DNA of 64,000 bases from Nemertoderma westbladi. Taxonomy: Eukaryota; Animalia; Xenacoelomorpha. The position numbers and the translations under genes are program-made. Every line of letters starts with the position of its first letter. Within the stretch, counting starts at the first letter, position 1. The stretch is taken from NCBI GenBank assembly GCA_032718475.1, contig JAUCBJ010002800.1, forward strand, positions 62,001 through 126,000, written 5' to 3'. Positions 1 to 64,000 of the stretch are shown here, piece by piece. Below the pieces are notes generated by a model that saw only the letters and a list, made by a program, of their open reading frames with translations, was not told the DNA's origin and searched no databases.

Positions 1-3000
1 ATGGAGTAATTAAAGTTATATTTGTTACCCATGGAGTAATTAAAGTTATATTGGCTACCCATGGAGTAATTAAAGTTATATCGGCTACCCATGGAGTAAT
101 TAAAGTTATATTGGCTACCCATGGAGTAATTAAAGTTATATTTGTTACCCATGGAGTAATTAAAGTTATATTGGCTACCCATGGAGTAATTAAAGTTATA
201 TTAGCTACTCCGTAATTAAAGTTATATTGGCTACTCCGTAATTAAAGTTATATTGGTTACCCAAGGAGTAATTAAAGTTATATTAGCTACTCCGTAATTA
301 AAGTTATATTGGTTACCCAAGGAGTAATTAAAGTTATATTGGCTACCCATGGAGTAATTAAAGTTATATTGGCTACCCATGGAGTAATTAAAGTTATATT
401 GGCTACCCAAGGAGTAATTAAAGTTATATTGGCTACCCATGGAGTAATTAAAGTTATATTGGCTACTCATGGAGTAATTAAAGTTATATGAGCTACTCCG
501 TAATTAAAGTTATATTGGCTACTCCGTAATTAAAGTTATATTGGTTACCCAAGGAGTAATTAAAGTTATATTGGCTACCCATGGAGTAATTAAAGTTATA
601 TTGGCTACCCATGGAGTAATTAAAGTTATATTGGCTACCCAAGGAGTAATTAAAGTTATATTGGCTACCCATGGAGTAATTAAAGTTATATTGGCTACCC
701 ATGGAGTAATTAAAGTTATTGGCTACCCATGGAGTAATTAAAGTTATATTGGCTACCCATGGAGTAATTAAAGTTATATTGGCTACCCAAGGAGTAATTA
801 AAGTTATATTAGCTACTCCGTAATTAAAGTTATATTGGCTACTCCGTAATTAAAGTTATATTGGTTACCCAAGGAGTAATTAAAGTTATATTGGCTACCC
901 ATGGAGTAATTAAAGTTATATTGGCTACCCATGGAGTAATTAAAGTTATATTGGCTACCCAAGGAGTAATTAAAGTTATATTGGCTACCCATGGAGTAAT
1001 TAAAGTTATATTGGCTACCCATGGAGTAATTAAAGTTATTGGCTACCCATGGAGTAATTAAAGTTATTGGCTACCCATGGAGTAATTAAAGTTATTGGCT
1101 ACCCATGGAGTAATTAAAGTTATATTGGCTACCCATGGAGTAATTAAAGTTATATTGGCTACCCATGGAGTAATTAAAGTTATATTAGCTACTCCGTAAT
1201 TAAAGTTATATTAGCTACTCCGTAATTAAAGTTATATTGGCTACCCAAGGAGTAATTAAAGTTATATTGGCTACCCATGGAGTAATTAAAGTTATATTGG
1301 CTACCCATGGAGTAATTAAAGTTATATTTGTTACCCATGGAGTAATTAAAGTTATATTGGCTACTCATGGAGTAATTAAAGTTATATGAGCTACTCCGTA
1401 ATTAAAGTTATATTGGCTACCCATGGAGTAATTAAAGTTATATTTGTTACCCATGGAGTAATTAAAGTTATATTGGCTACCCATGGAGTAATTAAAGTTA
1501 TATTGGCTACCCATGGAGTAATTAAAGTTATATTGGCTACTCATGGAGTAATTAAAGTTATATGAGCTACTCCGTAATTAAAGTTATATTGGTTACCCAT
1601 GGAGTAATTAAAGTTATATTGGCTACCCATGGAGTAATTAAAGTTATATTGGCTACCCATGGAGTAATTAAAGTTATATTTGTTACCCATGGAGTAATTA
1701 AAGTTATATTGGCTACCCATGGAGTAATTAAAGTTATATGAGCTACTCCGTAATTAAAGTTATATTGGTTACCCATGGAGTAATTAAAGTTATATTGGCT
1801 ACCCATGGAGTAATTAAAGTTATATTTGTTACCCATGGAGTAATTAAAGTTATATTTGTTACCCATGGAGTAATTAAAGTTATATTGGTTACCCATGTAG
1901 TAATTAAAGTTATATTGGTTACCCAAGGAGTAATTAAAGTTATATTAGCTACTCCGTAATTAAAGTTATATTGGTTACCCAAGGAGTAATTAAAGTTATA
2001 TTGGCTACCCATGGAGTAATTAAAGTTATATTGGCTACCCATGGAGTAATTAAAGTTATATTTGTTACCCATGGAGTAATTAAAGTTATATTGGCTACCC
2101 ATGGAGTAATTAAAGTTATATTGGCTACCCATGGAGTAATTAAAGTTATATTTGTTACCCATGGAGTAATTAAAGTTATATTGGCTACCCATGGAGTAAT
2201 TAAAGTTATATTGGCTACCCATGGAGTAATTAAAGTTATATCGGCTACCCATGGAGTAATTAAAGTTATATTGGCTACCCATGGAGTAATTAAAGTTATA
2301 TTTGTTACCCATGGAGTAATTAAAGTTATATTGGCTACCCATGGAGTAATTAAAGTTATATCGGCTACCCATGGAGTAATTAAAGTTATATTGGCTACCC
2401 ATGGAGTAATTAAAGTTATATTTGTTACCCATGGAGTAATTAAAGTTATATTGGCTACCCATGGAGTAATTAAAGTTATATTAGCTACTCCGTAATTAAA
2501 GTTATATTGGCTACTCCGTAATTAAAGTTATATTGGTTACCCAAGGAGTAATTAAAGTTATATTAGCTACTCCGTAATTAAAGTTATATTGGTTACCCAA
2601 GGAGTAATTAAAGTTATATTGGCTACCCATGGAGTAATTAAAGTTATATTGGCTACCCATGGAGTAATTAAAGTTATATTGGCTACCCAAGGAGTAATTA
2701 AAGTTATATTGGCTACCCATGGAGTAATTAAAGTTATATTGGCTACTCATGGAGTAATTAAAGTTATATGAGCTACTCCGTAATTAAAGTTATATTGGCT
2801 ACTCCGTAATTAAAGTTATATTGGTTACCCAAGGAGTAATTAAAGTTATATTGGCTACCCATGGAGTAATTAAAGTTATATTGGCTACCCATGGAGTAAT
2901 TAAAGTTATATTGGCTACCCAAGGAGTAATTAAAGTTATATTGGCTACCCATGGAGTAATTAAAGTTATATTGGCTACCCATGGAGTAATTAAAGTTATT

Positions 3001-3710
3001 GGCTACCCATGGAGTAATTAAAGTTATATTGGCTACCCATGGAGTAATTAAAGTTATATTGGCTACCCAAGGAGTAATTAAAGTTATATTAGCTACTCCG
3101 TAATTAAAGTTATATTGGCTACTCCGTAATTAAAGTTATATTGGTTACCCAAGGAGTAATTAAAGTTATATTGGCTACCCATGGAGTAATTAAAGTTATA
3201 TTGGCTACCCATGGAGTAATTAAAGTTATATTGGCTACCCAAGGAGTAATTAAAGTTATATTGGCTACCCATGGAGTAATTAAAGTTATATTGGCTACCC
3301 ATGGAGTAATTAAAGTTATTGGCTACCCATGGAGTAATTAAAGTTATATTGGCTACCCATGGAGTAATTAAAGTTATATTGGCTACCCAAGGTGTAATTA
3401 AAGTTATATTAGCTACTCCGTAATTAAAGTTATATTGGCTACTCCGTAATTAAAGTTATATTGGTTACCCAAGGAGTAATTAAAGTTATATTAGCTACTC
3501 CGTAATTAAAGTTATATTGGCTACTCCGTAATTAAAGTTATATTGGTTACCCAAGGAGTAATTAAAGTTATATTAGCTACTCCGTAATTAAAGTTATATT
3601 GGTTACCCATGGAGTAATTAAAGTTATATTGGTTACCCATGGAGTAATTAAAGTTATATTGGCTACCCATGGAGTAATTAAAGTTATATTGGCTACCCAA
3701 GGAGTAATTA
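1..3710. repeat. 30-bp tandem satellite, left block (consensus ATGGAGTAATTAAAGTTATATTGGCTACCC; 26- and 28-bp variants)
   Basis: Head-to-tail monomers visible directly. Runs off the window start. Ends at ...GGAGTAATTA (3710), where the LINE begins. Confidence 0.99.
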
Positions 3711-5236
3711 TTGGTTCTGACATGGCGATTGCTTCTATTCTGGAGATTATACAATATTATGTTGCTGGGGGATCGAATGTGTATGTTACACAGATGGACG
3801 TTGCAGCGGCCTTCGACTCTGTTGATATACCACTGCTAATCACTAAGTTGCTGGAGGAAACGGAAATAAATCCTTATATAGCAAGGTTGCTGCTCATATA
3901 TTACTCTAGTACGTGTGCCTATGTTCGTATCGGTAATCTCATATCTTCAGAGGGAATAAAGCTGTATGTGGGACTGAAACAGGGGTCGCTATTATCCCCA
4001 ACATTGTTTAATTTCTATCTGAAGGAAGTTTTTAACAGAGTGCAAGAAAATAACAGTGGCTGCACGATTCATGGACTTCCCTTAGGTGCCTTCTCCTATG
4101 CGGATGACTTTATCATGATCAGTACCTCTACTTCTGCAATGGAAAAGATGGCCAGTGAAATAGTTTTTTCACTTGGACGACTAAATCTAAAGATTGACAA
4201 TTCTAAGACAAATTGGACTGCCTTTTCCTCTGGCAAGTCGTCATTAATAACTGACAAGCTCTCCATCAATGGACATCTAACAAATGCCTCAGAACATATC
4301 TCTTTTCTAGGTTTCAAAATAGGGCAAAATCGTAGTCACAAGGCTGAAATCATCAAGTCGATAGCAACTCACTCAGAAATCTTCCACAATCAAAGATGGA
4401 CCTCTCAACGATACGATGTTGGGTGCATTGCCAAGCTCTGGAAATCTCTTGCAATACCATCAATACTATACAGGAATTGTTATAATTTTGGGGCACTGAA
4501 TAAATCGGATATCAATGCTGTAGATGCATACCATAGGAAGATCCTACGTAGTCTTCTTCATGTTGGAAATTATGCCTCAGATGGCATTATCTCTAATTTG
4601 TATGAGGCTCCCGATTTGTCGGTAATGGCTTTAAGTCATTGCACCGGAACACTGTTCAGGGGTCTACAAAGCCCTAGCTCCTTGATCCAGAGCTCTCTCC
4701 GGCTCACTTTGCAATATAATAACTCTTTGGGAGGGCCTGCGCACAGCTCTGGATCTTCTCCGTCTCGTTACTGCGGTCTGGGCAGCACATATCGTTTAGG
4801 TGCCGCATGTCATGGACTTCCTACACTCACTTCTATTATCAATTATAAATACAATAAAGGGAATATTTTTTCACGATTGAAGATGTGTCCCAGTAGATTA
4901 TCAGATAAGCTACACGCAGCCTTCATCAAGAGTTGTTATCAGCTACCGAACACAGCATTTGATATAAAGCACCAGCGCATACTTGACTACTTTGGAATTT
5001 AAAATAAATAAGGAAATCTAGCGAAGTGGCTACATTTGTATTATTACTTTAATAGAAACGTTTGGACACCTAATATTTCATGTGATTATTTACTGTGCTT
5101 TTTCATCTATAGGCCTACCGGTGAACTAACGATTGTCCTACATTATACCGGCTCGTCCGGGTTTTTATTGTCTGATTGGTATTTATTTTAATTCAAATGT
5201 TTTTAAATATTAAATCAGCATCATCATCATCATCAT
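3711..5236 (+). mobile_element. 5'-truncated non-LTR retrotransposon (LINE) inserted in the satellite
   Basis: Unique sequence with an RT ORF, a ~230-bp 3' UTR and a (CAT)n tail ending at 5236. The satellite resumes in register (GTAATT|AAAGTTAT). No endonuclease domain present. Clade not determined. Confidence 0.92.
3722..5002 (+). CDS. Non-LTR reverse transcriptase, N-terminally truncated
   Basis: Motifs MDVAAAFDSV, GLKQGSLLSPTLFN, YADD and FLGF in an uninterrupted frame to TAA at 5002. The ORF-track start at 3599 is satellite sequence; the first ATG inside the element is 3722. Confidence 0.85.
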   Translation: MAIASILEIIQYYVAGGSNVYVTQMDVAAAFDSVDIPLLITKLLEETEINPYIARLLLIYYSSTCAYVRIGNLISSEGIKLYVGLKQGSLLSPTLFNFYLKEVFNRVQENNSGCTIHGLPLGAFSYADDFIMISTSTSAMEKMASEIVFSLGRLNLKIDNSKTNWTAFSSGKSSLITDKLSINGHLTNASEHISFLGFKIGQNRSHKAEIIKSIATHSEIFHNQRWTSQRYDVGCIAKLWKSLAIPSILYRNCYNFGALNKSDINAVDAYHRKILRSLLHVGNYASDGIISNLYEAPDLSVMALSHCTGTLFRGLQSPSSLIQSSLRLTLQYNNSLGGPAHSSGSSPSRYCGLGSTYRLGAACHGLPTLTSIINYKYNKGNIFSRLKMCPSRLSDKLHAAFIKSCYQLPNTAFDIKHQRILDYFGI

Positions 5237-8200
5237 AAAGTTATATTAGCTACTCCGTAATTAAAGTTATATTGGCTACTCCGTAATTAAAGTTATATTG
5301 GTTACCCAAGGAGTAATTAAAGTTATATTGGTTACCCAAGGAGTAATTAAAGTTATATTGGCTACCCAAGGAGTAATTAAAGTTATATTGGTTACCCAAG
5401 GAGTAATTAAAGTTATATTTGTTACCCATGGAGTAATTAAAGTTATTGGCTACCCATGGAGTAATTAAAGTTATATTGGCTACCCAAGGAGTAATTAAAG
5501 TTATATTAGCTACTCCGTAATTAAAGTTATATTGGCTACTCCGTAATTAAAGTTATATTGGTTACCCAAGGAGTAATTAAAGTTATATTAGCTACTCCGT
5601 AATTAAAGTTATATTGGCTACTCCGTAATTAAAGTTATATTGGCTACCCATGGAGTAATTAAAGTTATATTGGCTACCCATGGAGTAATTAAAGTTATAT
5701 TGGCTGCACATGGAGTAATTAAAGTTATATTGGCTACCCATGGAGTAATTAAAGTTATATTGGCTACCCAAGGAGTAATTAAAGTTATATTAGCTACTCC
5801 GTAATTAAAGTTATATTGGCTACTCCGTAATTAAAGTTATATTGGCTACCCAAGGAGTAATTAAAGTTATTGGCTACCCATGGAGTAATTAAAGTTATAT
5901 TGGCTACCCATGGAGTAATTAAAGTTATATTGGCTACCCATGGAGTAATTAAAGTTATATTGGCTACCCATGGAGTAATTAAAGTTATATTGGCTGCACA
6001 TGGAGTAATTAAAGTTATATTGGCTACCCATGGAGTAATTAAAGTTATATTGGCTACCCATGGAGTAATTAAAGTTATATTGGCTACCCAAGGAGTAATT
6101 AAAGTTATATTAGCTACTCCGTAATTAAAGTTATATTGGTTACCCAAGGAGTAATTAAAGTTATATTGGCTACCCATGGAGTAATTAAAGTTATATTGGC
6201 TACCCATGGAGTAATTAAAGTTATATTGGCTACCCATGGAGTAACTAAAGTTATATGAGCTACTCCGTAATTAAAGTTATATTGGTTACCCATGGAGTAA
6301 TTAAAGTTATATTGGCTACCCATGGAGTAATTAAAGTTATATTGGCTACCCATGGAGTAATTAAAGTTATATTGGCTACCCATGGAGTAATTAAAGTTAT
6401 ATTAGCTACTCCGTAATTAAAGTTATATTGGTTACCCATGGAGTAATTAAAGTTATATTGGCTACCCATGGAGTAACTAAAGTTATATGAGCTACTCCGT
6501 AATTAAAGTTATATTGGTTACCCATGGAGTAATTAAAGTTATATTGGCTACCCATGGAGTAATTAAAGTTATATTAGCTACTCCGTAATTAAAGTTATAT
6601 TGGCTACCCATGGAGTAATTAAAGTTATTGGCTACCCATGGAGTAATTAAAGTTATATTAGCTACTCCGTAATTAAAGTTATATTGGCTACCCATGGAGT
6701 AATTAAAGTTATATTAGCTACTCCGTAATTAAAGTTATATTGGCTACCCATGGAGTAATTAAAGTTATATTGGCTACCCAAGGAGTAATTAAAGTTATAT
6801 CGGCTACCCATGGAGTAATTAAAGTTATATTGGCTACTCCGTAATTAAAGTTATATTAGCTACTCCGTAATTAAAGTTTTATTGGTTACCCATGGAGTAA
6901 TTAAAGTTATATTGGCTACTCCGTAATTAAAGTTATATTAGCTACTCCGTAATTAAAGTTATATTAGCTACTCCGTAATTAAAGTTATATTGGCTACCCA
7001 AGGAGTAATTAAAGTTATATTGGTTACCCATGGAGTAATTAAAGTTATATTAGCTACTCCGTAATTAAAGTTATATTGGCTACCCAAGGAGTAATTAAAG
7101 TTATATTGGCTACCCAAGGAGTAATTAAAGTTATATTGGTTACCCATGGAGTAATTAAAGTTATATTAGCTACTCCGTAATTAAAGTTATATTGGCTACC
7201 CAAGGAGTAATTAAAGTTATATTGGCTACCCAAGGAGTAATTAAAGTTATATTGGTTACCCATGGAGTAATTAAAGTTATATTAGCTACTCCGTAATTAA
7301 AGTTATATTGGCTACCCAAGGAGTAATTAAAGTTATATTGGTTACCCATGGAGTAATTAAAGTTATATTAGCTACTCCGTAATTAAAGTTATATTGGCTA
7401 CACATGGAGTAATTAAAGTTATATTGGCTGCCCATGGAGTAATTAAAGTTATATTGGCTACCCATGGAGTAATTAAAGTTATATTAGCTACTCCGTAATT
7501 AAAGTTATATTGGCTACCCATGGAGTAATTAAAGTTATATTGGCTACCCATGGAGTAATTAAAGTTATATTTGTTACCCATGGAGTAATTAAAGTTATAT
7601 TAGCTACTCCGTAATTAAAGTTATATTGGCTACCCATGGAGTAATTAAAGTTATATTGGCTACCCATGGAGTAATTAAAGTTATATTAGCTACTCCGTAA
7701 TTAAAGTTATATTGGCTACCCAAGGAGTAATTAAAGTTATATTAGCTACTCCGTAATTAAAGTTATATTGGCTACCCATGGAGTAATTAAAGTTATATTA
7801 GCTACTCCGTAATTAAAGTTATATTGGCTACCCATGGAGTAATTAAAGTTATATTAGCTACTCCGTAATTAAAGTTATATTGGCTACCCAAGGAGTAATT
7901 AAAGTTATATTGGCTACCCATGGAGTAATTAAAGTTATATTGGCTACCCATGGAGTAATTAAAGTTATATTAGCTACTCCGTAATTAAAGTTATATTGGC
8001 TACCCATGGAGTAATTAAAGTTATATTGGCTACCCATGGAGTAATTAAAGTTATATTAGCTACTCCGTAATTAAAGTTATATTGGCTACCCATGGAGTAA
8101 TTAAAGTTATATTGGCTAGCCATGGAGTAATTAAAGTTATATTGGCTACCCGTGGAGTAATTAAAGTTATATTTGTTACCCAAGGAGTAATTAAAGTTAT

Positions 8201-11200
8201 ATTAGCTACTCCGTAATTAAAGTTATATTGGCTACCCATGGAGTAATTAAAGTTATATTGGCTACCCATGGAGAAATTAAAGTTATATTGGCTACCCATG
8301 GAGTAATTAAAGTTATATTGGTTACCCATGGAGTAATTAAAGTTATATTGGTTACCCATGGAGTAATTAAAGTTATATTAGCTACTCCGTAATTAAAGTT
8401 ATATTGGTTACCCATGGAGTAATTAAAGTTATATTGGCTACCCATGGAGTAATTAAAGTTATATTGGTTACCCATGGAGTAATTAAAGTTATATTTGTTA
8501 CCCATGGAGTAATTAAAGTTATATTAGCTACTCCGTAATTAAAGTTATATTGGTTACCCATGGAGTAATTAAAGTTATATTGGCTACCCATGGAGTAATT
8601 AAAGTTATATTGGTTACCCATGGAGTAATTAAAGTTATATTGGTTACCCATGGAGTAATTAAAGTTATATTAGCTACTCCGTAATTAAAGTTATATTGGT
8701 TACCCATGGAGTAATTAAAGTTATATTGGCTACCCATGGAGTAATTAAAGTTATATTGGTTACCCATGGAGTAATTAAAGTTATATTGGTTACCCATGGA
8801 GTAATTAAAGTTATATTGGTTACCCATGGAGTAATTAAAGTTATATTGGTTACCCATGGAGTAATTAAAGTTATATTGGCTACCCATGGAGTAATTAAAG
8901 TTATATTGGTTACCCAAGGAGTAATTAAAGTTATATTGGCTACCCATGGAGTAATTAAAGTTATATTGGCTACCCATGGAGTAATTAAAGTTATATTAGC
9001 TACTCCGTAATTAAAGTTATATTGGCTACCCATGGAGTAATTAAAGTTATATTGGCTACCCATGGAGTAATTAAAGTTATATTGGCTACCCATGGAGTAA
9101 TTAAAGTTATATTAGCTACTCCGTAATTAAAGTTATATTGGCTACCCATGGAGTAATTAAAGTTATATTGGCTACCCATGGAGTAATTAAAGTTATATTG
9201 GTTACCCATGGAGTAATTAAAGTTATATTGGTTACCCATGGAGTAATTAAAGTTATATTGGTTACCCATGGAGTAATTAAAGTTATATTGGTTACCCATG
9301 GAGTAATTAAAGTTATATTGGCTACCCATGGAGTAATTAAAGTTATATTGGTTACCCAAGGAGTAATTAAAGTTATATTGGCTACCCATGGAGTAATTAA
9401 AGTTATATTGGTTACCCATGGAGTAATTAAAGTTATATTGGTTACCCATGGAGTAATTAAAGTTATATTGGTTACCCATGGAGTAATTAAAGTTATATTG
9501 GTTACCCATGGAGTAATTAAAGTTATATTGGTTACCCATGGAGTAATTAAAGTTATATTGGCTACCCATGGAGTAATTAAAGTTATATTGGTTACCCAAG
9601 GAGTAATTAAAGTTATATTGGCTACCCATGGAGTAATTAAAGTTATATTGGCTACCCATGGAGTAATTAAAGTTATATTAGCTACTCCGTAATTAAAGTT
9701 ATATTGGCTACCCATGGAGTAATTAAAGTTATATTGGCTACCCATGGAGTAATTAAAGTTATATTGGCTACCCATGGAGTAATTAAAGTTATATTAGCTA
9801 CTCCGTAATTAAAGTTATATTGGCTACCCATGGAGTAATTAAAGTTATATTGGCTACCCATGGAGTAATTAAAGTTATATTGGTTACCCATGGAGTAATT
9901 AAAGTTATATTGGTTACCCATGGAGTAATTAAAGTTATATTGGTTACCCATGGAGTAATTAAAGTTATATTGGTTACCCATGGAGTAATTAAAGTTATAT
10001 TGGCTACCCATGGAGTAATTAAAGTTATATTGGTTACCCAAGGAGTAATTAAAGTTATATTGGCTACCCATGGAGTAATTAAAGTTATATTGGCTACCCA
10101 TGGAGTAATTAAAGTTATATTAGCTACTCCGTAATTAAAGTTATATTGGCTACCCATGGAGTAATTAAAGTTATATTGGCTACCCAAGGAGTAATTAAAG
10201 TTATATTAGCTACTCCGTAATTAAAGTTATATTGGCTACTCCGTAATTAAAGTTATATTGGCTACCCAAGGAGTAATTAAAGTTATTGGCTACCCATGGA
10301 GTAATTAAAGTTATATTGGCTACCCATGGAGTAATTAAAGTTATATTGGCTACCCATGGAGTAATTAAAGTTATATTGGCTACCCATGGAGTAATTAAAG
10401 TTATATTGGCTGCACATGGAGTAATTAAAGTTATATTGGCTACCCATGGAGTAATTAAAGTTATATTGGCTACCCATGGAGTAATTAAAGTTATATTGGC
10501 TACCCAAGGAGTAATTAAAGTTATATTAGCTACTCCGTAATTAAAGTTATATTGGTTACCCAAGGAGTAATTAAAGTTATATTGGCTACCCATGGAGTAA
10601 TTAAAGTTATATTGGCTACCCATGGAGTAATTAAAGTTATATTGGCTACCCATGGAGTAACTAAAGTTATATGAGCTACTCCGTAATTAAAGTTATATTG
10701 GTTACCCATGGAGTAATTAAAGTTATATTGGCTACCCATGGAGTAATTAAAGTTATATTGGCTACCCATGGAGTAATTAAAGTTATATTGGCTACCCATG
10801 GAGTAATTAAAGTTATATTAGCTACTCCGTAATTAAAGTTATATTGGTTACCCATGGAGTAATTAAAGTTATATTGGCTACCCATGGAGTAACTAAAGTT
10901 ATATGAGCTACTCCGTAATTAAAGTTATATTGGTTACCCATGGAGTAATTAAAGTTATATTGGCTACCCATGGAGTAATTAAAGTTATATTAGCTACTCC
11001 GTAATTAAAGTTATATTGGCTACCCATGGAGTAATTAAAGTTATTGGCTACCCATGGAGTAATTAAAGTTATATTAGCTACTCCGTAATTAAAGTTATAT
11101 TGGCTACCCATGGAGTAATTAAAGTTATATTGGTTACCCATGGAGTAATTAAAGTTATATTGGTTACCCATGGAGTAATTAAAGTTATATTAGCTACTCC

Positions 11201-14200
11201 GTAATTAAAGTTATATTGGCTACCCATGGAGTAATTAAAGTTATATTGGTTACCCATGGAGTAATTAAAGTTATATTGGTTACCCATGGAGTAATTAAAG
11301 TTATATTGGTTACCCATGGAGTAATTAAAGTTATATTGGTTACCCATGGAGTAATTAAAGTTATATTGGCTACCCATGGAGTAATTAAAGTTATATTGGT
11401 TACCCAAGGAGTAATTAAAGTTATATTGGCTACCCATGGAGTAATTAAAGTTATATTGGTTACCCATGGAGTAATTAAAGTTATATTGGTTACCCATGGA
11501 GTAATTAAAGTTATATTGGTTACCCATGGAGTAATTAAAGTTATATTGGTTACCCATGGAGTAATTAAAGTTATATTGGTTACCCATGGAGTAATTAAAG
11601 TTATATTGGCTACCCATGGAGTAATTAAAGTTATATTGGTTACCCAAGGAGTAATTAAAGTTATATTGGCTACCCATGGAGTAATTAAAGTTATATTGGC
11701 TACCCATGGAGTAATTAAAGTTATATTAGCTACTCCGTAATTAAAGTTATATTGGCTACCCATGGAGTAATTAAAGTTATATTGGCTACCCATGGAGTAA
11801 TTAAAGTTATATTGGCTACCCATGGAGTAATTAAAGTTATATTAGCTACTCCGTAATTAAAGTTATATTGGCTACCCATGGAGTAATTAAAGTTATATTG
11901 GCTACCCATGGAGTAATTAAAGTTATATTGGTTACCCATGGAGTAATTAAAGTTATATTGGTTACCCATGGAGTAATTAAAGTTATATTGGTTACCCATG
12001 GAGTAATTAAAGTTATATTGGTTACCCATGGAGTAATTAAAGTTATATTGGCTACCCATGGAGTAATTAAAGTTATATTGGTTACCCAAGGAGTAATTAA
12101 AGTTATATTGGCTACCCATGGAGTAATTAAAGTTATATTGGCTACCCATGGAGTAATTAAAGTTATATTAGCTACTCCGTAATTAAAGTTATATTGGCTA
12201 CCCATGGAGTAATTAAAGTTATATTGGCTACCCAAGGAGTAATTAAAGTTATATTAGCTACTCCGTAATTAAAGTTATATTGGCTACTCCGTAATTAAAG
12301 TTATATTGGCTACCCAAGGAGTAATTAAAGTTATTGGCTACCCATGGAGTAATTAAAGTTATATTGGCTACCCATGGAGTAATTAAAGTTATATTGGCTA
12401 CCCATGGAGTAATTAAAGTTATATTGGCTACCCATGGAGTAATTAAAGTTATATTGGCTGCACATGGAGTAATTAAAGTTATATTGGCTACCCATGGAGT
12501 AATTAAAGTTATATTGGCTACCCATGGAGTAATTAAAGTTATATTGGCTACCCAAGGAGTAATTAAAGTTATATTAGCTACTCCGTAATTAAAGTTATAT
12601 TGGTTACCCAAGGAGTAATTAAAGTTATATTGGCTACCCATGGAGTAATTAAAGTTATATTGGCTACCCATGGAGTAATTAAAGTTATATTGGCTACCCA
12701 TGGAGTAACTAAAGTTATATGAGCTACTCCGTAATTAAAGTTATATTGGTTACCCATGGAGTAATTAAAGTTATATTGGCTACCCATGGAGTAATTAAAG
12801 TTATATTGGCTACCCATGGAGTAATTAAAGTTATATTGGCTACCCATGGAGTAATTAAAGTTATATTAGCTACTCCGTAATTAAAGTTATATTGGTTACC
12901 CATGGAGTAATTAAAGTTATATTGGCTACCCATGGAGTAACTAAAGTTATATGAGCTACTCCGTAATTAAAGTTATATTGGTTACCCATGGAGTAATTAA
13001 AGTTATATTGGCTACCCATGGAGTAATTAAAGTTATATTAGCTACTCCGTAATTAAAGTTATATTGGCTACCCATGGAGTAATTAAAGTTATTGGCTACC
13101 CATGGAGTAATTAAAGTTATATTAGCTACTCCGTAATTAAAGTTATATTGGCTACCCATGGAGTAATTAAAGTTATATTAGCTACTCCGTAATTAAAGTT
13201 ATATTGGCTACCCATGGAGTAATTAAAGTTATATTGGCTACCCAAGGAGTAATTAAAGTTATATCGGCTACCCATGGAGTAATTAAAGTTATATTGGCTA
13301 CTCCGTAATTAAAGTTATATTAGCTACTCCGTAATTAAAGTTTTATTGGTTACCCATGGAGTAATTAAAGTTATATTGGTTACCCATGGAGTAATTAAAG
13401 TTATATTGGTTACCCATGGAGTAATTAAAGTTATATTGGCTACCCATGGAGTAATTAAAGTTATATTGGTTACCCAAGGAGTAATTAAAGTTATATTGGC
13501 TACCCATGGAGTAATTAAAGTTATATTGGCTACCCATGGAGTAATTAAAGTTATATTAGCTACTCCGTAATTAAAGTTATATTGGCTACCCATGGAGTAA
13601 TTAAAGTTATATTGGCTACCCATGGAGTAATTAAAGTTATATTGGCTACCCATGGAGTAATTAAAGTTATATTAGCTACTCCGTAATTAAAGTTATATTG
13701 GCTACCCATGGAGTAATTAAAGTTATATTGGCTACCCATGGAGTAATTAAAGTTATATTGGTTACCCATGGAGTAATTAAAGTTATATTGGTTACCCATG
13801 GAGTAATTAAAGTTATATTGGTTACCCATGGAGTAATTAAAGTTATATTGGTTACCCATGGAGTAATTAAAGTTATATTGGCTACCCATGGAGTAATTAA
13901 AGTTATATTGGTTACCCAAGGAGTAATTAAAGTTATATTGGCTACCCATGGAGTAATTAAAGTTATATTGGTTACCCATGGAGTAATTAAAGTTATATTG
14001 GTTACCCATGGAGTAATTAAAGTTATATTGGTTACCCATGGAGTAATTAAAGTTATATTGGTTACCCATGGAGTAATTAAAGTTATATTGGTTACCCATG
14101 GAGTAATTAAAGTTATATTGGCTACCCATGGAGTAATTAAAGTTATATTGGTTACCCAAGGAGTAATTAAAGTTATATTGGCTACCCATGGAGTAATTAA

Positions 14201-17200
14201 AGTTATATTGGCTACCCATGGAGTAATTAAAGTTATATTAGCTACTCCGTAATTAAAGTTATATTGGCTACCCATGGAGTAATTAAAGTTATATTGGCTA
14301 CCCATGGAGTAATTAAAGTTATATTGGCTACCCATGGAGTAATTAAAGTTATATTAGCTACTCCGTAATTAAAGTTATATTGGCTACCCATGGAGTAATT
14401 AAAGTTATATTGGCTACCCATGGAGTAATTAAAGTTATATTGGTTACCCATGGAGTAATTAAAGTTATATTGGTTACCCATGGAGTAATTAAAGTTATAT
14501 TGGTTACCCATGGAGTAATTAAAGTTATATTGGTTACCCATGGAGTAATTAAAGTTATATTGGCTACCCATGGAGTAATTAAAGTTATATTGGTTACCCA
14601 AGGAGTAATTAAAGTTATATTGGCTACCCATGGAGTAATTAAAGTTATATTGGCTACCCATGGAGTAATTAAAGTTATATTAGCTACTCCGTAATTAAAG
14701 TTATATTGGCTACCCATGGAGTAATTAAAGTTATATTGGCTACCCAAGGAGTAATTAAAGTTATATTAGCTACTCCGTAATTAAAGTTATATTGGCTACT
14801 CCGTAATTAAAGTTATATTGGCTACCCAAGGAGTAATTAAAGTTATTGGCTACCCATGGAGTAATTAAAGTTATATTGGCTACCCATGGAGTAATTAAAG
14901 TTATATTGGCTACCCATGGAGTAATTAAAGTTATATTGGCTACCCATGGAGTAATTAAAGTTATATTGGTTACCCATGGAGTAATTAAAGTTATATTGGT
15001 TACCCATGGAGTAATTAAAGTTATATTGGTTACCCATGGAGTAATTAAAGTTATATTGGTTACCCATGGAGTAATTAAAGTTATATTGGCTACCCATGGA
15101 GTAATTAAAGTTATATTGGTTACCCAAGGAGTAATTAAAGTTATATTGGCTACCCATGGAGTAATTAAAGTTATATTGGCTACCCATGGAGTAATTAAAG
15201 TTATATTAGCTACTCCGTAATTAAAGTTATATTGGCTACCCATGGAGTAATTAAAGTTATATTGGCTACCCAAGGAGTAATTAAAGTTATATTAGCTACT
15301 CCGTAATTAAAGTTATATTGGCTACTCCGTAATTAAAGTTATATTGGCTACCCAAGGAGTAATTAAAGTTATTGGCTACCCATGGAGTAATTAAAGTTAT
15401 ATTGGCTACCCATGGAGTAATTAAAGTTATATTGGCTACCCATGGAGTAATTAAAGTTATATTGGCTACCCATGGAGTAATTAAAGTTATATTGGCTGCA
15501 CATGGAGTAATTAAAGTTATATTGGCTACCCATGGAGTAATTAAAGTTATATTGGCTACCCATGGAGTAATTAAAGTTATATTGGCTACCCAAGGAGTAA
15601 TTAAAGTTATATTAGCTACTCCGTAATTAAAGTTATATTGGTTACCCAAGGAGTAATTAAAGTTATATTGGCTACCCATGGAGTAATTAAAGTTATATTG
15701 GCTACCCATGGAGTAATTAAAGTTATATTGGCTACCCATGGAGTAACTAAAGTTATATGAGCTACTCCGTAATTAAAGTTATATTGGTTACCCATGGAGT
15801 AATTAAAGTTATATTGGCTACCCATGGAGTAATTAAAGTTATATTGGCTACCCATGGAGTAATTAAAGTTATATTGGCTACCCATGGAGTAATTAAAGTT
15901 ATATTAGCTACTCCGTAATTAAAGTTATATTGGTTACCCATGGAGTAATTAAAGTTATATTGGCTACCCATGGAGTAACTAAAGTTATATGAGCTACTCC
16001 GTAATTAAAGTTATATTGGTTACCCATGGAGTAATTAAAGTTATATTGGCTACCCATGGAGTAATTAAAGTTATATTAGCTACTCCGTAATTAAAGTTAT
16101 ATTGGCTACCCATGGAGTAATTAAAGTTATTGGCTACCCATGGAGTAATTAAAGTTATATTAGCTACTCCGTAATTAAAGTTATATTGGCTACCCATGGA
16201 GTAATTAAAGTTATATTAGCTACTCCGTAATTAAAGTTATATTGGCTACCCATGGAGTAATTAAAGTTATATTGGCTACCCAAGGAGTAATTAAAGTTAT
16301 ATCGGCTACCCATGGAGTAATTAAAGTTATATTGGCTACTCCGTAATTAAAGTTATATTAGCTACTCCGTAATTAAAGTTTTATTGGTTACCCATGGAGT
16401 AATTAAAGTTATATTGGTTACCCATGGAGTAATTAAAGTTATATTGGTTACCCATGGAGTAATTAAAGTTATATTGGCTACCCATGGAGTAATTAAAGTT
16501 ATATTGGTTACCCAAGGAGTAATTAAAGTTATATTGGCTACCCATGGAGTAATTAAAGTTATATTGGCTACCCATGGAGTAATTAAAGTTATATTAGCTA
16601 CTCCGTAATTAAAGTTATATTGGCTACCCATGGAGTAATTAAAGTTATATTGGCTACCCATGGAGTAATTAAAGTTATATTGGCTACCCATGGAGTAATT
16701 AAAGTTATATTAGCTACTCCGTAATTAAAGTTATATTGGCTACCCATGGAGTAATTAAAGTTATATTGGCTACCCATGGAGTAATTAAAGTTATATTGGT
16801 TACCCATGGAGTAATTAAAGTTATATTGGTTACCCATGGAGTAATTAAAGTTATATTGGTTACCCATGGAGTAATTAAAGTTATATTGGTTACCCATGGA
16901 GTAATTAAAGTTATATTGGCTACCCATGGAGTAATTAAAGTTATATTGGTTACCCAAGGAGTAATTAAAGTTATATTGGCTACCCATGGAGTAATTAAAG
17001 TTATATTGGTTACCCATGGAGTAATTAAAGTTATATTGGTTACCCATGGAGTAATTAAAGTTATATTGGTTACCCATGGAGTAATTAAAGTTATATTGGT
17101 TACCCATGGAGTAATTAAAGTTATATTGGTTACCCATGGAGTAATTAAAGTTATATTGGCTACCCATGGAGTAATTAAAGTTATATTGGTTACCCAAGGA

Positions 17201-20200
17201 GTAATTAAAGTTATATTGGCTACCCATGGAGTAATTAAAGTTATATTGGCTACCCATGGAGTAATTAAAGTTATATTAGCTACTCCGTAATTAAAGTTAT
17301 ATTGGCTACCCATGGAGTAATTAAAGTTATATTGGCTACCCATGGAGTAATTAAAGTTATATTGGCTACCCATGGAGTAATTAAAGTTATATTAGCTACT
17401 CCGTAATTAAAGTTATATTGGCTACCCATGGAGTAATTAAAGTTATATTGGCTACCCATGGAGTAATTAAAGTTATATTGGTTACCCATGGAGTAATTAA
17501 AGTTATATTGGTTACCCATGGAGTAATTAAAGTTATATTGGTTACCCATGGAGTAATTAAAGTTATATTGGTTACCCATGGAGTAATTAAAGTTATATTG
17601 GCTACCCATGGAGTAATTAAAGTTATATTGGTTACCCAAGGAGTAATTAAAGTTATATTGGCTACCCATGGAGTAATTAAAGTTATATTGGCTACCCATG
17701 GAGTAATTAAAGTTATATTAGCTACTCCGTAATTAAAGTTATATTGGCTACCCATGGAGTAATTAAAGTTATATTGGCTACCCAAGGAGTAATTAAAGTT
17801 ATATTAGCTACTCCGTAATTAAAGTTATATTGGCTACCCATGGAGTAATTAAAGTTATATTGGCTACCCAAGGAGTAATTAAAGTTATATTAGCTACTCC
17901 GTAATTAAAGTTATATTGGCTACTCCGTAATTAAAGTTATATTGGCTACCCAAGGAGTAATTAAAGTTATTGGCTACCCATGGAGTAATTAAAGTTATAT
18001 TGGCTACCCATGGAGTAATTAAAGTTATATTGGCTACCCATGGAGTAATTAAAGTTATATTGGCTACCCATGGAGTAATTAAAGTTATATTGGCTGCACA
18101 TGGAGTAATTAAAGTTATATTGGCTACCCATGGAGTAATTAAAGTTATATTGGCTACCCATGGAGTAATTAAAGTTATATTGGCTACCCAAGGAGTAATT
18201 AAAGTTATATTAGCTACTCCGTAATTAAAGTTATATTGGTTACCCAAGGAGTAATTAAAGTTATATTGGCTACCCATGGAGTAATTAAAGTTATATTGGC
18301 TACCCATGGAGTAATTAAAGTTATATTGGCTACCCATGGAGTAACTAAAGTTATATGAGCTACTCCGTAATTAAAGTTATATTGGTTACCCATGGAGTAA
18401 TTAAAGTTATATTGGCTACCCATGGAGTAATTAAAGTTATATTGGCTACCCATGGAGTAATTAAAGTTATATTGGCTACCCATGGAGTAATTAAAGTTAT
18501 ATTAGCTACTCCGTAATTAAAGTTATATTGGTTACCCATGGAGTAATTAAAGTTATATTGGCTACCCATGGAGTAACTAAAGTTATATGAGCTACTCCGT
18601 AATTAAAGTTATATTGGTTACCCATGGAGTAATTAAAGTTATATTGGCTACCCATGGAGTAATTAAAGTTATATTAGCTACTCCGTAATTAAAGTTATAT
18701 TGGCTACCCATGGAGTAATTAAAGTTATTGGCTACCCATGGAGTAATTAAAGTTATATTAGCTACTCCGTAATTAAAGTTATATTGGCTACCCATGGAGT
18801 AATTAAAGTTATATTAGCTACTCCGTAATTAAAGTTATATTGGCTACCCATGGAGTAATTAAAGTTATATTGGCTACCCAAGGAGTAATTAAAGTTATAT
18901 CGGCTACCCATGGAGTAATTAAAGTTATATTGGCTACTCCGTAATTAAAGTTATATTAGCTACTCCGTAATTAAAGTTTTATTGGTTACCCATGGAGTAA
19001 TTAAAGTTATATTGGTTACCCATGGAGTAATTAAAGTTATATTGGTTACCCATGGAGTAATTAAAGTTATATTGGCTACCCATGGAGTAATTAAAGTTAT
19101 ATTGGTTACCCAAGGAGTAATTAAAGTTATATTGGCTACCCATGGAGTAATTAAAGTTATATTGGCTACCCATGGAGTAATTAAAGTTATATTAGCTACT
19201 CCGTAATTAAAGTTATATTGGCTACCCATGGAGTAATTAAAGTTATATTGGCTACCCATGGAGTAATTAAAGTTATATTGGCTACCCATGGAGTAATTAA
19301 AGTTATATTAGCTACTCCGTAATTAAAGTTATATTGGCTACCCATGGAGTAATTAAAGTTATATTGGCTACCCATGGAGTAATTAAAGTTATATTGGTTA
19401 CCCATGGAGTAATTAAAGTTATATTGGTTACCCATGGAGTAATTAAAGTTATATTGGTTACCCATGGAGTAATTAAAGTTATATTGGTTACCCATGGAGT
19501 AATTAAAGTTATATTGGCTACCCATGGAGTAATTAAAGTTATATTGGTTACCCAAGGAGTAATTAAAGTTATATTGGCTACCCATGGAGTAATTAAAGTT
19601 ATATTGGTTACCCATGGAGTAATTAAAGTTATATTGGTTACCCATGGAGTAATTAAAGTTATATTGGTTACCCATGGAGTAATTAAAGTTATATTGGTTA
19701 CCCATGGAGTAATTAAAGTTATATTGGTTACCCATGGAGTAATTAAAGTTATATTGGCTACCCATGGAGTAATTAAAGTTATATTGGTTACCCAAGGAGT
19801 AATTAAAGTTATATTGGCTACCCATGGAGTAATTAAAGTTATATTGGCTACCCATGGAGTAATTAAAGTTATATTAGCTACTCCGTAATTAAAGTTATAT
19901 TGGCTACCCATGGAGTAATTAAAGTTATATTGGCTACCCATGGAGTAATTAAAGTTATATTGGCTACCCATGGAGTAATTAAAGTTATATTAGCTACTCC
20001 GTAATTAAAGTTATATTGGCTACCCATGGAGTAATTAAAGTTATATTGGCTACCCATGGAGTAATTAAAGTTATATTGGTTACCCATGGAGTAATTAAAG
20101 TTATATTGGTTACCCATGGAGTAATTAAAGTTATATTGGTTACCCATGGAGTAATTAAAGTTATATTGGTTACCCATGGAGTAATTAAAGTTATATTGGC

Positions 20201-23200
20201 TACCCATGGAGTAATTAAAGTTATATTGGTTACCCAAGGAGTAATTAAAGTTATATTGGCTACCCATGGAGTAATTAAAGTTATATTGGCTACCCATGGA
20301 GTAATTAAAGTTATATTAGCTACTCCGTAATTAAAGTTATATTGGCTACCCATGGAGTAATTAAAGTTATATTGGCTACCCAAGGAGTAATTAAAGTTAT
20401 ATTAGCTACTCCGTAATTAAAGTTATATTGGCTACCCATGGAGTAATTAAAGTTATATTGGCTACCCAAGGAGTAATTAAAGTTATATTGGCTACTCCGT
20501 AATTAAAGTTATATTGGCTACCCAAGGAGTAATTAAAGTTATTGGCTACCCATGGAGTAATTAAAGTTATATTGGCTACCCATGGAGTAATTAAAGTTAT
20601 ATTGGCTACCCATGGAGTAATTAAAGTTATATTGGCTACCCATGGAGTAATTAAAGTTATATTGGCTGCACATGGAGTAATTAAAGTTATATTGGCTACC
20701 CATGGAGTAATTAAAGTTATATTGGCTACCCATGGAGTAATTAAAGTTATATTGGCTACCCAAGGAGTAATTAAAGTTATATTAGCTACTCCGTAATTAA
20801 AGTTATATTGGTTACCCAAGGAGTAATTAAAGTTATATTGGCTACCCATGGAGTAATTAAAGTTATATTGGCTACCCATGGAGTAATTAAAGTTATATTG
20901 GCTACCCATGGAGTAACTAAAGTTATATGAGCTACTCCGTAATTAAAGTTATATTGGTTACCCATGGAGTAATTAAAGTTATATTGGCTACCCATGGAGT
21001 AATTAAAGTTATATTGGCTACCCATGGAGTAATTAAAGTTATATTGGCTACCCATGGAGTAATTAAAGTTATATTAGCTACTCCGTAATTAAAGTTATAT
21101 TGGTTACCCATGGAGTAATTAAAGTTATATTGGCTACCCATGGAGTAACTAAAGTTATATGAGCTACTCCGTAATTAAAGTTATATTGGTTACCCATGGA
21201 GTAATTAAAGTTATATTGGCTACCCATGGAGTAATTAAAGTTATATTAGCTACTCCGTAATTAAAGTTATATTGGCTACCCATGGAGTAATTAAAGTTAT
21301 TGGCTACCCATGGAGTAATTAAAGTTATATTAGCTACTCCGTAATTAAAGTTATATTGGCTACCCATGGAGTAATTAAAGTTATATTAGCTACTCCGTAA
21401 TTAAAGTTATATTGGCTACCCATGGAGTAATTAAAGTTATATTGGCTACCCAAGGAGTAATTAAAGTTATATCGGCTACCCATGGAGTAATTAAAGTTAT
21501 ATTGGCTACTCCGTAATTAAAGTTATATTAGCTACTCCGTAATTAAAGTTTTATTGGTTACCCATGGAGTAATTAAAGTTATATTGGCTACTCCGTAATT
21601 AAAGTTATATTAGCTACTCCGTAATTAAAGTTATATTAGCTACTCCGTAATTAAAGTTATATTGGCTACCCAAGGAGTAATTAAAGTTATATTGGTTACC
21701 CATGGAGTAATTAAAGTTATATTAGCTACTCCGTAATTAAAGTTATATTGGCTACCCAAGGAGTAATTAAAGTTATATTGGCTACCCAAGGAGTAATTAA
21801 AGTTATATTGGTTACCCATGGAGTAATTAAAGTTATATTAGCTACTCCGTAATTAAAGTTATATTGGCTACCCAAGGAGTAATTAAAGTTATATTGGCTA
21901 CCCAAGGAGTAATTAAAGTTATATTGGTTACCCATGGAGTAATTAAAGTTATATTAGCTACTCCGTAATTAAAGTTATATTGGCTACCCAAGGAGTAATT
22001 AAAGTTATATTGGTTACCCATGGAGTAATTAAAGTTATATTAGCTACTCCGTAATTAAAGTTATATTGGCTACACATGGAGTAATTAAAGTTATATTGGC
22101 TGCCCATGGAGTAATTAAAGTTATATTGGCTACCCATGGAGTAATTAAAGTTATATTAGCTACTCCGTAATTAAAGTTATATTGGCTACCCATGGAGTAA
22201 TTAAAGTTATATTGGCTACCCATGGAGTAATTAAAGTTATATTTGTTACCCATGGAGTAATTAAAGTTATATTAGCTACTCCGTAATTAAAGTTATATTG
22301 GCTACCCATGGAGTAATTAAAGTTATATTGGCTACCCATGGAGTAATTAAAGTTATATTAGCTACTCCGTAATTAAAGTTATATTGGCTACCCAAGGAGT
22401 AATTAAAGTTATATTAGCTACTCCGTAATTAAAGTTATATTGGCTACCCATGGAGTAATTAAAGTTATATTAGCTACTCCGTAATTAAAGTTATATTGGC
22501 TACCCATGGAGTAATTAAAGTTATATTGGCTGCCCATGGAGTAATTAAAGTTATATTGGCTACCCATGGAGTAATTAAAGTTATATTAGCTACTCCGTAA
22601 TTAAAGTTATATTGGCTACCCAAGGAGTAATTAAAGTTATATTGGCTACCCATGGAGTAATTAAAGTTATATTGGCTACCCATGGAGTAATTAAAGTTAT
22701 ATTAGCTACTCCGTAATTAAAGTTATATTGGCTACCCATGGAGTAATTAAAGTTATATTGGCTACCCATGGAGTAATTAAAGTTATATTAGCTACTCCGT
22801 AATTAAAGTTATATTGGCTACCCATGGAGTAATTAAAGTTATATTGGCTAGCCATGGAGTAATTAAAGTTATATTGGCTACCCGTGGAGTAATTAAAGTT
22901 ATATTTGTTACCCAAGGAGTAATTAAAGTTATATTAGCTACTCCGTAATTAAAGTTATATTGGCTACCCATGGAGTAATTAAAGTTATATTGGCTACCCA
23001 TGGAGAAATTAAAGTTATATTGGCTACCCATGGAGTAATTAAAGTTATATTGGTTACCCATGGAGTAATTAAAGTTATATTGGTTACCCATGGAGTAATT
23101 AAAGTTATATTAGCTACTCCGTAATTAAAGTTATATTGGTTACCCATGGAGTAATTAAAGTTATATTGGCTACCCATGGAGTAATTAAAGTTATATTGGT

Positions 23201-26200
23201 TACCCATGGAGTAATTAAAGTTATATTTGTTACCCATGGAGTAATTAAAGTTATATTAGCTACTCCGTAATTAAAGTTATATTGGTTACCCATGGAGTAA
23301 TTAAAGTTATATTGGCTACCCATGGAGTAATTAAAGTTATATTGGTTACCCATGGAGTAATTAAAGTTATATTGGTTACCCATGGAGTAATTAAAGTTAT
23401 ATTAGCTACTCCGTAATTAAAGTTATATTGGTTACCCATGGAGTAATTAAAGTTATATTGGCTACCCATGGAGTAATTAAAGTTATATTGGTTACCCATG
23501 GAGTAATTAAAGTTATATTGGTTACCCATGGAGTAATTAAAGTTATATTGGTTACCCATGGAGTAATTAAAGTTATATTGGTTACCCATGGAGTAATTAA
23601 AGTTATATTGGCTACCCATGGAGTAATTAAAGTTATATTGGTTACCCAAGGAGTAATTAAAGTTATATTGGCTACCCATGGAGTAATTAAAGTTATATTG
23701 GCTACCCATGGAGTAATTAAAGTTATATTAGCTACTCCGTAATTAAAGTTATATTGGCTACCCATGGAGTAATTAAAGTTATATTGGCTACCCATGGAGT
23801 AATTAAAGTTATATTGGCTACCCATGGAGTAATTAAAGTTATATTAGCTACTCCGTAATTAAAGTTATATTGGCTACCCATGGAGTAATTAAAGTTATAT
23901 TGGCTACCCATGGAGTAATTAAAGTTATATTGGTTACCCATGGAGTAATTAAAGTTATATTGGTTACCCATGGAGTAATTAAAGTTATATTGGTTACCCA
24001 TGGAGTAATTAAAGTTATATTGGTTACCCATGGAGTAATTAAAGTTATATTGGCTACCCATGGAGTAATTAAAGTTATATTGGTTACCCAAGGAGTAATT
24101 AAAGTTATATTGGCTACCCATGGAGTAATTAAAGTTATATTGGCTACCCATGGAGTAATTAAAGTTATATTAGCTACTCCGTAATTAAAGTTATATTGGC
24201 TACCCATGGAGTAATTAAAGTTATATTGGCTACCCATGGAGTAATTAAAGTTATATTGGCTACCCATGGAGTAATTAAAGTTATATTGGCTACCCATGGA
24301 GTAATTAAAGTTATATTGGCTACCCAAGGAGTAATTAAAGTTATATTGGCTACCCAAGGAGTAATTAAAGTTATATTTGTTACCCAAGGAGTAATTAAAG
24401 TTATATTAGCTACTCCGTAATTAAAGTTATATTAGCTACTCCGTAATTAAAGTTATATTGGCTACCCATGGAGTAATTAAAGTTATATTGGCTACCCATG
24501 GAGTAATTAAAGTTATATTGGCTACCCATGGAGTAATTAAAGTTATATTGGCTACCCATGGAGTAATTAAAGTTATATTGGCTACCCATGGAGTAATTAA
24601 AGTTATATTGGCTACCCATGGAGTAATTAAAGTTATATTGGTTACCCATGGAGTAATTAAAGTTATATTGGCTACCCATGGAGTAATTAAAGTTATATTG
24701 GTTACCCATGGAGTAATTAAAGTTATATTAGCTACTCCGTAATTAAAGTTATATTGGCTACCCATGGAGTAATTAAAGTTATATTGGCTACCCATGGAGT
24801 AATTAAAGTTATATTGGCTACCCAAGGAGTAATTAAAGTTATATTGGCTACCCAAGGAGTAATTAAAGTTATATTTGTTACCCAAGGAGTAATTAAAGTT
24901 ATATTGGCTACCCATGGAGTAATTAAAGTTATATTAGCTACTCCGTAATTAAAGTTATATTGGTTACCCATGGAGTAATTAAAGTTATATTAGCTACTCC
25001 GTAATTAAAGTTATATTAGCTACTCCGTAATTAAAGTTATATTGGCTACCTATGGAGTAATTAAAGTTATATTGGCTACCCATGGAGTAATTAAAGTTAT
25101 ATTGGCTACCCATGGAGTAATTAAAGTTATTGGCTGCCCATGGAGTAATTAAAGTTATATTGGCTACCTATGGAGTAATTAAAGTTATATTGGCTACCCA
25201 TGGAGTAATTAAAGTTATATTGGCTACCCATGGAGTAATTAGAGTGATATTGGCTACCCATGGAGTAATTAAAGTTATTGGCTACCCAAGGAGTAATTAA
25301 AGTTATATTGGCTACCCATGGAGTAATTAAAGTTATATTAGCTACTCCGTAATTAAAGTTATATTGGTTACCCATGGAGTAATTAAAGTTATATTGGCTA
25401 CCCATGGAGTAATTAAAGTTATTGGCTACCCATGGAGTAATTAAAGTTATATTGGCTACCCATGGAGTAATTAAAGTTATATTGGCTACCCATGGAGTAA
25501 TTAAAGTTATTGGCTACCCATGGAGTAATTAAAGTTATATTGGCTACCCATGGAGTAATTAAAGTTATATTGGCTACCCATGGAGTAATTAAAGTTATAT
25601 TGGCTACCCATGGAGTAATTAGAGTGATATTGGCTACCCATGGAGTAATTAAAGTTATTGGCTACCCAAGGAGTAATTAAAGTTATATTGGCTACCCATG
25701 GAGTAATTAAAGTTATTGGCTACCCATGGAGTAATTAAAGTTATATTGGCTACCCATGGAGTAATTAAAGTTATATTGGCTACCCATGGAGTAATTAGAG
25801 TGATATTGGCTACCCATGGAGTAATTAAAGTTATTGGCTACCCAAGGAGTAATTAAAGTTATATTGGCTACCCATGGAGTAATTAAAGTTATATTGGCTA
25901 CCCATGGAGTAATTAAAGTTATATTGGCTACCCATGGAGTAATTAAAGTTATATTGGCTACCCATGGAGTAATTAAAGTTATATTGGCTACCCATGGAGT
26001 AATTAAAGTTATATTGGCTACCCATGGAGTAATTAAAGTTATATTGGTTACCCATGGAGTAATTAAAGTTATATTGGCTACCCATGGAGTAATTAAAGTT
26101 ATATTGGTTACCCATGGAGTAATTAAAGTTATATTAGCTACTCCGTAATTAAAGTTATATTGGCTACCCATGGAGTAATTAAAGTTATATTGGCTACCCA

Positions 26201-29200
26201 TGGAGTAATTAAAGTTATATTGGCTACCCAAGGAGTAATTAAAGTTATATTGGCTACCCAAGGAGTAATTAAAGTTATATTTGTTACCCAAGGAGTAATT
26301 AAAGTTATATTGGCTACCCATGGAGTAATTAAAGTTATATTAGCTACTCCGTAATTAAAGTTATATTGGTTACCCATGGAGTAATTAAAGTTATATTAGC
26401 TACTCCGTAATTAAAGTTATATTAGCTACTCCGTAATTAAAGTTATATTGGCTACCTATGGAGTAATTAAAGTTATATTGGCTACCCATGGAGTAATTAA
26501 AGTTATATTGGCTACCCATGGAGTAATTAAAGTTATTGGCTGCCCATGGAGTAATTAAAGTTATATTGGCTACCTATGGAGTAATTAAAGTTATATTGGC
26601 TACCCATGGAGTAATTAAAGTTATATTGGCTACCCATGGAGTAATTAGAGTGATATTGGCTACCCATGGAGTAATTAAAGTTATTGGCTACCCAAGGAGT
26701 AATTAAAGTTATATTGGCTACCCATGGAGTAATTAAAGTTATATTAGCTACTCCGTAATTAAAGTTATATTGGTTACCCATGGAGTAATTAAAGTTATAT
26801 TGGCTACCCATGGAGTAATTAAAGTTATTGGCTACCCATGGAGTAATTAAAGTTATATTGGCTACCCATGGAGTAATTAAAGTTATATTGGCTACCCATG
26901 GAGTAATTAAAGTTATTGGCTACCCATGGAGTAATTAAAGTTATATTGGCTACCCATGGAGTAATTAAAGTTATATTGGCTACCCATGGAGTAATTAAAG
27001 TTATATTGGCTACCCATGGAGTAATTAGAGTGATATTGGCTACCCATGGAGTAATTAAAGTTATTGGCTACCCAAGGAGTAATTAAAGTTATATTGGCTA
27101 CCCATGGAGTAATTAAAGTTATTGGCTACCCATGGAGTAATTAAAGTTATATTGGCTACCCATGGAGTAATTAAAGTTATATTGGCTACCCATGGAGTAA
27201 TTAGAGTGATATTGGCTACCCATGGAGTAATTAAAGTTATTGGCTACCCAAGGAGTAATTAAAGTTATATTGGCTACCCATGGAGTAATTAAAGTTATAT
27301 TAGCTACTCCGTAATTAAAGTTATATTGGTTACCCATGGAGTAATTAAAGTTATATTGGCTACCCATGGAGTAATTAAAGTTATATTGGCTACCCATGGA
27401 GTAATTAAAGTTATTGGCTACCCATGGAGTAATTAAAGTTATATTGGCTACCCATGGAGTAATTAAAGTTATATTGGCTACCCATGGAGTAATTAAAGTT
27501 ATATTGGCTACCCATGGAGTAATTAGAGTGATATTGGCTACCCATGGAGTAATTAAAGTTATTGGCTACCCAAGGAGTAATTAAAGTTATATTGGCTACC
27601 CATGGAGTAATTAAAGTTATATTAGCTACTCCGTAATTAAAGTTATATTGGTTACCCATGGAGTAATTAAAGTTATATTAGCTACTCCGTAATTAAAGTT
27701 ATATTGGCTACCCATGGAGTAATTAAAGTTATATTGGCTACCCATGGAGTAATTAAAATTATATTGGCTACCCATGGAGTAATTAAAGTTATATTGGCTA
27801 CCCATGGAGTAATTAAAGTTATATTAGCTACTCCGTAATTAAAGTTATATTGGTTACCCATGGAGTAATTAAAGTTATATTAGCTACTCCGTAATTAAAG
27901 TTATATTGGCTACCCATGGAGTAATTAAAGTTATTGGCTACCCAAGGAGTAATTAAAGTTATATTGGCTACCCATGGAGTAATTAAAGTTATATTGGCTA
28001 CCCATGGAGTAATTAAAGTTATATTAGCTACTCCGTAATTAAAGTTATATTGGCTACCCATGGAGTAATTAAAGTTATATTGGCTACCCATGGAGTAATT
28101 AAAGTTATATTGGCTGCCCATGGAGTAATTAAAGTTATATTGGCTACCCATGGAGTAATTAAAGTTATATTAGCTACTCCGTAATTAAAGTTATATTGGC
28201 TACCCATGGAGTAATTAAAGTTATATTGGCTACCCATGGAGTAATTAAAGTTATATTGGCTACCCATGGAGTAATTAAAGTTATATTAGCTACTCCGTAA
28301 TTAAAGTTATATTGGTTACTCATGGAGTAATTAAAGTTATATAGGCTACCCATGGAGTAATTAAAGTTATATTGGCTACCCATGGAGTAATTAAAGTTAT
28401 ATTGGCTACCCATGGAGTAATTAAAGTTATTGGCTACCCAAGGAGTAATTAAAGTTATATTGGCTACCCATGGAGTAATTAAAGTTATATTAGCTACTCC
28501 GTAATTAAAGTTATATTGGCTACCCATGGAGTAATTAAAGTTATATTAGCTACTCCGTAATTAAAGTTATATTGGTTACCCATGGAGTAATTAAAGTTAT
28601 ATTGGTTACCCATGGAGTAATTAAAGTTATATTGGCTACCCATGGAGTAATTAAAGTTATATTGGCTACCCATGGAGTAATTAAAGTTATTGGCTACCCA
28701 AGGAGTAATTAAAGTTATATTGGCTACCCATGGAGTAATTAAAGTTATATTAGCTACTCCGTAATTAAAGTTATATTGGCTACCCATGGAGTAATTAAAG
28801 TTATATTGGCTACCCATGGAGTAATTAAAGTTATTGGCTACCCAAGGAGTAATTAAAGTTATATTGGCTACCCATGGAGTAATTAACGTTATATTAGCTA
28901 CTCCGTAATTAAAGTTATATTGGCTACCCATGGAGTAATTAAAGTTATATTGGCTACCCATGGAGTAATTAAAGTTATATTAGCTACTCCGTAATTAAAG
29001 TTATATTGGCTACCCATGGAGTAATTAAAGTTATATTGGCTACCCAAGGAGTAATTAAAGTTATATTGGCTACCCATGGAGTAATTAAAGTTATATTGGC
29101 TACCCATGGAGTAATTAAAGTTATATTGGCTGCCCATGGAGTAATTAAAGTTATATTGGCTACCCAAGGAGTAATTAAAGTTATATTGGCTACCCATGGA

Positions 29201-32200
29201 GTAATTAAAGTTATATTGGCTACCCAAGGAGTAATTAAAGTTATATTGGCTACCCATGGAGTAATTAAAGTTATATTGGCTACCCAAGGAGTAATTAAAG
29301 TTATATTGGCTACCCATGGAGTAATTAAAGTTATATTGGCTACCCATGGAGTAATTAAAGTTATATTGGCTGCCCATGGAGTAATTAAAGTTATATTGGC
29401 TACCCAAGGAGTAATTAAAGTTATATTGGCTACCCATGGAGTAATTAAAGTTATATTGGCTGCCCATGGAGTAATTAAAGTTATATTGGCTACCCATGGA
29501 GTAATTAAAGTTATATTGGCTACCCATGGAGTAATTAAAGTTATTGGCTACCCATGGAGTAATTGAAGTTATATTGGCTGCCCATGGAGTAATTAAAGTT
29601 ATATTGGCTACCCATGGAGTAATTAAAGTTATATTGGCTACCCATGGAGTAATTAAAGTTATTGGTTACCCAAGGAGTAATTAAAGTTATATTGGCTACC
29701 CATGGAGTAATTAAAGTTATATTGGTTACCCATGGAGTAATTAAAGTTATATTGGCTACCCATGGAGTAATTAAAGTTATATTGGCTGCCCATGGAGTAA
29801 TTAAAGTTATATTGGCTACCCATGGAGTAATTAAAGTTATATTGGCTACCCATGGAGTAATTAAAGTTATATTGGCTACCCATGGAGTAATTAAAGTTAT
29901 ATTGGCTACCCATGGAGTAATTAAAGTTATATTGGCTGCCCATGGAGTAATTAAAGTTATATTGGCTACCCAAGGAGTAATTAAAGTTATATTGGCTACC
30001 CATGGAGTAATTAAAGTTATATTGGCTACCCAAGGAGTAATTAAAGTTATATTGGCTACCCATGGAGTAATTAAAGTTATATTGGCTACCCATGGAGTAA
30101 TTAAAGTTATATTGGCTGCCCATGGAGTAATTAAAGTTATATTGGCTACCCATGGAGTAATTAAAGTTATATTGGTTACCCATTGAGTAATTAAAGTTAT
30201 ATTGGCTACCCATGGAGTAATTCAAGTTATATTGGCTGCCCATGGAGTAATTAAAGTTATATTGGCTACCCAAGGACTAATTAAAGTTATATTGGCTACC
30301 CATGGAGTAATTAAAGTTATATTGGCTACCCATGGAGTAATTAAAGTTATATTGGCTACCCAAGGAGTAATTAAAGTTATATTGGCTACCCATGGAGTAA
30401 TTAAAGTTATATTGACTGCCCATGGAGTAATTAAAGTTATATTGGCTACCCAAGGAGTAATTAAAGTTATATTGGCTGCCCATGGAGTAATTAAAGTTAT
30501 ATTGGCTACCCAAGGAGTAATTAAAGTTATATTGGCTGCCCATGGAGTAATTAAAGTTATATTGGCTGCCCATGGAGTAATTAAAGTTATATTGGCTACC
30601 CAAGGAGTAATTAAAGTTATATTGGCTACCCATGGAGTAATTAAAGTTATATTGGCTACCCATGGAGTAATTAAAGTTATATTGGCTACCCAAGGAGTAA
30701 TTAAAGTTATATTGGCTGCCCATGGAGTAATTAAAGTTATATTGGCTGCCCATGGAGTAATTAAAGTTATATTGGCTACCCAAGGAGTAATTAAAGTTAT
30801 ATTGGCTACCCATGGAGTAATTAAAGTTATATTGGCTACCCATGGAGTAATTAAAGTTATATTGGCTACCCAAGGAGTAATTAAAGTTATATTGGCTACC
30901 CATGGAGTAATTAAAGTTATATTGGCTGCCTATGGAGTAATTAAAGTTATATTGGCTACCCAAGGAGTAATTAAAGTTATATTGGCTGCCCATGGAGTAA
31001 TTAAAGTTATATTGGCTACCCATGGAGTAATTAAAGTTATATTGGCTGCCCATGGAGTAATTAAAGTTATATTGGCTGCCCATGGAGTAATTAAAGTTAT
31101 ATTGGCTACCCAAGGAGTAATTAAAGTTATATTGGCTGCCCATGGAGTAATTAAAGTTATATTGGTTACCCATGGAGTAATTAAAGTTATATTGGCTACC
31201 CATGGAGTGATTAAAGTTATATTGGCTGCCCATGGAGTAATTAAAGTTATATTGGCTGCCCATGGAGTAATTAAAGTTATATTGGCTACCCAAGGAGTAA
31301 TTAAAGTTATATTGGCTACCCATGGAGTAATTAAAGTTATATTGGCTGCCCATGGAGTAATTAAAGTTATATTGGCTACCCAAGGAGTAATTAAAGTTAT
31401 ATTGGCTACCCATGGAGTAATTAAAGTTATATTGGCTACCCATGGAGTAATTAAAGTTATATTGGCTGCCCATGGAGTAATTAAAGTTATATTGGCTACC
31501 CAAGGAGTAATTAAAGTTATATTGGCTACCCATGGAGTAATTAAAGTTATATTGGCTACCCATGGAGTAATTAAAGTTATATTGGCTGCCCATGGAGTAA
31601 TTAAAGTTATATTGGCTACCCATGGAGTAATTAAAGTTATATTGGCTGCCCATGGAGTAATTAAAGTTATATTGGCTACCCATGGAGTAATTAAAGTTAT
31701 ATTGGCTACCCATGGAGTAATTAAAGTTATATTGGCTACCCAAGGAGTAATTAAAGTTATATTGGCTACCCATGGAGTAATTAAAGTTATATTGGCTGCC
31801 CATGGAGTAATTAAAGTTATATTGGCTACCCATGGAGTAATTAAAGTTATATTGGCTACCCATGGAGTAATTAAATTTATTGGCTACCCATGGAGTAATT
31901 AAAGTTATATTGGCTGCCCATGGAGTAATTAAAGTTATATTGGCTGCCCATGGAGTAATTAAAGTTATATTGGCTACCCATGGAGTAATTAAAGTTATAT
32001 TGGCTGCCCATGGAGTAATTAAAGTTATATTGGCTGCCCATGGAGTAATTAAAGTTATATTGGCTACCCAAGGAGTAATTAAAGTTATATTGGCTGCCCA
32101 TGGAGTAATTAAAGTTATATTGGCTACCCAAGGAGTAATTAAAGTTATATTGGCTACCCATGGAGTAATTAAAGTTATATTGGCTACCCATGGAGTAATT

Positions 32201-32270
32201 AAAGTTATTGGCTACCCAAGGAGTAATTAAAGTTATATTGGCTGCCCATGGAGTAATTAAAGTTATATTG
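5237..32270. repeat. 30-bp tandem satellite, main block, with higher-order repeats
   Basis: Same monomer. Variants include GGTTACCC, CCAAGG, TAGCTACTCC (26 bp) and GCTGCCC. Sharp end at 32270. Confidence 0.99.
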
Positions 32271-32350
32271 TACGTCCAGATGGGATCGAACTGGTGACCT
32301 CCAGGGCAGCGAAATTCACATGCCAAGGTGACAACCCCAGTGGTCACTAT
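32271..32350 (-). other. Possible degenerate tRNA-derived (SINE-like) fragment with a Pol III B-box
   Basis: Minus strand reads GAGGTCACCAGTTCGATCCC, resembling a tRNA variable loop plus T-loop/B-box. No full cloverleaf seen. Confidence 0.3.
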
Positions 32351-32615
32351 TTATAATGACACGTAATAAGTAACAGTAAAAATAATTAATGGATGGCCCG
32401 TTCCAGTAAGGATTATATGACAGCAATTCAAGTAGTTAGGAGGAAAATAATTTAAGGAAAAATTCATAATAACAATTAAAATTCAAGAGCGAAAAACACG
32501 TGAAAACCCCACAAAATAAAACTTCATAAACCAGATTGTATTTATTTGTGGACTAATAAATTTATATATAAGATATTATTGCGAAACAACCCGATAATTA
32601 GAGATGTATCATCCA

Positions 32616-33484
32616 ACTTCCGGTTGATAAGTGAGTTACGGATTTCCGGCAGGGCGGGGTGAGAGGAGGACTTCCGGTAGGGCGGGGTGAGTGACGGACT
32701 TCCGGTAGGGCGGGGTGAGTGACGGATTTCCGGTAGGGCGGGATGAGTGACGGACTTCCGGTAGGGCGGGATGAGTGACGGACTTCCGGTAGGGCGGGAT
32801 GAGTGACGGACTTCCGGTAGGGCGGGATGAGTGACGGACTTCCGGTAGGGCGAGATGAGTGACGGACTTCCGGTAGGGCGAGGTGAGTGACAGACTTGCG
32901 GTCGGCAGGTGAGTGCCGGACTTCCAGTAGGGCGGGTGAGAGAAGGACTTCTGGTGGTAGGGCGGGGTGAGTGACGGACCTCCAGTAGGGCGGGGTGAAT
33001 GACGGATTTCCGGTAGGGCGGGTTGAGTGACGGACTTCCGGTAGGGCGGGGTGAGTGACAGACTTCCAGTCGGCGGGTGAGAGAAGGACTTCCAGTAGGG
33101 CGGGTGAGTGACGGACTTCCGGTAGGGCGGGGTGAGTGACGGACTTCCAGTAGGGAGGGGTGAGTGATGGACTTCCGGTAGGGCGGAGTGAGTGACGGAC
33201 TTCCGGTTGGGCGGGGTGAGTGACGGACTTCCGGTCGGCGGGTGAGTGCCGGACTTGCAGTAGGGAGGGGTGAGTGATGGACTTCCGGTAGGGCGGAGTG
33301 AGTGACGGACTTCCGGTAGGGCGGGGTGAGTGACGGACATCCAGTAGGGCGGGTGAGAGAAGGACTTCTGGTGGTAGGGCGGGGTGAGTGACGGGCTTCC
33401 GGCAAGGCGGGGTGAGTGACGGACATCCAGTAGGGCGGGTGAGAGAAGGACTTCCGGTAGGGCGGGGTGAGTGACGGACTTCCG
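32616..33484. repeat. ~28-bp G-rich minisatellite (GACTTCCGGTAGGGCGGGGTGAGTGACG)
   Basis: About 30 degenerate units abutting the TRMT10C stop codon. Confidence 0.95.
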
Positions 33485-33485
33485 T

Positions 33486-34649
33486 TTACCACATTCCCGA
33501 CATTCTATTGTAAATCTTCCTGGTCCCCCTTCGCTCCCGCAGACCCGCTCTTTCCCGACAAAACTCCTGGTCGTAATTCCTGACGGAACTCCTAATCGCG
33601 AGTTCAACCGAGTCGCCCTGAGCCATTTTACTGAGAATCTCTAGGCAGGAGACGAGGTTAAGGCAGTTACCGTACGAGCGACCAAGTAGCACCTGTTTCA
33701 AAGGGAACGCCGCCGTTTCAACTCCCAACATCTTGGTGGCGTACGTTAGCGAAGCTTTCGGGACGCTCTTCTTGTCCACTAAACCGCCTATAACATAAAC
33801 CTTTGAAGGGTCGAACCGCCACAATAAGTTGTTCGAGTCCGGGGAGAGATAGACTATGTCATTCCTGGGGAAAACCCCAGTAACTGGTTCGCCACTCACG
33901 TTCATATGATAGCGACCACGGCTTAGCATGAAATTGTTTTGGTTTCTCCGCTCAACCATTTCCATTGCGGAGGATTCGGGACGGAGATTGGTGCAGGTCA
34001 GTCTGAACGGATCCTTCAATGTCAGATTTATAGAGACTAACATATCCAGTTGGGTGAACAAATTGTTAATGTCCCGTTCCCGCATATATTCATCGAATGA
34101 GAAGTCTACAACGAGATCTAGGCCGTTTAATAAGGATTTTAATTGTTTCTCTTTGAGGTTTTCCGAGATGTAATGGTTGACTCCGGCTAACAGTATCCCT
34201 GGAGAGGACCGATACTCTTCCAGCACTGCCATGTTTTTCTCGACACGGCGCGCTCGCCTCAACTTATCGTTTATTTTTTTATGTTCGTTTAAAAATAAAA
34301 ATGATAAATATTTGAGTTTGGCGGATCGACTAGTTTGGCCGAGGAACTGGGTTATTTCGGCGTCCGACATCGACCGCGGGAGTTCCACCCCGAATTCCCG
34401 ATAGAATTTAATTCGGCTTCGGAATTCTTCGATTTGTTCCTGCGTTATATCCTCGGGGTTGTAGACACTCGCTAACGCGTTGTGTATACCGCCGCCCGTG
34501 TTACTGGCGATGTAACAGCGACTCACGCGGTTCAATGAGAACTTATTCGAGCGGAGCCGATTATCGGAGGGCGAAGGGAGAGTTTTATTACGTCGGAACA
34601 GCCGGCAAATACCTGGAGTCATAGCAACAACAGATGATAATAACGCCAT
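33486..34649 (-). CDS. TRMT10C: Mitochondrial RNase P protein 1 / tRNA m1R9 methyltransferase (Trm10 SPOUT family)
   Basis: 387-aa intronless ORF. Arg-rich, acid-poor N-terminus resembles a mitochondrial presequence. Trm10 motifs LVVDFSFDEYM, IVYLSPDS, VYVIGGLVDK and AFPL. N-terminal SRSAKLKYLSFL resembles MRPP1. Confidence 0.88.
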   Translation of the reverse strand: MALLSSVVAMTPGICRLFRRNKTLPSPSDNRLRSNKFSLNRVSRCYIASNTGGGIHNALASVYNPEDITQEQIEEFRSRIKFYREFGVELPRSMSDAEITQFLGQTSRSAKLKYLSFLFLNEHKKINDKLRRARRVEKNMAVLEEYRSSPGILLAGVNHYISENLKEKQLKSLLNGLDLVVDFSFDEYMRERDINNLFTQLDMLVSINLTLKDPFRLTCTNLRPESSAMEMVERRNQNNFMLSRGRYHMNVSGEPVTGVFPRNDIVYLSPDSNNLLWRFDPSKVYVIGGLVDKKSVPKASLTYATKMLGVETAAFPLKQVLLGRSYGNCLNLVSCLEILSKMAQGDSVELAIRSSVRNYDQEFCRERAGLRERRGTRKIYNRMSGMW

Positions 34650-35319
34650 AGTGAAATTGTAATAAACAAAAAGACTATATAGAATCGGAGGATAATCTAA
34701 ACCTATGAACTAATAATAGTTTGACGAAAAAAAAACTGTTTAATACGTAATACCGGTATTAGATAGTTACGTACGGAAAGAAAGATTAATATCTGTGGAC
34801 TGTGGGGAAGCAGGTTAATCTCTTGTGGCGCCAATCAGTGGCGGTAAATATTACAAACTTTGGTATTGAAACTTGAAGCTAGTGAATAGTAAAGAGTTTC
34901 ATCCATCTGGTATTTACAGTGATTTTAGCCATGATTACGGATTGCCCCCCCCCCCCCCCTCCCTTTGGTCTTGTGTCAAATCCTGGTAAGATATCCTGTA
35001 GTCAGGTTACAGTTGCATTGATTTAAGCAAGCAATACAGTACAACTGTTAATGGAACAATATAATTTTACTTCTGTATGTATCTGTAAACATACAATGTA
35101 TAAAAACATCATTAATTGGATGATCGTGATACATTATGGAAAAAGTTATGCAGTTTGTTATTTTGTAGTTTATGTTAGCTATATTGTAGAAATTAATAAA
35201 ATTTAAAGCGACAAAAAAAGAAAATAAAGTTACATTGTTGGAGGTCGATTAGGAGAAGCATCAATTAAAAAATATTCTAACAAAAATGACATGTCCCTTG
35301 TCAATATATATTCAGTCAC

Positions 35320-35481
35320 TTACATATTTTTTACACCACATCTCAAGAGTTACATATTTTTTACACCACATCTCAAGAGTTACATATTTTTTACACCACA
35401 TCTCAAGAGTTACATATTTTTTACACCACATCTCAAGAGTTACATATTTTTTACACCACATCTCAAGAGTTACATATTTTT
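35320..35481. repeat. 30-bp minisatellite (TACATATTTTTTACACCACATCTCAAGAGT), ~5.4 perfect copies
   Basis: Identical tandem units between the two genes. Unrelated to the main satellite. Confidence 0.95.
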
Positions 35482-35746
35482 CACCTATCAGATTTACACA
35501 TGGACTGTACCCCTTCCACCCCTTCTCGTCACTTACCATCCATAATAATATCATCCCATCGAATCATTTACTTTCACTTTATTATTTTTAACAAGTCACA
35601 AATATTTTACAATCGGCAGAAATACAATTCTACACGTTTAAAATATTAATTTAAGTCTGGAACTGAAGTAACTTACTAACATATTCACAACTGTATGTTT
35701 ATAAAGTATAATAATATTTGCAAAATTATATAAGAAGTAAGTTTAT

Positions 35747-36880
35747 TTATTTATTTAAGCTCCGGCAGTCCGGCACTACTGAACTCTCAGACAGGGCTCT
35801 GGCCTCGTGCAAATGAACCATAAAGCAGACACCCTGACTCAGAGAACTACGGTAAAAGCCACCGTTAGCGGTTACAGTAACCGCCTTCAAATTGTCGCCC
35901 GTCCCAAATATTATTTTAGAACGGCCCTTTATTTGCGACGTATTCCGTAAGTTCGTCGCCCGAAGAGACACGGAATCCTCAACCACCTCGAGTTTATCCA
36001 ACAGCTCTAACGCTCGCTGTTGCTCGGCAACACCCCCCACAGTTCGAACGATCGATTTAAAGTCAACGACTGCCGTCCGACACGAGAACCAGACCTTACC
36101 GGACAGAAAACTTAGTAACCTAGGCAACACGGGAGCGTGTTTCTCGGCCTCCGCTTGTTGGCGGATAATCGGCTGAGAGTAACTGTGATTGGTTTGTCCG
36201 TGGGACAAATCGGAAACCATGGTTACCAGGGTAGACACATCGAAATTAATACGATCGTGGCTGATCCGCAAGGCGGATAAATCAGGCACCTTTTCGCGTT
36301 CCGAACCCATCAGTTTACCCTGCACTATGGCCCCGCAGTCTTCCAATAAGTTCACTAGTTGTGGAGAAACGCCACGCGGGAAGCTAACCATTACCCTCGG
36401 GTGGGTGAACCCGAACTGAAAGTGACGCGATAAGGAAACCAAATCAGATACCTGTTGGATCGTATCTTTAGCTCCAAAAGCAGACGATCCATCGATAATT
36501 TGTTGCAAGTTTTCAGGTTTCCTGGCGACCACCTTTACCCACAATAAACCGTCGCATGCGACTATATCTACCGTAACATTTCCGTCCAATTTAGGGTCAG
36601 TTTGTTTAGGTATTTTGTAAAAGAAACATTTAATATCTGGAAGAATATTCGCAGTCGATACAATTGCTTTGTAATACTCCATATTAGAACATGTGATAAA
36701 TGTATTAATTTTATCTGAACTCATAAGTTTGTTGTGCAATAGTTTTGTTACTCCGTGAATCTCCTTCTGTATTTGAAGGCTAAGTTTCTCGTTATTAGGT
36801 AGAGAATTAGCACCCAGCAATATTGCGTCCCATTGCTGGAGGAATGCAGTAACATCATTAATAGTTGTAGCCGAAGCCAT
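35747..36880 (-). CDS. C7orf25: UPF0415 / DUF1308 family protein (C7orf25 homologue)
   Basis: 377-aa intronless ORF with family motifs VDIVACDGLLWVKVVAR, INFDVSTLVTMVSDLSHG, IIFGTGD, TVTANGGF and HEARALSE. Confidence 0.88.
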   Translation of the reverse strand: MASATTINDVTAFLQQWDAILLGANSLPNNEKLSLQIQKEIHGVTKLLHNKLMSSDKINTFITCSNMEYYKAIVSTANILPDIKCFFYKIPKQTDPKLDGNVTVDIVACDGLLWVKVVARKPENLQQIIDGSSAFGAKDTIQQVSDLVSLSRHFQFGFTHPRVMVSFPRGVSPQLVNLLEDCGAIVQGKLMGSEREKVPDLSALRISHDRINFDVSTLVTMVSDLSHGQTNHSYSQPIIRQQAEAEKHAPVLPRLLSFLSGKVWFSCRTAVVDFKSIVRTVGGVAEQQRALELLDKLEVVEDSVSLRATNLRNTSQIKGRSKIIFGTGDNLKAVTVTANGGFYRSSLSQGVCFMVHLHEARALSESSVVPDCRSLNK

Positions 36881-37308
36881 TGCGGCATTAGGCTACTGTA
36901 TTAGGCCTACTGTGTACTGTACTGTGTACTGGAGACGGAGAAATACGGAAATACCTGAATACCAAGGAGTATTCCCAGCTCTACCAGCCTACAGTCCTAT
37001 ACTGCTATATGGCTGTATAGCTGTATAGGCCAAGTCCTATACAGCCGTACAAACAACTCACAAACTGCTGGACTGGCAGATAAGGGAAATTTTGGTTTGC
37101 AATTGTGAACGAGCATTTAACAATCTTCATCATCGTGAATTTAAATAATTATAGTGTCAAAAGACGCGCAAAACTCTCCGCTTTCAATTAATATAAGCCA
37201 CATGTGAAATTATTGAGATTTAATGTATTTGAATCGATCGAAAATCTCTATCCATATAAAAACCAAGATAAAAAATTATCAGAGCACTGCATAAAATGAC
37301 GTTAAATA

Positions 37309-38531
37309 TACTACTAGGATCGGTATGCTGCATTGCAGCTGCATTTTTAAGAATGCTGTGCCGGCTTGTCGACAAAATTGCACCGCCACCAAGGCCAGTG
37401 TTCTTTAAGATGCGTCTCAAGGAAGTCATGGACTGTCCACCATGCTTATTCATTCCGTGAGGCTGCCAAAGTACAAGATTATACACTGGCTGGTCCTCAC
37501 GGCGAAAGCAATGTCCTGCAAAGCGGAGGCGATTTTGTTCTACTGTCAAAGCTTGGGGGAACCAATGAGACACCTCCAATGTTATATAGTGTCTGGTTGG
37601 AGATGTATGCATTGTACTTGACACAATGAACCCGGCGTAGCATTCTTGTGAATGTGCCATCCAGAGATTTGGTGTCCTTAGCAGTTAGAGCCCAGCATGG
37701 ACTCCCGTAGAGGAGTACTGGAACTACTGCTGCTCTAAATAATCGGACCTTAAGTTTCCGATTAATTCTCGGTGATTTCCAAATCCTGGAAAGCCTATTC
37801 AAGGCTGCCCATGCCTTTCCCTTACGTATTCGAAGGTCCTCACCTGACTTCCGGATCCATGATCCCAGGTAACAGAAGTCGTCCACATGCTCAAGCATAC
37901 CATCCTTTGAGCTTATGCTCATCCGATCAGAGACTTGCTGAGGACTTTCAAAGTTAACTGTCAAAATTTTGGTCTTTCTGGAGTTAATAAAAAGACCAAC
38001 ACTAGAAGCAGCATGTTCTAATGAGCTGAGGAGCCGTTGGGCTCCCTCTAATGATTCTGAGAGTACTCCTAAGTCATCAGCAAAGTCTAGATCAGTTAGG
38101 TACTTGGCAGGATTTCCTCGACTTCTGGAGCCAGTAGGTGGAGTTATCATCACCCCATCATCATTATGATGATCTAAGGACATGCGTAGAACATAGTCAA
38201 CCACAATAATGAACAAGAATGGTGCAAGTGTGTCTCCTTGGAGGACGCCCCATAACACTTCAAATGGTTCTGTGTCACCGTCAACAGTAGACACAAATGT
38301 TGTCAAACCATCGTATACTGATCTGATTGCTGCAATAATTTCATCAGGAATCCCATATAATGAAAGTATGCTGAACATACGTGAGCGAGAGACTGAATCA
38401 AAGGCCTTGAAGAAGTCAATCAACAAAGATAACAGCCAGATGCCTGTCTTTCTTTTTTGAGAATTCTTCAATTATCCTTCTAAGTGCCAAAATGGGCTCC
38501 ATGGTCCCACGACCTTTACGGAACCCATTCT
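37309..38531 (-). mobile_element. RTE-like LINE fragment, copy 1 (degenerate)
   Basis: RT motifs DFFKAFDSV, GVLQGDTLAPFLF, DFADD and YLGS. Short (TAG)n tail. Nearly identical to the copy at 42705-44504 but has frameshifts and a ~45-bp deletion near 37390. Confidence 0.92.
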
Positions 38532-38575
38532 TACGGAGCCCCTAAAGGGACATGGGTTTCCCCCTTTTTTTTCTT

Positions 38576-38914
38576 AAGTCCGGCCCGGAGATACTATCTC
38601 AGGCCCGGAGATACTATCTCAGGCCCGGAGATACTAAGTCCGGCCCGGAGATACTATCTCAGGCCCGGAGATACTAAGTCCGGCCCGGAGATACTATCTC
38701 AGGCCCGGAGATACTAAGTCCGGCCCGGAGATACTATCTCAGGCCCTGAGATACTAAGTCCGGCCCGGAGATACTATCTCAGGCCCTGAGATACTAAGTC
38801 CGGCCCGGAGATACTATCTCAGGCCCGGAGATACTAAGTCCGGCCCGGAGATACTATCTCAGGCCCGGAGATACTAAGTCCGGCCCGGAGATACTATCTC
38901 AGGCCCGGAGATAC
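38576..38914. repeat. 20/40-bp minisatellite (CGGCCCGGAGATACTATCTC / AGGCCCGGAGATACTAAGTC)
   Basis: Alternating 20-bp subunits form a 40-bp dimer. Confidence 0.95.
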
Positions 38915-40111
38915 GCTGCCATCTCATAAATAATAAGACGGTATAACAATTATTGGTTTTTCAAGCAAAGGCAATGTATACGTTAATGTATAATAATATG
39001 TTGCTTGGCGTGGGTGGCTGAGGCCTTGGCCTTGGTTGGTTAGTTTCCAGGGTGATTGTTCTAGAATATTAAATTATTTACCTTGAGTGAACCAAACCAA
39101 CCACCCACACAATGCTGAAGCACAGCGGTTGTATCCCAGCCGTCCAGCCCAGCCCGGCTGGCGCCTCCTACAACACAATGCAAGCAGCTCAGCTCAATAT
39201 TGCTTGAAAATTCTCTTGTAAATATTTTCCAACTCAATAAATAATTACACTTGAAATGCACTATAGAGGGGTGGGGAGGTGTTAGCGATGTCGCCAGGCG
39301 ATTCTAACTGTTTTTGGGGATCATTTCCTTAAAATATATTTATGATTTCCTGCAACCCATGATATTGCTTTTGCGCCGCTGTGTGCTGTGTGCAAAATCT
39401 CCCACGCGGTGGTGCGAATAGTTTAATATATAATGGGATAAAGTGTCTCGTCTTGCGAGACATTTAATTATAATTACTAAAGTAAATTATCTATATTTGC
39501 AAAGGGTGAGGGTTTAACAGACCATACACCAGAAAAAGAAAATACAAAAAGGAGGAGAACGGGGCAGGTGGTGGGTAAAAGATATTTTATTATAAAATTA
39601 GAATGTGTACGCAATGTATCTGGAAGTCATAAATTAAATTATACGTTATTTTGATTAACAGATTACTGAATCCAGGTACCGTAATGAAAGAATACCAGTA
39701 ATCATTTGTTAGACAAAGAGATTCCAGTGCACATCCTAGAGGATGGTATAGGAACTTGTTAATTGTACATGTTTTGCGGTATCATAAAATATATTGGGCT
39801 CAATGCTTTGCAATATTACCCAATACCCATTTTTTATGCTCTATCTCGTGGTGTCGGTTAGAACGCGCGAAAATGAAAATCGATGGTCATTTTTGAAAAA
39901 AATCGGTAGTTATTTCGGTAAATTGCGGCTAATTAACGGAAGGGCTTTTGTGTTGGCAATTTATTATTTTATACAATTGAATATTTGGCTGATGTTAAGT
40001 TCATTAACCCGTTCAATAACAAGTTATTTTGCAAAATTATGGCTAATTTTGGGAAGGGCTTTTGGAATGGAAATCAAATTTAAATGAAAGGTGTTCTTAG
40101 GAGAATTTGAA

Positions 40112-40343
40112 TTAATAACGAGTGCCCTACATAACGGCGCAGTGCACTTAATAACGAGTGCACTACATAACGGCGAAGTGCACTTAATAACTAGTGCCCT
40201 ACATAACAGCGCAGTGCACTTAATAACGAGTGCCCTACATAACGGCGCAGTGCACTTCATAACGGCGCAGTGCACTTCATAAAGGTGTAGTGCACTTCAT
40301 AAAGGTGTTAGTAGTGCACTTCATAACGATGCAGTGCACTTAA
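40112..40343. repeat. 36-bp minisatellite (TAATAACGAGTGCCCTACATAACGGCGCAGTGCACT) decaying into 20-bp units
   Basis: About 4 full units, followed by shorter TCATAACGGCGCAGTGCACT-type units. Confidence 0.9.
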
Positions 40344-40344
40344 T

Positions 40345-41693
40345 GTCATATGCTATATTTCATGTTATATGCTATAGTACATGCTTGCGATATGCTATAT
40401 GGTATGGTATATGCTATGCTATATGCTTTATGCTATATGCTATGCTATGCTATATGCTATGCTATATGCTATGCTATATGCTATGCTATATGCTATGCTA
40501 TATGCTATGCTATATGCTATGCTATATGCTATGCTATATGCTATGCTATATGCTATGCTATATGCTATGCTATATGCTATGCTATATGCTATGCTATATG
40601 CTATGCTATATGCTATGCTATATGCTATGCTAATTGCTATACTATTTGCTATGCTATATGCTATGCTATATGCTTTATGCTATATGCTATGCTATGCTAT
40701 GCTATATGCTATGCTATATGCTATGCTATATGCTATGCTATATGCTATGCTATATGCTATGCTATATGCTATGCTATATGCTATGCTATTTGCTATGCTA
40801 TATGATATGCTATATGTTATAGGCTATGCTATATGCTATATGTCATATGTTATATGTTATGCTATATGCAATGTCATGCTATATGTTATGGTATATGCCA
40901 CGTTATGATATATGCTATGCTATGCTATTATATGTCATATGCTATATGTTAAATGTTATGCTATATGCCATGTTATGTTATATGCTATAGTACATGCTAA
41001 GCTATATGCTCTATGCTATGCTATATGCTATATGCAATATATCATATGCTATGCTATGCTATGTTATGCTATATGCCATATGCTATGTTATGCTATATGC
41101 CATATGCTATGGTACATCCTATGCTATATGCTATATGCAATATATCATATGATATGCTATGTTATGCTATATGCTATGGTACATCCTATGCTATATGCCA
41201 TGCTATGCTATATGTTATGGTATATGCTATGCTATATGATATGATATATGCTATGCTATATGTTATATACTATGTTATATGTTATGCTATATGCCACGTT
41301 ATGCATGCTATGCTATGCTATGTTATGCTATGCTATCATATGTTATGTTGTTCTATGCTATGCTATCATATGTTATGTTGTTCTATGCTATGCTATGCTA
41401 TGCTATGCTATGCTATGCTATGCTATGCTATGCTATGCTATGCTATGCTATGCTATGCTATGCTATGCTATGCTATGCTATGCTATGCTATGCTATGCTA
41501 TGCTATGCTATGCTATGCTATGCTATGCTATGTTAAGCTATGCTATGCTATGCTATGCTATGCTATGCTATGCTATGCTATGCTATGCTATGCTATGCTA
41601 TGCTATGCTATGCTATGCTATGCTATGCTATGCTATGCTATGCTATGCTATGCTATGTTAAGCTATGATATGCTATGTTATGCTATGCTATGT
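40345..41693. repeat. Compound microsatellite (ATGCTATGCTAT)n / (ATGCT)n
   Basis: Pure 12-mer tract at ~40440-40790, a degenerate middle, and a pure 5-mer tract at ~41385-41655. Confidence 0.97.
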
Positions 41694-41695
41694 TT

Positions 41696-42590
41696 GTCAA
41701 AATGACATTTTGACATGTCATTTTGCAAAAATGTCATTTTCAAAATGACATTTTGACATGTCATTTTGCCAAAATGTCACTTTCGAATTGACATTTTGAC
41801 ATGTCATTTTGCCAAAATATCAATGTGTCAATATGTCACTTTCAAATTGACAGTTTGACATGTCATTTTGTAAAATGTCACTTTCAAATTGACATTTTGA
41901 CATGTCATTTTGCCAAAATGTCATTTTCAAGTTGACATTTTGACATGTCATTTGCCAAAATGTCAATGTGTCAATATGTCACATTCAAATTGACAGTTTG
42001 ACATGTCATTTTGTAAAATGTCACTTTCAAATTGACATTTTGACATGTCATTTTGCCAAAATGTCATTTTCAAGTTGACATTTTGACATGTCATTTGCCA
42101 AAATGTCAATATGTCAATATGCCACTTTCAAATTGACAGTTTGACATGTCATTTTGTCAAAATGTCACTTTCAAATTGACATTTTGACATGTCATTTTCA
42201 AGTTTACATTTTGACATGTAATTTTGCCAAAATGTCACTTTCGAATTGACATTTTCACATGTCATTTTGCCAAAATGTCAATGTGTCAATATGTCACTTT
42301 CAAATTGACAGTTTGACATGTCATTTTGTAAAATGTCACTTTCAAATTGACATTTTGACATGTCATTTTGCCAAAATGTCATTTTCAAGTTGACATTTTG
42401 ACATGTCATTTGCCAAAATGTCAATGTGTCAATATGTCACATTCAAATTGACAGTTTGACATGTCATTTTGTAAAATGTCACTTTCAAATTGACATTTTG
42501 ACATGTCATTTTGCCAAAATGTCACTTTCAAATTGACATTTTGACATGTCATTTTGCCAAAATGTCATTTTCAAGTTGACATTTTGACAT
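41696..42590. repeat. ~43-bp palindrome-rich satellite (AAAATGTCACTTTCAAATTGACATTTTGACATGTCATTTTGCC), left part
   Basis: Tandem units containing the palindrome TGACATGTCA. Interrupted by the Pao element. Confidence 0.93.
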
Positions 42591-42704
42591 AAATCATTAA
42601 ATAAATTTTACGACATAAACTTACATGATGTTTTCCGCGGCATTGGTAACATTGTTTACCTGAGTAGCAATCCCTCGCTGTATGCCTGGGTTTGAGGCAA
42701 ATGA

Positions 42705-44504
42705 CTACTACTACTAGGATCGGCATGCTGCATTGCAGCTGCATTTTTAAGAATGCTGTGCCGGCTTGTCAACAAAATTGCACCGCCACAACTCCCTATC
42801 ACCCATGACATTTGCTAGATCATCCGCATCTTTAAGGCCAGTGTCCTTTAAGATGCGTCTCAAGAAAGTCATGGGCTGTCCACCATGCTTATTCACTCCA
42901 TGAGGCTGCCAAAGTACAAGATTATGCACTGGCTGGTCCTCACGGCGAAAGCAATGTCCTGCAAAGCGGAGGCGATTTTGTTCTAGTGTCAAGCTTGGGG
43001 GAACCAATGAGACACCTCCAATGTTATATAGTGTCTGGTTGGAGATGTGTGCATTGTACTTGACACAATGAACCCGGCGTAGCATTCTTGTGAATGTGCC
43101 ATCCAGAGATTTGGTGTCCTCAGCAGTTAGTGCCCAGCATGGACTCCCGTAGAGGAGTACTGGAACTACTGCTGCTCTAAATAATCGGACCTTAAGTTTC
43201 CGATTAATTCTCAGTGACTTCCAAATCCTGGAAAGCCTATTCAAGGCTGCCCATGCCTTTCCCTTACGTATTCGAAGGTCCTCACCTGACTTCCGGATCC
43301 ATGATCCCAGGTAACAGAAGTCGTCCACATGCTCAAGCATACCATCCTTTGAGCTTATGCTCATCCGATCAGAGACTTGCTGATGACTTTCAAAGTTAAC
43401 GGTCAGAATTTTGGTCTTTCTGGAGTTAATAAAAAGACCAACACTAGAAGCAGCATGTTCTAATGAGCTGAGGAGCCGTTGGGCTCCGTCTAATGATTCT
43501 GAGAGTACTCCTAAGTCATCAGCAAAGTCTAGATCAGTTAGGTACTTGGCAGGATTTCCTCGACTTCTGGAGCCAGTAGGTGGAGTTATCATCACCCCTT
43601 CATCATTATGACGATCTAAGGACATGCGTAGAACATAGTCAACCACAATAATGAACAAGAATGGTGCAAGTGTGTCTCCTTGGAGGACGCCCCATAACAC
43701 TTCAAATGGTTCTGTGTCACCGTCAACAGTAGACACAAATGTTGTCGAACCATCGTATACTGATCTGATTGCTGCAATAATTTCATCAGGAATCCCATAT
43801 AATGAAAGTATGCTGAACATACGTGAGCGAGAGACTGAATCAAAGGCCTTGAAGAAGTCAACAAAGATAACAGCCAGATGCCTGTCTTTCTTTTTTGATA
43901 ATTCTTCAATTATCCTTCTAAGTGCCAAAATGGGCTCCATGGTCCCACGACCTTTACGGAACCCATTCTGATTTCCACGGAGCAGTCTCTCAATGGGATC
44001 CCTGATGCGATTTAATAGAATCCTATTGTATAGCTTTGCAGCAATCGAGATCAATGAGATTCCCCGAAAAGAACCATAGAGTGTTAGGTTGCCCTTCTTG
44101 GGAACTGGCACCAACTTATTTGTTTTCATTTCTTGTGGGACTCTTGTTGTTCGGTACATGTCTACTATGATGGGATAGATGAGCTTTAAACACTCAGGTA
44201 TTTTAAAGACCTCAGGGGGAACACCATCTACTCCACTGGCACGATTGGTCTTAATGCTCTTTGCAGCAGCCTTCACTTCTGCAAAGGAGATATCGCCAAT
44301 GGGAATATCTGGGAGTACAGACTCAGACACTTTTACATCTATAAAGTTATCAGGCAATACCCTGTCATTGTTGAGGAGCTTTTCAAAGTGGGCTTTCCAA
44401 CCATTGAGGCGATCGGCTGGTGATTCAGCCTTAACCTTGGTGGTTGGTTGGCTTTTCCGCCCAGTAAGCAGATTGATTGATTTCCATGCTTGGGATGATT
44501 GCCT
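42705..44504 (-). mobile_element. RTE-like LINE, copy 2 (5'-truncated, RT frame intact), nested in Pao gag
   Basis: (TAG)n tail at 42705-42716. 8-bp TSD GCAAATGA at 42697-42704 and 44505-44512. RT motifs ASGVDGVPPE, FRGISL, QNGFRKGR, DFFKAFDSV, LQGD and FADD. Confidence 0.93.
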
Positions 44505-45137
44505 GCAAATGAAGCATCGGTCATCATTTCGCAGTTGTTGTTTTCTTGAATCAAGATCCGTGTAGGTTGGACACCGTAATGATGAATGATTACCGTTGCA
44601 ATATGAACAGAAAACAGCTGATGTTTGATTATTATTGTCGTAGTCAGATCTTGTTACCATCGCCGAAGCTGTAGAGGTAAACTTTGAAGCGTTAGGATTC
44701 CTGTAATTATAATTAGGGGTTGATTGTCTAGCGTAGTTAGATTCACTAATATTACTATTTGTAGCGATATACTCACTGGCCTCCATAGCATCAGCTTTTC
44801 TTCTGATAAAATCTGCAATTTTATCGATTTTGAAACAATCATCAGATTCGGTATGTTCGTGAAATTTCTCTCTGACTGACTCCGGTAACTTACCAAGAAT
44901 TACTTGACATATCATGGCTGAATTTATGTCCGAGATCATTCCAAGTGATTCCAGGGAGCGAATGTGGGGAATCAAATTATCATAAAATGATCGCAAGTCC
45001 TTTAAATGTCGACACACTGGAATATTATAAACTTTATTAAAATGACCTGAAATAATCATACTTTTGCGTCCAAATCTTTCATGGATAATCTGAACAGCTG
45101 TACTGTAATTTTCAGCAGTCACTTCTAGTCCTTCCAC
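42747..45137 (-). CDS. Chimeric open frame: Pao Gag core fused in frame to RTE reverse transcriptase
   Basis: 796 codons, with the junction at ...DDRCFIC|RQSSQAWK.... Created by the LINE insertion. Expression unknown. Confidence 0.5.
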   Translation of the reverse strand: MEGLEVTAENYSTAVQIIHERFGRKSMIISGHFNKVYNIPVCRHLKDLRSFYDNLIPHIRSLESLGMISDINSAMICQVILGKLPESVREKFHEHTESDDCFKIDKIADFIRRKADAMEASEYIATNSNISESNYARQSTPNYNYRNPNASKFTSTASAMVTRSDYDNNNQTSAVFCSYCNGNHSSLRCPTYTDLDSRKQQLRNDDRCFICRQSSQAWKSINLLTGRKSQPTTKVKAESPADRLNGWKAHFEKLLNNDRVLPDNFIDVKVSESVLPDIPIGDISFAEVKAAAKSIKTNRASGVDGVPPEVFKIPECLKLIYPIIVDMYRTTRVPQEMKTNKLVPVPKKGNLTLYGSFRGISLISIAAKLYNRILLNRIRDPIERLLRGNQNGFRKGRGTMEPILALRRIIEELSKKKDRHLAVIFVDFFKAFDSVSRSRMFSILSLYGIPDEIIAAIRSVYDGSTTFVSTVDGDTEPFEVLWGVLQGDTLAPFLFIIVVDYVLRMSLDRHNDEGVMITPPTGSRSRGNPAKYLTDLDFADDLGVLSESLDGAQRLLSSLEHAASSVGLFINSRKTKILTVNFESHQQVSDRMSISSKDGMLEHVDDFCYLGSWIRKSGEDLRIRKGKAWAALNRLSRIWKSLRINRKLKVRLFRAAVVPVLLYGSPCWALTAEDTKSLDGTFTRMLRRVHCVKYNAHISNQTLYNIGGVSLVPPSLTLEQNRLRFAGHCFRREDQPVHNLVLWQPHGVNKHGGQPMTFLRRILKDTGLKDADDLANVMGDRELWRCNFVDKPAQHS

Positions 45138-45692
45138 TGTCAGTTTGGCTCTGCCTTTAAGAAATTTTTTTAAATATATAAACTTCTCTACAGTTGGGAT
45201 TGCGGTGTTGCTGTCAATAGCACTAGTAAAGGACTGCCAAAACGGTTGAAAGGTTGTGTAATCACCTTCGAAATTTTATATTTCTATTGCGGGAAGTCTT
45301 TTTCTATAGGTTGCTTGTTGCAAAATACGTGTTTCCATATCAGAACTAGTTTTGGGCATTGAAACTTCCGCTTTAGAGATAGTTTTGTCAATATCACTAT
45401 CTCAACAGACTTGTTGCAAACCAGAAATTGCAAGCAATAGTCTGGAATTATATTCATCACTCTGATACAAATCATTTTCAACATCATCATCTTTCAATTG
45501 AAAATGGATTTCTTTGTTTTGACTGTCTAATTGAGCTTTTACATCTGGTATTAGAAGCAACAATTGTTTGCTTCTGGTCAATGATTCTGAAGTTATTTGA
45601 TCGCATGCATGAGCCTCAGCTTCCTTGGCTAACTTAGTAGCCTTGGATCTATAGCGCCCTCTTATTTGTACAAGGCGTGTTAGATCACCCAT
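44505..45692 (-). pseudogene. Bel/Pao gag (DUF1759-like), disrupted
   Basis: One frame from ATG 45692 with two in-frame stops (TGA 45402-45404, TAA 45276-45278). Motifs RLPAIEI*NFEGDYTTFQPFW, KFIYLKKFLKG, ENYSTAV..ERFG and CSYCNGNHSSLRC. The remaining knuckles lie at 42591-42704. Confidence 0.88.
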
Positions 45693-45910
45693 GGTGAATG
45701 ATAATCTAATTTGCCAGATAAATAATCTTACTGGGTGTTGTGAAATGTAACCAACGTACCTTTTGAGTTATATCCGAAGAGTTTGATGTGATTTATTCTT
45801 CCGAGAAATCCGATGTAATTAGTGGGTTGTCCGTTGTTGTCGCGCAATTGCATTGAGTTCCGACCGTGAGTTGTCTCCCATCATTTCATCGTCTCCTTTT
45901 CGTAGTTGTA

Positions 45911-45926
45911 CCGGTTCGAAGGACCA
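45911..45926 (-). promoter_or_regulatory. Primer binding site complementary to the tRNA-Tyr 3' end
   Basis: Minus strand TGGTCCTTCGAACCGG next to the LTR. Differs by one base from the usual Bel/Pao PBS TGGTCCTTCGAGCCGG. Confidence 0.85.
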
Positions 45927-45928
45927 TT

Positions 45929-46466
45929 TGGTTATTTTAGAGAGATGAAAATATTTAATGACTTTATCGTACAGAATATTTAATACAAGTAACGTCACGA
46001 TTACACCGAAATTATAAAGTTTGGTTATTTGGTTATTTTAGAGAGATGAAAATATTTAATGACTTTATCGTACAGAATATTTAATACAAGTAACGTCACG
46101 ATTACACCGAAATTATAAAGTATGAATTTACCGTAACAATTAGTATATGAATTTAATTGAACGAATGAGCAGGAGATCCAAAATCCTTATAATTAAAATG
46201 CCATTTAGTAATTAGTTCTGGTTGACCCCTTATACTGCACATACTGTACTAACTACTGTACTGTTAGTATTTGACCCTTTATTCGGCACATACTATTTAC
46301 TGTAAGTACTGTATATCTTGACTAATTAACAGGCACGTATGCTAGTGCTAATTAACCCAATGTAGGTACTGAATAATCGAACTAAATATCAATCTACTGT
46401 ACAATTATAGACAAACTTTGTCATAGACTCAATATTGGCGAGTTCAACTGTATAATATAATTACCA
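45929..46466 (-). repeat. 5' LTR of the truncated Pao element
   Basis: Lies between the PBS and the satellite. Imperfect terminal inverted repeat TGGTAATT...AATAACCA. Boundaries are approximate because no second LTR is available. Confidence 0.65.
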
Positions 46467-47479
46467 CATTTGCCAAAATGTCAATGTATCAATATGTCAC
46501 ATTCAAATTGACAGTTTGACATGTCATTTTGTAAAATGTCATTTTCAAATTGACATTTTGACATGTCATTTTGCCAAAATGTCATTTTCAAGTTGACATT
46601 TTGACATGTCATTTGCCAAAATGTCAATATGTCAATATGCCACTTTCAAATTGACAGTTTGACATGTCATTTTGTCAAAATGTCACTTTCAAATTGACAT
46701 TTTGACATGTCATTTTCAAGTTGACATTTTGACATGTAATTTTGCCAAAATGTCACTTTCGAATTGACATTTTCACATGTCATTTTGCCAAAATGTCAAT
46801 ATGTCACTTTCAAATTGAGAGTTTGACATGTCATTTTGTAAAATGTCACTTTCAAATTGACATTTTGACATGTCATTTTGCCAAAATGTCATTTTCAAGT
46901 TGACATTTTGACATGTCATTTGCCAAAATGTCAATGTGTCAATATGTCACATTCAAATTGACAGTTTGACATGTCATTTTGTAAAATGTCACTTTCAAAT
47001 TGACATTTTGACATGTCATTTTGCCAAAATGTCATTTTCAAGTTGACATTTTGACATGTCATTTGCCAAAATGTCAATCGTGTCAATAGGTCACATTCAA
47101 ATTGACAGTTTGACATGTCATTTTGTAAAATGTCACTTTCAAATTGACATTTTGACATGTCATTTTGCCAAAATGTCATTTTCAAGTTGACATTTTGACA
47201 TATCATTTGCCAAAATGTCAATATGTCAATATGCCACTTTCAAATTGACAGTTTGACATGTCATTTTGTCAAAATTTCACTTTCAAATTGACATTTTGAC
47301 ATGTCATTTTCAAGTTGACATTTTGACATGTCATTTTGCAAAAATGTCACTTTCGAATTGACATTTTCACATGTCATTTTGCCAAAATGTCAATGTGTCA
47401 ATATGTCACTTTCAAATTGACAGTTTGACATGTCATTTTGTCAAAATGTCACTTTCAAATTGACATTTTGACATGTCAT
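46467..47479. repeat. ~43-bp palindrome-rich satellite, right part
   Basis: Same units as 41696-42590. Confidence 0.93.
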
Positions 47480-49416
47480 ATTTTATGAGATTTAAGGTAT
47501 TTTTTCTTGAAAAAGCGAACATAACTTTTCTGAGTCCGTTTCTGTAACATTTAAAGAAAAGTTCACTTGTGATACTTCTTTTAGTGTTAAATTAACAGCA
47601 GATTCCAAATACAGTAACCGTTTTTTCATATGATTTGTAGTTCTCGCGATATTTGGGTTCAAACACAACGTTTTTTGATATTTTACGAAATTTAAGGTAT
47701 TTTTTCTTGAAAAAGCAGACATAACTATTCCCAGTCCGTTTCTGTAACATTTAGAGAAAAGTTAACTTGTGATACTTCTTTTAGTGTTAAATTAACAGCA
47801 GATTCCAAATACAGTAACCGTTTTTACATATGATTTGTAGTTCTCGCGATATTTGGGTTCAAACACAACGTTTTTTGTATTTTACGAAATTTAAGGTATT
47901 TTTTCTTGAAAAAGCAGACATAACTATTCCAAGTCCGTTTCTGTAACATTTAGAGAAAAGTTAACTTGTGATACTTCTTTTAGTGTCAAATTAACAGCAG
48001 ATTCCAAATACAGTAATCGTTTTTACATATGATTTGTAGTTCTCGCGATATTTGGGTTCAAACACAACATTTTTTGATATTTTACGAAATTTAAGGTATT
48101 TTTTCTTGAAAAAGCAGACATAACTATTCCCAGTCCGTTTCTGTAACATTTAGAGAAAAGTTCACTTGTGATACTTCTTTTAGTGTTAAATTAACAGCAG
48201 ATTCCAAATACAGTAACCGTTTTTACATATGATTTGTAGTTCTCGCGATATTTGGGTTCAAACACAACGGTTTTTGATATTTTACGAAATTTAAGGTATT
48301 TTTTCTTGAAAAAGCAGACATAACTATTCCCAGTCCGTTTCTGTAACATTTAGAGAAAAGTTCACTTGTGATACTTCTTTTAGTGTTAAATTAACAGCAG
48401 ATTCCAAATACAGTAACCGTTTTTACATATGATTTGTAGTTCTCGCGATATTTGGGTTCAAACACAACGTTTTTTGATATTTTACGAAATTTAAGGTATT
48501 TTTTCTTGAAAAAGCAAACATAACTATTCCCAGTCCGTTTCTGTAACATTTAGAGAAAAGTTAACTTGTGATACTTCTTTTAGTGTTAAATTAACAGCAG
48601 ATTCCAAATACAGTAACCGTTTTTACATATGATTTGTAGTTCTCGCGATATTTGGGTTCAAACACAACGTTTTTTGTATTTTACGAAATTTAAGGTATTT
48701 TTTCTTGAAAAAGCAGACATAACTATTCCAAGTCCGTTTCTGTAACATTTAGAGAAAAGTTAACTTGTGATACTTCTTTTAGTGTCAAATTAACAGCAGA
48801 TTCCAAATACAGTAATCGTTTTTACATATGATTTGTAGTTCTCGCGATATTTGGGTTCAAACACAACATTTTTTGATATTTTACGAAATTTAAGGTATTT
48901 TTTCTTGAAAAAGCAGACATAACTATTCCCAGTCCGTTTCTGTAACATTTAGAGAAAAGTTCACTTGTGATACTTCTTTTAGTGTTAAATTAACAGCAGA
49001 TTCCAAATACAGTAACCGTTTTTACATATGATTTGTAGTTCTCGCGATATTTGGGTTCAAACACAACGTTTTTTGATATTTTACGAAATTTAAGGTATTT
49101 TTTCTTGAAAAAGCAGACATAACTATTCCCAGTCCGTTTCTGTAACATTTAGAGAAAAGTTCACTTGTGATACTTCTTTTAGTGTTAAATTAACAGCAGA
49201 TTCCAAATACAGTAACCGTTTTTACATATGATTTGTAGTTCTCGCGATATTTGGGTTCAAACACAACGTTTTTTGATATTTTACGAAATTTAAGGTATTT
49301 TTTCTTGAAAAAGCAAACATAACTATTCCCAGTCCGTTTCTGTAACATTTAAAGAAAAGTTAACTTGTGATACTTCTTTTAGTGTTAAATTAACAGCAGA
49401 TTCCAAATACAGTAAC
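47480..49416. repeat. ~200-bp AT-rich tandem repeat, ~9.7 copies
   Basis: TTTAAGGTATTTTTTCTTGAAAAAGC recurs at 47491, 47691, 47890, 48090, 48290, 48490, 48689, 48889, 49089 and 49289. Confidence 0.96.
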
Positions 49417-50914
49417 ATTAAAAGGTTTTTATTCTTAAATTGTAGATATTGCAACAAAAATTAAAAAAAAATACGATTTGAGGGAATCACAACAAAACTT
49501 TTTAAGTTTAAAACAACCGGTTATGTTAAACATAACGGTAACGTATAACGGCATAACGTTACCAAAAATAACTTCATTTTAATAACAAAATAAACGGATA
49601 AACAGATGAGTTAACAGCAGTATCAACACCAGATTAGCACAAGATGTTCGCGCTTTCAGACCTTTAGCAGTTTAACCTGCCAAATTGGGATGTCTTTTAG
49701 ATAATAGATCGTCTTTAGCCTATGACAAGTATTTGATACACTACATTAGCCGAAGCCAGTCTATGCGCGATCATTCACCCGCTGGATATACCCGGGAGAC
49801 TGGATTCGGAAGCCTAACCGTATTGCGGGGTAGGCCTACTGTATTATTCGACTGATCGTAATATATATAATCTCTGACAAATATTATTCACTTTCTGGAA
49901 ATATTAACAGTTCCTTTAGGACGTGGCGCTCTAAATATGTAAACAGAGTTATGACTTAAACTAAACACAACGGGATGGCTATAGATTCACGTATATGGCG
50001 CATTCTTTAGGAGATGCTTTGTTATCAGTCACAATCATACACAATACTGCACAATGCTGCACACTGATCTGCCGACCTTCACTAATTTTAGTCACATATA
50101 AAGAGAACAACAGACGGTACATGTAGTGCTTATGAAATAGCATTTGATTCACTTCAAACCACTTTAATGTAAGTCGCAATCGTTATATGTAACCGGTCTC
50201 TCTAACCTTCAGTATATCAAGAAGATTGGGGTGTCTGATTATTTATCAGTATTCCAAATATAATATTCCATCAACAGATATAATGAATAACCGACAGTAA
50301 AAAGCAGTAAAATGTTAAGTTAAGTTTGATTGATATGAGATATGAATTGGTTTGTATGATTAGTTAAGTAAGTGAGTTATGATAACAGATATACGTTCTA
50401 TAATTAAGCCTACTAATGTTGGGCTAAAGACTGAAAACACAGAGATTCCAAAAGCCGGTCTTTCTGGGCTCAGGACAAAATGTAAACATTGACCCATAAT
50501 GCATTGCGTGATTTCTCGGAGGTTTCTGTACAAAAAGCCGGAGAATCGCTCTGATTGGTTGACCGAACAAAGAAACACCAGAGAACAAGGGAAAATTTAC
50601 ACGTGTACAGCTCAGCTGTTAGCTGTCGTCATAGTAACTACACTGTTTCAAGAGGATCTGGCGTATTGCGTCATAGAATTGCTAATTATGTCCGCTAAAG
50701 TACACATACAGAAGAAATGGCTTTTATGTCCTCTAAAACACCAGTACAGTAAGGACACGGCCTTTTATGCCTGTTAAACCAACTACAGAGTACTTTACGG
50801 GGAAAATAACCGGCCAATTCCGCAAAAGCTTTTACACCGCTCCCAGAAAATGGGATTTAAGTCTATAAAATATAACAAATCACAGTTTCTAAAATATAAA
50901 AATACTCTAAACAG

Positions 50915-51053
50915 TTAGTCTTTCTTACGCGGACGGCGTTTACGCAGTTTTTTGAGGCTAGCAAGAGTCCTTTTCTCTTTGGGGCGAGCCACTTTACTAG
51001 GAGGGCTGTAACTCCTGGGTGAAGGGTGCAATACAATTGCATCAGAAGGTTTA
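50915..51053 (-). pseudogene. Detached C-terminus of the exonuclease/zinc-knuckle ORF at 62190-63999
   Basis: Joining across the GTTTA TSD continues the frame: NPK-PSDAIVLHPSPRSYSPPSKVARPKEKRTLASLKKLRKRRPRKKD*. Confidence 0.8.
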
Positions 51054-51584
51054 TGTTAGCTTATCCAATCCCGCTAACACCCCATAAAGTTGTAAGCCGA
51101 TAAGCAATATTGGGAGCCACGAGATTGGGCAATTAACCAACTCGTGCCATCCCAATAAGAGTGGGAAGGAAGCACACAATAGAGGGTCAGGGGCCAAACC
51201 CCTAACCCAGAGAGAACAGGTGGAGTGAACGGGAACACTCCACGGGGCGCCAACAAGGGTAACAACCAATCAGAGGGGGGCAAGGCATCGATTGAGTAGA
51301 GCAATAAGGCCACCGTGCAATATAACCAGTAACACAATGTCAGTAATTCAGTTATCTCAGTGCAGTGTAGGTTAGTTAGTTTAGATAGGGGAGCACGGGA
51401 CTTTAGTTACCGTATCCCGCCTTCCATAATTATACTACAGTCATCATATCTATATCTTATACCCATCAATTATTATACACCGAATATCAGAACTCATTCA
51501 CTATTTCCGTTTACTCTTTATACACGGCGGGGACGCGTAAACTAAACACCGGATAAATCGGGATCCCTCCTGGATCCTGTCACA
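51054..51584 (+). repeat. 5' LTR (531 bp)
   Basis: TGTTAGC...GTCACA. About 3 differences from the 3' LTR by eye. Contains CCAAT- and TATA-like motifs. Confidence 0.95.
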
Positions 51585-51650
51585 GTAACTAAAACCAGCT
51601 GCCGCCCCAGATAAAACTCAACCACTAGCCACCGAAATCTGCAGAAGAGG

Positions 51651-54600
51651 ATGAGTCAGTCAGGTGACGCGACACCGACGCGGACCCCGGACGAAGACCT
51701 AACGATCCGCGAGGCCGCAACCAGGCGATACAGGCCCACAACGCCGGACCCATCGGTAACGGGTCATCCGGCAGTTCAGAACGAGGGGGGCCTGGAACCC
51801 GAGCTCGAACCAAGAGAAAGAGAGAGCGAGACAGAGGGAGACGGAGATGAGTCGACACGGGACGGAGATCGGCGCACCGATGTCGCCGGCCAGCTACAGG
51901 CCAAGGGCGACGAGCGGCCCACCGAAACGGCGACGGTGGGGCCGACAGTGCGACGCCGGACGCGAAGAGACGGAGGAGACATCGGTACCGATGTCGCCGG
52001 CCAGCTACAGGCCGAGGGCGACGGACGGCCCACCGGAACGGCGACGGTGGAGCCGCCGGTACGACATCGAACCCGGAGGGACGGAGGAGAGGTCGGCGAC
52101 GAGGACGTCGGGGTTTCAGAGCGACTTCGACGGGCCTACAACGCGACCCGGAAGCTGATGAAGGACGCCAAGAAGGAAGGGGCGAAGGTAGACGAGGTGA
52201 GACTGAGAAAGTGACTAGGTGAGTCGGATAGACACTTTAATTACCTAATACGTTTTGGGCAGAGAGAACTAGCCGAGGAGAGAGCAAAAGGGGTTGCCGG
52301 CGAACTGTTTGAACTATGGGAGTGTGGGAGTATGGAACCTAGCGTAGCGTCAGTGTACATAGGGCCATACTTGGTCGATGCCCGGGGAGCAAAATTAGTG
52401 GGTTGGAGGGGACCCGAGGGGGGCGGATCCGAGGTTAACCCCGAGGATTCGGCCTCGTCGGTCGGAGAAAGTTCCGGGAAGCGGGGGAAAGTTAGTAGGT
52501 CGGGAAGGCGGAGGGGGTCCGCTGTAACCGATAAGTCTGCTACATCCTCCGCGAAAGAAAGAGTGGTGAGAGAGATAGGTGCCGCATACCGAGAACAAGG
52601 TCAGAGGGAAATGGAGGAACGGTTGGAGGAGGGGAGAGTGCGGTTAGCGAGGGAAGCGGCATTGATTAGAGAAACCGGAGAGAGGGCCGAAAGGGCTTTG
52701 AGAAGCCTTAGGGAGTGTGAGGAAATAGAAGAAAAGGAGTGTAGGGAGCGTGAGGCGAGGGAGGATAGGGAACGCAAAGAGCGTGAGGCGAGGGAGGATA
52801 GGGAACGCAAAGAGCGTGAGGCGGAACACAAGGAACGTGAGGCGAGGGAGGATAGGGAACGCAAAGAGCGTGAGGCGGAACGCAAGGAATATGAGGCAAG
52901 AAGGGAAAAGGAACGCAAGGAGCGCGAGGTGAGACGAAGGGAGAGCATTAGGAGTGTAGCGGAGTCGGCCGCCCGGGACACCCAGGAGTGTGAGAGGAGA
53001 ATGGGAGAGGCCGAACGAGAGCAAAAGGAATTAAAAAGACGCCAGAATGTGCTTGCGGAAGATAAGATTAGACGGGCGCACGAGTTGCAACTGGTGCAAG
53101 CGTCGCCGTCTGAAAGCGGGGCCGGCTCGAGTGTTTTTGGGGAGCCGGGGGCCGTAGATACATTTATTGATACCCCACTGACAGGGACCGCACGACAGAC
53201 TCAAAACTGGTGCGACCTACGGGCGGGGGGGGGGGGGGGGGTAATAATGATAATGGTACAGTAGACGTGGTTAATATTAATAGTACCGTATGGGACAACT
53301 CTAATCAAACCTTTATTGCAGGAAATACTTTACCTGGTGGTAGTAATTTAAATTTAAATCAGAACGTCCCTAGTATTAATGTAGGAAATAATTATAATAT
53401 TAGTGTAGCTACGCAAAATAATCCAATTAATCAAAGTAATAACCCAAATTCGAACTTACAAAATAATTTAAATAACGCGATTACGCAGAATAATCCAAAT
53501 AATTTAAATAATGATCCAAGCCCGAGTTTACAAAATAATTCAGATAGTGTAGTCGCGCAATATAATCCAAGTGATTTTGTCTCGAACGGACAAATTAATT
53601 CCGTTTCCAATACGGGTGCTATTAATGTAAATACGTCGGGCGTGTGTGGTCAGACAGACGAGGGCCTGGTAGGCCACGTAGTTGATAGGCAGGGAGTGGC
53701 TGGGTTAGGTAGACCCAGCGAGGGCCTGGTAGGCCACGCAGTTGGTAGGCAGGGAGTGGCTGGGTTAGGTAGACCCAGCGAGGGCCTGGTAGGCCACATA
53801 GTTGGTAGGCAGGGAGTAGAGGGCCTGGTAGGCCACGCAATAGCAGAGGGTGAGGCGGGGGTGAATAGACCCGACCGCGGTAGACTTGATGCGTCGACTG
53901 GAGAGGGATATAGTAGCGGGGTGAGGAGTAGCGAAGTTAGATGTGGCGAATGGGGGGGGGGGGCTACGAGAACCCCACAACAGCGAATTAGCGGCGAAAG
54001 GGGGGGGGGGCAGAGAGTGTCCCACAGCCGTCAGCGGATAATGCGAGGGCCGAAATAGGTAAACCGCAACAACCGGCGACGGAAAGTAATAGGGGGATTG
54101 CGGATATCCCCAGCGGCGTGCGACCGAGCAGAGAGAGACGGGTTGATGTCGCGAGAGGGCGGACGAAGCGTCGAGCCCGATCAGAGGAAGGAAGAAGAAC
54201 AGTGGGGTTTAACCGGGAGGTCGACGAGAGATCTCACGAGCGGGAATATTCCACTGATAGGAGAAGAAAGGAAGACAGTAGTAGAAGTATCGCCGCGAAC
54301 GATAGAAGAGCGAGGACGGATAGCGAGCCGTCGATAGTCGAGATGAGAACGGAGAGTCAGTGGGGTCGGACTCCGGGAGATTGCCGTCGCCCCGGAGGGA
54401 TGCGACCCGGCGAGGCGCACTACGCGCCGAGAGAGGGGTACGCGATGTACCGGCACGAAGATGAGAACAGTAGAGAGGGGGGTCGAAGAGAAACTTTCCG
54501 ACGGAATACACCTATCGATCCAGAATACGGTAGCCGCGGGGAGGATTATTCGAGAAGAATAAACTTCAATCCCGAGCGACACATGCAGACTGTAGGACAT

Positions 54601-54950
54601 ACTGTAGGCCTTACTGCACATACCATAGGCCATACTGAGAGAGGCAATGTAGGCGATAGGATGGCGTGGACAACGGGATTAAACCCGGAAGTCGCGGAAT
54701 ACATACCGGCGAGTAGGTCAGAAGCTGATAGGCCTATACCGGTACCAGCACAGCAGTATGACTACAGCATGCAGGGACATAACATATACCCAGGGGAGGG
54801 GGGAATTATTGCGGATAGGTGTATGGGCCCCAACATATTAACATCAACCCCAGTACCAAACATACCGGTGGGGGGGGGGGGGGGGACAGGGTGACATTCC
54901 CCCATCACAATATCAACAATATACCCCGATAGGAGCAAGAACAACGAGAC
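51651..54950 (+). pseudogene. Gag-region N-terminal ORF, broken (coiled-coil KERE repeats, Asn-rich and low-complexity segments)
   Basis: ORFs 51651-52214 and 52332-53264 share a frame separated by one TGA. Later frame changes coincide with poly-G runs (~53226, ~53952, ~54000, ~54870). No DUF1759 or knuckle motifs seen. Confidence 0.6.
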
Positions 54951-54956
54951 CCTTAG

Positions 54957-56951
54957 ATGAAAACAGGTCGTGTGACACAGAGATATGGAGTTCCCAAGTT
55001 AGAATTGACAGCTGCGAGACTAGGAGTAAGAGCCACAGCCTACCTAGTGGATACTATTCCCAACATAGTGGAGACACACTACTGGACGGACTCCATGGTA
55101 GTGCTTGGTTGGCTACACAACGAAAAGACGAGATACCCGATATTCGTCGTGAATAGAGTGGACGAAATAAGGGCGGGCACAGAACTGGAAAGGTGGCACT
55201 ACTGCCCAACAGACGAGAACCCAGCGGACTTGCTGTCGAGGGGCGTGGAACGCCACACTTTCCTGAAGAAGGAAGTATTGTGGCAACATGGGCCACAATT
55301 TCTAAGTGATAGGGAGGCCTGGCCGCCGATGAGGAAGGTGGACCCGGGCTCGGAAGTAGTATCAGAAGGAGAAGAGGGAGATTCAGAGGGAGAAGAGATA
55401 TACTCCCAGATGGTGAGGGAGATTAGGGACGTGCAACCAGGAAGGGAACTGTGTGATAACCCAACGGATAAACTCCTCAGCTACAGTTCTAGTTGGTATA
55501 AGACCAAGAAACTAGTGGCGTATTGGAGAGCCTTCGGGAATATCCTTGCGGGAGTCGGCAAGGACAAGAAGATCAGGACAACCATAGATCTGGAAGGAGC
55601 GGCCAAGGCAGTGATCCGCTATGAACAACGGAAGAACTACGGCGACGAGGTGGAACGCGTCGGTAACCAACAGCACCTCCGACGGGACAGCGAGCTGATA
55701 ACGCTGTCGCCACAACTCAATGACGACGGGATTCTAGTAATGAATTCTAGGGTGGGATACAACAACAGCATAGTGGTACCACCGAAACCCATCATCATTC
55801 CTACAGGATCGCCAATAGTCCACCAGATTATATGGGACTCCCACAAATCGATACTGCATGGGGGCACCAACCGAACCCTCACAGAGATAAGGAGGACCTA
55901 TTGGGTCAAACAATTAAGGAAGAAGGTTAAAGCGGTAGTGGGGCAGTGCCAGACCTGCCGACGAGCGAAGAAGGAACGAGCCGTACAGGAGATGGCGCCA
56001 CTACCGGCGAGTAGGGTAAGACAGCACGACCCGCCATTTACGCATTGCGGTGTGGACATGTTCGGGCCGATAAAGATCAAAGTGATGCGACACACGGAGA
56101 AACGCTACGGCATTATCTTCGTATGCAACAATACGCGGGCGGTAGGGATAGAACTCGCCCAAGATGCAACCGCATCAGCGTTCATTAACGCCTTAGAAAG
56201 GTTTAGGGACCGCAAAGGTGGGACGATCGCAGTGATATACAGCGACAACGGCACCAACTTTGTGGGCGCAGAGAGTGAGATGGCAGAGGGCTTGGACATC
56301 TTGGAGGGAGAAGAAGTCAGGGCAGCCATGAGACGACGACAAGTAAAGTGGGAGAGAAGGACGCCGTGTGCACCACATACACTAGGATGCGTCGAGAGAC
56401 TGGTGGGCAGTTCAAAGCGTCTAATGACGAAGCTAATGAACACCCACATGGTCACTGAGGACGTTTTACGGACAGTACTTGCGAAGTGCGAGGGGATCAT
56501 TAATAGCAGACCGCTATATCCGGAGAATGATGACCCTGAGTCGTTAGACGTGCTGACGCCTAGCCATTTCCTGATGGAAAGGCCAGCGACCATCGATATG
56601 CGGGGTGTAGACCCAGATGACATACACTCCCGCCAAAGTTGGAAAGTCGCTAAAGCAATAAGCGCAGAGTATTGGAGGAGGTGGGTCGAGGAATACCTAC
56701 CCACGCTCCATAAGCGAAGCAAGTGGAGGAAGCCGAACAGGGAGTTAAGAGAGGGAGATCTCGTAATCGTCACGGACGATACTATCATCAACAACCAATG
56801 GCGGTTGGCGAGAGTTGTAGGCACCTACTCCGACGAGGACGGAAGAGTCCGATCGGTAGAAGTGCGAATAGGTGGAAAGATAGGTGCGAAGGACAGAAAA
56901 ACTTACAGGAGAGCTGTAGGGAAATGCTGTCTTCTAGAAGGGGCACCTTAG
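54957..56951 (+). CDS. Bel/Pao pol C-terminal part: RNase H C-terminus, integrase and DUF5641-like tail
   Basis: VPKLELTAA, WTDSMVVLGW, FVVNRV and NPADLLSRG. H2C2 motif HKSILH...CQTC. DDE residues in CGVDMFGP, SDNGTNF and VERLV. Tail WRLARVV...DEDGRVRSVEV. Confidence 0.92.
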   Translation: MKTGRVTQRYGVPKLELTAARLGVRATAYLVDTIPNIVETHYWTDSMVVLGWLHNEKTRYPIFVVNRVDEIRAGTELERWHYCPTDENPADLLSRGVERHTFLKKEVLWQHGPQFLSDREAWPPMRKVDPGSEVVSEGEEGDSEGEEIYSQMVREIRDVQPGRELCDNPTDKLLSYSSSWYKTKKLVAYWRAFGNILAGVGKDKKIRTTIDLEGAAKAVIRYEQRKNYGDEVERVGNQQHLRRDSELITLSPQLNDDGILVMNSRVGYNNSIVVPPKPIIIPTGSPIVHQIIWDSHKSILHGGTNRTLTEIRRTYWVKQLRKKVKAVVGQCQTCRRAKKERAVQEMAPLPASRVRQHDPPFTHCGVDMFGPIKIKVMRHTEKRYGIIFVCNNTRAVGIELAQDATASAFINALERFRDRKGGTIAVIYSDNGTNFVGAESEMAEGLDILEGEEVRAAMRRRQVKWERRTPCAPHTLGCVERLVGSSKRLMTKLMNTHMVTEDVLRTVLAKCEGIINSRPLYPENDDPESLDVLTPSHFLMERPATIDMRGVDPDDIHSRQSWKVAKAISAEYWRRWVEEYLPTLHKRSKWRKPNRELREGDLVIVTDDTIINNQWRLARVVGTYSDEDGRVRSVEVRIGGKIGAKDRKTYRRAVGKCCLLEGAP

Positions 56952-57067
56952 AAGTGGAGTTAGTGCGTAGTTTAGTCATCCAAGTTTTGGACTGAGGGGG
57001 GTGGGATTGAGGGCGAGACGCCCTTCCCACAAACAAAATAATAAAAATAAAATAAAAAATAGTACAT

Positions 57068-57902
57068 GGTAGGTACGCAGTTAGTAGGCAGAAGGTACGT
57101 TGTACCTAGTTAGTCAGTAGGTACGTAGTACCTAGAGTTAGTTAGTTAGTTAATAGGTACGTAGTACCTAGAGTTAGTTAGAGAGTTAGTAGGTACGTAG
57201 TACCTAGTTAGAGAATTAGTAGGTACGTAGTACCTAGTTAGAGAGTTAGTAGGTACGTAGTACCTAGTTAGAGAGTTAGTAGGTACGTAGTACCAAGTTA
57301 GAGAATTAGTAGGTACGTAGTACCTAGTTAGAGAGTTAGTAGGTACGTAGTACCTAGAGTTAGTTAGTTAGTTAATAGGTACGTAGTACCTAGAGTTAGT
57401 TAGAGAGTTAGTAGGTACGTAGTACCTAGTTAGAGAATTAGTAGGTACGTAGTACCTAGTTAGAGAGTTAGTAGGTACGTAGTACCGATAGTTAGTTAGA
57501 AAAGTTAGAGGGTACGTAGTACCAATAGTTAGTTAGAAAGTTAGAGGGTACGTAGTACCGATAGTTAGAGAGTTAGAGGGTACGTAGTACCGATAGTTAG
57601 AGAGTTAGAGGGTACGTAGTACCGATAGTTAGAGAGTTAGAGGGTACGTAGTACCGATAGTTAGAGAGTTAGAGGGTACGTAGTACCAATAGTTAGTTAG
57701 AGAGTTAGAGGGTATGTAGTACCAATAGTTAGTTAGAGAGTTAGAGGGTACGTAGTACCAATAGTTAGTTAGAAAGTTAGAGGGTACGTAGTACCGATAA
57801 TTAGAGAGTTAGAGGGTACGTAGTACCGATAGTTAGAGAGTTAGAGGGTACGTAGTACCGATAGTTAGTTGGAGAGTTAAAGGGTACGTAGTACCATTAG
57901 TT
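57068..57902. repeat. Internal 30-34-bp tandem repeat with a hairpin core (TAGGTAC-GTA-GTACCTA)
   Basis: Tandem units between the integrase and the extra ORF, in two subtypes (AGTAGGTAC..CCTAG, then GAGGGTAC..CCGATAG). Confidence 0.92.
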
Positions 57903-58399
57903 AGAGAGAGAGAGAGTAAGAGGTAGAAGGGTATATAAGATATAGATATTAGTTAGCAGTAAGTAGCGTTAGTAGCGAGAAGGGGGGCATATGAGTACAG
58001 CTGGGTAAATCGTGTGGCCACACGATGTATACTGCTGTACTGCATAGACCCACAGAGTAGGCCAGAATGTGGATTAGAGAATAGAATAATCCATAGACAG
58101 TAGTAAGTAGTAGGACAGTAGAATCGAAATAGAAAAATAAATAAAATAGGGCTAAAAATTGTAGAATAGTGGCAACACAAGGGAAGTTATTCTGGAACAT
58201 AATAAAAGTAACGGACAGATATCGAAATTAGGGTGTATTTACTAGCTTCAAAATTAATTAGGAATAATTTAGGTTAAAAGGCGCAGTTAAGTAGGAAGTA
58301 GGCCATTATCGAACTGTACAGAACATCCTAGATACATCACTCATCTGTATTGCGCCTTGGTAAGGCACCACCTTGCAGGTGAGCGAGTGAACATTCGGA

Positions 58400-60949
58400 A
58401 TGGCGAGTAAGTTGATCAGAAAGAGAAAGGCGGAGTCAGGAGGAAAGGAGATACTCGTGGATTTCACCGAGAGACATCCGGAAGAGAAGACGAGAGGATA
58501 CTACGAGAGGTTGGAAAGGGGTCACGCGGCACGAGCGCTGCAGGATCACTTCCGGGAAGCGCACGAACAGCGGCTGGTCGGGACCTACAGGACCCCGTCG
58601 CTAGACAACGCGATCTTCCAACACTTCCACTACGTGGTGAAAGGGGACGAGGCGAAGTTCGGGATTCCGAAATACCCGAGGGAATCACCGAGGAAGGACT
58701 GGAAGAGATTCATAGAGTCCGTCAACAGAGGAGGATATATGATCCTAGATGACGAGGGAACCGTGGAAGACGAGGCGGGTTCGAGACGAGGAACGGCAGG
58801 GTCGGCCAGGACCATACTCCTACATTTGGCCGCGCCAAATGGGGACATCTTCTTATTCGACCTAGGGACGTATGGGAAGAAGGACGGGCCGAAATTAGAC
58901 CGATTACCGAAAGCAGTACAGGTCTTAGTAAGAGAGAAGTCGACGACGAAAGTGGGATCGGCGATTCGCGAGGACGCGGAGAGGATCATCGGTCCGGACG
59001 CCACCAACCTCCTGGATATGCAGAAGGTCTTTATGGCCATGACGGCACCGGATGGATTGGGGGTAGTCGAAAACACAGGCCAATGCGGGGCCGTGGCGAT
59101 GGGCCAATTATTGGGGCTCGTATGCCACAAACCGATGGAGTGGGGGAAGTTTAGGGAAGAATACGGAGCAGAACTAGCGAACTCGCTAAAGTGGGGAGCG
59201 AGACCGGGAAAGCAGGAGGTATATCAGTTCCGCAGGGGAGCGATAAAGGTATATCAGAAGCGATATATCCTGCAGGAGGACTGGATAATGATAAGTTTGC
59301 TTAACTTATTCATGACCGTGATTATCGAGAGGGAACCAGGGGCATTTCTGTTATCGGGATCATCCCTAAGCTACAGGAGAGCCTTTAAAGTGGCCTTTGA
59401 CGGTCTGGTAGACCACCCGGGGCTGAAGGGCGAGTCGGTGTACTACAACAGCCGACATCTGGTAGACGGGGAGACAGATACACCGTATCAGAGATGGGAG
59501 CAGCTAGAGATGGATAGACGAGAAGCAAAGCGACTGGAAGAAGTCGCTAGACGGGAGAGGATAGAAGCAGAAGAGAGGGAAGAGGAGGCCAGGGCACAGA
59601 GTTACGGCTTCGAGGAACAGGCGGGCCTAGACGAACTTCATTGGACTTCGTCAGGGAGTTCGGGGGAGTCTCTAGGGCGAGAATTGGGATGGACGGTGGG
59701 ATCGCCAAAACAGTCGACGTCAGGGTTGCAAACGATGCCCATACCAGCGGGAGCCGAGGGCGACCAACCGCCAAGGAAGTTAAGGGAGCTAGAGGGATGG
59801 AGAGCTACGGGCGAGAGCCAAGGCGGGAAGGGACATAGTGGATCCATCGGGATACCGGGATTGGAGACACTACCAGAAGAGGAGGACGACGACGACGAGT
59901 TCGGAGAGATGCCGCCCATCGAGAGGATAGGCCACTCGGACACGGACTGGGTTGGCGGAAGGGTGGTGACGGCCAGTGGGGCGAGGGCCTTCTGGAACAG
60001 ATCCGGCAAGCGGACCTGGGTGCACGAGGAGCCGGCGATGGATTTCGCGGGGAGCACCATCAGGTTGGGCGAGCAACCGGGGACGGCACCACGGATAGTA
60101 TTCGGGGAGACGATGCCCGAGAGGGGCGGAGAGATCGACGTAAACAGGGAGACCAACGTAGAGAAGTTCGCCTACCAGCGACTCCACAGACTGCGGAGAT
60201 CGCTTGGGACGAAAGACGAGGTGGGACGGGAGACATTGGTACTCGGCTGCGACTACTGTGGGAGACAGACCCATCGGAAAAGCAGCTGTCTATACCGGTT
60301 CCAAAAGGGAACCTTTTGTCTCTACTATAGAGAACCAAGCCACAGGATGGGGGCGTGTCCACGGTTGCATAACCGATGTCCAAAGTGCCACTTTCGGGGA
60401 CACTACGGACGCGAGTGCGACTGGATGAACGACGAGGAGAAGTTCACGAGATTCGAGGAGTGGGCCGACGTCGGGGCCATGACGCGCCAGCGCATGAAGG
60501 CCCAGGAGTTCAAGTGGGGTTTCTTCCTTATCAATCAGGAGACTCACATGGAAATCATAAAGCGGAGGCTACCGTTTACCTACCAAGAGGTAGCAACGGC
60601 GGCGTCGTACGCTGGAGTGATGAACACGCAAAGGTATCTGGACAGGTGGACGCCAGAGAACCGAAGGGAGTTTAGGGATTTCTTGGCGGAGCACGTACCA
60701 AAGGCAATGAAAATGATCCTATGGGACGCCACTAGAGGGAGACAACCGGGCCATTCTGAGGGGCCACCGGCGAAGCGATATCGGGCACTAATAACACCAG
60801 CGCCCAAGGAGCCAACGACCGGGATCAGCAAGGAAGTGGCGGCGAAGGTCCGAAAGCAGAAAGCGGATGATGCCAGAGGAACGGTGATAACCAAGAAACG
60901 GCCCAGGGAAGAGGACACCAGGGGGAACTACCCCCGGAGGAACAGATAG
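58400..60949 (+). CDS. Accessory protein: WRN/DnaQ-like (DEDDy-type) 3'-5' exonuclease domain, CCHC zinc-knuckle cluster and basic tail
   Basis: Intact 849-aa ORF. ExoI-like YMILDDEG; ILLHLA..IFLFDL; LPKAVQVLVREKSTTKVGSAIRED..LLDMQ; ExoIII-like QKRYILQED. Knuckles CDYCGRQTHRKSSC and CPKCHFRGHYGREC. Domain call is by motif recognition only. Confidence 0.75.
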   Translation: MASKLIRKRKAESGGKEILVDFTERHPEEKTRGYYERLERGHAARALQDHFREAHEQRLVGTYRTPSLDNAIFQHFHYVVKGDEAKFGIPKYPRESPRKDWKRFIESVNRGGYMILDDEGTVEDEAGSRRGTAGSARTILLHLAAPNGDIFLFDLGTYGKKDGPKLDRLPKAVQVLVREKSTTKVGSAIREDAERIIGPDATNLLDMQKVFMAMTAPDGLGVVENTGQCGAVAMGQLLGLVCHKPMEWGKFREEYGAELANSLKWGARPGKQEVYQFRRGAIKVYQKRYILQEDWIMISLLNLFMTVIIEREPGAFLLSGSSLSYRRAFKVAFDGLVDHPGLKGESVYYNSRHLVDGETDTPYQRWEQLEMDRREAKRLEEVARRERIEAEEREEEARAQSYGFEEQAGLDELHWTSSGSSGESLGRELGWTVGSPKQSTSGLQTMPIPAGAEGDQPPRKLRELEGWRATGESQGGKGHSGSIGIPGLETLPEEEDDDDEFGEMPPIERIGHSDTDWVGGRVVTASGARAFWNRSGKRTWVHEEPAMDFAGSTIRLGEQPGTAPRIVFGETMPERGGEIDVNRETNVEKFAYQRLHRLRRSLGTKDEVGRETLVLGCDYCGRQTHRKSSCLYRFQKGTFCLYYREPSHRMGACPRLHNRCPKCHFRGHYGRECDWMNDEEKFTRFEEWADVGAMTRQRMKAQEFKWGFFLINQETHMEIIKRRLPFTYQEVATAASYAGVMNTQRYLDRWTPENRREFRDFLAEHVPKAMKMILWDATRGRQPGHSEGPPAKRYRALITPAPKEPTTGISKEVAAKVRKQKADDARGTVITKKRPREEDTRGNYPRRNR

Positions 60950-61648
60950 GTTCCCAGAGTCGAGGGAGAGAGACTGGGACTTGGATGTGGTACGCCTGGC
61001 AGGCGCCGCGCGGGATGTACGAACTATTAAGTACAAATTCAATTAATGCAAAATAATCATATAAGTGCAATTTGTATGTACGTACGTAGTAATTAGTAAT
61101 CTAGAAATATACATACGTTCGGAGTAAGTACTATAGTCATACAACCTTTCTCAATTAGCTACTGGGACTGGGGGATAATTGACTATGGCACTATGGACGA
61201 GACACCAGACAATTTCACACTTCTTGAGTGCGACGGCACGAGAGGGGGGGGAGATTCGTCAGAAGGGAAGAGGCAGTCGAAGTGAGGTTGAGGGACGGAA
61301 CAATAGTGCGGAGTGCGGAGAGAGTGCGGACGCAATTCTAGTGTGGGGGGGAGAATAAGAGGCTGAGCGAGGGACGAGGAGGTCCGAGTGTGAGAGAGTT
61401 AGGGTGAGAGTGGAGGTGAGATAGGGCGGAAGTGTTGGGGAAACAAAAGTTGCGTGAAAGGTGAGCGCGATCGGCCCGACATGAGACGCCAGGCACACAG
61501 GGTAGCGTTATCATACCCATAGGGGGCGGCCTGGAAAGCCGACCCCGAGAGAAAAGAATTCCACCCCACACCCGATACTAGATCGGGATCCAGCGGGATT
61601 GTAGCGCACTTTTAGGTTGATGCTATCTTCTTACCGGGAAGATAGCAT

Positions 61649-61657
61649 GGGGGGGAG
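61649..61657 (+). promoter_or_regulatory. Polypurine tract
   Basis: GGGGGGGAG immediately 5' of the TGT of the 3' LTR. Confidence 0.9.
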
Positions 61658-62189
61658 TGTTAGCTTATCCAATCCCGCTAACACCCCATAAAGTTGTAAG
61701 CCGATAAGCAATATTGGGAGCCACGAGATTGGGCAATTAACCAACTTGTGCCATCCCAATAAGAGTGGGAAGGAAGCACACAATAGAGGGTCAGGGGCCA
61801 AACCCCTAACCCAGAGAGAACAGGTGGAGTGAACGGGAACACTCCACGGGGCGCCAACAAGGGTAACAACCAATCAGAGGGGGGCAAGGCATCGATTGAG
61901 TAGAGCAATAAGGCCACCGTGCAATATAACCAGTAACACAATGTCAGTAATTCAGTTATCTCAGTGCAGTGTAGGTTAGTTAGTTTAGATAGGGGAGCAC
62001 GGGACTTTAGTTACCGTATCCCGCCTTCCATATATTATACTACAGTCATCATATCTATATCTTATACCCATCAATTATTATACACCGAATATCAGAACTC
62101 ATTCACTATTTCCGTTTACTCTTTATACACGGCGGGGACGCGTAAACTAAACACCGGATAAATCGGGATCCCTCCTGGATCCCGTCACA
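61658..62189 (+). repeat. 3' LTR (532 bp)
   Basis: Near-identical to 51054-51584 and followed by the TSD GTTTA. Confidence 0.95.
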
Positions 62190-63999
62190 GTTTAGGATTA
62201 TGATCGGTGTATCCGCCGGTCGAGGTACCTGGTTGATCGATATCAACTTCAGTGGAGCGAGGTCTAACGGCCTTTATGGCGCGTCTTAGGACAGCAGCTC
62301 CTACGGGTCCTTGACGGGTCGTCTGGACAATGGCGGTAGGTGGACCGTGAGTGGTGAGAAACTTCCTCGGTTTAATGGTTCTTTCCAGCTCGCGTTCTCG
62401 GGCTCGATATTCGTAGGGCCGTCGAGATACTTCCTGTAACTCAGGGTGCGAGTTGATAAATAAATCGCCATACTCAGGGTCTTGACGGATGAAATTGATC
62501 AAATGGTATGAAGTAATATCGTTAGGATTGACGTTCCTAAGATATTTTCGAACAAATTTGGTGGAAATACACTCACCAACACGCTTCATTAGTTCGTAAC
62601 TCGGTGTGCGTGTTTTTTGTTCCACAGACGCGAATAAATAAGGATGGAATGCGTAAACTCCCTCGTAAGAGCGTCCAGGGTAGTAGCGATGGCGGGACTC
62701 ACAATGTAAATCCGCGTTCGCTTCCCAAGCTCGGATGTAGCGCAGGGTAATCATCTCATCTACGCTTTCTAAATCGCGGTTAAAGGGGCAATTATGACTG
62801 GCATGTCCTTTAAGTTGACAGTGGTGGCATTGGGTCATAAATTGGGGGCAGACTGCAAAAATATGCGAGTTATTAAGTCTGCAATACGCACAATAGATCT
62901 CCATCATCAGTTGTTCGTGGAAATAGGAGCAGGGTACGTCTGAGTCCATAGGGGTGAAATGGTCTCTCGATGCGCATAATCGACAACGTTTTCGAGAAAC
63001 ATAGTTGGTGTGTCGATAATCGTATGCGGTGAGACATTGTGGACCTTGATACCACTCCAAGACGTAATCGTTATCGCTGCTCCGGGGCGCTGTAGGCTGG
63101 ATCGCTTCAGATTCTAAGCATATTGGTTCGTCTTCCAATTGCATAGCTGAGGTAGGTGCGGCTGTCTCCGCAAGCGGACCCACTGTCTGAACTTCCACGA
63201 CAGAATAACCTGTGGGTATTCGGGGTCTTTGTATAACAGATGAATGTAAGTTCTGTATACAAACGTCCTGAAAGAGAGCAAATCCCGCGTTGTTTAGCTT
63301 CTCCGCAGCTGAGTCTCTTAGGCTGAGTTTGGTCAGAGCGCGGTCCTTGAACTGACTATCAACGTTACGGAACGGAGTCAGAAAGCGCCTGAAACATTCG
63401 AAGCGGATGAATTTATTGTGTTCATCTAACTTGGCGAGTTTGGTTCCAAGTATTAAGGGATGGGCGCGTATGGTACGACTGCACACATCGGCTAGCCAAC
63501 CGGCAAGTGCTGCGTTTTCAAAGATCGTGTATATAGCTAAGGAGGGACGAAGTGGAACACTCATAAAGCTATACACGGCGCCAGGTGCGGTCAATGGTCC
63601 ATCAAAGTATAAACGAGAATAATAATCTCCATATGCTTGTTGGTAATTGATAGGATTTCCAACCTTGAAATTCCATCCGTATTCTTGAAAGGCAAGATGT
63701 CCGATGGAGGTTCGTTGTACTTTAGTAATGCCGCTGGGTGTATTGGCATACATAGTGCGGAAGAAACCTCGGCCTTCTGCCCAGGGAGCAATCAGCTGAG
63801 TATCAACGAAAGGGTATGGAATGTTCTCCATATTCCGAAAGTCGTTTTGTAGGTCTCCATAAACAGCTGAGCCGATTTTAAGGATTCTTTCGTTAAACAA
63901 CATCTCGAGCACGGGCTGGGGTAACATCGATCCATCGATACCCATGGCCGGTTTGCGCTCGTTGTCGGTGACGTAACGCTGCGCGAGTTCGAATTGTCC
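62190..63999 (-). CDS. Divergent homologue of the exonuclease/zinc-knuckle protein; starts beyond the window, C-terminus interrupted by the LTR insertion
   Basis: Frame open to the window edge (GQFELAQ...). LPQPVLEMLFNERILKIGSAVYGD..FVDTQ. Knuckles CRLCASRDH, CAYC..H..CP and CHHCQLKGHASHNC. The ORF-track stop at 62185 is supplied by the LTR. Confidence 0.75.
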
Positions 64000-64000
64000 A

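Follow-up and report, generated by a model that had tools for sequence, protein, structure and literature searches.

Why would an LTR retrotransposon carry, in the position of env, a gene for a putative 3'-5' exonuclease with zinc knuckles, and does such a gene belong to the element or to a single captured copy? Most Bel/Pao elements described so far replicate with no gene beyond gag-pol, and those that bear env, such as roo, Tas and Cer7, have a viral fusion glycoprotein as their extra gene. The accessible part of a Bel/Pao survey names only env as an extra gene (PMC3118150). The stretch of DNA analysed here, hereafter the window, covers 64 kb of Nemertoderma westbladi contig JAUCBJ010002800.1. 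It contains an LTR element of 11.1 kb (51054-62189) with an open 849-aa ORF in the env position. A first-pass annotation had noticed this ORF and put forward several possible roles for it, namely proofreading or trimming of cDNA, processing of element RNA, or countering of the piRNA/siRNA defence. As described below, the ORF is a family-wide accessory gene of Bel/Pao elements and not a one-off capture, and its product may act on RNA rather than on DNA.

A recent, internally deleted Bel/Pao element

The element displays the features of Bel/Pao retrotransposons, namely TG...CA LTRs, a short target-site duplication, a polypurine tract and the order A17-type RNase H, integrase, DUF5641 (Table 1). 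In the pol ORF, Pfam detects the tail of Peptidase_A17 (weakly, E 0.014), Integrase_H2C2, rve and DUF5641 (E 3e-24), all upstream of the extra ORF. The first-pass annotation was thus right to assign the element to Bel/Pao and to describe an intact ORF between integrase and polypurine tract within LTRs bounded by target-site duplications. As the two LTRs are only 2 substitutions and 1 indel apart, with the same 5-bp duplication at both ends, the insertion is recent.

Table 1. Features of the Bel/Pao element and of its insertion site (positions in the window)
Feature	Position	Strand	Basis
C-terminal, basic part of the second ORF, on the left side of the insertion that interrupts it	50915-51052	-	
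Left target-site duplication GTTTA	51049-51053	.	sequence
5' LTR, 531 bp, TG...CA	51054-51584	+	sequence comparison of LTRs
Gag N-terminal-like low-complexity region, four frames (one stop, G-runs)	51651-54894	+	profile positions 268-1427/2075 missing
Bel/Pao pol remnant: RNase H end, integrase (H2C2, rve), DUF5641; open 664 aa	54957-56951	+	Pfam, profile
Tandem array of ~36 bp, in the spacer between pol and extra ORF	57112-57908	.	
Extra ORF, 849 aa	58400-60949	+	
DEDDy 3'-5' exonuclease domain (aa 65-345), predicted; D117, E119, D192, Y289, E293	58592-59434	+	family profile, model, alignment
Three tandem CCHC knuckles (aa 617-673), middle one degenerate in the window copy	60248-60418	+	
Conserved post-knuckle domain (FE..AD.G..T..R...WGF), no Pfam match	60431-60634	+	
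Polypurine tract	61649-61657	+	sequence
3' LTR, 532 bp	61658-62189	+	sequence comparison of LTRs
Right target-site duplication GTTTA	62190-62194	.	sequence
Second, distant exonuclease-knuckle family member, runs off the window, cut near its 3' end by the insertion	62190-63999	-	31.9 and 45.5 bits to profiles built without it; empty-site joints

By comparison with a profile of 16 full gag-pol relatives, the window copy has lost the Gag core, the protease, the RT and most of the RNase H, and it is thus a non-autonomous deletion derivative; gag-pol with Gag knuckles, protease and RT is present in the relatives. Another internally deleted element (L026:5172-10916) has a similar layout, with part of Gag, the pol end, the exonuclease-knuckle gene and short terminal repeats. 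In the window, pol and the extra ORF are separated by a 1.45-kb spacer. A splice-site-like motif at 58378-58399, just 5' of the start codon of the extra ORF, is kept in diverged copies. No TGG-type tRNA primer-binding site follows the 5' LTR in the window; the relative L027 has one. The first 9 bases after the 5' LTR (51585-51593) are complementary to an LTR-internal stretch (51402-51410), a match equalled by 174 of 20000 simulated LTRs. It recalls Tf1-type self-priming.

The element has landed in the 3' end of a minus-strand gene, a distant paralog of its own extra ORF. Contigs run through the unoccupied insertion site, and coverage is deep on either side of it, which indicates that the insertion target is itself a repeated element. 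This second high-copy element, with its distant paralog, occupies 62190-63999 (minus strand) and 50000-51052. No clear LTR was found for it on the left side in the window sequence, and its 5' part lies beyond the window.

The remainder of the window is rich in repeats. A long 30-bp satellite with higher-order structure extends over 1-32270, interrupted at 3566-5002 by a LINE RT fragment. Two single-ORF host-like genes are found between satellite arrays, at 33486-34709 and 35747-36892 (both on the minus strand), homologous to a tRNA m1G methyltransferase and to C7orf25 (DUF1308/DUF5614). For a host gene of the window, the Atlas clusters ranked first and second are most frequent in Arthropoda and the one ranked third in Chordata. 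At 42747-45767 (minus strand), a gag fragment of another Bel/Pao element (DUF1759) is in frame with an RTE-like LINE reverse transcriptase, and a related LINE copy lies at 37220-38471. A 200-bp tandem repeat, with about 10 copies at 97% identity, covers 47478-49416.

Domains and predicted fold of the extra-ORF product

From its N-terminus, the 849-aa protein comprises an exonuclease fold, a coiled helix and a disordered acidic linker, three CCHC knuckles, a conserved domain of about 70 aa and a basic tail; basic stretches are present at both ends. The first-pass annotation had proposed that its motifs follow the DEDDy order, and D117-x-E119, D192 and Y289-x3-E293 are indeed found. E293 takes the place of the last Asp (ExoIII) in the window protein, and Glu is found there in 5 of 20 protein relatives. 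Three CCHC-like knuckles had also been described: the first and third are canonical (CX2CX4HX4C), but the second lacks its second Cys. This loss is specific to the window copy, as the other same-species copies aligned there retain the residue. The protein has no transmembrane segment (maximum 19-residue hydropathy 1.45), unlike the extra genes of roo, Tas and Cer7 that likewise follow the integrase. Without a transmembrane anchor, and with no fusion-protein fold found, a role as an env fusion glycoprotein is ruled out.

Standard searches did not reveal the fold. Pfam assigned no exonuclease family to the 849-aa protein alone or to 41 exonuclease domains taken singly, and only one of 33 relatives reached DNA_pol_A_exo1 (E 6e-5). 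The search of PDB with phmmer gave nothing significant for the 849-aa protein, word-index homolog searches gave no match, and no relative of the extra ORF was found in the viral contigs scanned. Single-sequence AlphaFold of the exonuclease domain was unusable (pLDDT 32). A HMMER search of 1.84 billion representatives yielded 58 matches, nearly all of them owed to the knuckle region; one is a repeat protein and spurious. By contrast with these, a profile built from 27 two-domain sequences matches human EXD2 (E 1.3e-10), Trypanosoma brucei RNase D (TbRND), WRN and Egalitarian, and a second one, from the 41 exonuclease domains, matches EXD2 with an E-value of 7e-12.

In the alignment-based structure model, confidence is high for the exonuclease and for the knuckles, and the intervening stretch is disordered. 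All eight Foldseek matches at E<=0.001 have the DEDDy fold; they are TbRND, which is on top, Egalitarian and Nibbler. In the VIA structure search (residues 51-363), Nibbler EXO domains come first (Z 13.4, rmsd 3.7-4.2 over about 200 residues), tied within 1 Z over rows 1-6 with diDNase/NrnC, the apicoplast polymerase and RRP6. In the Atlas search, the leading clusters are unnamed, and one annotated as DNA_pol_A_exo1 (34% of its members), at 0.93, is a lead only. According to the profiles and the model, the N-terminal domain has the DnaQ/RNase D (DEDDy) fold, which is visible only with a family profile and an alignment-based model. The absence of any DnaQ-fold match, which the first-pass annotation had named as grounds for giving up its reading, was therefore not what the profile, Foldseek and VIA results gave.

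Linkage of the extra gene to Pao pol

Is the gene a property of the family? A degenerate knuckle motif, with one match in the window and none in 100 shuffles, was used to scan metagenomes, and 120 loci were collected from 22/64 parts scanned. Eighty loci with flanks were analysed, and the 40 without flanks were left out of the linkage count. Sixty-five of the 80 are family members and 15 are not; most metagenome loci come from few assemblies with similar accession prefixes, and the sample consists of knuckle-bearing loci only. The end of Pao pol lies directly upstream, on the same strand, in 40 of the 65 family loci, and in 27 of the 29 where at least 3 kb of upstream sequence is present. The two exceptions among these 29 are a locus too short for its long ORF (L007) and a decayed copy whose 9 kb of upstream sequence contain no pol (L016). 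At L010/L038 and L064, no pol was found within 2.1-2.3 kb upstream. The pol-linked set amounts to 37 distinct elements at 90% identity (39 compared). The gene is thus a family-wide accessory gene of Bel/Pao elements; its absence from sibling elements, the other outcome that would have spoken for a one-off capture according to the first-pass annotation, was not observed.

Where 2.5 kb or more precede the knuckles, 37 of 39 loci contain the exonuclease domain; the conservation of the knuckles is built in, as the loci were picked by the knuckle motif. At L057:3341-6529 and L071:6880-9648, the extra ORF that follows Pao pol has a long N-terminal part as well as the knuckle module, but no exonuclease domain was detected in it. 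Long pol ORFs of the relatives match Peptidase_A17 (E<1e-39) in 14 of 14 cases and RVT_1 in 13 of 14. Motif C of the RT reads LVDD, LIDD or IVDD rather than YxDD in 17 of the 18 linked elements covered (L056, L033, L044 and L071, for example), and L013 has YMDD. Gag keeps its own three knuckles in all 13 long ORFs, so that those of the extra ORF do not replace the nucleocapsid, and a function as its stand-in is ruled out.

Co-inheritance, selection and a catalytically dead clade

In a set of 25 elements that have both genes, the extra-ORF tree reproduces 10 of the 11 well-supported pol splits, no conflict with well-supported splits is seen, and the pairwise distances of the two genes are strongly correlated (Mantel r 0.93, 0/2000 permutations as high). 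The deep nodes of the trees are unresolved, and the window pol is a long branch falling among the 9 named proteins that were used as outgroup only. A single clade of linked elements (22 versus 9 rows, five rows omitted) obtained an AU p of 0.122; a single gain is neither shown nor rejected. Judging from the congruence of the trees, the extra gene and the element have descended together over a very long time.

The alignment of 41 exonuclease domains contains 22 with the four acidic residues and 13 with no more than one; another 3 are partial, and the last 3 are truncated. The 13 domains poor in catalytic residues form one clade in both trees. The first-pass annotation had proposed computing dN/dS across copies; in 10 hand-picked close pairs, the ratio for the exonuclease is 0.10-0.22 in five intact or partial pairs and 0.03-0.43 in five dead ones, and it is 0.03-0.25 for the knuckle module in the same pairs. 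With values below 1 in every pair tested, the extra gene is, by this sequence measure, under purifying selection. As the dead clade is still under selection, something other than catalysis is selected there. GC3 is higher in the extra ORF than in pol in 29/29 related elements, which are phylogenetically non-independent comparisons, and in the window, in dead and intact versions alike. The lower dS in the extra ORF than in pol is accounted for by this stronger codon bias.

Within the species, the element is covered from end to end by contigs of public runs, the ORF included, and many variants are seen. Silent changes represent 27 of the 41 best-supported ORF differences (the best 40 of 288 plus 1 more), where 33% would be expected for transitions (p 2e-5); in the exonuclease domain 14 of 19 are silent, in the linker only 6 of 13.

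These data bear on the simplest alternative, that of a captured or domesticated host gene without a role for the element. The loci described above where pol was not found upstream would be compatible with it, and as the gene is kept in an RT-less copy, hitch-hiking is conceivable. Nevertheless, the linkage to pol, the congruent trees and the predominance of silent differences among same-species copies largely refute capture, and we consider it highly improbable.

They also bear on a second alternative, in which the product would act on DNA, either by proofreading for the RT or by trimming cDNA ends before integration. The fold is shared by WRN, EXD2 and polymerase exonuclease domains, the basic stretches at both ends of the protein might suit such a role, and the altered motif C of the RT might be seen in the same light. 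Moreover, the DEDDy domain of the Dada DNA transposons of Laccaria and Ectocarpus, which is also transposon-borne but lies inside the DDE transposase rather than in a separate ORF, has been proposed to process 3' ends (PMC3706591, accessible text). However, none of the gag-pol ORFs scanned with Pfam is fused to the gene, the knuckle array has the look of an RNA-binding module, and the dead clade has open gag-pol ORFs with the same altered RT motif C as other linked elements. That clade likely speaks against proofreading for the RT and in favour of binding or trimming of RNA, as far as residue patterns can tell. All in all, a role on DNA appears unlikely. Proofreading of cDNA, one of the roles named in the first-pass annotation, is disfavoured as the lead idea: the gene stands apart from pol as an ORF of its own, RNA trimmers are among its best structural and architectural analogues, and the catalytic residues are gone throughout one clade that retains it.

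Possible functions of the product

The explanation that we rank first, tentatively and at somewhat less than an even chance, is that the product interferes with host small-RNA silencing. It would be expressed from its own mRNA, with which the higher GC3 than that of pol is compatible, and would act in trans. The zinc knuckles would bind single-stranded RNA, and the exonuclease domain would trim RNA 3' ends; its targets might be silencing RNAs or their precursors, such that silencing of the element by the host would be weakened. The structural matches to TbRND, Egalitarian and Nibbler at the top of the Foldseek and VIA results count in favour of an RNA role, as does the layout of TbRND, an exonuclease followed by CCHC knuckles. 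In that enzyme, the knuckles supply RNA binding and boost the cleavage of small guide RNAs (PMC7797062), and Nibbler is a ssRNA-specific nuclease that trims pre-piRNAs (PMC11347159), according to the accessible parts of both papers. Catalytically dead versions might still work as RNA binders or decoys, as do EXD1 and Maelstrom, inactive DEDD derivatives described as having kept RNA binding (PMC5408684, accessible text).

Several observations count against interference with silencing. An arms race might leave traces of positive selection, yet dN/dS is below 1 throughout. The VIA ties include enzymes acting on DNA or dinucleotides (diDNase/NrnC and the apicoplast polymerase). EXD2, the best sequence match, is reported to cut DNA as well as RNA (PMC6648332, accessible text), which leaves DNA substrates possible. 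The window protein has E293 at the position of the ExoIII Asp, a residue described as critical in TbRND (PMC7797062, accessible text). Lastly, L057 and L071 have retained the knuckle module, and no exonuclease domain is detectable in them.

Alternatively, the product might be part of the element's own ribonucleoprotein and bind, mature, protect or export element RNA, by 3'-end processing or Egalitarian-like transport, with no action on host small RNAs. The strict co-inheritance with pol fits an element-specific partner, the RNA cargo adaptor Egalitarian has the same fold and is among the top structural matches, and the loss of catalysis would be tolerated. However, gag-pol alone suffices for most described Bel/Pao elements, and Gag keeps its RNA-packaging knuckles. 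Processing of element RNA 3' ends has been proposed for the DEDDy ORFs of rotifers (Rodriguez 2017, PMC5408684, accessible text). We regard this possibility as real though rather doubtful.

The interference hypothesis can be taken further. It is conceivable, albeit speculative and on balance improbable, that an undescribed large Bel/Pao branch has long carried a mimic of host piRNA-trimming nucleases, an enzyme at first and later a dead decoy in one clade, which would make the product a suppressor of small-RNA silencing like viral RNAi suppressors.

Relation to known systems

DEDDy third ORFs are not new in themselves. They have been described in the bdelloid rotifer LTR elements Juno and Vesta and in Athena/Terminons (Rodriguez et al. 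2017, PMC5408684), a finding repeated in reviews (PMC5718144, PMC6431247, PMC6338049, accessible text for all four). Like the gene studied here, the rotifer ORF3 is a separate DEDDy ORF after pol, in the env position and with no transmembrane segment, and a role in RNA 3'-end processing or silencing was proposed for it. In contrast, its host elements encode a dUTPase and have GPY/F tails on their integrases, and the accessible text does not label them Bel/Pao; the DEED catalytic motif of ORF3 is described as intact, and ORF3 itself as recently gained in terminal branches and swapped between element classes (PMC5408684). As far as that published description goes, the present gene is set apart by its Bel/Pao setting, its three CCHC knuckles and extra conserved domain, its deep vertical inheritance and its dead clade. 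The first-pass annotation knew of no such architecture in Bel/Pao elements. This part of its novelty claim holds for the accessible literature (supplements, subscription journals, Repbase, Dfam and GyDB being outside its scope), in which we found no description of a DEDDy extra gene in Bel/Pao or of the exonuclease and three-knuckle architecture, but DEDDy third ORFs as such had been published. The accessible text of a plankton RT survey reports undescribed environmental BEL clades and mentions no such gene (PMC5029228).

Among cellular proteins, TbRND (PDB 7C42-7C4C; PMC7797062, accessible text) has the same succession of a DEDDy exonuclease and tandem CCHC knuckles, and the family profile matches both parts. 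It is however a mitochondrial enzyme with four knuckles near the nuclease, whereas here there are three, beyond a long disordered linker, and the likeness is probably convergent. EXD2, Nibbler/MUT-7, the WRN exonuclease, EXD1 and Egalitarian share the fold, and some proteins of this group are catalytically dead and bind RNA. The family profiles match EXD2 best (E 7e-12 to 1e-10, N-terminal half), and Nibbler is the best structure match, but none of these proteins has such a knuckle module or resides within a transposon.

Significance

To our knowledge, counter-defence proteins are not widely known from animal retrotransposons. Our analysis adds a conserved accessory gene missed by Pfam, present in at least 37 distinct elements and occurring in natural versions predicted to be active, dead or nuclease-less. 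These versions represent matched pairs for asking whether transposons attack or decoy the small-RNA pathway. The question that the rotifer DEDDy ORFs had raised is thereby extended to a second LTR superfamily, in which the association of gene and element is much older.
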